64,000 nucleotides of DNA, from assembly GCF_030698125.1 (NCBI RefSeq), contig NZ_JAUYNV010000014.1, positions 3,028-67,027 of the forward strand, given 5' to 3'. Source of the stretch: Methyloversatilis sp. Lineage in GTDB: Bacteria; Pseudomonadota; Gammaproteobacteria; Burkholderiales; Rhodocyclaceae. Below, piece by piece: positions 1-64,000 of the stretch. Position numbers and translations under genes: made by a program. Within the stretch, counting starts at the first letter, position 1. Every line of letters begins with the position of its first letter. The notes under the pieces were generated by a model, which was not told the DNA's origin, did no database searches, and saw only the letters and a program-made list of their open reading frames with translations.

Positions 1-481
1 GCAGCAGACCGGTGGAGATGACGAAACCAAGGCTGTACGTCAGCGCGCTGGCGCCCTCCGGCAGTTCCGCGCCGTGTGCGTGTCCATGAAAGATCGCGAA
101 CATCGCGGTGATCAGCGTGGCCAGCATCAGGGGCGGCCGCTGTTCCGTGAGCACCACGGCGCCGAGCACGATCGCCGAGGCGGCGATGCCGATCTCGACA
201 CCGGGCAGCGGAAAGCCGAGCAGGCCCATCAGACCGCCCAGCGCCATCATCAGCGGGAAGGCGACCGGCAGCACCCAGATGGCCGGCTGGCCGAGCACCG
301 CGCCCCACAGCCCGACGGCGACCATCGCCAGCAGGTGGTCCATGCCGGACACCGGATGCGTCAGGCCGGCGAGCAGGCCGGTCGCCTGCCCGGCTTCCTG
401 GTGCGCCAGTGCGAGCGCCGGGGTGAGTGCGACCAGCAGTGCGGCAGTACGCAGAAAAAGACTGAACGGAGTGGTTTTCAT
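1..481 (-). CDS. hupE: HupE/UreJ family Ni/Co transport membrane protein (C-terminal part lies outside the window)
   Basis: Not in the ORF track because it runs off the left edge. My reverse-strand translation from ATG 481-479 gives MKTTPFSLFLRTAALLVALTPALALAHQEAGQATGLLAGLTHPVSGMDHLLAMVAVGLWGAVLG...AIFHGHAHGAELPEG: a signal peptide plus the HP-x-x-G-x-DH and HGHAHG motifs typical of HupE/UreJ. The start overlaps the upstream stop (ATGA, 478-481). Confidence 0.8.
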   Translation of the reverse strand, partial: MKTTPFSLFLRTAALLVALTPALALAHQEAGQATGLLAGLTHPVSGMDHLLAMVAVGLWGAVLGQPAIWVLPVAFPLMMALGGLMGLLGFPLPGVEIGIAASAIVLGAVVLTEQRPPLMLATLITAMFAIFHGHAHGAELPEGASALTYSLGFVISTGLL

Positions 482-1458
482 GTGATGACCTTCAACAGGA
501 TGGCGACGCGCTGCAGGGTCCAGAACGCGCCCATTGACCCGACCACATAGCCGGGCAGCCGCTGCAGCATTTCATTGCGCTCGAGCTGCAGCAAACGGAT
601 CGACCGTGCAAGCAGCAGCATGCCGACGACGAAGCCAAGCTGCCCGACTTCGACGCCGACATTGAACATCAGCAGCGCCAGCGGGATTTCGCTTTCCGGC
701 AGACCGAGTTGCGCCAGACCGCTGGCGAAACCGAAACCGTGCAGCAGACCGAACGCAAAGGCCACCACCCACGGATTGCGGATGGTGAAGCTCGACTGGC
801 CGCGCCAGGTGCGGGCGACTTCCAGTCCGAGGAACAGGATGGACAAGGCGATGCTGGCATTCAGCGGAGCCTCCGCCACATGCACGATGCCGAAGGTGGC
901 CGCGGCCAGCGTGATGCTGTGGGCCACGGTGAAGGCGGTGATCGTCTTCACCAGCGTCCAGCGATTACCGACCAGCAGCAGCAGGCCGAGCACGAACAGC
1001 AGGTGATCGATGCCGAGCAGGATGTGCTCGACGCCCAGATAGATGTAGGAGGCGACGCCATCGGCGTCGGTCTGGCCGACACCGCCGATGCGCGCCGTCT
1101 TCTGCGCCGAGCTGATGGTATAGACCTTGAATGGCGCCTCGAGCCAGTACAGCTTGACCAGCACGGCCGAATACGTCTTGCCTATGCCTTCTATCGTGAG
1201 CTTGCCGCGCAGCCCTTCCTTGCCGCAGCGGAGCAACTGCCCTTCGGCGGCGCATCCTTCGGGCCAGGTCGGCGTCAGTTCCTCGCTGGCTGGCACTTTG
1301 CCGCTGGCCGACCACTGCCACAGAAAATCCGTGGTCGTGAGCTGACGCAGCTCCATTTCGGCGATGCTCAGTTCGTGTGCCTGCGCACTGCCGAAAAGCA
1401 GTGCAAGGAACAGTGCACACACAGTGCGCATCAATGCAAGAGGATGGACGCGCCTCAT
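478..1458 (-). CDS. HupE/UreJ_2-type membrane protein with an extra N-terminal periplasmic domain
   Basis: 326-aa ORF with a signal peptide (ALFLALLFGSAQA) and a ~130-aa soluble part. These are followed by GVEHILLGIDHLLFVLGLLLL, TVAHSITL and LHGFGFA helices typical of the second HupE/UreJ family. ATGA overlaps at both ends (1455-1458, 478-481). Confidence 0.7.
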   Translation of the reverse strand: MRRVHPLALMRTVCALFLALLFGSAQAHELSIAEMELRQLTTTDFLWQWSASGKVPASEELTPTWPEGCAAEGQLLRCGKEGLRGKLTIEGIGKTYSAVLVKLYWLEAPFKVYTISSAQKTARIGGVGQTDADGVASYIYLGVEHILLGIDHLLFVLGLLLLVGNRWTLVKTITAFTVAHSITLAAATFGIVHVAEAPLNASIALSILFLGLEVARTWRGQSSFTIRNPWVVAFAFGLLHGFGFASGLAQLGLPESEIPLALLMFNVGVEVGQLGFVVGMLLLARSIRLLQLERNEMLQRLPGYVVGSMGAFWTLQRVAILLKVIT

Positions 1459-2417
1459 TTCGGGCCGGTTTCCTGCCGGATGGTGTATTTGCGAGCCTGA
1501 CTGCGTACCGCTTCGGTGCGCAGTTCGGCCATCACCTGGTCGGTCCAGTCCTGCAGCACGACGTTGCGCACCGTTTCATAATCGGCAGTCTTTCCAGGCG
1601 TCATGGCCGTCACGCGGATCGCGTGCCAGCCATCCTTGGCCTGCAGCGCAACCCATTCGTCCGGGCCGGCTTTCTTCAAGGATTCGGTGAACGCCTCGCC
1701 ATAGGTCTGCACGATGGTCGGTTCCGGCCGGGTCGTGAATACGCGCAGGCCTGCCTGAAGGTCGTCGGGCGGGCTGCCGGCATTCAGCGCCGCGACGAAG
1801 GCGCGCATCGGCGCCTCGCTGGTGTCGCCCGCGAGCACCGCTTCCTGGAAGTCGTAGCGGGCCGGTTCATCGTATTTGTCCCGGCGCTTGTCGAACCAGG
1901 CACGCAGCATGTCGTCATCGAACGGCGGCCGCTTCAGGCTGGCTTCGATGATGCTCAGCGCCTTGAAGACGACACGCTCGCGTATGTTCTCGTCGCCCCT
2001 GTCGACCTGCAGGGCCAGCCCTTCGCGATACAGCACCTCATTGTCGATCCAGTTCTGACGCAGCGACTGCAGTTCGGCTTCGGTGGGTACGCGCCCGCGC
2101 GAGGCCTGAAAAAGTTCTACCGCATGCTGATCGACCGCGGCGTCGACGACGATGACTTTCGGGTTGTATTCCTTTCCGGACATCGCGTAATCGATGCCGA
2201 AAATCAATGCGCCGAGGATGAGAAAGTGCAGCAGCGGGTCGCGCAGCCAGCCGTTGCCGGCTCGACTCGGAGTGACGGGGGCCGCTGTGCGGGCGCCGGC
2301 GTCGGGATGGGGCGTGGACAAGGGTGTTCTCGTAAGCGGGTGAGTCGGTCGCGTGAAACGCGCCGCGAATGCGGGCGACAGTGGCCGACAACAACGAAAG
2401 AAGGCGCCGCGCATCAC
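1455..2417 (-). CDS. membrane-anchored PpiC/rotamase-like (peptidyl-prolyl isomerase family) protein; start codon uncertain
   Basis: 320-aa ORF with one TM helix (LLHFLILGALIFGIDY) followed by a soluble domain. It resembles the PF13145-type PPIase-like proteins from memory only. The Arg/Pro-rich N-terminal ~50 aa may be an over-extension. The stop overlaps the next start (ATGA). Confidence 0.45.
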   Translation of the reverse strand: MMRGAFFRCCRPLSPAFAARFTRPTHPLTRTPLSTPHPDAGARTAAPVTPSRAGNGWLRDPLLHFLILGALIFGIDYAMSGKEYNPKVIVVDAAVDQHAVELFQASRGRVPTEAELQSLRQNWIDNEVLYREGLALQVDRGDENIRERVVFKALSIIEASLKRPPFDDDMLRAWFDKRRDKYDEPARYDFQEAVLAGDTSEAPMRAFVAALNAGSPPDDLQAGLRVFTTRPEPTIVQTYGEAFTESLKKAGPDEWVALQAKDGWHAIRVTAMTPGKTADYETVRNVVLQDWTDQVMAELRTEAVRSQARKYTIRQETGPK

Positions 2418-2503
2418 GCGCAGCGCCCCGGGGGCAACAAGGCCGTCGAATCACCTGCGACTCAACGGAATATCCGCTCGGCCTGTTGCATCAGATAGCT
2501 TTA

Positions 2504-3106
2504 TCAGCTCTTGCGACGTGCACCAATCAGTACAGCGGCCAGACCGAGCGACAGCAACAGGGCCTGCGTCGGCTCCGGCACGGCGCTGATGGTCAGGTTG
2601 TCGATGCCGGCATTGACGGCGCTGCCAAAGGCGATCGACTTCGCGACGCCGTTGAAGGACGTCGAAGTGAAGTTCCAGTTGCAGTAGGGCGAATCGCTGC
2701 AGCCGATCTGGGCGTTATTCACCAGCACGAAGGCCGACAGCAGGGTGCCCGTGCCATTGAGGCCGGAATACACACCGATGATCGCCGGTTCCGCTTCGGC
2801 CGTGGAGTAAGAGAACGACGCGCCGGTGAAGCCCATGGCGAAGTTCATCGTTGCATCCGCGCCGACCACGGTCATGACGCCGACGGGCGACGGCGAATTG
2901 GAGAAGTAGGGGCCCAGTTTGTCGTTCTGGATGGCCAGGGCGTCGAGGCCGAAGGACACGCCGAGTGCTTCCACGGCGCCGTTGTAGTACTCGCCGATCG
3001 AATCGAAGCTGGCCGGGCCGTCGAAATCGACGAGCACGTCAGCGGCGAAAGTCGGGGCGCTGACGATGAAGCCAGCGGCCAGCAGGGAGGCCAGTTTAAA
3101 GTTCAT
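2504..3106 (-). CDS. small secreted PEP-CTERM sorting-domain protein
   Basis: 200 aa with a signal peptide (MNFKLASLLAAGFIVSAPTFA). The C-terminus is ...IDNLTISAVPEPTQALLLSLGLAAVLIGARRKS, i.e. VPEP motif + TM helix + basic tail, which is the PEP-CTERM/exosortase signal. Confidence 0.85.
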   Translation of the reverse strand: MNFKLASLLAAGFIVSAPTFAADVLVDFDGPASFDSIGEYYNGAVEALGVSFGLDALAIQNDKLGPYFSNSPSPVGVMTVVGADATMNFAMGFTGASFSYSTAEAEPAIIGVYSGLNGTGTLLSAFVLVNNAQIGCSDSPYCNWNFTSTSFNGVAKSIAFGSAVNAGIDNLTISAVPEPTQALLLSLGLAAVLIGARRKS

Positions 3107-3136
3107 TTCAATACTCCAGATTTGGGATCAACAGTG

Positions 3137-3164
3137 ACTGCGCCACCCATCCGGGCGGCGCAGT
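3137..3164 (-). terminator. GC-rich intercistronic hairpin without U-tract, between the PHP-type enzyme gene and the PEP-CTERM gene
   Basis: ACTGCGCC(A)CCC-atcc-GGG(C)GGCGCAGT: 8 bp perfect outer arms plus 3 inner bp, 10 nt after the stop at 3174. No T run follows on the sense strand, so it may be an attenuator or stabiliser rather than a full terminator. Confidence 0.4.
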
Positions 3165-3173
3165 CTCACTTCA

Positions 3174-5396
3174 TTACTTCACGCCGGCAACCGTGGTCGA
3201 ACGTGCAACTTCGATGAAGATCGGGTTGCTGTAGAACCACAGGTCGGCCCAGCCTGCCACGTCGTAGGACAGCATCTTCTGGCCATCAACCACCGCCAGA
3301 TGGTTCGGGCAACCGTCGATCTTCGGCTGGCTCGCGGTGTAGGTGACACCGTTCGCCGGCACATTGCTGCCGGTCACCGTGCAGGGGATGGTCATCGGTG
3401 CGACGGCACGGTTGTCCGCGCTGTCGTTCGTATAGACGTCGGCCAGCGGGTTGCCGCTCGCGTCGGTTTCAAACGGCACGCCGGCCGGCAGGTTGGTGCC
3501 GCGCAGACGGATGTACTGCGAAGCCGACACGGCCGGAATGCGGAACACCATGGTCTTGTATTCCGGGTTGCCCGACACGGTGGCCCAGGTCGACTCGTTG
3601 AAAGTCTTGTACAGGGCAGCCGTCATGTTCTTCGCTGCGGCCGGCACACGAGCCATGTCCGGGTTCTGGATCCACTTGTCCGGCCATTCACCCGCATAGT
3701 CCGGGTTGCCCGGCTGCTTGTAGCCGGTGACCATGCCGCGGATCACATCCACGTGATCCAGCACCGGGGCATTCAACGGCTGATTGATGCCGACCTGTGC
3801 CAGTGACGGGTTGGCGAACGAGTAGGGCGAGAAATTGATGCCCGACGGATCGCGTACCACGATTGCCACGACGATTTCAGCACCCGGACGCACCTTCAGC
3901 TTTTCGCCCATGGTGGCGCAACCGGCAACGTCGGTGTCGGTGTTCGTCATGGCAGCGTTGGTGGCCAGCGCTTCGACGGCCGCATCGCTGCGGAAGCCGA
4001 AACCCTTGTACGACGCGCAGGCAACGAAGGCCACGCGATCGACCAGTTGTCCCGACGCTGCAAAGCTGTTGCCGCTGCGCAGGCCGTCGACGATGGTTTG
4101 CGGACGCATCTTGTCAGCACCGGTACGCACCATGACGTAGTCACGCTGGTATTCGCCCGGCCAGTAATCCTGGGTCGTGCGCACGTCGTGGGTGCCGAAA
4201 TCGCCACGGTTGTGCCAGTCGGAGCTGGCGAAGAACCACCAGTTGCGACCTTCGCCCAGCAGCGCATCCCACACGCCGCCGATCTGCGCTGCATAGACAC
4301 CGGTGCCACCCCAGGTGGTGCCGCCGACCGAGTCGCGACGTCCGAGGGCGCTGCCAAAGTTGTTGCGGTTCGGGCGGTATTCGCCGCGGTCGCTCGATGC
4401 GCCGTGACCCGGCTGGCTTTCAAAACCGAAGGCAATCATCGGGCCTGCGTTGTTCATATTGCGCAGGTGCTCGACGTTGAAGCCATTGCTGCCATTCGGG
4501 TTGAACGGGCCGGCACGCTCCAGGTGGGCGGGCACGTAGTAGCTGGCGTTCGGGTGATACGCAGCCATCCACTTGATGCCTTCAACCGTCTTCAGGTGAC
4601 CATTCAGACCGCTGTTGTTGGTCAGCTTGGCGGCCGTGGCATTCCAGTTCGGGTCGGCGGCGTTCATGCTGCCGGGTACCGAGCACTCCCAACCCTGACC
4701 ACCGCCACGGCTGTTGTCGGTGTCGCCACGGTCGAAGCAGTAGGTCCATTGCGACAGCGCGTTGGCGTTGCCCAGCGGGGTGTAGCCCGGGCCGGACGGC
4801 AGGGCGACATTGTCGAGGGCTGTCGGAAGTTGTCCGGTGATGACGCCCATCGAAGTGTGCTCGTGGCCGGACACCACCGATTCCACGCCCAGGAACGTCG
4901 GCACGCCCTTCAATGCGGTCAGGTATTCAGCGACCGGATACTGGAATTCCTGCACGGACTGCCAGCGCCACATGCGCGGGTTGGCCTGCGCGTTCAGCGG
5001 GGTGCCGTTGGCGGCATTGCCCTTGACTGCGGCCGCGCCGATGGTGTCTGCCCAGGTGGTGTTCGGACCCTTGCCTTCGATGAACGGGTATGCCGGCGTG
5101 GCGACCGTCTCGTCTTCTACCAGCGTGCAGTTGCGGTTGCCGTTGCCGCCGTGACCGGCTTGAACGAACCAGTCCAGACCCCAGGGCGTTTCGACCTTGT
5201 CGGTCGACTTCTTGATCTTCGTCTGCATCGAGGTCGAGCCATCGGAGCAGGTGCTGTGATTGTGGAAGTCGCCGGACATGTAGGTGCCGGCTGTCTTGCC
5301 GGCGCTGGCCACGCCAGGCGCCATGCCGATGGCCACTGCGCTGAGCGCCATGGCGACGGCCGAAGCAACCGGAGTCATTTTCGTTTTGAACATCAT
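3174..5396 (-). CDS. large secreted PHP-domain-like metal-dependent (phospho)esterase, function unproven
   Basis: Start moved to ATG 5396, which has a GAGAGGA RBS 9 nt upstream. Signal peptide: MMFKTKMTPVASAVAMALSAVAIGMAPGVASA. The motif GDFHNHSTCSDGS follows (H-x-H...D of the polymerase/histidinol-phosphatase fold), and a later VSGHEHTS. ~740 aa. Confidence 0.5.
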   Translation of the reverse strand: MMFKTKMTPVASAVAMALSAVAIGMAPGVASAGKTAGTYMSGDFHNHSTCSDGSTSMQTKIKKSTDKVETPWGLDWFVQAGHGGNGNRNCTLVEDETVATPAYPFIEGKGPNTTWADTIGAAAVKGNAANGTPLNAQANPRMWRWQSVQEFQYPVAEYLTALKGVPTFLGVESVVSGHEHTSMGVITGQLPTALDNVALPSGPGYTPLGNANALSQWTYCFDRGDTDNSRGGGQGWECSVPGSMNAADPNWNATAAKLTNNSGLNGHLKTVEGIKWMAAYHPNASYYVPAHLERAGPFNPNGSNGFNVEHLRNMNNAGPMIAFGFESQPGHGASSDRGEYRPNRNNFGSALGRRDSVGGTTWGGTGVYAAQIGGVWDALLGEGRNWWFFASSDWHNRGDFGTHDVRTTQDYWPGEYQRDYVMVRTGADKMRPQTIVDGLRSGNSFAASGQLVDRVAFVACASYKGFGFRSDAAVEALATNAAMTNTDTDVAGCATMGEKLKVRPGAEIVVAIVVRDPSGINFSPYSFANPSLAQVGINQPLNAPVLDHVDVIRGMVTGYKQPGNPDYAGEWPDKWIQNPDMARVPAAAKNMTAALYKTFNESTWATVSGNPEYKTMVFRIPAVSASQYIRLRGTNLPAGVPFETDASGNPLADVYTNDSADNRAVAPMTIPCTVTGSNVPANGVTYTASQPKIDGCPNHLAVVDGQKMLSYDVAGWADLWFYSNPIFIEVARSTTVAGVK

Positions 5397-5485
5397 GTGT
5401 CGAGATCCTCTCAGGAAGTACAAAGGGCTATCCGTTGCGCTGGCACAAAATAAACACCAGCCTGGGGCGATTGTCCCGGCCCAAG

Positions 5486-5503
5486 ATGACCCCGATGTGT
5501 CGC
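5486..5503 (-). promoter_or_regulatory. weak Pho-box-like direct repeat upstream of the PHP-type enzyme gene
   Basis: The sense strand reads GCGACAC-ATCG-GGGTCAT (7-4-7 spacing, 9/14 matches to E. coli CTGTCAT-AWAW-CTGTCAY), 90-107 nt upstream of the start. The distance is similar to the boxes at the other three phosphoesterase genes. Confidence 0.25.
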
Positions 5504-6045
5504 GTACCTATAGTCCGTTGGCCGAAAGGCGTAGTCCGGGCGACCCGCTGGTCCGGACCGGCACGCAGAATTCAACGGGCGCCGATTGCCGAAAATCGCG
5601 AGCAGCAAAGGCGCTTGCCCGCCTCCTGTGCAAATCTGAGGCAGATGCGTGCCCGCGTATTGCCGCCTCGTTTTCGACCTTCTGTTTCACACCGTTCGAT
5701 TTTTCTTCACACGCACTGTAGCCAGCGTCCGTGATGATTTGATGACGAGCCAGGCGCGGGTGTTTTCGACCTGACGCCGCGGGCGTGGCACGGGGGCCAG
5801 GCGTCGATATCGACAGACCCGGGCGTCCATCACGAAGCTGTCACGTGCCGCGCGTACCGTGTGGCACCGCGTTTTTCGACCGACGGTCAGGTCGATGCGC
5901 TGCCGGCTTTCTTGATGACGGCGAAGGTCGCACGCACGAGGGTGTCGCAAGCTCCCGGCGCGGTTCGATGCGGCAGTCTGCGATCCGGCGATTGACCCAC
6001 TGCGGCTTCATTCATGGTTTTTCTTCATTTCCCTCCTTGGCGCAC

Positions 6046-6672
6046 ATGCACAGCGAAGTTTTCGGCCTTTTCCCCACCCCTGTGATGCGCGTGCAGGCTG
6101 CCCTCGACGCGGAACTGGTCCGCGGTCTGGTGGACCATTTCACGGCCCAGGCCATCCAGGCGAACAACACATCGTCCAACCTGACCCACACCGCCATGCT
6201 GAAGCCGGGCGACAGTCCGCTGCTGGTGGAAGCGGCGCGCGTGCTGACGCCGCGATTGAGCGAGTTCGGCGCGCTGCTGTTCGGTGAGCAGATGCCCTGG
6301 TCGCTGAAGGAAATGTGGGTGAATGTGATGGACCAGGGCGGCTACCAGGCCATGCACAACCACGCGAACAGCTTCATTTCCGGCGTCGTTTACCTCACGC
6401 CCGTTCACCCGGATTCGCGCACCGTGCTGATGAAATCGCCCGGCGGGTCGGAGTTTTCCTTCAAGAACGACCACAAGGGCATCGCCGTCGGGCCGTACAA
6501 CGCCGAACGATGGGTCAGCCCCCAGCCCGAACCGGGCGATCTGGTCATGTTTCCGAGCTATCTGATGCACTCGGTTCCCCATAACGTGGGCGGGCGACGC
6601 ATCACCATGCCGTTCAACGCCATTCCGGCCAGCCTCGATTCCTGGGGCTACAGGATTGCCTTCAGCGGCTGA
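6046..6672 (+). CDS. 2OG-Fe(II) oxygenase-like protein of the TIGR02466 / 2OG-FeII_Oxy_5 type (uncharacterised family)
   Basis: The track ORF 5785-6672 was trimmed to ATG 6046 (MHSEVFGLFPTPVMRV...). Motifs: WVNVMDQGGYQAMHNH...SGVVYL and GDLVMFPSYLMHSVPHN (H-x-H/D...H facial-triad-like). The N-terminal extension in the track is Arg/Gly-rich junk. Confidence 0.6.
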   Translation: MHSEVFGLFPTPVMRVQAALDAELVRGLVDHFTAQAIQANNTSSNLTHTAMLKPGDSPLLVEAARVLTPRLSEFGALLFGEQMPWSLKEMWVNVMDQGGYQAMHNHANSFISGVVYLTPVHPDSRTVLMKSPGGSEFSFKNDHKGIAVGPYNAERWVSPQPEPGDLVMFPSYLMHSVPHNVGGRRITMPFNAIPASLDSWGYRIAFSG

Positions 6673-6673
6673 C

Positions 6674-9310
6674 GTGTCGGTCATCGACTCCGCAGCCGAC
6701 AGCGCACCGGCCCTGCCGCCGCGCCGGCACACGGCGACCCGTGGGGTGGCCCTGCTGCTCATGGTGGCGTCGGGTTTCGCGGCACTGGGCTACCAGATTG
6801 CCTGGACGCAGCAGGCTGCGCTCTGGCTCGGTCACGAAGCAGCGGCCGTGCTGGCCGTCGTGGCGGCTTTTTTCGGCGGGCTGGCGGTCGGCGCGCTCAT
6901 GCTCGGACCTCGCATCGACCGCAGCAGGCGCTCCCGCGTGTGGTACGTCGCCTGCGAACTGGTGATCGGACTGTGGAGCCTCGCGCTGGCGCTGATGCTC
7001 GATCCGGTGGCGGAGGGGCTGCTGCAGCTCATCGGTCCGCAACCCACGCCGCTGTGGCACTGGGCCGTGGCGTTCGGCGGCACCTTCCTGTTGCTGCTTC
7101 CGGCTACCGCAGCCATGGGCGCGACGCTGCCGGCGATGGAAGGCGTGCTGGCCGGGCTCGGCCGCGTCGGCCAGTCGATCGCCCCGCTGTATGCCGGCAA
7201 TACCCTGGGCGCCTTGCTCGGCGTGCTGGCGAGCGCCTTCTGGCTGGTGCCCAGCCATGGGCTGACGGTCACCGCCGCCGTGTGTGCGGCGCTCAATCTG
7301 CTGTGCGCAGTGATCGCCTGGCGACTGTTCCCGGCTGCCTCCACCCCGCCAGCGGCTGCGCCGCAGACCGGTGGACGTGCGACATTGCGGCTGCTCGCGA
7401 TGACCGGCCTGCTGGGCATCGCCTACGAAGTGCTGGTGGTGCGCGTGCTGAGCCAGGTGGCGGAAAACACCGTCTATACCTTTGCGCTGCTGCTGGCCGT
7501 CTATCTGGTCGGCACGGCCATCGGCGCCGCGCTCTATGCCGGCCGACGGATCCCCCCCGAACGCGCCGATGCGCTGCGCGATCGACTGCTGGTGTGGCTG
7601 GCGTGGGCCTGCCTTGTCGGCATCCTGGGCCTGAGCGAGGCGGCGACATTCAAAAGCCGGCTGAACGACATGCTGGGCGCCACACTGGCGGGTGCCCTGA
7701 TCGCCGAGGCAGCGCTGGCCTGCATCGCGTTCCTGCTGCCCACGGTGGTGATGGGGGCGCTGTTCAGCCATCTGGCGACACAGGCCCGCACCGATGGCGT
7801 GGCATTCGGTCGTGCGCTGGGCATCAACACCCTGGGCGCAGCCCTTGCGCCGCCGCTGTTCGGCCTGCTGCTGGTGCCCGTCGTGGGGTCGAGGGTTGCG
7901 TTGCTGCTGCTGGTGCCGGCCTATGTCGCGCTGTGCTCGCCACGTGGCTGGCTCAGGCCCGGTGCGATTGCGGCGCTGTTCGCCGCGATCGCCGCGCTGT
8001 TCTGGATGCCGTCGCTCACCCTGGTCGATATTCCGGCCGGCGGCCGTCTGGCCAGCCACGTCGAAGGTGCGCTGGCGACGGTGAGCGTGGTCGAAGACGC
8101 CGATGGCGTGGCCACGCTGCACATCAACAACCGGCAACAGGAGGGCAGTACCGCCACCTTGCTGGCCGATGGGCGGCAGGCGCTGCTGCCGATGCTGCTG
8201 CACCCGGCACCCGAACGGGCGCTGTTCCTGGGTCTGGGCACCGGCGTCACCGCCTCGACTGCGGCACAGGAAAACGGCGTTCAGGTCGATGTGGCGGAGC
8301 TGCTGCCCGAAGTCATCGACGCGTCCGCGCGCTTTACCGAAGCGGCCTGGGGCGCGGGCGCCGCGCAGCGCATGCGGGTGGTGGCGACCGATGCGCGGCG
8401 CTTCGTCCGCGCGGGCGGCGCAGCCTACGACGTGATCGTCGCCGACAACTTTCATCCGGCGCGCAGCGGATCCGGGTCGCTATACACCGTGGAGCACTTC
8501 GCGGCCATCCGCGCCCGGCTGGCGCCGGATGGCGTGTTCTGTCAATGGCTGCCTTTGCACCAGCTCGATCTGGATACCCTGCGCAGCATCGTGCGCGCCT
8601 ACCAGGCGGTCTATCCGCAAGGCTGGGCCATGCTCGCCACCAACAGCCTGGACACGCCGGTGATCGGACTGGTGGCACGCGCAGACGACGGGCGCTTCGA
8701 TGTCGACGCGCTGCGACAACGGCTGCAGGGCGGGTCGTTCGGCTTCAAGCCCGAGGATTTCGGTGTGCCGGACGCGCTGGCGCTGCTGGGCAGCTTCGCG
8801 GCCGGCCCGGCCGCACTGGCGAATTTCGCCGGCGCTGCGCCGCTGAATACGGATGACCATCCGGTGGTGATCTATCTCGCGCCGCGCATCACCTACCAGC
8901 CGGATTCGCTGCCCCGCGACCGGCTGATGAGCTTTCTGCAGGCGACACGGATCAGCCCGGACGAGTTGCTGGCCACCTCGTCGGCCACCCCGCTCGACGC
9001 AGCCTGGGCGAAACGCCTGGACGCTTACTGGCAGGCGCGCAACCGCTTCATCGACATCGGCCGGCAGGTGCAGCCCAGCGCCGATGTGCGGCAGATGCTG
9101 GCGCAGGTCGGTCAGCCCTTGCTCGACGTGCTGGCCATCAGCCCGGACTTCCGTCCGGCCTACGACCCGTTGCTACGCATGTCGCTTGCACTGGCCCGGA
9201 TCGATGCCGACGCAGCCAGGTCCCTGCTGCAGGCGCTCGCGCGGCTGCAGCCGGCACGACCGGAGGCGGCGGACGCGTTGCGCGCGCTGTCGGCGTCTTC
9301 CCCACCCTGA
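6674..9310 (+). CDS. fused polytopic membrane (MFS-like) / spermidine-synthase-like aminopropyl- or methyl-transferase with helical C-terminal domain
   Basis: ~880 aa with about 12 predicted TM helices in the first 480 aa. A SpeE-like core follows (LFLGLGTGVTAS; YDVIVADNFHPARSGSGSLYTVEHF), then a helical tail. The start is either TTG 6656 (track) or GTG 6674 just after the upstream stop. Confidence 0.65.
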   Translation: MSVIDSAADSAPALPPRRHTATRGVALLLMVASGFAALGYQIAWTQQAALWLGHEAAAVLAVVAAFFGGLAVGALMLGPRIDRSRRSRVWYVACELVIGLWSLALALMLDPVAEGLLQLIGPQPTPLWHWAVAFGGTFLLLLPATAAMGATLPAMEGVLAGLGRVGQSIAPLYAGNTLGALLGVLASAFWLVPSHGLTVTAAVCAALNLLCAVIAWRLFPAASTPPAAAPQTGGRATLRLLAMTGLLGIAYEVLVVRVLSQVAENTVYTFALLLAVYLVGTAIGAALYAGRRIPPERADALRDRLLVWLAWACLVGILGLSEAATFKSRLNDMLGATLAGALIAEAALACIAFLLPTVVMGALFSHLATQARTDGVAFGRALGINTLGAALAPPLFGLLLVPVVGSRVALLLLVPAYVALCSPRGWLRPGAIAALFAAIAALFWMPSLTLVDIPAGGRLASHVEGALATVSVVEDADGVATLHINNRQQEGSTATLLADGRQALLPMLLHPAPERALFLGLGTGVTASTAAQENGVQVDVAELLPEVIDASARFTEAAWGAGAAQRMRVVATDARRFVRAGGAAYDVIVADNFHPARSGSGSLYTVEHFAAIRARLAPDGVFCQWLPLHQLDLDTLRSIVRAYQAVYPQGWAMLATNSLDTPVIGLVARADDGRFDVDALRQRLQGGSFGFKPEDFGVPDALALLGSFAAGPAALANFAGAAPLNTDDHPVVIYLAPRITYQPDSLPRDRLMSFLQATRISPDELLATSSATPLDAAWAKRLDAYWQARNRFIDIGRQVQPSADVRQMLAQVGQPLLDVLAISPDFRPAYDPLLRMSLALARIDADAARSLLQALARLQPARPEAADALRALSASSPP

Positions 9311-9619
9311 CGTCGGTGCGATCGGCCGGGCTCATGTTGGCCCTCCATTCGTCCAGCGAGTCGACAACGAAGCAAGCGACCACGTCGTCAAACAGGACGC
9401 ATACTTCCGCGCACGACGGAACACTCCGGATACAGTGCAGATTCGATGCACGCGCTGACGTCGCCCGCCCATGGAACGGATACATGGCGGTCGTGACGGA
9501 GGGACGCTGCACCTTGTCACGGTGGCCAGGACGGAAGGCTCCAATGTGTCGCAACAACCCGGCCTTGACACGATCGCAAGGCGGATACCCGGTATCGACC
9601 TGATGTGCGCACGCCGAAC

Positions 9620-12043
<2,424 letters not shown>

Positions 12044-12170
12044 GGATCGCACACAGGGGGGCGCCGACCGGCGGCATGGCCATGCGTTGCGTCAAGCCGC
12101 ATGGTCGCGCGCAGCGCATAATCTCCGTGCAGCAACCCCTCCGAATGACTTTCCGCAGCGGCCCACCACC

Positions 12171-12956
12171 ATGTCCGACAGCCAGGCGCTTCTCGAATCA
12201 CGCCATTTCCTGACCCGTTCCGTTCCGCTGTCCAGCCCGGTGAACTGGCTGGTTGCCGGCTGGCGCGATTTCCAGCGCTGCCCGCTGCCCGGCCTGCTGC
12301 ATGGCGTTCTGGTAGCCGTTTTCGGCGCCTCGCTGTGCTGGTGGATACCGGATCGCTTCTGGCTGCTCGGCGGCGCCTTCACCGGCTTCCTGCTGGTGGC
12401 GCCGGTCATCGCGACCGGGCTGTATGCCATCAGTCGTGCCCTTGAGCGGGGCGAGTCGGCGGATCTGGCCACCGCGCTCACGGTGTGGAAGCCGCGTGAC
12501 GGCCGCATGGTGACTTTCGGCGTGCTGCTGGCGCTGGCCGGTACCGGCTGGGTGCTGACGTCGGCAGCGCTGATCTGGTCATTCGCCGCCGCACCGGTGG
12601 TGACCCCGGAAGACTTTCTGCGTGTTGTCGTGCTGGCCGAACGGGGCTGGCTGTTTGAAGGCTGGCTGCTGCTGGGCGGCCTGCTCGCCGCGCCCCTGTT
12701 CGCCTCCAGCGTGGTGGCGATCCCGCTGCTGCTCGACCGGCAGATCGGCGTGCTGGGCGCGGTACTGACCAGCTGGCGCGTGGTGATGGCGAATCCGGCG
12801 CCGCTTGCGCTGTGGGGTGCCGCCATCGCGTTCTTCACGCTGTTCGGCATGGCGACCGGCCTGCTGGCGATGCCGGTGGTGATCCCGCTGCTCGGGCACG
12901 CCAGCTGGCACGCCTACCGCGAGCTGGTGGGCAGCTCGGTGTCGACGGCGCGCTGA
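12171..12956 (+). CDS. DUF2189-like integral membrane protein
   Basis: The track ORF was trimmed to ATG 12171 (MSDSQALLESRHFLTRSVPLSSPVNWLVAGWRDFQRCP...). The protein is polytopic, and this family is often found next to Cu-ATPase or oxidase maturation genes (recognised from memory). Confidence 0.55.
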   Translation: MSDSQALLESRHFLTRSVPLSSPVNWLVAGWRDFQRCPLPGLLHGVLVAVFGASLCWWIPDRFWLLGGAFTGFLLVAPVIATGLYAISRALERGESADLATALTVWKPRDGRMVTFGVLLALAGTGWVLTSAALIWSFAAAPVVTPEDFLRVVVLAERGWLFEGWLLLGGLLAAPLFASSVVAIPLLLDRQIGVLGAVLTSWRVVMANPAPLALWGAAIAFFTLFGMATGLLAMPVVIPLLGHASWHAYRELVGSSVSTAR

Positions 12957-12970
12957 AGGGCGATCCGATC

Positions 12971-13180
12971 ATGTCCGACATCACCGAAGAACAATTCGCG
13001 CAGTTCGGCCTGACCTTCGGCGTCACGGCCTTCATGTTGTACATGCTGTTCATCCTGCTGCAACTGGCGCGCGAATCGAAGGCGGGGCGTTTCGGCACCT
13101 TCGTCATCCTGCTCGGCCTCGGTCTGGGCATGATGGGATTCGTCGCCAAGTTCGTCATCAAGTGGGTTCTCGACAGCTGA
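12971..13180 (+). CDS. small two-TM membrane protein (DUF2788-like)
   Basis: ATG 12971; 69 aa: MSDITEEQFAQFGLTFGVTAFMLYMLFILLQLARESKAGRFGTFVILLGLGLGMMGFVAKFVIKWVLDS. Confidence 0.55.
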   Translation: MSDITEEQFAQFGLTFGVTAFMLYMLFILLQLARESKAGRFGTFVILLGLGLGMMGFVAKFVIKWVLDS

Positions 13181-13199
13181 TCACCGGTACCTGCCAGGC

Positions 13200-15734
<2,535 letters not shown>

Positions 15735-15759
15735 ACTACGAGGGTCAGGCAGACGCGTT

Positions 15760-16380
15760 TTACATGCGACGGCGCGCCGCCATGCCGATCAGGCCCAGAC
15801 CGGCCAGCAGCAGGGCGTAGCTTTCGGGTTCCGGCACCGGGGTGGCGACAGCCAGGTTGTCGAGCACGACGGCGTTGCCCTTGAACGAGATCGAGCGGAT
15901 GTCGGCCGTGGCGCGCGTGATGCCGACGAACTGGCCTTCGTTGTAGCCGAATTCATCCGTGTTGATGCTCAGCGTGTAGGACTCGATGATCTGGTTGTTG
16001 TCACCGTAGGCCGACACGACGAGACCGAACGGCAGTACGTCGTCGGCGTAGTGATTGACGAAGGCGCCGGCGCCCGCAGTCAGGTCCGAAAACGTGAAGC
16101 GCAGTTCGCCGATGAAGCCGCTGGCGGCGAACAGGTTGCCGACGCCCCACGTGCCATTGGTGCCGAGCACGGCAATGTTGGCACCCAGTTGCGAACCTTC
16201 ATCACCGGTGAAGGTGATGCCGGGCGCAACCATTTCCGGGCCGCTGGTCAGAAAGCCGTCGTAGCTCTCGAAATCGACGGACAGCGGGTTGTACAGGTCA
16301 GCCACGTCGCTGGTCAGGGCGGCGTGTGCCGGCAGCATGGCGAACGAGGCCAGTGCGGCAGCGATGAAAGTCAGTTTCAT
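15760..16380 (-). CDS. small secreted PEP-CTERM sorting-domain protein
   Basis: Start at ATG 16380 (MKLTFIAAALASFAMLPAHA) with an AGAGGA RBS. The C-terminus is ...VLDNLAVATPVPEPESYALLLAGLGLIGMAARRRM. Same size and architecture as the protein at 2504-3106. Confidence 0.85.
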   Translation of the reverse strand: MKLTFIAAALASFAMLPAHAALTSDVADLYNPLSVDFESYDGFLTSGPEMVAPGITFTGDEGSQLGANIAVLGTNGTWGVGNLFAASGFIGELRFTFSDLTAGAGAFVNHYADDVLPFGLVVSAYGDNNQIIESYTLSINTDEFGYNEGQFVGITRATADIRSISFKGNAVVLDNLAVATPVPEPESYALLLAGLGLIGMAARRRM

Positions 16381-16401
16381 GATGAATCCTCTGGTTAAGG
16401 G

Positions 16402-16433
16402 CACGGTGGCAGTAAAGCTGCTCTGCCACCGTG
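16402..16433 (-). terminator. perfect 11-bp-stem hairpin between phoX and the PEP-CTERM gene (no U-tract)
   Basis: CACGGTGGCAG-N10-CTGCCACCGTG, 57 nt after the phoX stop and 22 nt before the PEP-CTERM start codon. Confidence 0.45.
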
Positions 16434-16489
16434 ACGTCCTTGTGAAAGCGATGTGTCGAACGGTGAATCGGAGCCCGATCAGGGTCCGC

Positions 16490-18484
16490 TCAGGTACCGA
16501 TCACGCCGCCGTCGTCCTTGGTGATAACGACCACCGCGGAACGCGGCTTGACGGCACCATTGGCGCTTTGCGTCGTCGGCCCGTTGATGCCGTTGTCCGG
16601 CCAGGTGCTGCGCGACGTGAAGCTGCCCGACCAGCTTTCGCCCGGGTGCTGGATGTTGACGAACATGGTCTTGTTGTCCGGCGTGGTGACCACACCGGTC
16701 ACTTCGCAGCGGATCGGGCTGGTCAGGAAGCGGGTGATCTGGCGCGTGGCCGGATCGGCGCAGTACATCGCATTGCCGCCGATGTTGACGTAGTTGCCGG
16801 TCGCGTCGCCGGCCTGATCAGTCTGGATCCAGAGGCGACCATCGGAATCGAACCAGAGGCCATCCGGCGAACCGAGGTCGTCGCCGATGATGTTGCCCTG
16901 ACGCGCCGGGTTGCTCGACAGCTTGTCGCCGCACTCGGCGAAGATGTCCCACTGGAAGCCGGTGGCCGCAACATCGCCGCCGTTTTCGTTGAAGCGGATG
17001 ATGTGACCATGCACGTTGTTGGCGCGCGGGTTGGCGGCATCGGTGACGGTGCGGCCGCTGTTGTTGGTCAGCGTGAAGTACACCTCGCGCGTGGTCGGAT
17101 GCACGGCGACCCATTCCGGGCGGTCCATCCTGGTGGCGCCGAGCAGATCAGCTGCCTGGCGGCACATGATGACGACGTCGCCCTGACTGTTGAAGCCGTT
17201 CGCCGACGTCAGACCATTCTGGCCATGGACCAGCGGCAGCCATATACCCGTGCCGTCGGCGTTGAACCTGGCGACATACAGCGTGCCGGTGTCGAGCAGA
17301 TCGCGGTTGGCAGCGCGGTTCTTCGTGTTCAGCTTCTTCGCGCAGACGAACTTGTAGATGTAGTCGTTGATTTCGTCGTCGCCCATGTAGAGGGCAACGC
17401 TGTTGTCGGCTCCGACCACGCTCCATGCGCCTTCGTGCTTGAAGCGACCCAGCGCAGTGCGCTTGACCGGCATCGCACTCGGGTTCCACGGATCGATTTC
17501 GACCACCCAGCCATGACGGTTCAGTTCATTCGGGTTTTCGCGGAAGTCGAAGCGCGGGTCGGCTTCGTGCCAGCGGTAGCCGAAGCCACCCTGGCTGACG
17601 CCGTAGCGGGCTTCGTGCGGCGTGCGCGGCTGCGCGGCCAGCTTGGCGGCCGTGGTGCCGAAATAGCCGTTGAAGTTTTCTTCGCAGGCGAGATAGGTGC
17701 CCCAGGGCGTGTAGCCGTGCGCGCAATTGTTCAGCGTGCCGAGCACGGTCATGCCGGCCGGGTCGGCTGCGGTGCGCAGCATCGGGTGGCCGGCAGCCGG
17801 GCCCGATACCTTACAGGGGGTCGCGCCGGTGACGCGACGGGCGAAGGCGGACGGGCGTTGCACCTTCATTTCGCCGCCGATCTTGCGCACTTCGATCACG
17901 CTGACGCCGTGCGCGGCGATCTGTGCGTCGACCATGTCCTGCGTGATCACATCGGTACCGTAGGTCAGCGTGTGGTTCAACAGACCCGGATCGACGTACT
18001 CATGATTCGACACGAGCAGGCCGCGGTCATTGCTCAGACCGCCGGCACCGACGGCCGGGAACGGGAACAAGTGCATGCCGTCGTTGTGCGAACCCCAGGT
18101 CGTCAGTTGACGAGCCTTGGTCATGGCGGTCGACGGGTCCCAGTGCGTGTTGGCCTCCGGGCCGGCCTTGCCGATCGCATCGCCCCAGGAGATGAACACC
18201 TTCGCGGTGTAGCCGTTCGGTACGGTGATGCCGTCGGTCATCGGCGCGATGTTGGCCGGCACGCCGGTGAAGCCGATGCCGCCGTTGGTCGGCGTCGGGC
18301 TGGGCACATAGCCGGCGGCGAGGGCTTCGAGGCTGAAGCCACCCATCGAAGCGAGCACTGCCGTGCCGATCGAGCCTTTCATGAAGTTGCGGCGGCCGGT
18401 GAATGCGGCCAGGACGTCACGGATCGACTCGTTGTCGGTCGGGTTGATCGTGACGTTGTTGTCAGGATGCAGATGAGCAGACAT
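16490..18484 (-). CDS. phoX: PhoX-family (DUF839) alkaline phosphatase, Tat-exported
   Basis: 664 aa. The N-terminus NPTDNESIRDVLAAFTGRRNFMKGSIGTAVLA (twin-arginine signal) is typical of PhoX. The rest has beta-propeller-like repeats, with NHEY, PWGT, FENP and PDN-type motifs throughout. Confidence 0.8.
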   Translation of the reverse strand: MSAHLHPDNNVTINPTDNESIRDVLAAFTGRRNFMKGSIGTAVLASMGGFSLEALAAGYVPSPTPTNGGIGFTGVPANIAPMTDGITVPNGYTAKVFISWGDAIGKAGPEANTHWDPSTAMTKARQLTTWGSHNDGMHLFPFPAVGAGGLSNDRGLLVSNHEYVDPGLLNHTLTYGTDVITQDMVDAQIAAHGVSVIEVRKIGGEMKVQRPSAFARRVTGATPCKVSGPAAGHPMLRTAADPAGMTVLGTLNNCAHGYTPWGTYLACEENFNGYFGTTAAKLAAQPRTPHEARYGVSQGGFGYRWHEADPRFDFRENPNELNRHGWVVEIDPWNPSAMPVKRTALGRFKHEGAWSVVGADNSVALYMGDDEINDYIYKFVCAKKLNTKNRAANRDLLDTGTLYVARFNADGTGIWLPLVHGQNGLTSANGFNSQGDVVIMCRQAADLLGATRMDRPEWVAVHPTTREVYFTLTNNSGRTVTDAANPRANNVHGHIIRFNENGGDVAATGFQWDIFAECGDKLSSNPARQGNIIGDDLGSPDGLWFDSDGRLWIQTDQAGDATGNYVNIGGNAMYCADPATRQITRFLTSPIRCEVTGVVTTPDNKTMFVNIQHPGESWSGSFTSRSTWPDNGINGPTTQSANGAVKPRSAVVVITKDDGGVIGT

Positions 18485-18574
18485 GTGTTCTCCTCGGATG
18501 AATCGAGATGATGGTTCGGGGCATCTTCCAGTCGCACCGAGTGGTGCGCTGCGTGGGCGTGCGCGAATGATTGT

Positions 18575-18592
18575 GTGAGGCGCGTTTGACAG
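18575..18592 (-). promoter_or_regulatory. Pho-box-like direct repeat upstream of phoX
   Basis: The sense strand reads CTGTCAA-ACGC-GCCTCAC (10/14 matches to CTGTCAT-AWAW-CTGTCAY), 91-108 nt upstream of the phoX start. Confidence 0.4.
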
Positions 18593-18700
18593 GGATAAGA
18601 CGCTTCAGGCGTTCGGCAATGATCCGAACGGACTATCCCTGGCCGGAGAGGGTGACGTCGCCGGTCGCGGCGCGGCGGGGCAGATTCGGGACCCGGAACG

Positions 18701-18732
18701 AAAAGGGGCGACACCCGCACGGATGCCGCCCC
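18701..18732 (-). terminator. rho-independent terminator after the phytase-like gene
   Basis: The sense strand reads GGGGCG-loop-CGCCCC followed by TTTT, about 27 nt after the stop at 18759. Confidence 0.7.
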
Positions 18733-18758
18733 TGACAGGCAAGACGAGGACAGAAGGC

Positions 18759-20315
18759 TCAGTTGCCCGAACGCATCCTGCGACGGGCCACGCCACCGAC
18801 CGCAAACAGGCCGGCCAGCATCAGCGCCCAGCTTTCCGGCTCGGGCACCGCAGGGGTGATGGTGACGCGATAGGCCAGGAACATGGTGTCGATGTCCTTG
18901 CCGTCGTTGTACGCGCTGCCGACCTGGAAACCGTCGGTGGTGGCGAAGTCATTGTCGTTGGCGATGAACAGGAAGTAGTCGTTCGGGCGGTCTGCCTCCA
19001 GCGTCGGCAGCAACACCAGGCCTTCCCACTTTTCCGACAGGTTGTCGAGACCGGGCTGCACGCCATTCACCAGACCGAAGCGCGCCAGTTCGGCGTTGTC
19101 GTTGATATCCAGGAAGGGTGTGTAAAGCGCCGGCGTGATGGCCGGGTTCAGCACGCCACCCGGCGCGATCTGTCCCTCGTAGCTTTGGTTGAGGATGTTG
19201 GTCGCGTTGCTGATGTCGATCACGTCCACCCGGCGCAGATTCGATTGCTCCGTACCCACTTCGAAGCCGTTGCTGTCGCGCGGCAGGATGAACAGTTGGG
19301 TGTCGGACACGGCGAGTATTTCGCTCTGTGCGGCAACCAGCGTGCTCGTGCCCTGCTGGAATTTCGGCAGCTGCACCGCGTATTCACCGGTCAGCGTGAT
19401 CTGGTCCAGATTGCTGACGTCGTAGGTGAACAGGCGCGTGTTGTTCCGCGTGGACGCATTGGCGAGGTCCTGGCGGGCGGCGCTCTGCAGCGCGACGAAC
19501 AGCGTCTGGCCGTCCGGCGACAGCGACAGCCCTTCGAAGCCCTGGTTGTTCGCGCGGCCGGCTGCCGGATTGGCCGGCGTCGGGCCGGTCTGACCGTCCG
19601 TGGGATTGTTCGAGCTGTAGTCGGTCACGCCGTTGCGTATCGGGCGCACCGACGGTGCCACCGGCAGTGCGCCGATGAATTCACCTGTCGCCGAGAAACG
19701 ATAGATCGACGGGCCGTATTCGTCGCTGATCAGGCGCGAACCGTCGGCCAGGATGACGATGCCTTCTGCGTCGAGCGACAGCTTGCCGTTGTAGCCCTGC
19801 GGCAGTTCCGGCAGCAGCGAAGTGGCCGGACGTGCACCACCCGTGAGGACGCCACCCGGTACCGGGTCGATGCCGCTCAGCGGGCGCGAGGCGCCGGTCA
19901 GCGTTTCGTACAGCAGCGTCGACTGCGTCAACGCGAGGCCGATCTGGTTCTGGCCCAGACCGGTGCTGCCTGCTGCGGCGGGCGTGAAGTCGACGGCGAT
20001 GCGGTTGATGCGCGCCGTGTAGTCGATCGTGCCGGCAACGTTGTAACCGCGGTCGGGCGAGGCGTAGAAGATGCCGGAATAGCTGTTGCCGGTGCGTGTC
20101 CAGGTCGAGGCATCGGCCACCAGGCCGGAAATCGAACCGAAGGTTTCACCGTGCTCGTCGCGCAGATTGGCCGCCAGCCGGCCGACGCCGACCAGTTCGT
20201 GCACCGTGAATGAGGTGCCATTGACGACGGTCTGCGCAAACGAAACCTGCGCGCCGCCAAGCAGCAGTGCGCCCGCGAACGTGAGGCGGGACAGATGGAT
20301 CAGGGATTTTTTCAT
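18759..20315 (-). CDS. phytase-like esterase family protein carrying its own C-terminal PEP-CTERM anchor
   Basis: The track ORF (703 aa) was trimmed to ATG 20315 (MKKSLIHLSRLTFAGALLLGGAQVSFA). FGSISGLV...SPDRGYN and later motifs fit the 'esterase-like activity of phytase' fold. The C-terminus is TPAVPEPESWALMLAGLFAVGGVARRRMRSGN. Confidence 0.7.
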   Translation of the reverse strand: MKKSLIHLSRLTFAGALLLGGAQVSFAQTVVNGTSFTVHELVGVGRLAANLRDEHGETFGSISGLVADASTWTRTGNSYSGIFYASPDRGYNVAGTIDYTARINRIAVDFTPAAAGSTGLGQNQIGLALTQSTLLYETLTGASRPLSGIDPVPGGVLTGGARPATSLLPELPQGYNGKLSLDAEGIVILADGSRLISDEYGPSIYRFSATGEFIGALPVAPSVRPIRNGVTDYSSNNPTDGQTGPTPANPAAGRANNQGFEGLSLSPDGQTLFVALQSAARQDLANASTRNNTRLFTYDVSNLDQITLTGEYAVQLPKFQQGTSTLVAAQSEILAVSDTQLFILPRDSNGFEVGTEQSNLRRVDVIDISNATNILNQSYEGQIAPGGVLNPAITPALYTPFLDINDNAELARFGLVNGVQPGLDNLSEKWEGLVLLPTLEADRPNDYFLFIANDNDFATTDGFQVGSAYNDGKDIDTMFLAYRVTITPAVPEPESWALMLAGLFAVGGVARRRMRSGN

Positions 20316-20377
20316 GTGACCTCTGGCGGGCGGCGCCCGTTGCTGTTTTAGGTGATCCGCGAGTGTGATCAAGCCGC

Positions 20378-20406
20378 GTGACAATGCGGTGACGCAGGGA
20401 TGACAG
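20378..20406 (-). promoter_or_regulatory. tandem Pho boxes (three 7-mers in 11-bp register) upstream of the phytase-like gene
   Basis: The sense strand reads CTGTCAT-CCCT-GCGTCAC-CGCA-TTGTCAC (7/7, 5/7 and 6/7 matches to the PhoB half-site CTGTCAY), 63-91 nt upstream of the start at 20315. Confidence 0.6.
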
Positions 20407-20418
20407 CGGGGCCGGCGC

Positions 20419-21114
20419 TTGCGGCGACGGCCCCGGGACGAATCTTTCGTGCAACACTTTCTCCCTCCGCTCATCGGGTATCGGATCAGAGTGCTGCCGA
20501 TCGAACTGCTTGTCGCCGGGCTGGCATTGGCCGTCAGCCTCATGCTGCGCCCCTGGCGCATGCTGCGCGGCCCGCTTGGCGCGCCCTGGGTGGCGTCCTG
20601 GGTGCTGCTGTCGCTGCTCTGGGTATTGCCGCAGAACCTGCCGGCCGGCATTTCGATCCAGCTGTCAGGTGCCTGCCTGCTGGTGCTGATGTTCGGCTGG
20701 CCGCTGGCGGTGATCGAACTGCTGCTGATTGCGCTCGCGGTGTGGCTGTTCGGCCATCTGGGCTGGGCTACGGTGCTGTCGCAGCTGGTATGGATCGGCC
20801 TGGTGCCGGCGACGCTGGCACTGGGGCTGGGCGAGGTGTTGCGGCGCACGCTGCCGCCACATCCCTTCATCTACGTGCTGGGCCGCGCGTTCATCGGCAC
20901 CGCGCTCTGCCTGTTCCTGGCCGGGGTGGCATACGAGTTTGCGCATCACCTGATCGACGGTGTCGCGATGGAACAGGCGCTGGTCGCGCGCTGGCTGATG
21001 GCCTGGGGCGATGCCTTCATCACCGGCATGCTGGTGTCGATCTTCGTCGCCTTCATTCCCGAATGGCTGGCGACCTGGTCGGACCGGCGCTACCTCGGAC
21101 CCGGCGGTACCTGA
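20419..21114 (+). CDS. polytopic integral membrane protein, unknown function
   Basis: 231-aa ORF with about 6 hydrophobic helices (e.g. LLVAGLALAVSLML, WVASWVLLSLLWVL, LLIALAVWLFGHLGW). No motif I can name. The start is uncertain because the 5' end abuts the Pho boxes of the divergent gene. Confidence 0.5.
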   Translation: MRRRPRDESFVQHFLPPLIGYRIRVLPIELLVAGLALAVSLMLRPWRMLRGPLGAPWVASWVLLSLLWVLPQNLPAGISIQLSGACLLVLMFGWPLAVIELLLIALAVWLFGHLGWATVLSQLVWIGLVPATLALGLGEVLRRTLPPHPFIYVLGRAFIGTALCLFLAGVAYEFAHHLIDGVAMEQALVARWLMAWGDAFITGMLVSIFVAFIPEWLATWSDRRYLGPGGT

Positions 21115-21139
21115 TCGCGCGGACCACGCCGGACTGTCA

Positions 21140-22438
21140 TCACGCCGCGCGCGCGCTGCCGGCCTGCAGCGCACGTTCTGCACCCAGTGCGTTCGCCAGC
21201 GATTGCTGACCGCTGCGTGCCGCCGCCTCGATCAGCGTCAGGTCGATCACGTCGCGCTGGGCATGGCTGCCGCCGAAACGGTGCGACATGTGGCGGATCG
21301 GCCGCAACAACTCGACCGTCTGCGCATGGTCGCCATCGGCGAACGCCGCCATTGCTGCCGTCGCCGCGCGGCCGACCTCGGCGGTGAAGCGCACGTTGTC
21401 CGCATCGCTTTGACCACTGCCCGCGATGACCGCCTGCTGCGCATCGGCGACCGCCCGGATCAGGTCGGTGCGGCCGGCCGCTGCGAAGGCCATCGTTGCG
21501 TGCATGTCGTTGAAGGCGTAGCGGCCGGTGGTGGCAATCGGTGCCCAGCGGTCGGCCAGCGCCTGCCAGCGCGACCCGACATCGACGCCGCGCAGATGTA
21601 GCCGCCACAGCAGCGCGGACTGGTCCACCAGGTCGAACACGAAGCCGGGCGCGTCGGCGCACACCGGGCTGTCGTACAGCGCCAGCACGGCGTCGATGTC
21701 GTCCAGTCCGAGGTGGAACAGCGCCAGATGCCAGTGGTTGTGCACCGACAGGAAGCTGTCCTGCGCCCAGGCCTGCGGCGCGGCGCGCATCCACGCGATG
21801 CCGTCGCGCCGCCGGTTCTGCATTTCCATCACGTGCGCGACGGCGTGCTGCGCCCAGCCATCGCGCGGCTGGCGCTCGACCGCCTGCCGGCCGTACTGCT
21901 CGGCACGTGCATAGTCGCCGGTTTCTTCCAGCCCGAACGCCAGCATGCCGGCCACCGCATGCCAGGCCGGCATGTCGGTGTGCCAGGCGTGCAGGGCGCG
22001 TGCGATGCGGTCGCGCAGCATGCGCGAATCGCCGAGCAGGAAGTCGGTCTGGTGGCCGGCCTGCAATGCCAGCGCATCGAGCGGGTGATTGATCGCGAGG
22101 TCTTCGAGCACGCGCGCGGCCGCGCGCAAGCAGCCACCGACCAGCAGGCCGACCGCCCTGACGTGGCGCGCTTCACGCTCATTGGCGGGCAAACTTTCCG
22201 CACTTCTGCGCGCGGCGGCGGCAACCGGAAGCCCGGCGGGTTCGGTGCCGAGCAGCATCAGGTAGGCAAGCAGCACATGGCCCATGACCATGTCCGGGCT
22301 GTCTTCGAGTGCTGCACTCACGGTGGCGACCGGGTCGCCGATGAAGCAGCGGAACTGGTGTTCCGCCAGTTCGAGCAGTTCAAGACTGCGCGGGCTGGCG
22401 CCACTGACGGCCAGGCCTGTAGTCGTGTGCAAGGTCAT
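21140..22438 (-). CDS. TPR-containing protein of the TTC38-like family
   Basis: 432 aa, all-helical. The N-terminus ...SLELLELAEHQFRCFIGDPVATVSAALEDSPDMVMGHVLLAYLMLLG resembles the TTC38 family as I remember it. No signal peptide. Confidence 0.5.
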   Translation of the reverse strand: MTLHTTTGLAVSGASPRSLELLELAEHQFRCFIGDPVATVSAALEDSPDMVMGHVLLAYLMLLGTEPAGLPVAAAARRSAESLPANEREARHVRAVGLLVGGCLRAAARVLEDLAINHPLDALALQAGHQTDFLLGDSRMLRDRIARALHAWHTDMPAWHAVAGMLAFGLEETGDYARAEQYGRQAVERQPRDGWAQHAVAHVMEMQNRRRDGIAWMRAAPQAWAQDSFLSVHNHWHLALFHLGLDDIDAVLALYDSPVCADAPGFVFDLVDQSALLWRLHLRGVDVGSRWQALADRWAPIATTGRYAFNDMHATMAFAAAGRTDLIRAVADAQQAVIAGSGQSDADNVRFTAEVGRAATAAMAAFADGDHAQTVELLRPIRHMSHRFGGSHAQRDVIDLTLIEAAARSGQQSLANALGAERALQAGSARAA

Positions 22439-22595
22439 GGGCAGACTCCTGTGCGGTCGGGCGATAACGGATCATCGAATCTTGATGGTAGGCAATTTTC
22501 GATGTCGGTATCGAGCCTGGTCAAGACGTCAGGCGCCGGTCATCAACGTTCGACAACACGCCGGCACGCCCTTGCACGGGAACAGCGACCCTATG

Positions 22596-22624
22596 CTCAC
22601 CGCTTGCCCGCGGGCAGCGGTGAG
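22596..22624 (-). terminator. strong hairpin 10 nt after the PhoX-like gene stop (no U-tract)
   Basis: CTCACCGCT(T)GCC-CGCG-GGCAGCGGTGAG: a 12-bp stem with one bulge. Confidence 0.4.
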
Positions 22625-22634
22625 CGGGCAGGGC

Positions 22635-24296
22635 TCAGAGGTTGCCGCGCGCCCACGGGCCGGTGATGGCGACCGTGATGCCGGGCCGGTAGATATTGAC
22701 GAACAGCACGCGGCCGGTCGGATCGAAGCAGGCGCCTGCGAATTCGGTGCCGCGGTAGTCGCCGCCGGCGACCTGCTTGCCGGCAGCGCCGATCTGCGCC
22801 GCATCGAGCACGACGTTGTGTTTGCCGAAGATGAAGGCTTCGCCCGCCTTGTTGAGGCCCAGCAGGCGCGCGCCGGTGCCGAAGGCGTCGGTCGAGCCGC
22901 CGCCGTCTTCGCACAGCACGATGCCGCCGCGCGGGCTGACGGTGATGTTGTCCGGATTGTTGCCGACGGTCTGGTTACCGCTGACGAAGATGGCGCGCAG
23001 GCGCATCGTCGACAGCGTCAGTTCCCACACGCATCCTTCGCCCTGACCGGGCCGGTTCTGGCTGTTGACGCCGGCTGCCGTATCGATGATGAACATCTTG
23101 CCGCCGGCGTACCAGATGCCTTCGCCGCGGCTCATGCGGGCACAGCCCAGGCTGCGGGCCTGGAAGCTGGGCCCGGCCATGAAGGCCAGACTGACGCCGC
23201 CGGGCTGGCCGACCACGACGACCGGTGCTGCATCCGGGTCGGCGATGTCCACCCATTCCAGTTCGTATTCGTCGCCGATCTCGGGATTGAGCAGGCCGAC
23301 GTCGTTGGCCTGTTCCAGCGTCGCGGCGGTGGCCTTGCGAACGATGGTCTTCACGCGTGCCGCCTGCAGCGTGCCGCCGTTGTGCAGGCTGCCCGGCTCG
23401 CCGCTGGTGTCAGCGGGCACATAGCGGAAGAAGGCTGCCACATTGCGGTTGTCTTCGGTTTCATAGACGAAGCCTGTGGTCGGATCGACCGCGACGGCTT
23501 CGTGCACGAAGCGGCCCATGCCGATGATCGGGTCGGCGATCGACTCGGCCGGGTCTGCGCCGGTTTCGAAAACATAACCGTGCTTCTTGCCGCCGATCAG
23601 CGAAAAGTCGAACACGGTTTCTTCGCAGGTGAGCCAGGTGCCCCACGGCGTGGGGCCGCCGGCACAGTTGCCCAGCGTGCCGCCGAGGGACGACTCCGCG
23701 CCGGCCCACTTGTTGTCGCGGAACAGCAGATTGGTCGTCCCGCCCGCCACGTAGCCATCGAACGGCGGCGGTGCGGCCGCGCCCGGATCCGTGACCACCG
23801 CATAACCGCCGGCGCCGTTGCTGCCGATGCGGATGGGCAGACTGCCGTAGTAGGCGGTGATGATGCCGTTCACACGGGTCGTCGAGTAATTGTGCTGGGC
23901 ATTGATCGCGTCGCCCGGCGTGAGCGCGACGCCGCGTTCGTGATTGCGCACCAGCACCAGTTCGGTGCTGCGGCCGACGCGGCGTGACGTCACCACGGCC
24001 ATGCCGTCCGGGTTGTCGGGTGTGGCACGGCCATCGTCCATCGCGTCACCGGTCCAGCCGAAGGAGCGGTAGCTGAAGCCCTGCGGCAACTGCAGCAGGG
24101 GCAGCCCGGTGGTCAGGTCATTGACCGGGGCAATCAGGCCGTAGGGCGATAGGGCCGAAACGGTCTGCTTGCCGGTGGCGGCCAGTGCATTGCTGGCATG
24201 CAACGCGGCCATGACCCCGGTGAAGCGGGTGGCGGCGGCAACGCCTGAGCTCTTGAGCAGCAGGCGACGGGCGGGCGAAAAATCTCTGGACGACAT
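22635..24296 (-). CDS. second PhoX-like (DUF839) secreted protein, Tat signal
   Basis: Trimmed to ATG 24296 (MSSRDFSPARRLLLKSSGVAAATRFTGVMAALHASNALA). Motifs PWGTWLTCEE, FVHEAVAVDP and GEGIWY, plus a propeller-like C-terminus, are shared with PhoX-family proteins. Confidence 0.7.
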   Translation of the reverse strand: MSSRDFSPARRLLLKSSGVAAATRFTGVMAALHASNALAATGKQTVSALSPYGLIAPVNDLTTGLPLLQLPQGFSYRSFGWTGDAMDDGRATPDNPDGMAVVTSRRVGRSTELVLVRNHERGVALTPGDAINAQHNYSTTRVNGIITAYYGSLPIRIGSNGAGGYAVVTDPGAAAPPPFDGYVAGGTTNLLFRDNKWAGAESSLGGTLGNCAGGPTPWGTWLTCEETVFDFSLIGGKKHGYVFETGADPAESIADPIIGMGRFVHEAVAVDPTTGFVYETEDNRNVAAFFRYVPADTSGEPGSLHNGGTLQAARVKTIVRKATAATLEQANDVGLLNPEIGDEYELEWVDIADPDAAPVVVVGQPGGVSLAFMAGPSFQARSLGCARMSRGEGIWYAGGKMFIIDTAAGVNSQNRPGQGEGCVWELTLSTMRLRAIFVSGNQTVGNNPDNITVSPRGGIVLCEDGGGSTDAFGTGARLLGLNKAGEAFIFGKHNVVLDAAQIGAAGKQVAGGDYRGTEFAGACFDPTGRVLFVNIYRPGITVAITGPWARGNL

Positions 24297-24371
24297 CTGC
24301 GTTTCCTTGTTCCGGGGCGCGCCGCACGGACCATCCGGGCGGTCATTCATTCGGAAGCTTGTACGCAGGCT

Positions 24372-24389
24372 GTTGCAGGGCGTTGACGC
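24372..24389 (-). promoter_or_regulatory. weak Pho-box-like repeat upstream of the second PhoX-like gene
   Basis: The sense strand reads GCGTCAA-CGCC-CTGCAAC (9/14 matches). The first half is nearly identical to the middle box at 20389-20395. It lies 76-93 nt upstream of the start. Confidence 0.3.
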
Positions 24390-24532
24390 GCCGGGCCTTC
24401 AAAACACGCCGATCGGACTATGCGGGCCGAAGTGCGTCCCGCTCGATCATCGATGGCTGGCCGCGAACCGATACGCGGGCCGCGCATGCAGAAGGTGGCA
24501 GAGGGTCGGCGCCGGCAGGCGCCGCACACCCG

Positions 24533-24784
24533 TTACTGGTGGTAGGCGATCTCGATGTCGGTATCGAGTTCGGTCACGCAGTCGAGCACCTGGCTGGTCA
24601 GGGTCTGGTCATCATCGCTCCACAGCGCTTCCGGGTCGTCTTCGCGCGTGGACAGCGGCGTGATGTCGAAGTCGATGAACTGGTCGCCGACCTTGAGCAC
24701 GGTGACGCCCGAGGCGTGGTCCACCAGGGTCCAGTCGTCGGGCACCTGCAGTTCGGCGGTAATGTGTACGGTCAATGTCTTCAT
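24533..24784 (-). CDS. small acidic hypothetical protein (83 aa)
   Basis: Trimmed to ATG 24784: MKTLTVHITAELQVPDDWTLVDHASGVTVLKVGDQFIDFDITPLSTREDDPEALWSDDDQTLTSQVLDCVTELDTDIEIAYHQ. The composition looks coding, but I recognise no family. Confidence 0.45.
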   Translation of the reverse strand: MKTLTVHITAELQVPDDWTLVDHASGVTVLKVGDQFIDFDITPLSTREDDPEALWSDDDQTLTSQVLDCVTELDTDIEIAYHQ

Positions 24785-24971
24785 TGCATTCTCCAGTTGG
24801 GATGGCCGCACTGTAACGCGCCGGTCGGGTGGTGGGGCAATTGATCTGCAGGGGATCGATGCCGCCTGACGGTCGGCCGCGCGGGCGTGCGTTCGGTACG
24901 ATGCGCATCCGGGTCGTGCTTTCGGTTCAGCGACTGCCCGGCCTTCGAAAATGACTTTCCGGAGCTGGAAC

Positions 24972-25631
24972 ATGGCGGTGAACCTGATCGAACTTGAATC
25001 CGGCCCTGCGCCGAGCGCAACCCTCATTGTGCTGCACGGCCTCGGCGCCGACGGCAACGACTTCGTGCCGGTGTGCCGCGCACTGGATCTCGATGCCGTC
25101 GGCCCGGTGCGTTTCGTGCTGCCCGACGCACCCGAGCGCCCGGTCACGCGAAATGGCGGCTACCTCATGCGCGCCTGGTTCGACGTGTTCGCGCCGGGCT
25201 CGGGCATCGACGACGAGGCGGGCATCCGCGCGTCGCAACAGATCATCGACGCGCTGATCGCGCGCGAAACGGCACGTGGCATGCCGGCCTCGCGCATCGT
25301 GCTGATGGGGTTTTCGCAGGGCTGCGCGATGGCGCTGGTGGCCGGTCTGCGTCAGGCCGAGCGGCTGGCCGGCATCGCCGGGTTGTCGGGCTATCTGCCG
25401 CTGGCCGGCAAGACCGCGGCCGAGCGCAGCGCCGCCAATCGTGATGTACCGGTGTTTCTGGCGCACGGGCAGAACGACAGCGTGGTCGATATCGACCGCG
25501 CGCTGGCGGCGCGCGCCGTGCTCGACGACCTGTCGGTATCGTACGACTGGCACACCTACGACATGGACCACGAAGTCAGCCCGGACGAGATCGCCGATCT
25601 GAACCGCTGGTTGCTGAGGGTGCTGGCTTGA
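24972..25631 (+). CDS. phospholipase/carboxylesterase family alpha/beta hydrolase
   Basis: GGAG RBS 8 nt before ATG 24972. Motifs: LIVLHGLGADGNDF, the nucleophile elbow GFSQGCAMAL, and a later HG...D / H pair. Confidence 0.8.
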   Translation: MAVNLIELESGPAPSATLIVLHGLGADGNDFVPVCRALDLDAVGPVRFVLPDAPERPVTRNGGYLMRAWFDVFAPGSGIDDEAGIRASQQIIDALIARETARGMPASRIVLMGFSQGCAMALVAGLRQAERLAGIAGLSGYLPLAGKTAAERSAANRDVPVFLAHGQNDSVVDIDRALAARAVLDDLSVSYDWHTYDMDHEVSPDEIADLNRWLLRVLA

Positions 25632-25646
25632 TGCCCTGATGAGGCA

Positions 25647-26261
25647 CTACTGCGGCTTCGGGGTGCGGGCGGTCAGCAACTGCGCCAGTTCGACCGCCGA
25701 GCGCACGCCCATTTTTTCAAAGATGCGCGCCCGATGCACTTCGACCGTGCGCATCGTCACCCCGAGATCCATCGCGATCACCTTGTTCATCTGGCCGGCC
25801 AGCACGCGCTCCATCACTTCCAGCTCGCGGCTGGTGAGATGTGCGAGGCGCTCGTCGACCTCGCGCGCGGCCGCCTGACGGCTCGACCGCTGGTGGTGGA
25901 TGTCAAGTGCGGCCAGCGCGCGGTCCACCAGTTCGTTGTCGTTGAACGGCTTCTCGACGAAATCGAAAGCGCCCTTTTTCAGTGCGGCCACCGCCATCGG
26001 CACGTCGCCATGCCCGGTCAGGAAGATGACCGGAACGTCATGACCTTTTTCGCGCAGCCATTCGAACAGTTCGAGCCCGCTCATGCCGTCCATCCGGATG
26101 TCGAGCAGCAGGCAGCCGCAGCGCCCGATCTCGCCACCGGCGATGAGCGCCTCGGCCGATGACCACAGCCGCGCAACATGGCCGCGCGAGCGGAACAGCC
26201 AGCCAAGCGCATCGCGGATGGCGTCATCGTCGTCGACGATGAAGATCTGGTTCGTGCTCAT
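25647..26261 (-). CDS. dctR: FixJ/LuxR-type response regulator (DctR-like)
   Basis: Trimmed to ATG 26261 (MSTNQIFIVDDDDAIRDAL...), which gives a receiver domain plus a C-terminal LuxR HTH (LTSRELEVMERVLAGQMNKVIAMDLGVTMRTVEVHR). ATGA overlap with the kinase stop. Adjacent to dctPQM. Confidence 0.75.
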   Translation of the reverse strand: MSTNQIFIVDDDDAIRDALGWLFRSRGHVARLWSSAEALIAGGEIGRCGCLLLDIRMDGMSGLELFEWLREKGHDVPVIFLTGHGDVPMAVAALKKGAFDFVEKPFNDNELVDRALAALDIHHQRSSRQAAAREVDERLAHLTSRELEVMERVLAGQMNKVIAMDLGVTMRTVEVHRARIFEKMGVRSAVELAQLLTARTPKPQ

Positions 26262-28201
26262 GTCGACAGCGCCTGTGCGCCGGCCGCCGGCAGCTTGAGG
26301 ATGAACACCGTCCCACCCCCTTCGGCCGCTTCGAACCACAGCCGTCCGTGATGCAGCTCGACGATGGAGCGGCAGATGTTCAGTCCCATGCCCATGCCGT
26401 CCGGTTTGGTGGTGAAGAAGGGCGCAAAGAGCTTTTCCGCGATGTCGGGCGGAATGCCGGCGCCGCTGTCGCGCACCGCCACCTGCACGTCTTCGCCGTC
26501 GGTCCGGGTATCGATCTGCAGTCGCCGCTTTTCCGCCGAACTGCCGGCCATGGCATCCATGCCATTGCGGATCAGGTTCAGCAGCACCTGTTCGATCATC
26601 ACCCGGTCGGCCAGCACGTCGGCCAGATCCGGCGCCTGCGACGTGGTGATGTGGATGTTGCGCTTGCGGGCGTCGGCTTCGATCAGCGCCACCGCGTCGT
26701 CGACGATGTCGTTCAGCGAACAGCGCACGCGCTGCGGTTCGGACCGGCGCACGAATTCGTGCACGCGGCGGATGATGGTGCCGGCGCGGCGCGCCTGCGT
26801 ATTCATCTTCGACAGCGGCTCCCTGAAGTCCGACAGATGCCCCTGGCCGGTTTCGATCATGTTCAGGCAGGCGGTGCTGTAGCTGGAGATGGCCGACAGC
26901 GGCTGGTTCAGTTCATGCGCCAGCGTGGAGGCCATTTCGCCCATCGTGATGAGCCGGCCGGTGAATTGCAGCTGCTCCTGCTGCTGCCGGTACAACGCCT
27001 CCGCCTGCTTGCTTTCGGTGACATCGAGCACCGAACTCATCCAGCCGACGTGCCGGCCCCCGGCATCGACCAGCGGTGCTTCGGAAATCAGCACATCGAA
27101 GCGTTCACCGTCGCGCCGCATGAAGGTCAGTTCGATCGCTTCTCGTTTTTCGGCATTGCCGGCCAGGATGCCGTCGTGCAGCGCCCGGATCTGTTCGGCG
27201 TGCTCGGGTGCCCAGTAAGGCATGGGCGGGTGCATCGCCATCAGCTCTTCGGCACTCCAGCCCACCATGCGGCAGAACGCCGGATTGACGTGCGTGATGC
27301 GGCCTTCGAGGTCGCGCGCGCGCAGTCCGATGATCAGCGAGTTTTCCATCGCGGTGCGAAAGGCATGTTCTTCGCGCAAGGCGTGTTCGGCGGCGAGCCG
27401 GCGATTGAGGTGGCGGCGCAGCGCCCACAGGCTCCACAGCATGGTCAGTGCGAGGCCGACCAGGGTGACCACCAGCAGCGCCGGCAGCAGGCGGGTTTCG
27501 CTGCGGTAGGCGGCGACGCGCAGTCGCAGCCCGTGGCCGGGCGGCTCGAAAGCAATTGAGTAGCCCAGGTCGCGGTTGCCGGACGCGACCTTCGACTTGC
27601 TGGCCAGTACGCGTTCGGTGTTGTCGATCACCTCGACCGCATAGCGTTCGGCAAACCACCAGGGCACCGAGCGCACGAGCATCTGCGCCAGCGAGTAGCG
27701 ACCGCGCATCCAGCCGCGGTCAGCGCCGAGCGGCACCAGCACGTCGAACTGCACATCGCCGTCCGGCAAGACCCTCGGCGGCAGATAGACCGCCTGCCCG
27801 ATCCGGTCCGCCAGTCGGGCCGGTGCGGCGAGTGCCTCATCGGCCGCGTCGACCGCGATCAGGCGTTCGACGCTCAGCAGGCCCTGGCCGTTGCTCACCA
27901 GGCTGCGCGCACGCAGTTCGAGCGCCGCCGCGTCGAAACCCTTTTCGGCTGCCTCGCGACCCAGTTGCCCGATCAGTTCGACGTTGCGATCGAGGTGGAA
28001 GCGCAAGTCCTGTTCCATCCACAACACGTCGCTGATCATCGCGGCGCGCTGGTCTTCCTGATCCGTGCTGTGCAGCAGCCAGACCAGTGCGGCGATGGCG
28101 GCCAGGAACAGCACCAGCGCCACGCGCGGCAATACCCAGTACCAGCCGGGTGCGCCGGTGGGCGGTACTGCAGATGGCGGCAGGCGAAGCAGTGATTCCA
28201 C
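26258..28201 (-). CDS. dctS: sensor histidine kinase with periplasmic domain, PAS, HisKA and HATPase (DctS-like)
   Basis: 647 aa with two TM helices flanking a ~270-aa periplasmic part. It has a PAS domain (ITHVNPAFCRMVGW), an H-box (MASTLAHELNQPLSA), and N/G boxes (LLNLIRNGMDAM, DSGAGI, GMGMGL). Confidence 0.8.
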   Translation of the reverse strand: MESLLRLPPSAVPPTGAPGWYWVLPRVALVLFLAAIAALVWLLHSTDQEDQRAAMISDVLWMEQDLRFHLDRNVELIGQLGREAAEKGFDAAALELRARSLVSNGQGLLSVERLIAVDAADEALAAPARLADRIGQAVYLPPRVLPDGDVQFDVLVPLGADRGWMRGRYSLAQMLVRSVPWWFAERYAVEVIDNTERVLASKSKVASGNRDLGYSIAFEPPGHGLRLRVAAYRSETRLLPALLVVTLVGLALTMLWSLWALRRHLNRRLAAEHALREEHAFRTAMENSLIIGLRARDLEGRITHVNPAFCRMVGWSAEELMAMHPPMPYWAPEHAEQIRALHDGILAGNAEKREAIELTFMRRDGERFDVLISEAPLVDAGGRHVGWMSSVLDVTESKQAEALYRQQQEQLQFTGRLITMGEMASTLAHELNQPLSAISSYSTACLNMIETGQGHLSDFREPLSKMNTQARRAGTIIRRVHEFVRRSEPQRVRCSLNDIVDDAVALIEADARKRNIHITTSQAPDLADVLADRVMIEQVLLNLIRNGMDAMAGSSAEKRRLQIDTRTDGEDVQVAVRDSGAGIPPDIAEKLFAPFFTTKPDGMGMGLNICRSIVELHHGRLWFEAAEGGGTVFILKLPAAGAQALST

Positions 28202-28295
28202 GTTGCGTGAGGGCTTTCGGCAGAGGGGCGCAGCATGCGCCTTGTGCGCACCGGACAGCTCACATCATAAGACGCGCGTCGAACGCACTGCAGAT

Positions 28296-28344
28296 CGGAA
28301 ATCCACAACGCGCCCGGCCGATGCACCGTTGCGGAAATCCACAA
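28296..28344 (+). promoter_or_regulatory. two perfect 13-bp direct repeats CGGAAATCCACAA (36 bp apart) in the dctS-dctP divergent region; candidate DctR operator
   Basis: Copies at 28296-28308 and 28332-28344, 83-131 nt upstream of the dctP start. Confidence 0.45.
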
Positions 28345-28426
28345 TGGCACGTGGCGGTGCCTGGCACCACACTGCGGTCATCACTCGGCGCCCGCATGCC
28401 GTGTGCCCATAACAGGAGGAGATCCC

Positions 28427-29431
28427 ATGAAACTGCATTCCATGCTGTTCGGCCTGATCGCGCTCGGCCTGACCCCGTTTGCCGCTGCGCAACAGCCCAT
28501 CGTGATCAAGTTCAGCCACGTCGTGGCCACCGAAACGCCGAAGGGCAAGGCGGCGGAGTTCTTCAAGAAGCGTGCCGAAGAATTGACCGGTGGCAAGGTG
28601 AAGGTCGAGGTGTATCCGAACAGCCAGCTGTACAAGGACAAGGAAGAGATGGAGGCGTTGCAGCTGGGCGCCGTGCAGATGCTGGCGCCGTCGCTGGCCA
28701 AGTTCGGCCCGCTGGGCGTCAAGGAATTCGAGGTGTTCGACCTGCCGTTCATCTTCGATGGCTACGCCGACCTGCACAAGGTGACCAAGGGCCCGATCGG
28801 CGCCGGCATCCTGAAGAAGCTCGATTCCAAGGGCATCATCGGTCTGGCGTTCTGGGACAACGGTTTCAAGTCCTTTTCGGCCAATACGCCGATCAGGACG
28901 CCGGCTGACCTGAAGGCGAAGAAGTTGCGCATCCAGTCGTCCAAGGTGCTCGAAGAGCAGATGCGCAGCATCGGCGCGCTGCCGCAGGTGATGGCGTTCT
29001 CCGAGGCGTATCAGGCGCTGCAGACCGGCGTGGTCGATGGCACCGAGAACCCGCACTCCAATATGTATACGCAGAAGATGCACGAAGTGCAGAAGCACAT
29101 GGCGGTGACCGATCACGGCTATCTCGGCTACGCGGTCATCGTGAACAAGAAGTTCTGGGACGGCCTGCCGGCCGATGTGCGCGGCCAGCTCGATACGGCG
29201 ATGAAGGAATCGACCGAATACGCGAACCAGATCGCCAGGGAAGAGAACGACAACTCGCTCGACGGCATCCGCAAGAGCGGCAAGACCCAGGTCTATGTGC
29301 CGACGGCCGACGAGCGCCTGGCGTTCAAGCGCGTCATGGTGCCGGTGCACAAGAAGATGGAAGGGCGCATCGGTCGGGAATTGATCGATGCCATCTACAA
29401 GGAAACGGCCTTCGATCCGTCGAAGCTGTAA
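28427..29431 (+). CDS. dctP: TRAP transporter C4-dicarboxylate-binding protein
   Basis: AGGAGGA RBS, ATG 28427. The sequence ...QPIVIKFSHVVATETPKGKAAEFFKKRAEELTGGKVKVEVYPNSQLYKDKEEMEALQLGAVQMLAPSLAKFGPLGVKEFEVFDLPFIF is very close to Rhodobacter DctP as I recall it. Confidence 0.9.
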   Translation: MKLHSMLFGLIALGLTPFAAAQQPIVIKFSHVVATETPKGKAAEFFKKRAEELTGGKVKVEVYPNSQLYKDKEEMEALQLGAVQMLAPSLAKFGPLGVKEFEVFDLPFIFDGYADLHKVTKGPIGAGILKKLDSKGIIGLAFWDNGFKSFSANTPIRTPADLKAKKLRIQSSKVLEEQMRSIGALPQVMAFSEAYQALQTGVVDGTENPHSNMYTQKMHEVQKHMAVTDHGYLGYAVIVNKKFWDGLPADVRGQLDTAMKESTEYANQIAREENDNSLDGIRKSGKTQVYVPTADERLAFKRVMVPVHKKMEGRIGRELIDAIYKETAFDPSKL

Positions 29432-29529
29432 GCCGCTTGCTCCGGTTGCTGCGCCGTTGGGCGGCAACCGGCTGATCCGCCGGGCGCAGGGCTCTCTGCG
29501 CGCCTTACAAAATTTTCGGGGAGACCGCC

Positions 29530-30192
29530 GTGCTCCGCTTGCTCGACCATATCGAGGAGTGGCTGATCACGCTGCTGATTGGCGTCGCCACCATCGTCAT
29601 TTTCGTCGCGGTTGTCCATCGCTACGCCAGCGGATACAGCATCCCCGGCGTGCAGGACTGGCTGCTGTCACTGAATCTCAGCTGGGCGCAGGAGCTGTGC
29701 ATCATCCTGTTCGTGTGGATGGCCAAGTTCGGCGCCGCCTACGGCGTGCGCACCGGCATCCACGTTGGTGTCGACGTGCTGATCAACCAGTTGCAACCTG
29801 CGCTGCGCAACAAGTTCGTCATTTTCGGACTGGCGGCCGGCGCGTTGTTCACCGGCATCATCTGTGTGCTGGGCAGTCACTTCGTGTGGGAAAACGGCGC
29901 CGCCTACGCGGTGCGCAGCACGATGGGGCTGGACATCGGTGATCTGTACGAAGGGCCGACCACGCCCGACCTGGAGTGGCCGACCTGGATGGTCTACATG
30001 GCGATCCCGCTCGGTTCGGGTCTGATGTGCTTCCGCTTCCTGCAGGTGATGACGACCTTCATCCGCACCGGCGAATTGCCGCATCACGATCATGCGCACG
30101 TCGAGGGCATGGACGAGGTCAAGCCCATCCTGGTGGGCGAGGCGGTCGAGAACGCCGAAGAAGCCGAGCACGCGAAGGGAGGCCGCAAATGA
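29530..30192 (+). CDS. dctQ: TRAP transporter small permease
   Basis: 220 aa with 4 TM helices, positioned between dctP and dctM. GTG start. Confidence 0.8.
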   Translation: MLRLLDHIEEWLITLLIGVATIVIFVAVVHRYASGYSIPGVQDWLLSLNLSWAQELCIILFVWMAKFGAAYGVRTGIHVGVDVLINQLQPALRNKFVIFGLAAGALFTGIICVLGSHFVWENGAAYAVRSTMGLDIGDLYEGPTTPDLEWPTWMVYMAIPLGSGLMCFRFLQVMTTFIRTGELPHHDHAHVEGMDEVKPILVGEAVENAEEAEHAKGGRK

Positions 30193-31475
30193 GCGCCGCC
30201 ATCATCTTCGTCATGCTGCTGGTGCTGATGCTGACCGGCATGCCGGTCTCGATCTCGCTCGGTCTGACGGTACTCACCTTCCTGTTCACGATGACCGACG
30301 TGCCGGTCGAGTCGGTGGCACTGAAGCTGTTCACGGGTATCGAGAAGTTCGAAATCATGGCGATTCCGTTCTTCATCCTGGCCGGCAACTTCCTGACCCA
30401 CGGCGGGGTGGCGAAACGCATGATCAATTTCGCCACTTCGCTGGTCGGTCACTTCCACGGTGGTCTGGGCATGGGTGGCGTGGTGGCCTGCGGTCTGTTT
30501 GCCGCGGTGTCCGGTTCCAGCCCGGCGACCGTGGCGGCGATCGGCGCCATCCTGCTGCCGGCCATGGTGAAGCAGGGCTTCCCGATGAAGTTCGGCGCCG
30601 GCATCGTCGCCAGTTCCGGCGCGCTGGGCATCCTGATCCCGCCGTCGATCGTCATGGTGATGTACGCGGTATCGACCAATTCGTCGATCGGCGCGCTGTT
30701 CATGGCGGGCGTGATTCCGGGCGCGGTGCTGCTGTTCATGCTGGGCTTCACGACCTGGTGGTACGCGAAGAAGAACAACTATCCGCGCATGCCCAAGGCC
30801 CCGGTGGCTGACCGCCTCAATGCCTTTCGCGAGTCGTTCTGGGGCTTGATGCTGATCGTCGTCGTGATGGGCGGCATCTACACCGGCATCTTCACGCCGA
30901 CCGAAGCGGCAGCGATGAGTGCGGTGTACGCCTTCATCGTGGCCGTGTTCGTCTATCGCGATCTGCCGCTGAAGCGCATTCCGAAGGTGCTGCTCGATTC
31001 GGCGAACATGAGCGCGATGCTGCTCTACATCATCACCAACGCCATCCTGTTCTCCTTCCTGCTGACCTCGGAGCAGATTCCGCAAGCGGTGGCGGCCTGG
31101 CTGGTGGATAGCGGTCTGGGTGCGCTGGGCTTCCTGCTGGTGGTGAATATCCTGCTGCTGATGGCCGGCAACATCATGGAGCCGTCGTCGATCATCCTGA
31201 TCACGGCGCCCATCCTGTTCCCGGTGGCGATGGCGCTGGGCATCGATCCGGTGCACTTCGGCATCATCATCACGGTGAATATGGAAATCGGCATGATCAC
31301 GCCGCCGGTCGGGCTCAACCTCTATGTGGGCAGCGGCATCGCGAAACTCGGCATGACCGACATGACCAAGGCAGTCACGCCCTGGCTCATCACCATGCTC
31401 GTGTTCCTGATGATCGTGACCTACTGGCCGTCGATGTCGCTGTGGCTGCCGCGTACGCTGGGCATGATGAGCTAG
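30189..31475 (+). CDS. dctM: TRAP transporter large permease
   Basis: Trimmed to ATG 30189 (MSAAIIFVMLLVLMLTGMPVSISLGL...), which overlaps the dctQ stop (ATGA). 428 aa, polytopic. Confidence 0.9.
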   Translation: MSAAIIFVMLLVLMLTGMPVSISLGLTVLTFLFTMTDVPVESVALKLFTGIEKFEIMAIPFFILAGNFLTHGGVAKRMINFATSLVGHFHGGLGMGGVVACGLFAAVSGSSPATVAAIGAILLPAMVKQGFPMKFGAGIVASSGALGILIPPSIVMVMYAVSTNSSIGALFMAGVIPGAVLLFMLGFTTWWYAKKNNYPRMPKAPVADRLNAFRESFWGLMLIVVVMGGIYTGIFTPTEAAAMSAVYAFIVAVFVYRDLPLKRIPKVLLDSANMSAMLLYIITNAILFSFLLTSEQIPQAVAAWLVDSGLGALGFLLVVNILLLMAGNIMEPSSIILITAPILFPVAMALGIDPVHFGIIITVNMEIGMITPPVGLNLYVGSGIAKLGMTDMTKAVTPWLITMLVFLMIVTYWPSMSLWLPRTLGMMS

Positions 31476-31511
31476 CGGCCGTTCGTTTTTGTCCGAAGTT
31501 GCAGCCCGCTC

Positions 31512-31548
31512 AAAACGCCGCTCCACTCCGGGGCGGCGTTTTGCTTTT
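31512..31548 (+). terminator. rho-independent terminator after dctM
   Basis: AAAACGCCGC-N11-GCGGCGTTTT followed by GCTTTT. Confidence 0.75.
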
Positions 31549-31685
31549 GTACGATTGATTCAAGCCAGGCGCTCCGCCGGTCGTTACTTGCAGAACGAGT
31601 CGGACGGCGCACCGCACCGAGAAGTCAAAACTATACAAGCGCCGCTCCATTTTCAGCCATCAATCTTGCTTCCGAGGAGGAAAAC

Positions 31686-32852
31686 ATGAGGAATCAACTC
31701 AGCGTACGAAAGGCGTTCATATTTCATTCACTGCTGGCGAGCGTCGTCAGCGTAATGACGCTCGGGGTGCAGCAAACGTTCTTTCCGGGCACGGTCGGCC
31801 TGCTGGCTGCCGGCGCGATCAGCTTTGCGGTAATCCTCGGCGTCGGTTTCTGGTTCGGAAACGGCTTTGGCCGGCGTGCCGAAATGCTCGTCAATGCGCT
31901 GCACAGCCTCGCTGAGGGCAAGCTGAACCACAAGCTCAACCTGTCGGGCAAGGACGACTTCGCCTGGCTGGGCTACGAGTACAACCAGGCCTGCAAGTCC
32001 TTTCGCAAGCTGATCGAGAAAATGACCGTACTGTCATCGACCCTGACGCGCTCGGCCGAAGAACTGTCGCAACTGACCATCACGGCGAACCAGAACGGTA
32101 CCAAGCAGTCGGACCGCATCCGCACCGTCGCCGAAGCGATGGAGGAAATGACGGCGTCGGCGCGTCAGGTTGCCGCCCTGTCGGCGGACATGGACACCAT
32201 CGTGCGCAGTACCGGTGACAGCACGCGCAGCGGCAAGACCGACCTCGAACATTCGATGGCAGGTGTCAGCCGCATTGCGGTCGAGATGGAAGAGTCGTTG
32301 ACCGTGATCGAACGGCTGGTGAAGGATTCCGAAGAAATCGCCAAGATCAACGACGTGGTGAAGGAAATTTCGGATCAGACCAACCTGCTGGCGCTGAACG
32401 CTGCGATCGAAGCCGCACGAGCCGGGGAACAGGGCCGCGGCTTTGCCGTGGTGGCCGACGAGGTACGCAAGCTGGCTCAGCGCACCCAGGGTTCGACCGC
32501 CGATATCGAACACATCGTCGCCAAGATCCGTCACGACGCGAAAGAAACCGTTGAACGTGTCGGACAGGCCAGCGAGCGGGTCAGCGGCGCCGTGAAGACC
32601 TCGCGCGGCGCGGTCGACACCTTCACCAACATTCTGCAGCGCATGGACGAACTGGTCAGCAAGTCCGGCGAAGTCGCACTGAGCATGCAGGAACAGGACA
32701 CCACGGCGCATGCCATCCTGCGCAATGCGGGCGAACTGTCGGCGCTGTCGGAGGACAACGCGCGCGGTGTGTCGATGACCGCCACGCAGGGGGAATCGCT
32801 GGCCGCGTCGGCGCGCGAACTCGAAGGCAGTCTGCGTACCTTCCAGGTCTGA
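31686..32852 (+). CDS. methyl-accepting chemotaxis protein without a periplasmic sensor domain
   Basis: 388 aa. Two adjacent TM helices with only a few residues between them, then a HAMP domain, then the signalling domain ([36 protein letters not shown]). Confidence 0.85.
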
Positions 32853-32870
32853 TCAGCTCCGCAGAATGCG

Positions 32871-32905
32871 AAGGCCCGCTGGCATGCGCCGGCGGGCCTT
32901 TTTCA
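32871..32905. terminator. terminator between the convergent MCP gene and the cytochrome c gene
   Basis: AAGGCCCGC-N12-GCGGGCCTT followed by TTTT on the plus strand. The A-rich 5' flank gives partial function on the other strand. Confidence 0.7.
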
Positions 32906-32917
32906 TTGCGGGTGCCT

Positions 32918-33376
32918 TCAGCGGCTGCGTGAATCGACGTAGGTCTTGATCGCCCACACGGCCTCCTGTTTCAGGATGCCCTCCCACGCGGGCATGTGTT
33001 CCACACCCAGGATGTATTTGCCCTTGAGCACCGTAGTCACGAAGTAGTGGTCCACGTCGGCCAGACAGCGCGCTTTCAGCGCGGCGTCCTGCACCTTCTT
33101 GCAGTAGCGCTGCAGCCGGCGCAGCGGCGGGGCTGGGTGGCCCTTGGCATTCATGTCCGGGCCGTGGCATTTCGAACAGGTTTCGTTGTACAGCGTACGC
33201 CCGACGGCGGCGATCGTGTCGTCGTCGCGATAGGGATTGGCGTCGCGCCAGGCGTCGCCCAGCGCGGGCAGGGACGAGGTGTCGGTCAATGGCGCCGCGG
33301 GGCGTTCGGCCCCGACGGTGCCGGACAAGAGGATCAGCGAGGCGGTGAACAGCGCAGTCAGCAGTCGGGGTGTCAT
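32918..33376 (-). CDS. periplasmic cytochrome c, PedF/ExaB (c550)-like paralogue 1
   Basis: 152 aa with a signal peptide and a single CSKCHG haem site. Flanks are shared with the gene at 42481-42921 (NPYR.D, MP.(W/F)EG, EA.WAI..Y.D.R). It has a ~16-aa insertion containing two Cys. Confidence 0.8.
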   Translation of the reverse strand: MTPRLLTALFTASLILLSGTVGAERPAAPLTDTSSLPALGDAWRDANPYRDDDTIAAVGRTLYNETCSKCHGPDMNAKGHPAPPLRRLQRYCKKVQDAALKARCLADVDHYFVTTVLKGKYILGVEHMPAWEGILKQEAVWAIKTYVDSRSR

Positions 33377-33403
33377 GATGGGTCTCGGTAGTATTGATCG
33401 GGC

Positions 33404-34003
33404 TTACCAGTCCACCGGACAGCCGTCGCAGCCCTCGAAGCTCACGTCGAGAAATACGGCAAAGCGGGTGAAGCAGTTCTTCATGACGGCATTGCGGAAG
33501 TCGGCTTCCTGGAACTTGGTTTCCTGCATGTTCACGTCGATCAGCCGGGCGCCGTTCAGCCTCACATGGGTGGCGCGGGCGGCTTCCATGTTCGCCATCG
33601 ACAGGTCGGCATTGCTGAGGTCCGCGCGGAACAAGCGCGCGAACTCCAGATCGGTGGCAATGAGCCTGGCGCCGCGCAGCGACGCAGCAGGAATGTTCGC
33701 CTTCTGGACTTTCGCTGCGCTCAGATCGGCACCATCCAGCATGGCGCCAGCCAGATTGGCGCTGCGCAGGTCCGCGCGGACCAGTTTTGCACCGGTCAGG
33801 TCGGCACCCGCAAGATCGCGCAGCGACAGGTCGGCGTGACTGAGATCGACGCCGGGACAGCGGGTGTAGGGCCAGATGGGGCAGCCATTGATGACCAGCA
33901 CTTCTTCATGCGCGTCCTCGGCGGATGACGCGTCCACGGCATGGACCGGGGCAGTCAGGCTGGCAAGCAGCACACAGAAGGCGACGATGCGCGAAAGCTT
34001 CAT
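33404..34003 (-). CDS. secreted pentapeptide-repeat protein
   Basis: Trimmed to ATG 34003 (MKLSRIVAFCVLLASLTAPVHA). The body consists of A(D/N)LSx pentapeptide repeats (ADLSLRDLAGADLTGAKLVRADLRSANLAGAMLDGADLS...). Confidence 0.85.
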   Translation of the reverse strand: MKLSRIVAFCVLLASLTAPVHAVDASSAEDAHEEVLVINGCPIWPYTRCPGVDLSHADLSLRDLAGADLTGAKLVRADLRSANLAGAMLDGADLSAAKVQKANIPAASLRGARLIATDLEFARLFRADLSNADLSMANMEAARATHVRLNGARLIDVNMQETKFQEADFRNAVMKNCFTRFAVFLDVSFEGCDGCPVDW

Positions 34004-34200
34004 GGGCGGATCCGGAAAAGAAACCTGATCGTCACGGCCCCGGGAGCGACACGGCGCCCGGGTGCTTCCGACCGGTAGAGCAGCGGAGGAGTGGCCGCTG
34101 TTTTCCCCGGCTCGGGCGTGTCGATCAGGGATAAAGGAGCAGACCGCCGGCAGACGGCCCGCCTGAGGAGGAAATGACGGGGCCTCGCGGCCCCGCTGCA

Positions 34201-36063
34201 TCAGCGCTTCGGCAACTTGAAGGCCCAGAACGAGCCGCCCTGATTCACCTGCTTGGTCAGCTCGGCCATGTCGCCGCCCCACAGCGGCACGGCACCACCG
34301 TAGCCTGACGCGATGCCGACGTACTGCTCACCGTCCTGTTCCCACGTGATGGGCACCGAAACCACACCGGAGCCGGTCTGGAATTTCCACATCTCCTTGC
34401 CGGTCCTGGCGTCGAAGGCCTTCACGTAGCCGTCCGACGTACCCGTGAACAACAGGCCACCCGCGGTGGTCAGCGTGCCTGCCCACAGCGGGAACTGCTC
34501 CTTGTGTTCCCAGGCGATCTTGCCGGTCTTCGGGTCGATCGCCCGAAGCGTGCCGACGTGGTCATCAAACAGTTTCTTGATGCGGAAGCCCTGGCCGAGG
34601 TAGGCGGCACCCGCCTTGTAGGTGACGTTTTCCGCCCAGTAGTCCATCGCCCAGTGGTTGCCCGGAATGTAGAAAAGCTCGGTAACCGGGCTATAGGACA
34701 TCGGCATCCAGTTCGTTCCGCCGAGGAAGGGCGGCGACACGAAAATGCTTTCGCCCTTCTCTTCACCCGCCTTCGGCTTCGGCGGGTACTGGCTTTCGAC
34801 CACGTTCGGCATGCCGGTCTTGAGGTCGAAACCCTTGGTCCAGGTGATGCCATCGACAAACGGCCAGGCGCCGATCAGCGCAGTCTGCTTCCACGGGTAG
34901 CCGGCACCAGTGGCCAGCTTCTCGCGATCGGTCACGAAGAAGTAGCCGTTGCGGTCGGCGTGCGCCGAAGCCTTCACCAGCTTGCCGGTCTTCGGATCCT
35001 TGTACTCGAACAGCAGCACCGAATTGTTGCCCGAGAAGTCCCAGGCGTCGTTCGGCGTGTGCGAGAAGAAGCCCTTCAGTTCGCCGGTCGATGCATCGAC
35101 ATAGGCCTGGCCGGACGTGAACAGGCTGGGCCACTTGGACGGGCTGTCGCCTTCCTTGGTGCGCTTCCAGGTGTTCCACGGCGCCGGGTTGCCGGTGCCG
35201 ATCACGACCATGTTCTGTTCGACGTCGAACGAGGCGGTCTGCCAGGGGGCACCACCGCCGTGACTCCAGGCTTCGACCTTGCCGGTCGGCGAGCTGGGGT
35301 CATCCGGCCAGCTGGGAGCCTTGGCGTCGCCGGTCGGCGTGCTGTCCTTGCCGTTCAGCCGACCCATGTGGCCTTCGACCATCGGGCGCGCCCAGATTTC
35401 TTCGCCGGTGTCGACATCGCGTGCAAACAGATAGCCGATCACGCCGAATTCGTCACCCGACGAGCCGTGCACCAGCATGACGCGACCGCTCTTCTGGTCC
35501 TTCACGACAAACGGTGCGCCGGTCATCGTGTAGCCGATCTTGTGATCACCCCACTTCTTCGACCAGACGACCTTGCCGGTGTCCTTGTTCAGGGCGACCA
35601 TGCCGGCGTCCAGCGTGCCGAAGTACACCTTGTCGCCATAGATGGCAGCGCCGCGGTTCACCACGTCGCAGCACGGGCGGATGTCGTCGGGCAGGCGGTG
35701 CTCGTAGGTCCACAGCCGCTTGCCGGTCTTCGCTTCGATGGCATACATGCGCGAGTACGAACCGGTGATGTAGATGACGCCGTCGTGCACCAGCGCCTGC
35801 CCCTGCTGGCCGCGCTGCTTTTCGCCACCGAAGGAATAGGACCAGGCGGGGGAGAGCGCCGACACGGTCTGGGTGTTGATCTGTTTCAGCGGGCTGTGAC
35901 GCTGGGCCTTCATGCCCAGGCCGTAGGTCAGCACGTCGCCGGTCGTCTTGTCGTCGTTGACGATGTCTTCCCAGCTCACCGTCTTTGCGGCGTGGGCCGG
36001 GCTGGCGAGCAGCGCGCCGAGCGCGATGCAAAGTGCCGGGTTCTTCAGTGAAAACGTTTTCAT
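34201..36063 (-). CDS. PQQ-dependent methanol/ethanol-family dehydrogenase, Ca-type signature (D-F-S)
   Basis: Trimmed to ATG 36063 (AGGAG RBS; MKTFSLKNPALCIALGALLASPAHA). It has the vicinal-Cys ring [10 protein letters not shown] and W-propeller repeats. The active site is NDAWDFSGNN, with Ser344 (codon 35032-35034) at the position that is Asp in lanthanide enzymes. Confidence 0.85.
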   Translation of the reverse strand: MKTFSLKNPALCIALGALLASPAHAAKTVSWEDIVNDDKTTGDVLTYGLGMKAQRHSPLKQINTQTVSALSPAWSYSFGGEKQRGQQGQALVHDGVIYITGSYSRMYAIEAKTGKRLWTYEHRLPDDIRPCCDVVNRGAAIYGDKVYFGTLDAGMVALNKDTGKVVWSKKWGDHKIGYTMTGAPFVVKDQKSGRVMLVHGSSGDEFGVIGYLFARDVDTGEEIWARPMVEGHMGRLNGKDSTPTGDAKAPSWPDDPSSPTGKVEAWSHGGGAPWQTASFDVEQNMVVIGTGNPAPWNTWKRTKEGDSPSKWPSLFTSGQAYVDASTGELKGFFSHTPNDAWDFSGNNSVLLFEYKDPKTGKLVKASAHADRNGYFFVTDREKLATGAGYPWKQTALIGAWPFVDGITWTKGFDLKTGMPNVVESQYPPKPKAGEEKGESIFVSPPFLGGTNWMPMSYSPVTELFYIPGNHWAMDYWAENVTYKAGAAYLGQGFRIKKLFDDHVGTLRAIDPKTGKIAWEHKEQFPLWAGTLTTAGGLLFTGTSDGYVKAFDARTGKEMWKFQTGSGVVSVPITWEQDGEQYVGIASGYGGAVPLWGGDMAELTKQVNQGGSFWAFKLPKR

Positions 36064-36211
36064 CCTGACTCCTCTTTCAGTGTGATGTGTCGTGTCGGCG
36101 TCGCCGCTCGCCATGGCATCCGGGTGACGGGCTGCGACACGCACTGCAGCGTAGGCAGGCCGGTCGCAAGCTGTTGGTAGAAAATTCCCGCGAAAGCAGG
36201 GAGTCGGTCCC

Positions 36212-36232
36212 GGTCTTTGCGGGTGTTCCACT
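36212..36232. promoter_or_regulatory. inverted repeat GGTGTTC-N7-GAACACC; candidate enhancer (UAS) for the sigma-54 activator
   Basis: Perfect 7-bp arms, about 100-120 bp upstream of the -24/-12 element at 36331. TGAACAC(C) recurs at 38082-38088 and 38117-38124, upstream of the second -24/-12 element. Confidence 0.35.
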
Positions 36233-36330
36233 GTTGAACACCTTGATGTCGCGACCTGAGACAGCCGCATGGCGTTAAGCTCGCGCTTTGGGGTACCGGT
36301 GGCTGTTGTGCCGGAGGCCGATGCAGTCGA

Positions 36331-36346
36331 TGGCCCTCGACTTGCT
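36331..36346 (+). promoter_or_regulatory. sigma-54 (-24/-12) promoter of the SoxYZ-like/MBL operon
   Basis: TGGCCC-TCGAC-TTGCT: GG and GC at the canonical 10-nt spacing, 56 nt before the start at 36402. Confidence 0.6.
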
Positions 36347-36401
36347 TGCCTGAACAGGACGTTGCACTGACACAAAGATCGATAACGAGGAGTGGATCCC
36401 G

Positions 36402-37151
36402 ATGAAGCAGTTACTGGTGGCGCTCTGGTTGGCGCTGGGGCTTGGTGCAGCGGCCGGCGCGGCCGACCCGCTCGGTTCGTCGCGCTGGCCCGACCTGCAG
36501 CGCGAATATGCCGGCAACGCGCCGGTCACCTTCGATTCTCGTGTCGAGGTGCTGGCGCCCAAGGTGGCCGAAGATTCGATGAACGTGCCGGTCACGATCA
36601 AGTTCCGGAACCTGCCCGACGTGAAGCGCGTGCTGGTGGTTGCCGACTTCAATCCCATCGTCAAGGTGCTCGACTACCAGCCGCTACTGGCGCAACCCGG
36701 CCTGTCCTTCCGCATCAAGCTGCAGCAGGCCAGCCCCATCCGCGCGCTGGTGCAGACCGGCGACGGCAAATGGTATGCGGGCGGCGTGTGGGTCGACGCG
36801 GCGGGCGGCGGCTGCACGGCGCCCAGCACCGGGCGCAGTGCACCGGACTGGGCCAGCACGCTGAACCAGGTGCAGGCGCGCGTATTCCACGACGGGCAGA
36901 ACCAGCGCGTGCGGCTGCGCATCATGCATCCGATGGATACCGGCCTCGCGCCAGGCATTCCCGCCTTCTACATCGAGCAGCTGGCGGTCGAGGACGCCAG
37001 CGGCGAGGCGATGCTGCGTATGGAAACCTTCGAGCCGCTGAGCGAAAACCCGGTGTTTTCGTTCGACCTGCCGGATACCGGCAAGGCGGCACTGCGCGTG
37101 GTCGGTCGCGACAACAACGGCAACCGCATCGACGCGATGGTGCAGCCATGA
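36402..37151 (+). CDS. periplasmic fused SoxY/SoxZ-like carrier protein with a single Cys in a GGGC arm (quinoprotein-dehydrogenase-associated type)
   Basis: 249 aa with signal peptide MKQLLVALWLALGLGAAAGA. The only cysteine of the protein is in VDAAGGGCTAP (codon 36813-36815), at the junction of two beta-rich halves. Context sits between two PQQ dehydrogenases. Confidence 0.65.
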   Translation: MKQLLVALWLALGLGAAAGAADPLGSSRWPDLQREYAGNAPVTFDSRVEVLAPKVAEDSMNVPVTIKFRNLPDVKRVLVVADFNPIVKVLDYQPLLAQPGLSFRIKLQQASPIRALVQTGDGKWYAGGVWVDAAGGGCTAPSTGRSAPDWASTLNQVQARVFHDGQNQRVRLRIMHPMDTGLAPGIPAFYIEQLAVEDASGEAMLRMETFEPLSENPVFSFDLPDTGKAALRVVGRDNNGNRIDAMVQP

Positions 37152-38119
37152 TCGGGCGGTTCCTGCTCGCCCTCGCGCTGGCCGGTGGCACGCTGCTGGC
37201 GCAGGCGGCCGATCCGGCTGCCACGGACCGTTTCGACTACGGCCTCGTACCGCAGAAGATCGCCGACAACAGCTGGGCTTTCGTCGGCCGGACCGAGGAC
37301 ATCACCCGGGACAACGGCGGCAATATAGTCAATACCGCCTTTGTGGTGACGGCCGAGGGCGTTGTGGTGATTGACACCGGACCGTCACGTCGCTACGGCG
37401 AACAGATGCGGGCGGCCATCGCCCGCGTGACCGACCGTCCGGTCATCCGGGTGTTCAACACCCACCAGCACCCCGACCACTTCCTCGGCAATCAGTCATT
37501 CTCCGGCGTGCCGATGGCGGCGCTGCCGGCTGCGCAGGCCGGCATGCGGGAGCAGGGCGGAGCCTTCGCCGACAACATGTACCGCATGGCCGGTGACTGG
37601 CTGGCCGGCACCGAAGTCACCGTGGCGGATCAGGCGGCACAGGCGGGACGGCTGACGATAGGCGGTCACGAGTTCGAGCTGATCGCGCTGGAAGGGCACA
37701 CTGGCGGCGATCTGGCGATTTTCGACCGCACCACCGGCGTGCTGTACGCCGGTGACCTGATTTTCCTCGACCGGGCACCGACCACGCCGCACGCTTCGAT
37801 CACCCATTGGCGCGCCGCGCTCGACACGCTGGCCGCACTCCCGGTGAAGCGCACACTGCCCGGCCATGGTCCGGTGCACGACGACCGGCGCGGCATCGGT
37901 CAGACGCGCGACTGGCTCGACTGGCTCGACGACACGCTGAGTCGTGCTGCGACGAGCGGCATGGACATGGCCGAAGTGATGGTGCTGCCGATCCCCGAAC
38001 GCTTCGTGCAGATGCCGCTTGCGCGCAGCGAATTCGAACGTTCGGTGACACACCTGTATGGCCGCTACGAACAGCAGACGCTGAACACTGCTGCGCCTTC
38101 CCGATTGAAACAAAAATGA
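37148..38119 (+). CDS. periplasmic metallo-beta-lactamase-fold zinc hydrolase (quinoprotein relay-system type)
   Basis: ATG 37148 overlaps the upstream stop (ATGA). Signal peptide MIGRFLLALALAGGTLLAQA. Motifs: THQHPDH (HxHxDH), a later EGHTGGD, and LPGHGP. Confidence 0.7.
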   Translation: MIGRFLLALALAGGTLLAQAADPAATDRFDYGLVPQKIADNSWAFVGRTEDITRDNGGNIVNTAFVVTAEGVVVIDTGPSRRYGEQMRAAIARVTDRPVIRVFNTHQHPDHFLGNQSFSGVPMAALPAAQAGMREQGGAFADNMYRMAGDWLAGTEVTVADQAAQAGRLTIGGHEFELIALEGHTGGDLAIFDRTTGVLYAGDLIFLDRAPTTPHASITHWRAALDTLAALPVKRTLPGHGPVHDDRRGIGQTRDWLDWLDDTLSRAATSGMDMAEVMVLPIPERFVQMPLARSEFERSVTHLYGRYEQQTLNTAAPSRLKQK

Positions 38120-38133
38120 ACACCTGACCTGTT

Positions 38134-38158
38134 TCGCGCCGCTCGCAAGGTGGCGCGA
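38134..38158 (+). terminator. hairpin after the MBL gene (weak terminator or insulator before the next promoter)
   Basis: TCGCGCC-N11-GGCGCGA followed by CCGTATTT. It lies 15 nt after the stop and 25 nt before the -24 element. Confidence 0.3.
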
Positions 38159-38182
38159 CCGTATTTCCCCCTCGTTTGTACT

Positions 38183-38198
38183 TGGCCCGCTTCTTGCG
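38183..38198 (+). promoter_or_regulatory. sigma-54 (-24/-12) promoter of the lanthanide-type PQQ dehydrogenase gene
   Basis: TGGCCC-GCTTC-TTGCG, 70 nt before the start at 38268. It has the same TGGCCC variant as the promoter at 36331. Confidence 0.6.
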
Positions 38199-38267
38199 AT
38201 CGCTGCTAGCCGATCAAGGGAAGACATCCCGGCAAACAAGAGACAAACTCACCACTGAGGAGGAAGT

Positions 38268-40022
38268 ATGAAAGGTTTGCGTACCACGACGCTGTCCGGC
38301 GTCCTGCTGTCTGCATTCGCCGCGCTGGCTGCGCCGCAAGTCATGGCCGGCGTCACCGACAAGGACATCGAAGCCGACGCCAAGACCACGACCAGCATCC
38401 TGTCGTGGGGCATGGGCACCGAAGGTCAGCGCTACAGCCCGCTCGACAAGATCAATGTGAAGAACGTCAAGAACCTGGTTCCGGCCTGGTCCTTCTCCTT
38501 CGGTGGTGAAAAGCAGCGCGGCCAGGAATCGCAGCCGCTGATCATCAACGGCAAGATGTACGTGACCGGCTCCTACTCGCGCCTGTACGCGCTGGACGCC
38601 AAGACCGGCACCAAGCTGTGGCAGTACGAACACCGCCTGCCGGACGGCATCATGCCGTGTTGCGACGTGGTGAATCGTGGCGCCGCCGCCTACGGCGACC
38701 TGGTCATCTTCAGCACGCTGGACGCACAACTCGTTGCGCTCGACCAGAACACCGGCAAGGTCGTGTGGAAGGAAAAGATCGACGACTATCAGGCCGGCTA
38801 CTCGAATACCGCCGCCCCGATCATCGCCAAGGGCCTGCTGCTGACTGGCGTGTCCGGTGGTGAATTCGGCGTCATCGGCCGCGTTGAGGCACGCGATCCG
38901 AAGACCGGCAAGCTGGTGTGGGTCCGCCCGACGGTCGAAGGCCACATGGGCTACAAGTACGACGCCGCAGGCAACAAGACGGAAAACGGCATCAGTGGCA
39001 CGCTGAACGCCACCTGGACCGGTGACCTGTGGAAGACCGGCGGCGCAGCCACCTGGCTGGGCGGCAGCTATGACGCGAAGACCGGCCTGGCTTACTTCGG
39101 GACCGGCAACCCTGCACCGTGGAACAGCCACCTGCGCCCCGGCGACAACCTGTTCTCGTGCTCGACCGTCGCCATCGATGTGACCACCGGTCAGATCAAG
39201 TGGCACTTCCAGGGCACGCCGAATGACGGCTGGGATTACGACGGTGTGAATGAATTCGTCACCTTCGACATGAACGGCAAGCGCATGGGTGGCAAGGCCG
39301 ACCGCAACGGCTTCTTCTACGTGCTGGATGCCAATACCGGCAAGTTCGAACGCGGCTTCCCGTTCGTGAACAAGATCACCTGGGCCAAGGGCCTGGACGC
39401 CGAAGGCAGGCCGATTTTCGACCCGGCCAACCGCCCCGGCGACCCGGCCAAGAGCGCTGACGGCAAGAAGGGCGAATCCGTGTTCGCGACACCGTCCTTC
39501 CTGGGCGGCAAGAACCAGATGCCGATGGCCTACAGCCCGGACACCGGCCTGTTCTACGTGCCGGCCAACGAGTGGGGCATGGAAATCTGGAACGAACCGA
39601 TCACCTACAAGAAGGGTGCGGCCTATCTGGGCGCCGGCTTCACGATCAAAACCATCGAGGACAAGTACATCGGCGCCCTGCGCGCGGTGGATCCGAAGAC
39701 CGGCAAGATCGTGTGGGAAGTCACCAACAACGCTCCGCTGTGGGGTGGTGTGATGACAACCAAGGGCGGGCTGGTGTTCTGGGGTACCCCGGAAGGCTTC
39801 CTGAAGGCAGCTGACGCGAAGACGGGCAAGGAAGTGTGGTCCTTCCAGACCGGCACCGGCGTCGTGGCCCCCCCGATCACGTGGGAGCAGGACGGCGAGC
39901 AGTACATCGGTGTTGCAACCGGCTGGGGTGGCGCAGTGCCGCTGTGGGGTGGCGACGTCGCCAAGAAGGTGAACTACCTGAATCAGGGTGGTTCGATGTG
40001 GGTGTTCAAGCTGCACAAGTAA
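38268..40022 (+). CDS. PQQ-dependent alcohol dehydrogenase, lanthanide-type signature (D-Y-D), PedH/ExaF-like
   Basis: 584 aa; GAGGAGG RBS; signal peptide. It has the Cys-Cys ring [10 protein letters not shown]. The active site is [12 protein letters not shown], with Asp323 and the extra Asp325 (codon 39240-39242) that coordinates Ln3+ in XoxF/PedH-type enzymes. Confidence 0.85.
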
Positions 40023-40127
40023 TTTGCAGAAAGGACCGATGCAGGCACGACGCTTGCATTGGTTCCTGTGCCGTGTCTGTTTCAGTGTTTTCAGGCACGG
40101 TATCTCTTCAGCAGGACATGGCTCTTG

Positions 40128-40155
40128 AGCCGGCTCACAAGGCCGGCTTTTTTTT
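40128..40155 (+). terminator. rho-independent terminator after the PQQ dehydrogenase gene
   Basis: AGCCGGC-N7-GCCGGCT followed by a run of T (8 T in total, counting the last stem base). Confidence 0.8.
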
Positions 40156-40183
40156 GCCCGTCATTTACAACCTGATCTGCCGG

Positions 40184-42154
40184 TCAGCCTTCCTTGAGCT
40201 TGCGGTAGAGCGTGGTGCGGCTGATGCCGAGTTCGCGTGCCGTCGCCGCGACGTTGCCATCATTGCGCGACAGCGACTCACGGATTGCGCGCAGTGTCAG
40301 GCTGTCGAGATCGCAGGGTGCCCCACCACCGCCCGCCGCGCCTTCTGCTGCCAGCCCATTGCCGGCAGGCTGATGATCCAGTTCGTCGATGAAGTCATCC
40401 GGAAGGTGCGGCCGGCCGATCACGCCATCGTCCGCCGCCATGACGCCTGCGGTGCGCAGCAGGTTGGCCAGCTGGCGCATGTTGCCCGGCCAGGGATGGC
40501 GTTCGAACAGCGCGAGCACCTCGTCGTCGATGCTCAGGCCGCGCGGAATCGACGATTCACTGTCGAGTATGCGCTGCACCAGCGCGCGCAGGTCACTGCG
40601 TTCGCGCAGCGGCGGCAGCATGACGGTCAGCCCGTTGAGCCGGTAGTAAAGGTCGGCGCGGAACATGCCCTGGGCGACCAGATCACGCAGCTTGCGGTGG
40701 GTGGCGCAGATGATCGACAGGTCGACCGGTGAGGCGCGGCCGCTGCCCAGCGGTACCACGTTGCGTTCCTGCAGCACGCGTAGCAGGCGCGCCTGCAGCG
40801 CCAGCGGCATGTCGCCGATTTCATCAAGAAACAGTGTGCCGCCATCGGCCTGCATGATGCGGCCGGCGTAGCCCTTGCGCCGGGCGCCCGTGAAGGCGCC
40901 ATCTTCGTAGCCGAACAGTTCCGATTCGATCAGACCATCCGGAATCGCCGCACAGTTGACCGCCACAAAGTTGTGGTCGCGACGCGGGCCTTCGTCGTGG
41001 ATGGCGCGCGCCAGCAGCTCCTTGCCGGTACCGGTCTCGCCCTGGATGAGCACCGGAATGTCGCGGCCGAGCACGCGCTTCACCTTTTCCACAACGGCAT
41101 TCATCTGCGCGTCACCGGTGCTCAGGCGCTCCAGGCCGCAATCCGGGTCGGCCGGCGGCCGCAGCGAAGTCCCTGTCGATGCGTCATGGCGAGAAACATC
41201 CATGCTGAAAACACGGGCTGGCGGGCGTGCTAGCACGCCCGGCCGCGGCCGGCCGAACAGTGTTCGGCCGCCGAACAGGCGCAATTCAATGATGTCCGTG
41301 CCGCGCATCAGCGGGTCGTACAGCGCGCTCAGCGACTTGTCGAACATCGACGAAAAGCTGTGGTTCATCAGTTCGGCATGGCTGCGGCCGATCAGCCGGC
41401 AGGCGCTGCGGTTGGCAGACAGCACGCGGCCCTCCTGGTCGAACGCAAGCAGCGCCTCGAATACCGTGCCGATCAGTTCGTGCTGGACGTGGCAGTGCAG
41501 CAGGAAGCCTTCCGGAAAGGCATGCGCAAACAACTGGTTCTCGATCGTCTGAACAGCCAGATTGATCAGCGCCAGACTGTGGTGCGACGGCGTGCGCGAA
41601 TCGCCGGTCACGTCGAGCACGCCCAGCATGCGGCTGCACGGATCGAAGATCGGAGATGCCGAACAGCTCAGGAAGTGGTTGGCGGAAAAGAAATGCTGCG
41701 AGCCATGCACCGATACCGGCGCCTGTTCGACCAGCGCAGTGCCGATGGCATTGGTGCCCTTGCTTTCTTCCGACCACTCGACGCCCGGCGACAGCGCGAC
41801 TTTCGACGCGCGGTCCAGAAAGCTCTGGTCGCCGACCGAATGAATGATGAAGCCGGAGGCGTTGGTCAGCACGATCATGCTGCCGGAGCGGGCGATCTGC
41901 GCATACAGGCCGTTCATCACGGGGGCCGCGTGCTTGAGCAGACATTCGTTGCGCTCACGCTCGGTCAGCAGGACGTCGCGTCGTGCACGCTCCACTTCCT
42001 TGCTGCAACTGTCGGCGTCGAGGCCGCGACTGATGCAGCGGCTCCACGACGTTTCGATCAGTGTCGGTAGCACGCCAGCGGGCACTTCGCCTTCGCTGCG
42101 CATGATTTCGTGGGCCTGCGCACTGCGCACGCCGTCAGGCGTTGTCAAATCCAT
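40184..42154 (-). CDS. sigma-54-dependent transcriptional activator, AcoR-like (N-terminal sensory/GAF-like domain, AAA+, Fis HTH)
   Basis: ATG 42154 has a GGAGGA RBS (the track starts at GTG 42178). It has Walker A GETGTGKE, the sigma-54 contact loop GAFTGA (YEDGAFTGARRKG), and the C-terminal HTH GNVAATARELGISRTTLYRKLKE. Confidence 0.85.
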   Translation of the reverse strand: MDLTTPDGVRSAQAHEIMRSEGEVPAGVLPTLIETSWSRCISRGLDADSCSKEVERARRDVLLTERERNECLLKHAAPVMNGLYAQIARSGSMIVLTNASGFIIHSVGDQSFLDRASKVALSPGVEWSEESKGTNAIGTALVEQAPVSVHGSQHFFSANHFLSCSASPIFDPCSRMLGVLDVTGDSRTPSHHSLALINLAVQTIENQLFAHAFPEGFLLHCHVQHELIGTVFEALLAFDQEGRVLSANRSACRLIGRSHAELMNHSFSSMFDKSLSALYDPLMRGTDIIELRLFGGRTLFGRPRPGVLARPPARVFSMDVSRHDASTGTSLRPPADPDCGLERLSTGDAQMNAVVEKVKRVLGRDIPVLIQGETGTGKELLARAIHDEGPRRDHNFVAVNCAAIPDGLIESELFGYEDGAFTGARRKGYAGRIMQADGGTLFLDEIGDMPLALQARLLRVLQERNVVPLGSGRASPVDLSIICATHRKLRDLVAQGMFRADLYYRLNGLTVMLPPLRERSDLRALVQRILDSESSIPRGLSIDDEVLALFERHPWPGNMRQLANLLRTAGVMAADDGVIGRPHLPDDFIDELDHQPAGNGLAAEGAAGGGGAPCDLDSLTLRAIRESLSRNDGNVAATARELGISRTTLYRKLKEG

Positions 42155-42411
42155 GCTCTCCTCCGAACCTTGAACCACGCGCGATGGCCGGTGATGCCGA
42201 CTCTGGCGTGTGACGCGACGGGCGACTGATAGTGCCCTGCAAACTGTTCATGGCAGATAGTAAGGCCTGAAGCACCGCCGCACCTAGGGCGCACGCGCAT
42301 CCTCACTCCTGAGGCATCATGGCGACCGGCTGTATGCGCACCTGCCTTGCCGCGCGTTGTTTTCGGTGCGGCACGAGGGTGTTGCCGCTCGGCACGTACT
42401 CGAGTTTAACG

Positions 42412-42427
42412 TGGCACGCATCCTGCT
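42412..42427 (+). promoter_or_regulatory. sigma-54 (-24/-12) promoter of the cytochrome c550 gene
   Basis: TGGCACG-CATC-CTGCT, a close match to TGGCACG-N4-TTGCW, 54 nt before ATG 42481. Confidence 0.65.
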
Positions 42428-42480
42428 AACGGGCTGGGGCCGCATATTGTGTTGCAGTAACGGATATTTACGGAGGAGTG

Positions 42481-42921
42481 ATGAAAGCAGGTAACCGGAT
42501 TTTGAAGGCAACGCTGGTCTGTACCGCGTTGATTACGTTGGGCGCGGCGACCACGTTGCGCGTCGAGGCACACGGCGACGTCGTGCCCCAGGCAGTCGAC
42601 GTCAGCGGGCTCAAGCCGCTCGGCGCGGAATGGATGAAGGAAAACCCTTATCGTGGCGACAAGGAAGCCATCCGCATCGGCACCTCGGCCTACAACCAGA
42701 ATTGTGCGCGCTGCCACGGGCTGGAAGCCATCAGCGGCGGTATCGCGCCGGATCTCCGGATGCTGCCGCTCGACGCCGAAAGCGACGACTACTTCATCAA
42801 CACGGTCCGCCGCGGACGCGTGCGCAACGGTGCGGTTTACATGCCGCCGTTCGAAGGCACGATGGCGCAGGAAGCCATGTGGGCCATCCGCAGCTATCTC
42901 GATACGCGCTACGAACCGTGA
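42481..42921 (+). CDS. pedF: cytochrome c550 of quinoprotein alcohol dehydrogenases (PedF/ExaB-like), paralogue 2
   Basis: 146 aa from ATG 42481 (GGAGG RBS), or GTG 42478. Signal peptide, a single CARCHG haem site, and the C-terminus MPPFEGTMAQEAMWAIRSYLDTR. Confidence 0.8.
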   Translation: MKAGNRILKATLVCTALITLGAATTLRVEAHGDVVPQAVDVSGLKPLGAEWMKENPYRGDKEAIRIGTSAYNQNCARCHGLEAISGGIAPDLRMLPLDAESDDYFINTVRRGRVRNGAVYMPPFEGTMAQEAMWAIRSYLDTRYEP

Positions 42922-42952
42922 GCGCCGCCGCGGTGCTTTTTGCGCCGCAACT

Positions 42953-42983
42953 GTCCAGATGTCCAGAATCTGGACATCTGGAC
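42953..42983. repeat. 31-bp perfect palindrome built from four 8-bp units (TGTCCAGA x2, then TCTGGAC(A/G) x2)
   Basis: GTCCAGATGTCCAGA-A-TCTGGACATCTGGAC: 15-bp perfect arms around one central base. It lies 31 nt after the pedF-like stop and about 160-190 nt before aorA. No T run follows. Confidence 0.9.
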
Positions 42984-43144
42984 GCATTGAACACACTCGC
43001 CGCACTCAAACCCCCGTGCTGACCCGCCGAAAGGCCTCCCGCGGGGAAAATCCGGGCGCTAAAATATGAAGCGGTTTTCATAGCCGGCGCACCGTGCGTC
43101 GAACCACACAGTGATACGCCCAGAATGTGGAGGAGCGACTGAAC

Positions 43145-43615
43145 ATGCAGAAATCACTACATATTGACCCCTCGAAATGCACGAGCTGCCTGCAGTGCGA
43201 AATGGCCTGCTCGTTCGAGAACTACGGGGTCTTCAATAATTCGCTGTCGCGCATCAAGGTGTTCGAGTTTCACCACACCGGCGCCAAGGTGCCGTACACC
43301 TGTACTCAGTGCGACGAAGCCTGGTGCATGCATGCCTGTCCGGTCGAGGCGATCAAGCTCGACAAGACCAATGGCGCCAAGGTGGTGCTCGAAGATGTCT
43401 GCGTTGGCTGCAAGGTTTGCACGATTGCCTGTCCGTTCGGCACGGTGAATTACGTCGCCGAAACCGGCAAGGTCCAGAAGTGCGACCTGTGCGGTGGCGA
43501 CCCGGCCTGTGCCGAAGCTTGTCCGACGGGTGCCATCACGTATGTCGATGCCAACTGGACCGGGCTGGAGCGCATGCGCCAGTGGGCCGACAAGCTCGGC
43601 AACCCGTCTGCCTGA
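43145..43615 (+). CDS. aorA: 4x[4Fe-4S] ferredoxin-like electron-transfer subunit of aldehyde oxidoreductase
   Basis: ATG 43145 with a GGAGGA RBS. Four Cys clusters: CTSCLQCEMAC, CTQCDEAWCMHAC, CVGCKVCTIAC and CDLCGGDPACAEAC. Confidence 0.8.
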   Translation: MQKSLHIDPSKCTSCLQCEMACSFENYGVFNNSLSRIKVFEFHHTGAKVPYTCTQCDEAWCMHACPVEAIKLDKTNGAKVVLEDVCVGCKVCTIACPFGTVNYVAETGKVQKCDLCGGDPACAEACPTGAITYVDANWTGLERMRQWADKLGNPSA

Positions 43616-43635
43616 CCACCGAAAGGGATACCGAC

Positions 43636-45483
43636 ATGGCATGGACACGTAAAATTCTCCGCGTAAATCTGACCGACCGCACCTGTACGAGCGAGCCGCT
43701 CAACATGGAGTGGGCGCACGACTATCTGGGTCAGCGCGGTCTGGCGACGAAGTACCTGGCGTCGGAAATCGATCCGAAGGTCGATCCGCTGTCGCCGGAC
43801 AACAAGATCATCTGGGCGACCGGCCCGCTGACCGGCACGATGGCCTCCACAGGCGGCCGCTATTCGGTCGTCACCAAGGGCCCGCTGACCGGCGCCATCG
43901 CCTGTTCGAACTCCGGCGGCTACTTCGGCGCCGAATTGAAGTTCGCCGGCTGGGACATGGTGATCATCGAAGGCCGTGCGTCGAGCCCGGTCTATCTGTC
44001 GATCGAGAACGACAAGGTCGAACTGCGCGATGCCTCCCATCTGTGGGGCAAGACCGTGTGGGAAACCGAAGGTCAGATCAAGTCGGAACATCAGGATCCG
44101 CAGGTCCGTGTGTCCTGTATCGGCCGCACCGGCGAAAACGGCGTGCTGTACGCCGCCATCGTCAATGACCTGCACCGCGCAGCCGGCCGTTCCGGCGTCG
44201 GTGCCGTCGCCGGCTCGAAGAACCTGAAAGCGATTGCGGTACGCGGCACGCTGGGTGTTGGCAACATCGCCAATCCGAAGGAGTTCATGAAGGTTACCTT
44301 CGAGAAGAAGAAGATCCTCAAGGAGAACGCGGTTACCGGTCAGGGCCTGCCGACCTACGGCACGCAGGTGCTGATGAACGTGATCAACGAAATCGGTGCC
44401 ATGCCGACGCGCAACCACAAGGATGTGCAGTTCGAAGGCGCGCGCAAGATTTCGGCCGAGGCGATGCACGAGCCGCGCGAAAGCGATGGCAAGGCGCAAC
44501 TGATCAACAACCAGGCCTGCTTTGGCTGCACCATCGCCTGTGGTCGCATCTCCAAGATCGACGCCACGCACTACACCGTGGTCAACAGCCCGAAGTACTG
44601 GGGTGCATCGGGCGGTCTGGAATACGAAGCGGCCTGGGCGCTTGGCTGTGCCAATGGCGTCGATGACCTGGATGCGCTTCAGTACGCGACCATGCTCTGC
44701 AACGAAGACGGCTTCGACCCGATTTCCTTCGGCGCCACCATCGGTGCGGTGATGGAACTGTATGAAATGGGCGTGCTGACGAAGGAAGAAGTCGGCATCG
44801 AAGCGCCTTTCGGTTCTGCCAGGGCGCTGACCTATCTGACCGAAATCACTGCCCGCGGCGAAGGCTTCGGCAAGATCATCGGCCTCGGTTCGAAGCGTTT
44901 GTGCGAGAAGTACGGTCATCCCGAACTGTCGATGTCGGTCAAGGGCCAAGAATTCCCGGCCTACGATGCGCGCGCCGTGCAGGGCATGGGCCTGACCTAT
45001 GCGACGTCGAACCGCGGCGCCTGTCACCTGCGTTCTTATACGATTTCGTCCGAAGTGCTGGGCATTCCGGTCAAGACCGATCCGCTGACGACCGAAGGCA
45101 AGCCGGCGTTGGTCAAGGCCTTCCAGGACGCGACAGCGGTGGTCGATTCGACTGGCCTGTGCGTGTTCACGACCTTTGCCTGGGCGCTGTCCGACATCCA
45201 GCCGCAACTGCAGGCGGCGTGCGAAGGCGATTGGTCGATGGAAAAGCTGGACCTGATGGGCGAACGCATCTGGAACATGGAGCGACAGTTCAACAACGCG
45301 GCCGGTTTCACGCGCAAGGACGACGATCTGCCGGCCCGCCTGAAGACGGAAGCGGCCAAGGTCGGTCCGGCCAAAGGTCTGGTTTCAGGTATCGACAAGA
45401 TGATTCCCGAGTACTACGACCTGCGCGGCTGGGACCCGGAAGGTCGCCCGACCGCCGAAACCGTCGCCCGCCTGGGCCTCTGA
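43636..45483 (+). CDS. aorB: aldehyde:ferredoxin oxidoreductase family (tungsten-pterin) catalytic subunit
   Basis: ATG 43636 (MAWTRKILRVNLTDRTCTSEPL...). There is strong collinear similarity to archaeal AOR as I recall it (LGQRGLATKYL, DPLSPDNKIIWATGPLTG, GGRYSVVTKGPLTG, NSGGYFGAELKFAGWD, GRSGVGAVAGSKNLKAIAV). It also has the 4Fe-4S motif CFGCTIAC and YATSNRGACHLRSY. Confidence 0.9.
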   Translation: MAWTRKILRVNLTDRTCTSEPLNMEWAHDYLGQRGLATKYLASEIDPKVDPLSPDNKIIWATGPLTGTMASTGGRYSVVTKGPLTGAIACSNSGGYFGAELKFAGWDMVIIEGRASSPVYLSIENDKVELRDASHLWGKTVWETEGQIKSEHQDPQVRVSCIGRTGENGVLYAAIVNDLHRAAGRSGVGAVAGSKNLKAIAVRGTLGVGNIANPKEFMKVTFEKKKILKENAVTGQGLPTYGTQVLMNVINEIGAMPTRNHKDVQFEGARKISAEAMHEPRESDGKAQLINNQACFGCTIACGRISKIDATHYTVVNSPKYWGASGGLEYEAAWALGCANGVDDLDALQYATMLCNEDGFDPISFGATIGAVMELYEMGVLTKEEVGIEAPFGSARALTYLTEITARGEGFGKIIGLGSKRLCEKYGHPELSMSVKGQEFPAYDARAVQGMGLTYATSNRGACHLRSYTISSEVLGIPVKTDPLTTEGKPALVKAFQDATAVVDSTGLCVFTTFAWALSDIQPQLQAACEGDWSMEKLDLMGERIWNMERQFNNAAGFTRKDDDLPARLKTEAAKVGPAKGLVSGIDKMIPEYYDLRGWDPEGRPTAETVARLGL

Positions 45484-45546
45484 TCGGGTTTTACCCCTGA
45501 CCTCGCCGCGCCCTTCGGGGCGCGGCGCATTTCGACAGGAACAAAC

Positions 45547-46818
45547 ATGAAACACGTCATCATCGGCAACGGTCCGGCCGGAGTGGTCGCCGCCGAGGCG
45601 CTGCGCCGCGCGGACGCATCGGCCGACATCGTCATGATCGGCGATGAGCCGGAGCGGCCGTATTCGCGCATGGCCATTCCCTATCTGCTGGTCGGTAATA
45701 TCGAAGAGAAGGGCACTTGGCTGCGCAAGACGGACCGCCACTTCGAGTCGCTGCGCATTCGCGAAGTGCTCGGACGCGCGAAATCGGTCGACACCACCGG
45801 CCGCACGGTCCATCTCGAAGACGGCACCGCACTGCAGTACGACAGGCTGCTGATCTGCACCGGGTCACACCCGCTGCGCCTGCCGGTACCTGGCATCGAT
45901 TCGCCGAATGTTCACAGCTGCTGGACGCTTGAAGATGCGCGCCACATCGCCGCCAAGGCAAAGAAGGGCGCCCGGGTGCTGCAGATCGGCGCCGGCTTCA
46001 TCGGCTGCATCATCATGGAAGCGCTTGCCTCGCGTGGCGTCAAGCTCGACATCGTCGAAATGGGCGACCGCATGGTGCCGCGCATGATGACGTCCAAGGC
46101 CGGCAGCATGATCGCGCGCTGGGTCGAACAGAAGGGTGTGACCGTCCATACGAATGCGCGTGTCACGGCGATCCGTCAGGACGGCGATGCCCTGGTCGCT
46201 ACGCTGGGTGACGGCAAGGAAGTGGTGGCCGACCTGATCATCGCGGCCGCCGGCGTCAAGCCCAATACCGCCTTCCTCGAAGGCAGCGGCGTCGCCTGCG
46301 CGACCGGCATCCTGATCGACGAACGCTGCGAAACCAATGTGCCGGGTGTGTTCGCGGCGGGGGACGTGGCCGAAGCGATCGATTTTTCGACCGGCGAACG
46401 CCTGGTCAACGCCATCCAGCCGAACGCGGTCGATCAGGGCCGTGTCGCCGCCATGAACATGGCCGGCCGCAGCTCGCGCTCGCAGGGCACCATGGCGATC
46501 AACGTGCTCGACACGCTGGGCCTGATTTCAGCGTCCTTCGGTCAGTGGTGGGGCGCCGACGGTGGGGATGCGGTCGAAATGATCGACGACAAGCGCTTCC
46601 GTTACATCAGCCTGCAGTTCAAGGAAGACGTGCTGGTCGGCGCGACCTCGATCGGCCTGACCGACCACGTCGGTGTGCTGCGCGGCCTGATCCAGACGCG
46701 TACGCCGCTCGGTACCTGGAAGGAACGCCTGATGCAGGACCCGCTGCGCGTCATGGAAGCCTATCTGTCGAGCGCCCAGGCGCAGAGCGCTGCGCCGATC
46801 GCCGGGGTTGCGCACTGA
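45547..46818 (+). CDS. aorC: FAD-dependent pyridine-nucleotide-disulfide-type oxidoreductase subunit
   Basis: 423 aa with two Rossmann motifs (VIIGNGPAGVVAAEAL; VLQIGAGFIGCIIMEAL). Its position is immediately after aorB, as in the described AorABC enzyme of Aromatoleum aromaticum. Confidence 0.75.
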   Translation: MKHVIIGNGPAGVVAAEALRRADASADIVMIGDEPERPYSRMAIPYLLVGNIEEKGTWLRKTDRHFESLRIREVLGRAKSVDTTGRTVHLEDGTALQYDRLLICTGSHPLRLPVPGIDSPNVHSCWTLEDARHIAAKAKKGARVLQIGAGFIGCIIMEALASRGVKLDIVEMGDRMVPRMMTSKAGSMIARWVEQKGVTVHTNARVTAIRQDGDALVATLGDGKEVVADLIIAAAGVKPNTAFLEGSGVACATGILIDERCETNVPGVFAAGDVAEAIDFSTGERLVNAIQPNAVDQGRVAAMNMAGRSSRSQGTMAINVLDTLGLISASFGQWWGADGGDAVEMIDDKRFRYISLQFKEDVLVGATSIGLTDHVGVLRGLIQTRTPLGTWKERLMQDPLRVMEAYLSSAQAQSAAPIAGVAH

Positions 46819-46820
46819 CG

Positions 46821-47075
46821 ATGCGGGTGACGCTGAAGCTCTATGCCTCGTTGTCGGACCATCTGCCGGACGAGGCGAAGCGCACCAACGAGTGGCCGAT
46901 GGAGGTCGCCGACGGCACCACCGTCGGCGACCTCATCGATCGCCATCAGCTGCCCAAGCGCCTGGTCCATCTGGTGCTGGTGAATGGCCACTACATTCCG
47001 CCGGCCAGCCGCGACGCGCATCCGCTGGTCGAAAATGACGTGCTGGCCATCTGGCCGCCGGTGGCTGGCGGGTGA
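46821..47075 (+). CDS. aorD: MoaD/ThiS-like beta-grasp sulfur-carrier protein ending in Gly-Gly
   Basis: 84 aa: MRVTLKLYASLSDHLPDE...VLVNGHYIP...NDVLAIWPPVAGG-stop. Confidence 0.75.
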   Translation: MRVTLKLYASLSDHLPDEAKRTNEWPMEVADGTTVGDLIDRHQLPKRLVHLVLVNGHYIPPASRDAHPLVENDVLAIWPPVAGG

Positions 47076-47077
47076 GC

Positions 47078-47380
47078 ATGGCGTTTCCGCTGAAGCCGGC
47101 CGAACTTGAATCGGGGCGCGTCGAACGCGTCATGAGCATCGGTCGCGCCGAGTTTTTCGGCATGCTGCCCGGTGCGGTCGGTCTGCCACTGGTGCATCGT
47201 GGCGAGCAGGTCTGCGGCAAGACCTGGCAGCTGACCGCCGACGAGCTGCCTGCGCTGAACATCGGTCTGCTGAGCCTTCCCAGGCTGCGCGTGCAGATCA
47301 ACTTTCCGTCCCGTGACGGCGCCGTGATGCAGGAGTTCATGGCGCGCTTCGACCGCCACTTCCAGCGCGGCGGCGGCTAA
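47078..47380 (+). CDS. aorE: small conserved-context hypothetical protein, also ending in Gly-Gly-Gly
   Basis: 100 aa from ATG 47078 (or GTG 47072, which overlaps the aorD stop). Ends ...MARFDRHFQRGGG-stop. I recognise no domain. Confidence 0.5.
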   Translation: MAFPLKPAELESGRVERVMSIGRAEFFGMLPGAVGLPLVHRGEQVCGKTWQLTADELPALNIGLLSLPRLRVQINFPSRDGAVMQEFMARFDRHFQRGGG

Positions 47381-47426
47381 TTTGCCGCCGGTGTCGCCCA
47401 AGCCGGGCGGCTCGGGTTATCATTCG

Positions 47427-47531
47427 GCGTGGCGGGTCTCCCCGCATCGTGGCGCGGTGAATCTGGTCAGATCCGGAAGGAAGCAGCCACAGCTGCTCAC
47501 CATGAGTGCCGGGGGTCAGGCTCGCCACCCT
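47427..47531 (+). ncRNA. ffs: signal recognition particle RNA (4.5S RNA)
   Basis: Contains GGUCAGAUCCGGAAGGAAGCAGCC, matching the conserved SRP domain IV core (E. coli CAGGUCCGGAAGGAAGCAGCC). The 5' GUGGCGGG pairs with the 3' CUCGCCAC, and a CCCTTTTTT run follows. It is in the typical position upstream of dnaX. Ends are approximate (+/- 5 nt). Confidence 0.85.
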
Positions 47532-47590
47532 CCCTTTTTTGCTGGATCCGTCTCCCGGGTTTCCATCCTTCCCCTCCCGCCAGCGTTCCG

Positions 47591-49300
47591 ATGAGTTATC
47601 AGGTTCTAGCGCGCAAGTGGCGTCCCCGCAGCTTCGACACGCTGATCGGTCAGGACCACGTCGTGCGCGCGCTGACCCATGCCCTGGAACAGCAACGCCT
47701 GCATCACGCCTACCTCTTCACCGGCACGCGCGGCGTCGGCAAGACGACGATCGCCCGCATCCTCGCCAAGAGCCTGAACTGCGACACCGGCATCACGGCG
47801 AAGCCTTGCGGCGTCTGTGCCGCCTGCACCGAGATCGACGCCGGGCGCTTCGTTGACTACGTCGAGATGGATGCTGCATCCAACCGCAGCGTGGACGACA
47901 TGGCGGCCCTGCTCGAAAAAGCGGCCTACGCGCCCGCGCGCGGCCGCTACAAGGTCTACATGATCGACGAAGTCCACATGCTGACCGGGCACGCCTTCAA
48001 CGCGATGCTGAAGACGCTCGAAGAGCCGCCCGAGCATGTGAAATTCATCCTCGCGACGACCGATCCGCAGAAGATTCCGGTCACGGTGCTGAGCCGCTGC
48101 CTGCAGTTCAACCTGAAGCAGATGCAGCCCGACGCCATCGTGCGACACCTCGCCTGCGTGCTCGATGCCGAACAGGTCGAATACGAGCCGGCAGCACTGC
48201 GGCCGATTTCCAAGGGGGCAGCCGGATCAATGCGCGACGCGCTGTCGCTGCTCGATCAGGCGATCGCCCACGGCGCCGGCCGGCTGATCGAGCAGGATGT
48301 GCTCGACATGCTGGGCACCGTCGGCGACGAACACCTCTACCTCGTGCTCGACGCGCTTGTCACCGGCGACGGCGCTGCGCTGATGGCCCTGACCGAACAG
48401 ATGCGGGCGCGCAGTGTCGATTTCGATCAGGCGCTGCGCGAACTGGCCGTGCTGCTTCATCGCGTCGCCATGGCGCAGCGGGTACCCGACGCCATCACCG
48501 ACGACGTCGAGCGACTGCGCCTGGCGCCTTACGTCGAGGCGATGGATGCCGAATCGGTGCAACTGGCCTACCAGATCGTCGTGCAGGGCTGCAATGATCT
48601 GCCGATGGCGCCCGATGAGGTGACCGGCTTTTCGATGACCTTGCTGCGCCTGCTGGCGTTCCGTCCCGACACGCCGCCGCCGCTGGCGGCCACACCGCGC
48701 GGGCAGAGTGCCGCGCTGCAGGCGCCACCGCGCGTGGCCCGCGCCAGCGCGCCGCTGCCGCCGGTCGTTGCGCCAACGCCAGCCATCGCGCCCGTGCCGG
48801 TCGAGCGCGAACCGATGGCGCAGGTATCCGCGTCGCCGCACATCGAGGCACCTTCCGCGTTTCCGTCCGATGTGGCGCCTCTGCCCACGCCCGCGGAAGT
48901 CCAGGCCGTCGGTGCGGTGCTGCACTCCAACGAAGACTGGCATGCACTGGTCGACCGGCTCGACATCGTGGCACTGACGCGCCAGCTCGCGCACCAGTGC
49001 GAATGGCTGGGCAGCGACGGCGGACGCATCCGTCTGCGCCTGCCGCGCGAGATGGCACATCTGGTCAGCAGCGCGCAGGACAAGTTGCGCGCCGCCGTGC
49101 AGGCTGCGCTCGGCATGCCCGTGCAACTGCAGTTCGAACACGGCGCCCCGGTGTCGCAGACCGTGGCGCAGCGACTGTCCGCCGAACAGCAGGCGCGCGA
49201 GCAGCAGGCGCGCGAGGCGATGCGGAACGACCCCTTTGTTCAGCAGGTCATTGAACAGTTCGATGCCCGGCTGATCGAAGACTCGATAAAACCACTTTGA
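47591..49300 (+). CDS. dnaX: DNA polymerase III subunits gamma/tau
   Basis: Trimmed to ATG 47591: [53 protein letters not shown]... Confidence 0.95.
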
Positions 49301-49310
49301 GGATCGCACC

Positions 49311-49634
49311 ATGATGAAAGGTGGCATCGGTGGCCTGATGAAACAGGCCCAGCAGATGCAGGAAAACATGAAGAAGATGCAGGACCAGCTGGCGACCGTC
49401 GAGGTCGAGGGCCAGTCCGGTGCCGGCATGGTGAAGGTTGTCATGACGTGCAAGCACGACGTGCGTCGCGTCAGCATCGACCCGTCGGTCATGGATGACC
49501 GCGAAATGCTCGAAGACCTGCTGGCCGCTGCGGTGAACGACGCAGTGCGTCGGGTTGAGACGACCACGGCAGAAAAGATGGCCGGCTTCACATCCGGTCT
49601 GAATTTGCCACCCGGCTTCAAGCTGCCGTTCTGA
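49311..49634 (+). CDS. ybaB: YbaB/EbfC nucleoid-associated protein
   Basis: 107 aa: [28 protein letters not shown]... Confidence 0.9.
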
Positions 49635-49650
49635 TAACCGTGCTGCACGG

Positions 49651-50244
49651 ATGACGCCGGGTGTCCTCGACGAGTTGGTGAACGCGTTGCGCTGCCTGCC
49701 GTCGGTCGGCCCGAAAAGCGCACAGCGCATGGCTTTTCACCTGCTGCAGCGTGACCGGCAGGGCGCCGAAAAGCTGGCCCGCGCGCTCGGTCAGGCGCTG
49801 ACCCGGCTGCACAATTGCGTGCGCTGCAATACCTTCACCGAACTCGAGGTGTGCGAGCGCTGTGCCTCGCCGCGCCGTGATGCGTCGCTGCTGTGCGTTG
49901 TCGAAAGCCCGGCCGACATGCTGATGATGGAGCAGACGCAGAGCTATGCCGGCCTGTATTACTGCCTGATGGGGCGCATCGCTCCGCTGGAAGGCGTCGG
50001 CCCGCGCGAGCTGAGGCTCGAGCGCTTGCTGGAACGCGCGGCCGACCCTCAGGTGACCGAAGTCATCCTCGCCACCAATTTCACCAATGAAGGCGAAGCC
50101 ACCGCGCACTACCTCGGCGAAATGTTGCGTGCGCGCGGCCTTGCGGTAAGCCGTATCGCGCGCGGCCTGCCGGTCGGCGGCGAACTCGAGCACACCGATA
50201 TCGGCACCATTGCCCAGGCGCTGTCGGAACGACGGCCCGCATGA
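49651..50244 (+). CDS. recR: recombination protein RecR
   Basis: 197 aa with [17 protein letters not shown], the zinc finger [16 protein letters not shown], and a Toprim region. Confidence 0.95.
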
Positions 50245-51455
50245 GCGATCCGGCTGTCAGACCACTGTCCGGCCTGAAGGTGGTCGAACTGGGCACCTTG
50301 ATCGCCGGCCCGTTCGCGTCGCGCATCCTGGCCGAATTCGGTGCCGAAGTGATCAAGATCGAATCGCCGGACGGCGGCGATCCGCTGCGCAAATGGCGTC
50401 TGCTTTACGAAGGAACGTCGCTGTGGTGGTTCGTACAGGCGCGCAACAAGAAGTCGGTCACGCTCAACCTGAAGCACCCGGACGGTCTCGACGTACTGCG
50501 TCGCCTGCTGGCCGACGCCGACGTACTGGTCGAAAACTTCCGCCCCGGCGTGCTGGACAAGCTCGGCCTGCCTGAAACAACGCTGCGAGCGCTCAATCCG
50601 TCGCTGGTCATCGTCCGTCTGTCTGGATTCGGCCAGACCGGGCCGATGGCCGAACAACCCGGTTTCGGCGCCATCGGCGAATCGATGGGCGGCCTGCGCT
50701 ACATCACCGGCTTCCCGGACCGACCGCCGGTCAAGGTCGGCATTTCGATCGGAGATTCGATCGCCGCGCTGTGGGGCGTCATCGGCGCGCTGATGGCGCT
50801 GCGCCACCGCGATGCCACCGGCGGGCGCGGAGCGGGGCAGGGCCAGACCGTTGACGTCGCCCTGTACGAAGCCGTGTTCGCGATGATGGAGAGCATGTTG
50901 CCGGAGTTCGACGTGTTCGGCTTCATCCGCGGCCGTACCGGCAACATCATGCCCGGCATCACGCCGTCGAACACCCACACCGCACGCGACGGCCGTCACA
51001 TCATCATCGGCGGCAATGGCGACGCGATTTTCAAGCGCCTGATGGCCGCCCTCGGTCGCCCCGATCTCGCCGTCGACCCTTCACTCGCCGACAACGCAGG
51101 CCGCGATGCGCGGCGCGACGAAATCTATGCGCTGATCGACGCCTGGGTGGCCGAGCGCGATGGCGAAGAAGTGCTGCGCGTGCTGGGCGAAGCCGACGTG
51201 CCGGTCAGCCGGGTGTATTCGATCGAAGACATCGTCGCCGATCCGCAGTTTCTCGCGCGCGCCATGTTCGAAACGCTGGAACTGCCGGACGGCCGACCCT
51301 TCAAAGCGCCCGCGGTGGTGCCGCGGTTGTCGGAAACGCCGGGCGGCACGGACTGGATCGGCCCCGAGCTTGGCGCGCACACGGATCAGGTGCTCGCCGA
51401 ACTTGGCATTGCACCGGAACGCATCGCGCGCATGCGCGAACAGGGCGCGCTGTGA
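50241..51455 (+). CDS. family III CoA-transferase (CaiB/BaiF type)
   Basis: 404 aa: [33 protein letters not shown], ...VENFRPG..., ...GDS(I/A). The start overlaps the recR stop (ATGA). Confidence 0.8.
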
Positions 51456-51518
51456 GCCGATACACCGCACGACGGGTTTGCATCGCACGGTTCAGTGGCA
51501 CGGAAAGCTTGTCGGGGG

Positions 51519-51548
51519 TTTAAAGCAGTAGTCGCTTGGGGGTATAAT
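51519..51548 (+). promoter_or_regulatory. possible sigma-70 promoter of petABC
   Basis: TATAAT at 51543-51548, with TTTAAA 18 nt upstream, 40 nt before the petA start. The -35 is weak. Confidence 0.35.
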
Positions 51549-51588
51549 CGCAGGTTGCGCAGAATCAATTGTTTCGACGGGGTGAAGC

Positions 51589-52197
51589 ATGAGTGGCAAT
51601 GAGAAAAAAATGGATTGCGGGCGCCGCAATCTGCTCGTGGCAACCGCCTGTGCGGGTGGCGTTGCAGGACTTGCAGTCGCAGTTCCCTTCCTGACCAGTC
51701 TGGCGCCTTCGGAGCGCGCGAAAGCCGCGGGTGCTCCGGTCGAGGTGGATGTTTCCAAACTCGCTCCGGGTGAAATGACCACTGTCGAGTGGCAGGGCAA
51801 ACCGGTGTGGATCCTGCGTCGCACGCCGGAACAGCTCGAAGCCCTCACGAAGATCGAGGACAAGCTCGCTGACCCCAATTCGGAACGCAACCCGTCCGAA
51901 TTCACCCCCGAATACGCCCGCAACGTGCAGCGCGCCCGCGAAGATCGCGCGGAGTACGCCGTGCTCGTGGCGATCTGTACCCATCTCGGCTGTTCGCCCT
52001 CGGGCCCGTTTGCTTCCGGTTCGAACGCGCAGCTCGGCGATGTCGCCGGATTCGTGTGCCCCTGCCACGGTTCGAGTTTCGACCTCGCAGGTCGCGTATT
52101 CAAGGCAATGCCGGCACCGGACAACCTCGCGGTGCCGCCTTACATGTTCCTGTCCGACAGCCGAATCCTGGTTGGTCAGGACTCCAAGGAGGGTTGA
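51589..52197 (+). CDS. petA: ubiquinol-cytochrome c reductase Rieske iron-sulfur subunit
   Basis: Tat-like N-terminus (RRNLLVATA) and the Rieske boxes CTHLGC and CPCHGS. Confidence 0.95.
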   Translation: MSGNEKKMDCGRRNLLVATACAGGVAGLAVAVPFLTSLAPSERAKAAGAPVEVDVSKLAPGEMTTVEWQGKPVWILRRTPEQLEALTKIEDKLADPNSERNPSEFTPEYARNVQRAREDRAEYAVLVAICTHLGCSPSGPFASGSNAQLGDVAGFVCPCHGSSFDLAGRVFKAMPAPDNLAVPPYMFLSDSRILVGQDSKEG

Positions 52198-52200
52198 GCG

Positions 52201-53484
52201 ATGGCTGGCGAAAAGGTTGTAACGACTACCGGCCTGCTGGGCTGGATCGACCAGCGTTTCCCGCTGACGTCGATGTACAAGGAACATCTGGCGGAGTACT
52301 ACGCGCCGAAAAACTTCAACTTCTGGTACTTCTTCGGTTCGCTCGCACTGCTCGTGCTGGTGATCCAGGTCGTCACAGGCATTTTCCTGGTGATGCACTT
52401 CAAGCCGGATGCTTCGCTGAACGCGTCGGGTGTTCCGGTGGCCTTTGCCAGTGTCGAATACATCATGCGCGACGTGCCATGGGGCTGGATGATCCGCTAC
52501 ATGCACTCGACCGGCGCTTCGGCGTTCTTCGTCGTGGTCTATCTGCACATGTTCCGCGGCCTGATGTACGGCTCATACCGCAAACCGCGCGAACTGGTTT
52601 GGATCTTCGGTTGTGCGATCTTCCTTCTGCTGATGGCGGAGGCCTTCATGGGCTACCTGCTGCCGTGGGGACAGATGTCGTACTGGGGCGCACAGGTCCT
52701 CATCAACCTGTTCTCGGCCATTCCGTTCATCGGCAATGATCTGTCGATCTGGCTGCGTGGCGACTACGTGATCGGTGACGCAACGCTGAACCGCTTCTTC
52801 TCGTTCCACGTGATCGCCGTGCCGCTGGTACTGATCGGCCTCGTTGCGGCGCACATCATCGCGCTGCACGAAGTCGGCTCGAACAACCCGGACGGGGTGG
52901 AGATCAAGAAGCACAAGGACCCCAAGACCGGCATTCCGCTCGACGGCATTCCTTTCCACCCGTACTACACGGTGAAGGACATCGTCGGTACCGTGGTCTT
53001 CCTGATCTGCTTCTCGGCGGTCGTGTTCTTCGCGCCCGAGTTCGGCGGTTACTTCCTGGAATACAACAACTTCATTCCGGCCGACCCGCTGAAGACGCCG
53101 TCGCACATCGCTCCGGTCTGGTACTTCACGCCGTTCTATTCGATCCTGCGCGCCAACACGGTGAATTTCTTCTGGGTTGATGCGAAGCTGTGGGGCGTGA
53201 TCTTCATGGGCCTGTCCGTGATGATCTTCTTCCTGCTGCCCTGGCTCGATCGCTCGCCAGTGAAGTCGATCCGCTATCGCGGCCCGATCTACAAGGCAGC
53301 GCTGGCCATCTTCATCATCGCCTTCCTGATCCTGGGTTACCTGGGTGTGCAGGCACCGACGCCGATGGGCACGCTGGTGTCGCAGATCTGCACGATCATC
53401 TACTTCCTGTTCTTCATCGCGATGCCGTGGTACACCGCGATCGACAAGACGAAGCCCGTACCTGATCGCGTGACCGGACACTGA
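52201..53484 (+). CDS. petB: cytochrome b
   Basis: 427 aa with WNFGS-type N-terminus (FNFWYFFGSLAL), haem-ligand His pairs, and the PEWY-equivalent region (APVWYFTPFY). Confidence 0.95.
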   Translation: MAGEKVVTTTGLLGWIDQRFPLTSMYKEHLAEYYAPKNFNFWYFFGSLALLVLVIQVVTGIFLVMHFKPDASLNASGVPVAFASVEYIMRDVPWGWMIRYMHSTGASAFFVVVYLHMFRGLMYGSYRKPRELVWIFGCAIFLLLMAEAFMGYLLPWGQMSYWGAQVLINLFSAIPFIGNDLSIWLRGDYVIGDATLNRFFSFHVIAVPLVLIGLVAAHIIALHEVGSNNPDGVEIKKHKDPKTGIPLDGIPFHPYYTVKDIVGTVVFLICFSAVVFFAPEFGGYFLEYNNFIPADPLKTPSHIAPVWYFTPFYSILRANTVNFFWVDAKLWGVIFMGLSVMIFFLLPWLDRSPVKSIRYRGPIYKAALAIFIIAFLILGYLGVQAPTPMGTLVSQICTIIYFLFFIAMPWYTAIDKTKPVPDRVTGH

Positions 53485-53498
53485 AAGCCAGACAGATC

Positions 53499-54257
53499 AT
53501 GAAACAACTCAAAAACCTGTTTCTGGGCGCCCTGTTCGCCCCCTTGGTTGCAATGGCCGCAGGCGGTCACGTACAACTCGATCGCGCGCCGACCGAGAAA
53601 TTCCGTGATGCCCTCGCGATCCAGCGCGGCGCGCAGATGTTCGTCAATTACTGCCTGAACTGCCACTCGGCGTCGTACATGCGTTACAACCGCCTGAACG
53701 ACATCGGTCTGACGGACGAGCAGATCAAGGACAACCTGCTGTTCGCTGCCGACAAGGTCGGTGAAACAATGCGCGTCGGCATGACGCGCGCCGACGGCAT
53801 CAAGTGGTTCGGCGCGGCGCCGCCCGACCTGAGTGTGGTGGCGCGTTCGCGCGCCTCGGGCGATGGCAGCGGCGCAGACTGGCTCTACACCTACCTGCGC
53901 GGCTTCTACCGCGACGACGCGCGTCCGACCGGCTGGAACAACACGGCCTTTGCCAACGTCGGCATGCCGCACGTCCTGTACGAACTTCAGGGCGAGCAGA
54001 CTGCCAGGCACGTGAAGGTGTCGGATGGCCACGGCGGCGAAGTGGATTCGCTGCAGATCGAACTGACGAAACCGGGCAAGCTCAGCAAGTCCGAGTACGA
54101 TTCGGCGATCGGCGATCTGGTTGCCTACCTTGTTTTCATGGCCGAACCCGGCGCCGAAAAGCGTCGCCAGACCGGCCTGCTCGTCATCCTCGGTCTTTCC
54201 GTCCTGCTCACGCTGGCATACCTGCTCAAGCGCGAGTACTGGAAAGACGTCCATTAA
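53499..54257 (+). CDS. petC: cytochrome c1
   Basis: 252 aa with a signal peptide, the haem site CLNCHS, and a C-terminal TM anchor. Confidence 0.9.
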   Translation: MKQLKNLFLGALFAPLVAMAAGGHVQLDRAPTEKFRDALAIQRGAQMFVNYCLNCHSASYMRYNRLNDIGLTDEQIKDNLLFAADKVGETMRVGMTRADGIKWFGAAPPDLSVVARSRASGDGSGADWLYTYLRGFYRDDARPTGWNNTAFANVGMPHVLYELQGEQTARHVKVSDGHGGEVDSLQIELTKPGKLSKSEYDSAIGDLVAYLVFMAEPGAEKRRQTGLLVILGLSVLLTLAYLLKREYWKDVH

Positions 54258-54363
54258 TCAAATACGCCCGAAAGTCATGCAAGCTCTCGGTCATCGCGAA
54301 GCGACCCCATCACGCGTACGTCGCGTGGTGCGGGATGCCGAGTACTCCTGGGGTGTCAACACG

Positions 54364-54960
54364 ATGATGAATCTGTACTCGGGGACCACCGATCCCTTTT
54401 CCCATCGCTGCCGTATTGTCCTCTACGAAAAAGGCATGGATTTCCAGGTCATTGATGTCGACCTGTACAACAAGCCGGAAGACATTGCGGTCATCAATCC
54501 CTACAACCGCGTGCCGGTGCTGGTTGATCGCGACCTCATCCTGTATGACTCCAACATCATCAATGAGTACATTGACGAGCGTTTTCCGCACCCGCAACTG
54601 ATGCCGCCGGACCCGATCATGCGGGCCCGCGCACGTCAGCTTCTGCATACGGTCGAGAACGAACTGTTCTCGCACATCGAGGCGCTGGAAAAGAATGCGC
54701 GCACGGCCGACAAGTCGCGCGCGCACCTGCGTGATCGTCTGACCGAGCTCACGGCGATCTTCGCCAAGCAGAAGTACATGCTGGGCGAGGAATTTTCCAT
54801 GCTGGACGTTGCCATTGCTCCATTACTATGGCGACTTGACCACTACGGTATCGAACTTCCCAAGTCTGCTGCGCCGCTGATGAAGTACGCCGAACGTATC
54901 TTTTCCCGCCAGGGGTTCATTGATGCGCTCACGCCGTCCGAAAAAGTGATGCGTCGCTAG
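54364..54960 (+). CDS. sspA: stringent starvation protein A
   Basis: Trimmed to ATG 54364: MMNLYSGTTDPFSHRCRIVLYEKGMDFQVIDVDLYNKPEDIAVINPYNRVPVLVDRDLILYDSNIINEYIDERFPHPQLMP. Confidence 0.9.
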   Translation: MMNLYSGTTDPFSHRCRIVLYEKGMDFQVIDVDLYNKPEDIAVINPYNRVPVLVDRDLILYDSNIINEYIDERFPHPQLMPPDPIMRARARQLLHTVENELFSHIEALEKNARTADKSRAHLRDRLTELTAIFAKQKYMLGEEFSMLDVAIAPLLWRLDHYGIELPKSAAPLMKYAERIFSRQGFIDALTPSEKVMRR

Positions 54961-54986
54961 ACTGCCCGGAGTATTCGTTCAACTGC

Positions 54987-55424
54987 ATGGATGTGATGAG
55001 TTCCGTTTCGACCAAGCCCTATCTGCTCCGTGCGCTGTTTGACTGGTGCGCGGACCAGGGGCTTACGCCCTATATCGCGGTCGTCGTCGACGAGCGCGCG
55101 GGCGTCCCACGCCAGTACGTGAAGGATGGCCAGATCATCCTGAACATCGGGCGTGAAGCGGTGCATCAACTGGTCATGGGTAACGAATTGATTACCTGTT
55201 CGGCCCGTTTCGGCGGCGTCGCGCAGGAATTGACCATTCCAATCGATTGTGTCGCTGCGATCTATGCGCGCGAAAACGGTCACGGCATGGCATTTGAAGT
55301 CACGCCGGGTCAGACCGTTCGTGCCGACGTGGCACCGGCGGCTGCATCCGAACGCAGCGAGCAGCCCGTGCTCACCACACCGGACAAGCCGGTCGGCCGC
55401 TCTCACCTTCGCCGCATCAAGTAG
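54987..55424 (+). CDS. sspB: ClpXP adaptor / stringent starvation protein B
   Basis: 145 aa: ...[25 protein letters not shown]... The C-terminal tail ends RSHLRRIK (XB-like). Confidence 0.85.
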
Positions 55425-55429
55425 GACTG

Positions 55430-55451
55430 CGCGCCACGACTGCGTGGCGCG
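55430..55451 (+). terminator. hairpin after sspB (possible terminator)
   Basis: CGCGCCAC-N6-GTGGCGCG, 6 nt after the stop. The downstream sequence is only moderately T-rich. Confidence 0.35.
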
Positions 55452-55573
55452 GCGCTCCATCTCTCTGCAATTCCCTCTCGATCCGGCATCCGGACTCCGG
55501 CACGCGCATTGCCGACCGAACGGTCGGCGTACGCGGTAAAATCCTGTTCCTTTCCGTTTCAGGCCCTCCGCCG

Positions 55574-56542
55574 ATGAAAACCACCTTTCTCGATTTTGAA
55601 CAGCCGATCGCCGAACTTGAGGCGAAAATCGAGGAGTTGCGTTTCGTGCAGGACGACTCGGCGGTCGATATTTCGGAAGAGATCGCCCGGCTCGAAGCAA
55701 AGAGCCAGTCGCTCACCAAGGATATCTACGCCAAGCTCACGCCCTGGCAGATTGCCCAGGTGGCGCGCCATCCGCAGCGTCCGTATTCGCTCGATTACTT
55801 CCGCCTGATGTTCACCGAGTTCCAGGAACTGCATGGTGACCGCTCGTTCGCCGATGATCACGCCATCGTCGGTGGCATCGCCCGCTTCAACGGCCACGCC
55901 TGCATGGTGATCGGTCACCAGAAGGGGCGCGACACAAAAGACAAGATCCATCGCAATTTCGGCATGCCGCGTCCGGAGGGTTACCGCAAGGCACTGCGTC
56001 TGATGAAGCTGGCGGAAAAATTCGCCATGCCGGTGTTCACCTTCATCGATACGCCGGGCGCCTATCCGGGCATCGACGCCGAAGAACGCGGCCAGTCCGA
56101 AGCCATCGGCCACAACCTGTACGCCATGGCCGAACTGCGCGTGCCCATCATCGCCACCATCATCGGTGAGGGTGGCTCCGGCGGCGCACTGGCGATCGCC
56201 GTGGCCGACACGTTGATGATGCTGCAGTACTCGACTTACTCGGTCATTTCGCCGGAAGGCTGTGCGTCCATCCTGTGGAAAAGCGCGGACAAGGCTGCCG
56301 ACGCCGCAGAAATCATGGGCATCACCGCGTCGCGCCTGAAAACCCTCGGCCTGATCGACAAGGTGGTGAACGAACCTGCAGGCGGCGGTCACCGCGACCA
56401 CACCACGGTTGCCGCGTCGCTCAAGCGCGCGCTGGCCGAAGCGCAGCGCCAGCTTGCCGATCTCACCCCGACCCAGCTGGTGGAGCGCCGCTTCGAGCGA
56501 CTGATGTCCTATGGCAAATTCAAGGAGCAGGCCGTCGCCTGA
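55574..56542 (+). CDS. accA: acetyl-CoA carboxylase carboxyltransferase alpha subunit
   Basis: 322 aa: [23 protein letters not shown]... and [10 protein letters not shown]...[11 protein letters not shown]. Confidence 0.95.
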
Positions 56543-57875
56543 TCTGTCCGGCCAGCTTGCTGCCGCACTCGCGGCCCACTGCACCGACGGCAGCCGGCTG
56601 TTGCTCGGCTTCAGCGGCGGACTCGATTCAACCGTCTTGCTGCATGGTCTGGCGGCGCTGCGTGCGCAGCAGGGCTGGCAGCTCGAATGTGCCCACGTCC
56701 ATCACGACCTCAGTCCGAATGCGGATCACTGGGCGGATGTCTGCGCCGCGCAGTGCCGGGCGCTCGACCTGCCGTTCAGCGTGCTGCGCGTCGAGGTGTC
56801 GCGTAGTTCGGCCGACGGTCTCGAATGTGCCGCACGCGACGCGCGCTACGCAGCGCTGCACACGCATGCGCATGACCGCGGGCTCGACACGCTGCTGACC
56901 GCCCACCACGCCGACGATCAGGCCGAAACGCTGCTGCACAACATGGTGCGCGGCGCCGGCCTGCTCGGGCTGGCCGGCATGCCCGCCTGGCGCGCCGCCG
57001 ATGGCGATCGCGTCGCCACGCTGCGACCGCTGCTCGGCGTGCCGCGCAGTGCGCTCGAAGCCCATGCGCAGGCGCACGGCCTGAGCTGGATCGACGACGA
57101 ATCCAATGCCGACACGCGCTACGCCCGCAACTACCTGCGCCGCAACATCCTGCCGGTGCTGACCTCGCGCTGGCCGCGGGCGGCCGAAGCGATGTCCGGC
57201 GTCGCGCGCCGTCTGGCCGAAGCGCAAACCCTGCTCGACGTGCTCGCCGCGCGCGACGCCGAAGCCCTCACGGAGGCCACGTCGTGGGGCCGCTGCTACC
57301 GACTCGACGGGCTGATCGCGCTCGATGCCGCGCGCCAGCGCAATCTGCTGCGCTGGCTGCTCAGGCAGCATGGTGCGCGTACGTTGCCCAATGAACCCTG
57401 GCTGGACGAATGGCGCCGCCAGCTCGCCGTGGCGCAGGCCACGTCGGCCTGCCCGGTGGCGCACGCCGGTGTGGCGGGCATCAGCCACCGCGGCGCGCTG
57501 TGGCTGATGCCCGATTTCGATCCGCCTGCCGAGCGGAGGTGGTCGGGGGAGCCGGTGCAGGCGTGGGGTGCCGGGCAGATCCGTTTCGAACCGGTCAGCG
57601 GGCAGGGTCTTGCGGCGTCGGTGGTTGCGCAGGCGCATGTCACCGTGCGTGCCCGGGCGCCCGGCGACCGTCTGCCGCGCGGTCCGGGGCGGCCGCGTGC
57701 CGGCATCAAGCAGATCGCGCAGGAATGCGGCCTGCCGCCCTGGTTGCGCGATCGCGTCCCCATCGTGTGCGTCGACGGGCGTCCGGTCTGGATGCCCGGT
57801 TGCGACATCGCGCCGCCCTTCCTTGCGGCGGCCGATGAAGCAGGGTGGTTGCCGCGCTGGCACCTGGCCGGCTGA
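56511..57875 (+). CDS. tilS: tRNA(Ile)-lysidine synthetase
   Basis: PP-loop [14 protein letters not shown], in the conserved accA-tilS position. The annotated start overlaps accA by 32 nt, so the true start may be slightly downstream. Confidence 0.85.
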
Positions 57876-57993
57876 CCCAAGTCCCGAAATCCGCGGACTG
57901 TGCAGCGCTGCCATGTGTCTGTCGCACGGCGGCCTTATCATGCGCTGTCCCGAAACCGGTCTGTCGCGCGGTCTGGCGCGTCATCCTCCCGAC

Positions 57994-58689
57994 ATGAGTT
58001 CCACGATCACTCCGCGCCGTGCCGCGCTGGCGCGCATCCTGCCGTTCGCGCTCTACATCCTGTTCCTCGTCATCGCCGCACCGCTCGCCGGGGCGCTCGA
58101 CGTCGACCCGCGCTGGATGTATGCGTTGCAGATCGCTTGCGTGATCGCTGCGCTGGCAGTGTTCAGCCGCGACTACATCGAGCTGCGAGCCGTCGCACCG
58201 GCTGCACCGTCATCCCTGTCCGGTGTGTCCGCGTGGCTGCTTGCTGTGGCGCTGGGCGTCGCAGTCTGGGCGCTGTGGATCTGGCTCGATTTTGCGCCCT
58301 TCGCATTCAAGCCGGGCGAGGGCTACAAGCCGCTCGACGACGCCGGCGCGCTGATCATGGCGCTGGTCGTCATCCGCATCTTCGGTGCCGCGGTCGTCGT
58401 GCCCATCATGGAAGAGCTGTTCTGGCGCTCTTTCATCATGCGCTGGCTCGACAACCCGAACTTCCTGACCGTCGCGGCGCAGTCGGTTACGCTGCGCAGT
58501 GTGCTGTTCAGTTCGATTGCGTTCGGCTTCGAGCACGGCCAGTGGGCGGCCGGCATCGTCGCCGGTCTGGTCTATGGCTGGCTGTATCGCGCCACCGGGC
58601 GCCTGTGGCTGCCCATCGTTTCGCACGGCGTGACCAACCTTCTGCTCGGCCTGTGGGTCATCCACTCCGGCCAGTGGCAGTTCTGGTGA
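57994..58689 (+). CDS. CPBP (CAAX-protease-like) intramembrane glutamic endopeptidase
   Basis: Trimmed to ATG 57994. Motifs: EELFWRSF (EExxxR), FGFEHGQ (FxxxH) and SHGVTNLL (HxxxN). About 6 TM helices. Confidence 0.75.
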   Translation: MSSTITPRRAALARILPFALYILFLVIAAPLAGALDVDPRWMYALQIACVIAALAVFSRDYIELRAVAPAAPSSLSGVSAWLLAVALGVAVWALWIWLDFAPFAFKPGEGYKPLDDAGALIMALVVIRIFGAAVVVPIMEELFWRSFIMRWLDNPNFLTVAAQSVTLRSVLFSSIAFGFEHGQWAAGIVAGLVYGWLYRATGRLWLPIVSHGVTNLLLGLWVIHSGQWQFW

Positions 58690-58755
58690 CGCGCGCCGGG
58701 TCAAGCCGGGCGGCTTTGCGACCGTTAAAGGAGAACTGTCCCTGGATGTTCCCGG

Positions 58756-59478
58756 ATGCCGGCCGCCACAAACCCGTCAATATCGCTGTCCCGCCGCCTG
58801 CCTCGCGCGCGCGGCTGGGTCGCGTGTGCGCTCGTGGCGGTCACGGCCGTCGGCGCAGCGCAGGCCACGGCCTTCACCTATCAGGGCTATCTGCTGGTCG
58901 TGCGCGCTGAACTGCAACAGCGCATGGACGCGCGATTCGGCAGCAAGGCAGGGCCGCGCATGGCGGAACTGGCCGAATCGCTGAACGCTGCCGGCCTCAT
59001 CGCCGACGAGGCACTGCGCGTCGAACGCATCAACCAGATCGCCAACCGGGCGCGTTACGTGACCGACCCGGTGCTCTGGAAATCGGAAGACTACTGGGCG
59101 ACGCCGGTCGAGTTCGCTGCGGTCGCCGCCGGCGACTGCGAAGACTACGCGCTGGCCAAATACTTCGCGTTGCGCGAACTGGGCATGCCGGCCGAAAAGC
59201 TGCGCATCACTTATGTGCGTCTGCTGCGCGAAGGCCGTCTGGAAAACCACATGGTGCTTGCCTACTATCCGGAACCCGGCGCCGAGCCGTGGGTGATGGA
59301 CAATCTCGAAAAGCGCTTCATGCCGGCTGCCGAGCGGCCCGACCTGACGCCGGTGTACAGCTTCAACGATGACCGCGTCTGGAAGGTGCAAGGCGGTGGC
59401 GACCGCGAACTGGGTTCGCCGCAGCAACTGCGCAAGTGGCGCGAACTGCTCGACCGCGTGCGTGCGGAGGTGAAGTGA
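58756..59478 (+). CDS. lapG: periplasmic bacterial transglutaminase-like cysteine protease (LapG family)
   Basis: 240 aa with a signal peptide and catalytic Cys in AAGDCEDYALAKYFALRELG. ENHMVLAYY supplies the His and WVMDN the Asp. Confidence 0.75.
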   Translation: MPAATNPSISLSRRLPRARGWVACALVAVTAVGAAQATAFTYQGYLLVVRAELQQRMDARFGSKAGPRMAELAESLNAAGLIADEALRVERINQIANRARYVTDPVLWKSEDYWATPVEFAAVAAGDCEDYALAKYFALRELGMPAEKLRITYVRLLREGRLENHMVLAYYPEPGAEPWVMDNLEKRFMPAAERPDLTPVYSFNDDRVWKVQGGGDRELGSPQQLRKWRELLDRVRAEVK

Positions 59479-61406
59479 TGAACAGTCTGCGCGTGCGTCT
59501 GCTGGCGGCGTTGATCGGCGTCGGTGTGGCGGCTTTCGTCGCGGCCCTGCTGACCGCGCTGTGGGTGTCGCGCGACCGCGTCGAAGCGCAGATGGCCAGT
59601 CAGGCACAGTCGATCGCGCTGTCGCTGACCGTCGCGCTGACCGCTGGTGGCGTACCGTCGCTGCAGAACGCCGAAAGTCTGGTCGAGCCGGTGTTCGACC
59701 AGAGCTATCTGCGGCGCATCGCGGTGCGCGACGCGCAGCAGCGCATCGTTGCCAGCCGCGAAGCACCGGCCCGGCTCGACGGTGGCGCACCGCAGTGGTT
59801 CGTCGACTTGCTGCCGCTGGCCTCCGGCGCCCAGACGGCCGACATCATGGCCGGCTGGCGCATCGCCGGCAGCGTTCTGGTCGAACCGCATCCGCACTGG
59901 GCCTACCTTCAGTTATGGACGGTGGCGCAAACCCTGCTGGTGTGGATGGGCGGCGGGCTGGCGGTGGCCGGCGCGCTCGGTCTGGCCGCGCTGCGCTGGG
60001 GACTCAGGCCGCTGCGTCGCGTCCAGCGCTCGGCCGTGGCGGCCGCTTCGCGCAAATTCATGCCGATCGACGAAGCCCGCGTGCCGACCGAACTGCAGCC
60101 GCTGGTTGGCGCCTTCAACCGCATGCTGGGTGCGCTGGCACAGGCGCTCGACGCCGAATCCTCCCGCGCAGAGCGCTTCCGCGACCAGGCGCTGGTCGAT
60201 GAACTGACGGGGCTGGCCAACCGTCGCGGCTTCCGTGCGGCACTCGAAGCCCGCATCGAAGCCGGTCAGCGCACCGGCTGGCTCGCGTTGCTGCGCATCG
60301 ACGGGCTGGAAGATCTGAATCATCAGTACGGTCGGCAGACGGTTGATGACCTGCTGACCGAATCTGCAAATTACATCCGCGACGCTGCCAATGGCGGCCT
60401 GTGCGGCCGGGTCGAAGGCGCCTGTTTTGCGCTGCTCGTCGATACCACCGAAGCGCCGGCGCGTCAGCTGCTTGCGGCACTGCGCGCGCGGCTGAACGGG
60501 CTGGCGCGTGCCGCCGGCACCGCTGATCCCGCTGCCTGGCGCGGCGGCGCAGCCGATTGCGGCAGCGACGGCGACGCCTCGCGCTGGCTGGCCGCGGCCG
60601 ACCGCGCGCTGCACCTGTGGCTGCCAGGCGACACGCACGAATTCCCGCTCGCGCATGCGCAGGACATCGAATCGGCAGGCGGTGCGGTGCGCGGCATCGT
60701 GCGGGACCTCATCGGGCAAGGGCGCATCGCCTTCGCATCGCAGGCCACGCGCGTGCTCGAGGCCAGCGGTGCAACCCGTGCACTGCACATTGAACTGCGC
60801 GCCGCACTGGATGCGGGCGACCGCTTGATCCGCGCCGCCGAATACATGACTTATGCAGGGGAAGCCCGCGTATCGGCCGCGCTCGACAGCGCCTGCCTGA
60901 TGCGCGCGCTGGAGCACGCGCAGGCGCGACGCGACGGTCTGGCGACGGTGGTCAACGTCAGCGCCGCGGCGCTCAGCGATCCCGACATCCTGCGCTGGGT
61001 CGGCGGCTACCGGCACGATGCACGTCGCGGCAGTTTCATCCTCGAATTTTCCGAAGTCGCCCTGCTCGGTGACCCCGACGCGGCCGAAGCCTTTGCCCAG
61101 CTGGCGCAGTCGCGCGGGCTGGCAATCGGCATCAAGCACTTCGGCCTGCATGCCAACGCACTGAGCCTGTTGCGCCGCCTGCGGCCGCAACACGTGAAGT
61201 TCTCGGTCACGCTGACGCGCGAAGCCCTGCTCAATCCGGATTCGGGCGCCTACGTGTCCTCGCTGACCGGCATCGCGTCCGCGCTGTCCATCCTGCCCGT
61301 CGCGGTCGCGGTGGAACATGCCGAAACGCTGGCTGCACTGCACGCACTGGGCTTCCGGGGCGTTCAGGGCGAGGCGGTGGCGTCGGAAATCCTGCCGGTG
61401 CGCTGA
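59478..61406 (+). CDS. lapD: LapD-like inner-membrane c-di-GMP receptor (periplasmic LapD/MoxY domain, HAMP, degenerate GGDEF and EAL)
   Basis: ATG 59478 overlaps the lapG stop (TGATG). Two TM helices flank a ~130-aa periplasmic part. The GGDEF position reads RVEGACFALL and the EAL position reads ELRAAL, so both are degenerate. Confidence 0.7.
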   Translation: MNSLRVRLLAALIGVGVAAFVAALLTALWVSRDRVEAQMASQAQSIALSLTVALTAGGVPSLQNAESLVEPVFDQSYLRRIAVRDAQQRIVASREAPARLDGGAPQWFVDLLPLASGAQTADIMAGWRIAGSVLVEPHPHWAYLQLWTVAQTLLVWMGGGLAVAGALGLAALRWGLRPLRRVQRSAVAAASRKFMPIDEARVPTELQPLVGAFNRMLGALAQALDAESSRAERFRDQALVDELTGLANRRGFRAALEARIEAGQRTGWLALLRIDGLEDLNHQYGRQTVDDLLTESANYIRDAANGGLCGRVEGACFALLVDTTEAPARQLLAALRARLNGLARAAGTADPAAWRGGAADCGSDGDASRWLAAADRALHLWLPGDTHEFPLAHAQDIESAGGAVRGIVRDLIGQGRIAFASQATRVLEASGATRALHIELRAALDAGDRLIRAAEYMTYAGEARVSAALDSACLMRALEHAQARRDGLATVVNVSAAALSDPDILRWVGGYRHDARRGSFILEFSEVALLGDPDAAEAFAQLAQSRGLAIGIKHFGLHANALSLLRRLRPQHVKFSVTLTREALLNPDSGAYVSSLTGIASALSILPVAVAVEHAETLAALHALGFRGVQGEAVASEILPVR

Positions 61407-61440
61407 TCGCCCGCTGTTGCCGACCTCCCGGCAAGCTGAC

Positions 61441-62184
61441 TCAGTGCAGCGCGAGTACCGAACGGTTGGCCGAGTCGGCCGCCGCCAGCTTCAGATGCAG
61501 CAGCCTCGCCGGCGCACCGACGCGTTCGCACCGGCGTTCAACTCCGAACGGACGGAATCCGAACGCGCGCTGGTAGTAGCGCACATGACGCGGATTCACC
61601 TCGATCACGGCATCGGTCGCGTCCAGCGACACGCGGCCCAGCCGCAGCGCACGGCGGATCATTTCGAACGCGAGATCGATGTCCTGCCCGGCGCGCGCCA
61701 GCACGTCGCGATCGATCGCAAAGCGCGTGTATTCGATCAGCCGGCAGCCCTGCTCGCGCAACGCGCCGACGTGTTCCGCGAAGCCGGTTTCGGCGTGCAG
61801 GCGCTGTGTGACACCGCAGCGCACCGTCACCGTGCCGACCAGGCGGCCGGCCCAGCGCGCCAGCAAGGTTGTTTCACCGGTCGTCGATTCGGGCCGTTGC
61901 GCCGGATATCCACGCCAGCCGTAGCAGCGCTCGACCAGCGCAGCGGCGGCGGTCAGATCAGCCTCGCAGTCGGCGATCGGGAATTCAAAGTCGGCGAAGG
62001 AGGCGCGGTGCGCGGTTTGTGCGAGTGGCGTCGGCAGCGCGGCCTGGATCAGGGTCAGCCGCGGCGCAGGGCGGGCGAACGGAAACGGATGAAAGCGGGT
62101 GTCGTTGGCGGCTTGGTGTGGAATTCGGGGTGTCATCCTGGGGCCTTGTGCGGTGCGATCCGTGCTTTCGCGGGACTGTGTCAT
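61441..62184 (-). CDS. GNAT-fold N-acyl amino acid synthase-like protein (FeeM-like / PEP-CTERM-system-associated acyltransferase type)
   Basis: 247 aa: ...FEFPIADCEADLTAAAALVERCYGWRGY...LVGTVTVR...LIEYTRFAI...VIEVNPRHVRYYQRAFGFRPFG. Family recognised from memory; the start is uncertain. Confidence 0.5.
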   Translation of the reverse strand: MTQSRESTDRTAQGPRMTPRIPHQAANDTRFHPFPFARPAPRLTLIQAALPTPLAQTAHRASFADFEFPIADCEADLTAAAALVERCYGWRGYPAQRPESTTGETTLLARWAGRLVGTVTVRCGVTQRLHAETGFAEHVGALREQGCRLIEYTRFAIDRDVLARAGQDIDLAFEMIRRALRLGRVSLDATDAVIEVNPRHVRYYQRAFGFRPFGVERRCERVGAPARLLHLKLAAADSANRSVLALH

Positions 62185-62263
62185 TCGGCAAACCGGTCCG
62201 CATCCGTGATGCGTGACCTTGCCGAGCCGCGAAGTTAGATGACGCCCGTTGCAATGGCTTGAT

Positions 62264-62275
62264 CGTCACGTGACG
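62264..62275. promoter_or_regulatory. 12-bp perfect palindrome CGTCACGTGACG upstream of the N-acyl synthase-like gene, with extra TGACG half-sites nearby
   Basis: It lies 80-91 nt upstream of the start at 62184. Additional copies: CGTGACG at 62285-62291 and GATGACG at 62238-62244. Confidence 0.3.
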
Positions 62276-62341
62276 GTTTTCTTGCCGTGACGAGTGGTCC
62301 TGCAGTGATCCTGTGCCCCCGTGGCTGCCGCCGGACGTCCG

Positions 62342-63205
62342 CTAATGCAGCGTCGCCGCCACGTCCATCCACATGGTGCCGTCGTCGCCCGTGCGCGCAT
62401 GCAGGCCCATGCTGCCGAGCACGGCGATGATGCGCGTCGTCAGCATGTTCATCTGCAACGCGCGCGCGTCGCCCTCGCCAGCGGCTGCGCCCGCGAGCAG
62501 GGCCGCGATGCGCGGCCATTCGCGGCCGATCAGCGACGCGTCGATCCCGGCTTTCAGCTCGGGTGCGATGTCCGCCGCGCTGCGCTCAAGACCGGCGAGA
62601 TAGCCGAGGCTGAACGCCACGGTCTGCATCAGATGGGTCAGCCGCGCCATCGCCAGGCCGGTGAGCGTGTCCAGATCGCCGTCCGCACGGTAGTCGGCGA
62701 GGGCGCGCCGACTGGCGTCGGGCAGTTCGTCGAGCAGGCGTAGCAGATGCGGCAACAGCAGATCGGCGCCGGCCGGCAGCGACCAGGCGCTGGCGCGATT
62801 GGCGCGGTATTCGTCCAGCATCAGTCGGGCGATCGGTGCGAACTGTACGGTGAGCGCATCGCCTGCTGCCTCGCCTGCGGGTGCCAGCGCCAGCTCGCCG
62901 CGCCACAGCTCGCGATGCAGTGCATGCACGAGCTGCAGCACGTGTTCCGGTTCACCCGCCAGCGACTGTTCGACGAACGGTGCCGACAAGGTGATCGTGA
63001 ATCCACCCGCTTCGTCCTCGCGAGACAGTGGTGGCGCGCTACCGGCCGAACCGGCTGTGTCGTCGCGTAGCACCAACATCCGCAGATGCGCTGCATCGAG
63101 CCCCCGGTCGCGTTCGTAGAGGCGCGCCAGCAACACCGACAGGCTGGTACGCAGCGTTTCGGCACTCATTTCCGGGCGCGAGCATTGCAGTTCGATCAGG
63201 GGCAT
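62342..63205 (-). CDS. hypothetical cytoplasmic protein
   Basis: Trimmed to ATG 63205 (MPLIELQCSRPEMSAETLRTSL...). 287 aa, helical and Ala/Leu-rich, with no recognisable motif. Confidence 0.4.
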   Translation of the reverse strand: MPLIELQCSRPEMSAETLRTSLSVLLARLYERDRGLDAAHLRMLVLRDDTAGSAGSAPPLSREDEAGGFTITLSAPFVEQSLAGEPEHVLQLVHALHRELWRGELALAPAGEAAGDALTVQFAPIARLMLDEYRANRASAWSLPAGADLLLPHLLRLLDELPDASRRALADYRADGDLDTLTGLAMARLTHLMQTVAFSLGYLAGLERSAADIAPELKAGIDASLIGREWPRIAALLAGAAAGEGDARALQMNMLTTRIIAVLGSMGLHARTGDDGTMWMDVAATLH

Positions 63206-63415
63206 GGCTGAAAGCGATTGATTTCCGGGCGCGAAAGCATAGCTGCAGGTCACCCGGGCGTCCAACCGGAAGCGCACCGTGCTCAGCGAGCATCGCGGCG
63301 GGGACGCCGCTCCCACAGGAACAGCTCCCACAAGTTCTGCACCCACGGGTTCGCATGATCATCGTGCGGATCGCGGATAATCGCGGCGGGCGATGACAGA
63401 CGGAACGGGCACGGT

Positions 63416-64000
63416 CATGAAGGCAGGCGGCGGCAAGCGTTGGGCGGGATTGTTCGTGCTGGCGGCCGCGGTCGCGGCGGGGCTGTGGTGGCAGACGACG
63501 CGCAGCCCTGGCGCGCCGATCGCCGCCATTGGCGACGACCCCGACACGCCGTTCGCGGTGCTGCGCTGCGACGCGCGCAGCCGCGACGCGGGACCGGCGC
63601 TGGCGGTCACCTTCAGCCGGCCGCTGGCACGCAAGCTGCCGCTGGGCGAAGTGATGACGGTCACCGATCTGGGTGAGGGCGAAACCAGTCAGGCGAGCCG
63701 CGACGCCAGCGGCAAGGTCGCCGGCAACTGGACTGTCGGCGACAACCCGCGCATCGCCTATTTTTCCGGTGTGCTGCCGAAGCGGCGCTACCGCATCGAT
63801 GTGGCGGTCGGCGTCGCGTCGCGCGCCGGCGATCAGCTCGCCGGCACCCACCAGTGCGAAACCCTGGTCGAAGACATGCCGCCGGCGTTCTTCTTCGCCA
63901 GCCGCGGCACCGTGCTGCCGGCCGGGCAGAACGGCGGCCTGCCGGTGGTCACCATCAACACGCCCGAAGTCGACGTGCAGTTCCTGCGCGTCGAGCCGGC
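63416..64000 (+). CDS. bacterial alpha-2-macroglobulin family protein, N-terminal part (continues beyond the window)
   Basis: Not in the ORF track because it is open to the right edge. My translation from ATG 63416 reads MKAGGGKRWAGLFVLAAAVAAGLWWQTT...FAVLRCDARSRDAGPALAVTFSRPL...PPAFFFASRGTVLPAGQNGGLPVVTINTPEVDVQFLRVEP, which is typical of the YfhM-type N-terminus. Confidence 0.65.

Follow-up and report, generated by a model that had tools for sequence, protein, structure and literature searches.

A fused SoxYZ-like carrier and a SoxH-type MBL-fold hydrolase adjoining a predicted lanthanide-type alcohol dehydrogenase in Methyloversatilis sp.

The 64-kb stretch of Methyloversatilis sp. DNA analysed here (the window) contains a two-gene unit on the plus strand, encoding an exported carrier protein that fuses SoxY-like and SoxZ-like parts (36402-37151, 249 aa) and a SoxH-type MBL-fold di-metal hydrolase (37148-38119, 323 aa). 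The stop codon of the first gene overlaps the start codon of the second in the tetranucleotide ATGA at 37148-37151. The pair had been placed in an earlier note between two PQQ-dependent alcohol dehydrogenases (ADHs), one back-to-back and one downstream, and both of these indeed pass the TIGR03075 model. The divergent enzyme (34201-36063, minus strand) is of the Ca type, ExaA/PedE-like, with the motif W-D-F-S-G. Downstream of it lie a gene for an exported, PedD-like pentapeptide-repeat protein (33404-34003, minus strand), which accompanies the Ca-type ADH in those related loci that have one, and, as the last gene of this unit, a gene for a c-type cytochrome (32918-33376, minus strand; Cytochrome_CBB3) that is weakly PedF-like, scoring 96.7 bits against TIGR04494 and thus under the cut-off of 122.

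The second ADH (38268-40022, plus strand; 756.5 bits with TIGR03075) starts 148 bp downstream of the MBL gene. It is PedH/ExaF-like, has a vicinal Cys-Cys pair and reads W-D-Y-D-G at residues 322-326, with an extra Asp two residues past the catalytic Asp. As this extra Asp has been reported as a proposed diagnostic of lanthanide (Ln)-dependent ADHs (bioRxiv 10.1101/2020.02.25.964783), the enzyme is predicted from the motif to be of the Ln-dependent type. A terminator-like hairpin with a T-run (40127-40149, plus strand) follows the gene. Further on, the plus strand carries a gene for cytochrome c-550 PedF (42478-42921; TIGR04494, 206 bits, cut-off 122), the presumed electron acceptor of the ADH, and an operon for an AOR-type aldehyde:ferredoxin oxidoreductase with Fe-S, AFOR and FAD subunits (43127-46818). 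This operon, which is predicted to supply the cluster with aldehyde oxidation in the cytoplasm, is co-located in 19 related loci.

The carrier ORF (GC3 = 0.86) has a ribosome site, GAGGAG, 8 nt before its start, and its product, read as an exported protein in the earlier note, begins with what looks by eye like a Sec-type signal peptide (AGA/AD). The protein matches positions 1-225 of the 226 of NCBIfam profile TIGR04557 with 231.7 bits (cut-off 140, E = 6e-69), and the proposed relationship to both Sox partners holds on a single chain, where Pfam SoxY covers residues 36-138 and SoxZ residues 164-244. It remains below the cut-offs for true SoxY (TIGR04488, 55.7 versus 125) and true SoxZ (TIGR04490, 34.5 versus 76). 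The AF2 model (pLDDT 86.9) consists of two beta-sandwich halves, and its best Foldseek matches are the SoxY chains of 2ox5, 2oxg and 4uwq, with a target-normalised TM of 0.84.

The translation contains exactly one cysteine, as previously noted: Cys138, in the segment VDAAGGGCTAP, with the TGC codon at 36813-36815 (plus strand). The SoxY profile match stops exactly at this residue, which is aligned to the sulfur-binding Cys of SoxY, and the GGGC loop is homologous to the GGCGG arm of that protein. Cys138 proved invariant among 25 homologues and is retained in nearly all full-length representatives of 50%-identity clusters, down to about 26% identity; the full-length representatives that lack it appear frame-shifted. 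The motif GGGC[TS] is invariant or near-invariant throughout the carrier family. Residues 138-141 have a pLDDT below 50, and the AF2 model suggests that the Cys138 loop is flexible, as would befit a homologue of the SoxY swinging arm.

The second protein of the pair also has the look, by eye, of a Sec-exported protein (AQA/AD). It carries the THQHPDH motif (H106-H111, 37463-37480), on which its assignment to the MBL fold had been based, and the assignment is borne out by a Lactamase_B match in Pfam. Like the carrier, it scores above the curated cut-off of the expected NCBIfam family, here TIGR04558 (435.8 bits, cut-off 300), while remaining under that of the paralogous model TIGR04559 (174.2 bits, cut-off 280). 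The NCBIfam name of TIGR04558, 'quinoprotein relay system zinc metallohydrolase 1', was given on homology only, and both the zinc and the hydrolytic activity are to be taken as putative. All seven ligands of a binuclear site (H106, H108, D110, H111, H184, D203 and H240) are invariant across 24 sequences. With the AF2 model (pLDDT 90.6), all the top Foldseek matches have the MBL fold, and the neighbours include 8d2z, chlorothalonil dehalogenase, B1/B2 lactamases and the alkylsulfatase SdsA1. By sequence, the closest solved structure is again 8d2z (E = 4e-13), from which no function can be transferred because that protein is itself uncharacterised. The glyoxalase II model TIGR03413 gives 31.5 bits, far under its cut-off of 200.8. 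Neither glyoxalase II (GloB) nor persulfide dioxygenase (PDO)/ETHE1 occurs among the top 50 structural neighbours, nor does any thioesterase-type MBL. The low GloB score makes it less likely that the protein is a glyoxalase II, and it stays compatible with thioester hydrolysis.

When 185,579 species genomes were scanned, at least 563 matching stretches were confirmed; at 90% identity, 2891 protein clusters were counted. For neighbourhood counts, 82 related loci (L001-L082) were retrieved; the counts were taken from tblastn instead of the cluster table because the GC3-based gene caller had missed genes in some high-GC loci. The MBL gene lies directly beside the carrier gene in all related loci whose sequence extends far enough (77 Rhodocyclales-type, 3 alphaproteobacterial and 9 low-GC marine loci). 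Two apparent carrier-MBL fusions (P0151 and P0163) were discarded as evidence of interaction: their linkers are frame-shifted and each has an MBL signal peptide in its interior, which marks them as products of read-through and not as Rosetta-stone fusions. The supposed linkage to quinoprotein dehydrogenases is real, since a PQQ-ADH is within reach of the pair in 71 of the 82 loci, but it is specifically a linkage to the Ln type and not to 'two quinoproteins'. The ADH beside the pair has W-D-[YF]-D in 69 of the 71 loci holding any ADH, and these 69 share the same Ln-ADH orthologue in two different gene orders. The Ca-type enzyme, found in only 21 related loci, is therefore not the conserved partner. 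Some carrier-MBL units have no PQQ-ADH within 8-10 kb. The pair in the window represents the core that is conserved in the accessory module known as 'quinoprotein relay'. In alphaproteobacterial loci a rhodanese-like partner shares the operon (in Bradyrhizobium in the order MBL-rhodanese-carrier), in Azospirillum the MBL-carrier pair closes an H4MPT formaldehyde-oxidation gene cluster, and in a distant low-GC clade the order is PedF-SBP-carrier-MBL.

According to the earlier note, the pair has a -24/-12 promoter of its own at 36331-36346 (plus strand), and the motif search agrees: TGGCCCTCGACTTGCT is the sole exact match to TGGC-N7-TTGCW in the window. In 49 of the 82 related loci an equivalent element is present at most 260 bp 5' of the carrier gene, many of these elements having the canonical form TGGCAC-N5-TTGC. 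As one-mismatch -24/-12-like sites number 38 against 36.5 expected, i.e. are at chance level with no enrichment, the claim of a sigma-54 promoter stands on position and cross-species conservation. A one-mismatch match, TGGCCCGCTTCTTGCG (38183-38198, plus strand), is a candidate second sigma-54-type promoter, serving the Ln-type ADH; its equivalent was found in the MBL-ADH spacer of 30 of the 34 related loci with this gene order. In the window the MBL-ADH spacer is free of terminator-like sites, and one such site lies within the MBL coding sequence (37732-37754). Conserved, predicted sigma-54 promoters precede the pair and the Ln-ADH separately. A further sigma-54-like site (42412-42427) lies by the pedF-type gene. 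The gene at 40184-42154 (minus strand) encodes a sigma-54 enhancer-binding activator with the domains MimR_N/GAF/AAA+/HTH_8, and many related loci have a counterpart next to the cluster; it is the probable regulator of the sigma-54 promoters of the cluster. A palindrome, GGTGTTCCAC-T-GTTGAACACC (36222-36242), about 90 bp upstream of the -24 element, is a candidate activator-binding site. It is present as a single exact copy in the window and was rejected as a shared activator site, since none of the window's other sigma-54 promoters has it; it is kept as a lead and not as a finding because its exact conservation is limited to the closest relatives.

The locus had also been described as minimal, with one carrier, one hydrolase and no further partners. 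This stands as far as tblastn with queries from related loci is concerned, which found no rhodanese-like protein, YVTN-propeller, MoxJ-like substrate-binding protein (SBP) or second MBL in the window; it does not hold for SBPs in general, as one, a TRAP DctP protein outside the quinoprotein-associated family, is encoded at 28403-29431. A six-frame search for CXXCW gave matches in non-coding frames only. The rhodanese-like partners of related loci read C-x3-C-W and not CXXCW, which is why the search was repeated by tblastn. There are no Sox genes among the annotated genes within about 10 kb of the pair.

The module belongs to an already named family, treated as function-unknown in PMC11237559 (2024) and in the review PMC12997753 (2026); the window holds a genuine further copy of a catalogued module, to which our analysis adds sharper correlations. 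The earlier statement that none of its members has been characterised biochemically agrees with the searchable literature, in which we found no biochemical characterisation, carrier adduct or MBL activity. The closest known system is the ped cluster of Pseudomonas putida KT2440, where the same fused SoxYZ-like carrier (PP_2677) is followed by a SoxH-like MBL (PP_2678); these two proteins are members of the TIGR04557/TIGR04558 pair. There too the pair is located directly upstream of the Ln-dependent pedH (in Pseudomonas the order is SBP-carrier-MBL-pedH, PMC12875217), and both clusters contain a Ca-type ADH, a pentapeptide-repeat protein and cytochrome c-550. Unlike P. putida, the window lacks a PedG-type SBP and a PP_2666-type rhodanese-like protein, has a sigma-54 activator where P. 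putida uses the PedS2/PedR2 two-component system, and has a tungsten-type AOR in place of PedI, an NAD-dependent aldehyde dehydrogenase. The supplements of PMC11520305 contain nothing on Ln-responsive expression of PP_2677/PP_2678. The fused SoxYZ clades S2 and S4 of lucinid symbionts likewise stand beside a PQQ-ADH and soxH (PMC11237559), and this arrangement recurs in L081, a related locus of our set that comes from a Ca. Thiodiazotropha MAG. Those hosts are sulfur-oxidising symbionts that possess canonical Sox genes besides, and the authors' idea is that methanol dehydrogenase is protected from thiosulfate.

The canonical SoxYZ/SoxB system (Paracoccus, Thermus; 2ox5, 4uwq) shares with the window pair the SoxY and SoxZ folds, a Cys at the homologous end of the SoxY domain in a Gly-rich flexible segment, and the logic of a carrier with a hydrolase that frees it. 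However, as the two chains are fused in the window carrier, the arm lies inside the chain as a loop (GGGCTAPS) continuing into SoxZ, whereas SoxY has a free C-terminal GGCGG, and the hydrolase is an MBL-fold protein whereas SoxB is a dimanganese 5'-nucleotidase-type enzyme.

Based on these observations, we suggest that the pair, expressed from its own sigma-54 promoter together with the downstream Ln-dependent ADH, may run a carrier-adduct/hydrolase cycle serving this ADH; in such generic terms we consider the proposal on balance probable. The exported fusion protein would offer the thiol of Cys138 on its Gly-rich loop, as the SoxY arm does; a small group would be loaded covalently onto this thiol in the periplasm; and the SoxH-type MBL would hydrolyse the adduct and regenerate free carrier, by analogy with SoxB acting on SoxYZ or with the role proposed for SoxH in sulfur oxidation. 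The constant adjacency of MBL and carrier, the linkage to the Ln-ADH and the sigma-54 promoters before both units speak for such a cycle, as do the nearest structures to the MBL model, which are hydrolases (lactamases, dehalogenase, alkylsulfatase). The formation and identity of the adduct, the action of the MBL on the carrier and the role of the ADH as oxidant are what we infer.

The cargo would be either an acyl group or a sulfur oxyanion, and a group derived from an aldehyde is narrowly favoured. The aldehyde that the ADH produces would react spontaneously with the carrier thiol to a hemithioacetal; its oxidation by the Ln-ADH, with electrons passing to cytochrome c-550, would give a thioester, from which the MBL would free the acid. 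This aldehyde-to-thioester relay, put forward in the earlier note, is chemically coherent and one possibility, by analogy with the GSH-formaldehyde dehydrogenase/S-formylglutathione hydrolase and glyoxalase I/II routes, with which it would share the sequence of thiol and aldehyde, hemithioacetal, thioester and hydrolysis. Glyoxalase II is an MBL-fold enzyme, like the window hydrolase, but the latter fails the GloB model and is structurally nearer to lactamases, the dehalogenase and the alkylsulfatase, and the thiol of the glutathione routes is diffusible and cytoplasmic, whereas that of the window pair belongs to a periplasmic protein. For an acyl cargo, the conserved minimal set of carrier, MBL, Ln-ADH and c-550 would be chemically self-sufficient, and the Azospirillum pair ends a formaldehyde-oxidation cluster. 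Moreover, soxH of Rhodobacter and Roseobacter is located between adhI and xoxF5 (PMC5934484), and PP_2678 is induced together with PedE/PedH on octane (PMC9795978). Against it stand the HMM result, the lack of a thioesterase-type neighbour among the top 50 and the units distant from any PQQ-ADH. In addition, Cys138 is held in the chain at either side, where the SoxY arm has a free end, and would have to reach a buried ADH active site. PQQ-ADHs are able to oxidise free aldehyde hydrates themselves and a cytoplasmic AOR is at hand, therefore a tethered route is not obviously needed. The review PMC12997753 reports minimal phenotypes of RB-TnSeq mutants of the P. putida homologues on alcohols, although in Ln-free medium. 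Taken as a whole, a cycle serving the Ln-ADH that includes the aldehyde-derived cargo is for us a tentative reading; the acyl version as such appears doubtful, and it seems unlikely that the pair, the Ln-ADH and c-550 together constitute a glutathione-independent periplasmic aldehyde oxidation on the protein thiol Cys138.

The rhodanese-like two-Cys protein added in many systems points toward sulfur or thiol chemistry. The carrier Cys might take up sulfur species (sulfite- or thiosulfate-derived S-sulfonate or thiosulfonate), which the SoxH-type MBL would hydrolyse to sulfate, so that sulfur nucleophiles would be kept away from the ADH's strained Cys-Cys ring or its electrophilic Ln-PQQ cofactor. 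Both proteins descend from Sox proteins acting on S-linked adducts, SoxH encoded beside soxCDYZ in Campylobacterota has been proposed to free sulfate from SoxY (PMC10045233), SdsA1 is among the structural neighbours of the MBL, alphaproteobacterial operons include the rhodanese-like partner, and, as PMC11237559 and PMC12997753 cite, Hyphomicrobium denitrificans is inhibited by thiosulfate when growing on methanol but not on formate. Yet the conserved minimal set lacks an enzyme for the oxidative loading of sulfur onto the carrier, having no SoxXA and, in the window, no rhodanese, its regulation appears tied to genes of alcohol oxidation (sigma-54 activator, ADH/AOR) and not to sulfur genes, many hosts are not sulfur oxidisers (PMC11237559), and the hydrolase role of SoxH is itself only proposed; we regard this explanation as possible though somewhat unlikely. 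The carrier thiol, with rhodanese- or thioredoxin-like partners where present, could instead form or repair the vicinal Cys-Cys or aid assembly of the Ln-PQQ enzyme, the MBL being auxiliary. This is favoured in the 2026 review (PMC12997753) and suits the linkage to the Ln-type ADH that bears the Cys-Cys pair, the accessory-set-like gene orders of Pseudomonas (PMC12875217) and of the low-GC clade, the thioredoxin-like gene that the review notes in the M. extorquens operon and the minimal Ln-free phenotypes, which fit an Ln-specific role. Nevertheless, Ca-type ADHs share the Cys-Cys ring and manage without the pair, P. aeruginosa lacks it (PMC12997753), carrier-MBL units exist far from ADH genes, and the constant adjacency of a fully liganded hydrolase to the carrier is left unexplained, which makes a maturation or redox-maintenance role rather improbable.

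Known sulfide-detoxification units comprise an MBL, a rhodanese and a thiol carrier, and Bradyrhizobium has an operon of MBL, rhodanese and carrier. It could be argued that a persulfide is bound to the carrier and that the MBL works as a PDO, as in ETHE1/PDO-rhodanese systems, giving a glutathione-free periplasmic persulfide detoxification. However, PDOs use a mononuclear 2-His-1-Asp iron site, whereas all seven binuclear ligands of the MBL are invariant, and PDO/ETHE1 structures are present in the PDB but absent from its top 50 neighbours; for these reasons the persulfide explanation is very unlikely. Equally improbable to us is a merely historical linkage, with the pair as a leftover or independent sulfur module moving with ped-like islands by horizontal transfer. 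Fused soxYZ clades have been argued to spread in this way (PMC11237559) and some carrier-MBL units stand alone, but the same ADH orthologue adjoins the pair in 69 of 71 loci and in two gene orders, the pair and the ADH have sigma-54 promoters whose conservation runs in parallel, and strong purifying conservation acts on the Cys, on its loop and on the metal ligands.

The correlations added here are the specificity for the Ln-type ADH, the separate conserved sigma-54 promoters and the adjacency of the MBL wherever sequence suffices. Among the 'known unknowns' of periplasmic alcohol oxidation, the SoxYZ-like/SoxH-like pair is a widespread one, and the window offers a clean, minimal example of it. 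Its function would clarify the upkeep of Ln-dependent dehydrogenases or the handling of their products, as well as the re-use of the Sox carrier principle beyond sulfur metabolism, and would inform the design of Ped-type systems for biocatalysis. If true, the route over a protein thiol would mean that this principle has been re-used for carbon instead of sulfur, and would give Ln-ADHs a second, protein-bound substrate. The earlier note saw a clean genetic target in the locus itself, a weak point, as the window comes from a MAG and the pair is also carried by the tractable organisms Methyloversatilis universalis FAM5 (L016) and P. putida KT2440, in either of which the questions raised by the window can already be addressed.

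The carrier gene (36402-37151, + strand) encodes a protein of 249 aa, has a GC3 of 0.86 and starts 8 nt past a GAGGAG ribosome site. Its stop codon overlaps, within the ATGA at 37148-37151, the start of the MBL gene, which extends on the same strand to 38119 and encodes a protein of 323 aa containing the THQHPDH motif. The sole cysteine of the carrier, Cys138 (codon TGC, 36813-36815), is located within VDAAGGGCTAP. By inspection, both N-termini resemble Sec signal peptides (AGA/AD in the carrier and AQA/AD in the MBL protein). The single-cysteine carrier and overlapping MBL gene described in the earlier note were thereby confirmed, and the family assignment made there proved right. The carrier scored 231.7 bits against NCBIfam TIGR04557 (cut-off 140) and contains the Pfam domains SoxY (residues 36-138) and SoxZ (residues 164-244); it fell below the NCBIfam cut-offs for both true SoxY and true SoxZ. 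The MBL protein matches Pfam Lactamase_B and scored 435.8 bits against TIGR04558 (cut-off 300), and 174 against the paralogous TIGR04559 (cut-off 280).

The SoxY profiles stop exactly at Cys138, therefore this residue is homologous to the sulfur-binding cysteine of the SoxY GGCGG arm. In contrast to true SoxY, the arm of the carrier is an internal loop continuing into the SoxZ domain. The AlphaFold model of the carrier (pLDDT 86.9) consists of two beta-rich halves, and its only very-low-confidence stretch, residues 138-141, suggests that the Cys loop is flexible. When the model was compared with the PDB using Foldseek, the SoxY chains of 2ox5, 2oxg and 4uwq ranked first (target-normalised TM ~0.84). 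The expected invariance of the GGGC cysteine was borne out: the GGGCT-P motif did not vary across 25 homologues (55-87% identity), and (G)GGC[TS] was retained, with few exceptions, in a wider set of 69 full-length sequences, each representing a 50%-identity cluster, down to 26% identity. The exceptions carry Arg/Ala-rich strings typical of wrong-frame translation. Eight of ten distant representatives passed the TIGR04557 cut-off, and the other two were narrowly below it (128-132 bits).

In the MBL protein, H106, H108, D110, H111, H184, D203 and H240 are invariant across 24 sequences; together they are the full set of ligands that hydrolytic MBLs use for their binuclear site. We found no close solved structure by sequence. 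The structure closest to the AF2 model (pLDDT 90.6) was 8d2z, an uncharacterised Burkholderia MBL, followed by chlorothalonil dehalogenase, B1/B2 beta-lactamases and the alkylsulfatase SdsA1; neither glyoxalase II nor a persulfide dioxygenase was present among the top 50 structural neighbours. The predicted binuclear site and these neighbours make it unlikely that the MBL protein is a persulfide dioxygenase.

The genomic context of the pair was compared in the 80 best-matching genome loci (L003-L082, mostly Rhodocyclales), along with three of alphaproteobacterial type and ten of low GC content. Among L001-L082, the MBL gene lies directly downstream of the carrier gene in all 77 loci with enough sequence, and at least one PQQ-ADH is present in 71. 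An orthologue of the downstream alcohol dehydrogenase of the window (38268-40022, + strand) adjoins the pair in 69 of these 71, either downstream or divergently upstream, and each of these orthologues carries W-D-[YF]-D, whose extra Asp two positions past the catalytic one is reported as a proposed hallmark of lanthanide-dependent ADHs (bioRxiv 10.1101/2020.02.25.964783). The upstream dehydrogenase (34201-36063, - strand) has W-D-F-S-G, i.e. is of the Ca type, and was found with its pentapeptide-repeat and cytochrome genes in only 21 loci. Thus, although the pair does lie between two quinoprotein dehydrogenases in the window, as the earlier note had it, only the lanthanide-type enzyme (Ln-ADH) is its conserved partner.

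More distant lineages differ in gene order. In a Bradyrhizobium locus the order is MBL-rhodanese-carrier, and ADH genes are absent within 10 kb. In Azospirillum sp. Sh1 (L085:5224-10825), MBL-carrier ends an H4MPT formaldehyde-oxidation cluster on the same strand, directly preceded by Mpt_N, MCH and CitG-like genes with FTR upstream, and no PQQ-ADH occurs within 10 kb. The third locus of alphaproteobacterial type, on an ENA metagenome contig, contains, in this order, a frame-shifted MBL gene, the carrier and a rhodanese-like gene. In a marine very-low-GC lineage (~27% GC, metagenome contigs L086-L095), PedF, a MoxJ-like substrate-binding protein (SBP), carrier and MBL follow one another, with a YVTN propeller and an ABC transporter upstream and no PQQ-ADH within 8 kb. 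Only the carrier and the MBL are thus common to all, whereas genes for a rhodanese-like protein, an SBP, a propeller or a second MBL may be present or not. All of the latter are absent from the window, which agrees with the minimal locus noted before.

In two uncultured betaproteobacterial MAG loci, L021 (~8140-9860) and L026 (~8180-9850), whose group also includes loci labelled Sulfuritalea, the gene directly preceding that of the carrier encodes a divergent PQQ-ADH-like propeller (~30% identity). In place of the W-D-[YF]-D-G of the ADHs this protein has W-G-Y-D-V, and therefore lacks the catalytic Asp. A PqqU-related TonB-dependent receptor (554 bits, cut-off 1200), which might import PQQ or a lanthanide chelate, is encoded a few kb from carrier, MBL and Ln-ADH in 36 related loci (L018, L020, L026, L073 and ~30 others); none is encoded in the window.

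The pair is preceded by TGGCCCTCGACTTGCT (36331-36346), the sole exact -24/-12 match in the window, and 49 of the 82 loci have an equivalent element ahead of the carrier. A second -24/-12 element (38183-38198) precedes the Ln-ADH gene; this element of the MBL-ADH spacer is kept in 30 of the 34 loci sharing that gene order. A third sigma-54-like site (42412-42427) lies before pedF, the cytochrome c-550 gene (42478-42921, + strand). The only convincing terminator (40127-40149) follows the Ln-ADH gene. From this layout the pair constitutes its own sigma-54 unit, which is probably co-regulated with Ln-ADH and whose transcription may read through into it. The sigma-54 activator with MimR_N/GAF domains encoded at 40184-42154 probably serves these promoters. 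A near-consensus sigma-54 element, AGGCACGACGCTTGCA (40043-40058, + strand), is also located between the Ln-ADH stop codon and its terminator, and the next 2.4 kb contain no + strand gene.

The carrier/MBL module is already a named and widespread family, for which we found no biochemical study in the searchable literature. In P. putida, PP_2677 (SoxYZ-like), PP_2678 (SoxH-like) and PP_2666 (rhodanese) are described as uncharacterised. RB-TnSeq on alcohols in the absence of rare earths gave minimal phenotypes, and two roles were considered, either upkeep of disulfides or cofactors in Ln-ADHs or shielding of PQQ from sulfur nucleophiles (PMC12997753, AEM 2026). The PP_2678 protein is induced on octane together with PedE and PedH (PMC9795978). 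Fused SoxYZ clades adjoining PQQ-ADH with soxH, and also xoxF, were suggested to act in carbon metabolism or thiosulfate protection (PMC11237559, mSystems 2024), and adhI-soxH-xoxF5-xoxG-xoxJ clusters have been reported (PMC5934484). The release of sulfate from SoxY by SoxH was proposed from synteny and transcripts only (PMC10045233).

We suggest, with slightly more confidence than doubt, a generic cycle in which the Cys138 thiol would be covalently loaded and the MBL protein would hydrolyse the adduct, recycling the carrier. The SoxY-type carrier bears one invariant thiol on a probably flexible loop, and a fully liganded di-metal MBL is encoded next to it in all loci of sufficient length; both proteins are apparently exported, and linkage and parallel sigma-54 promoters connect the pair with Ln-ADH. 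The relay of the earlier note, in which aldehyde is captured on Cys138 as a hemithioacetal, oxidised to a thioester and released as acid by the MBL protein, is a hypothesis with mixed circumstantial evidence. Since thiols add to aldehydes spontaneously, the smallest conserved gene set (carrier, MBL, Ln-ADH and c-550) is chemically complete only for such an acyl cargo, and the H4MPT and adhI contexts are compatible with it; we regard this cargo as a tentative possibility.

A sulfur oxyanion adduct would preserve the ancestral Sox chemistry and is consistent with the rhodanese partners and thiosulfate physiology, but the minimal loci contain no loading enzyme, and we consider such a cargo only slightly less likely than the acyl one. 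A function of the pair in maturing the Cys-Cys ring of the dehydrogenase, or in its redox chemistry, is improbable and would explain neither the hydrolase constantly accompanying the carrier nor how Ca-type ADHs manage without the pair. The pair is another member of a known, widespread and functionally uncharacterised module; it will not surprise specialists and is of interest as a standing question. The window does not make it newly testable, and the view of the locus as a clean genetic target is weak, as the window belongs to a Methyloversatilis MAG and the module is already available in tractable organisms, namely M. universalis FAM5 (same locus, L016) and P. putida KT2440.

Directly after pedF lies an AOR-type operon (43127-47075; Fe-S, AFOR and FAD subunits and a ThiS-like protein), syntenic in 19 related loci. 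Here a cytoplasmic AOR would replace the NAD-dependent aldehyde dehydrogenase alongside periplasmic PQQ alcohol oxidation. Other Methyloversatilis loci (L010-L017) have between pedF and aorA an extra gene for a weakly MoxJ-like SBP (~280 aa); this gene is missing from the window and from the loci most closely related to it (L001-L007). In what looks like a phosphate-scavenging island (16490-24350) with no relation to the pair, a phytase-like protein (18759-20870) is encoded between two exported alkaline phosphatases of the PhoX type (16490-18484 and 22635-24350). Nearby, a PEP-CTERM protein is encoded at 15760-16404 and a probable one at 2504-3106.
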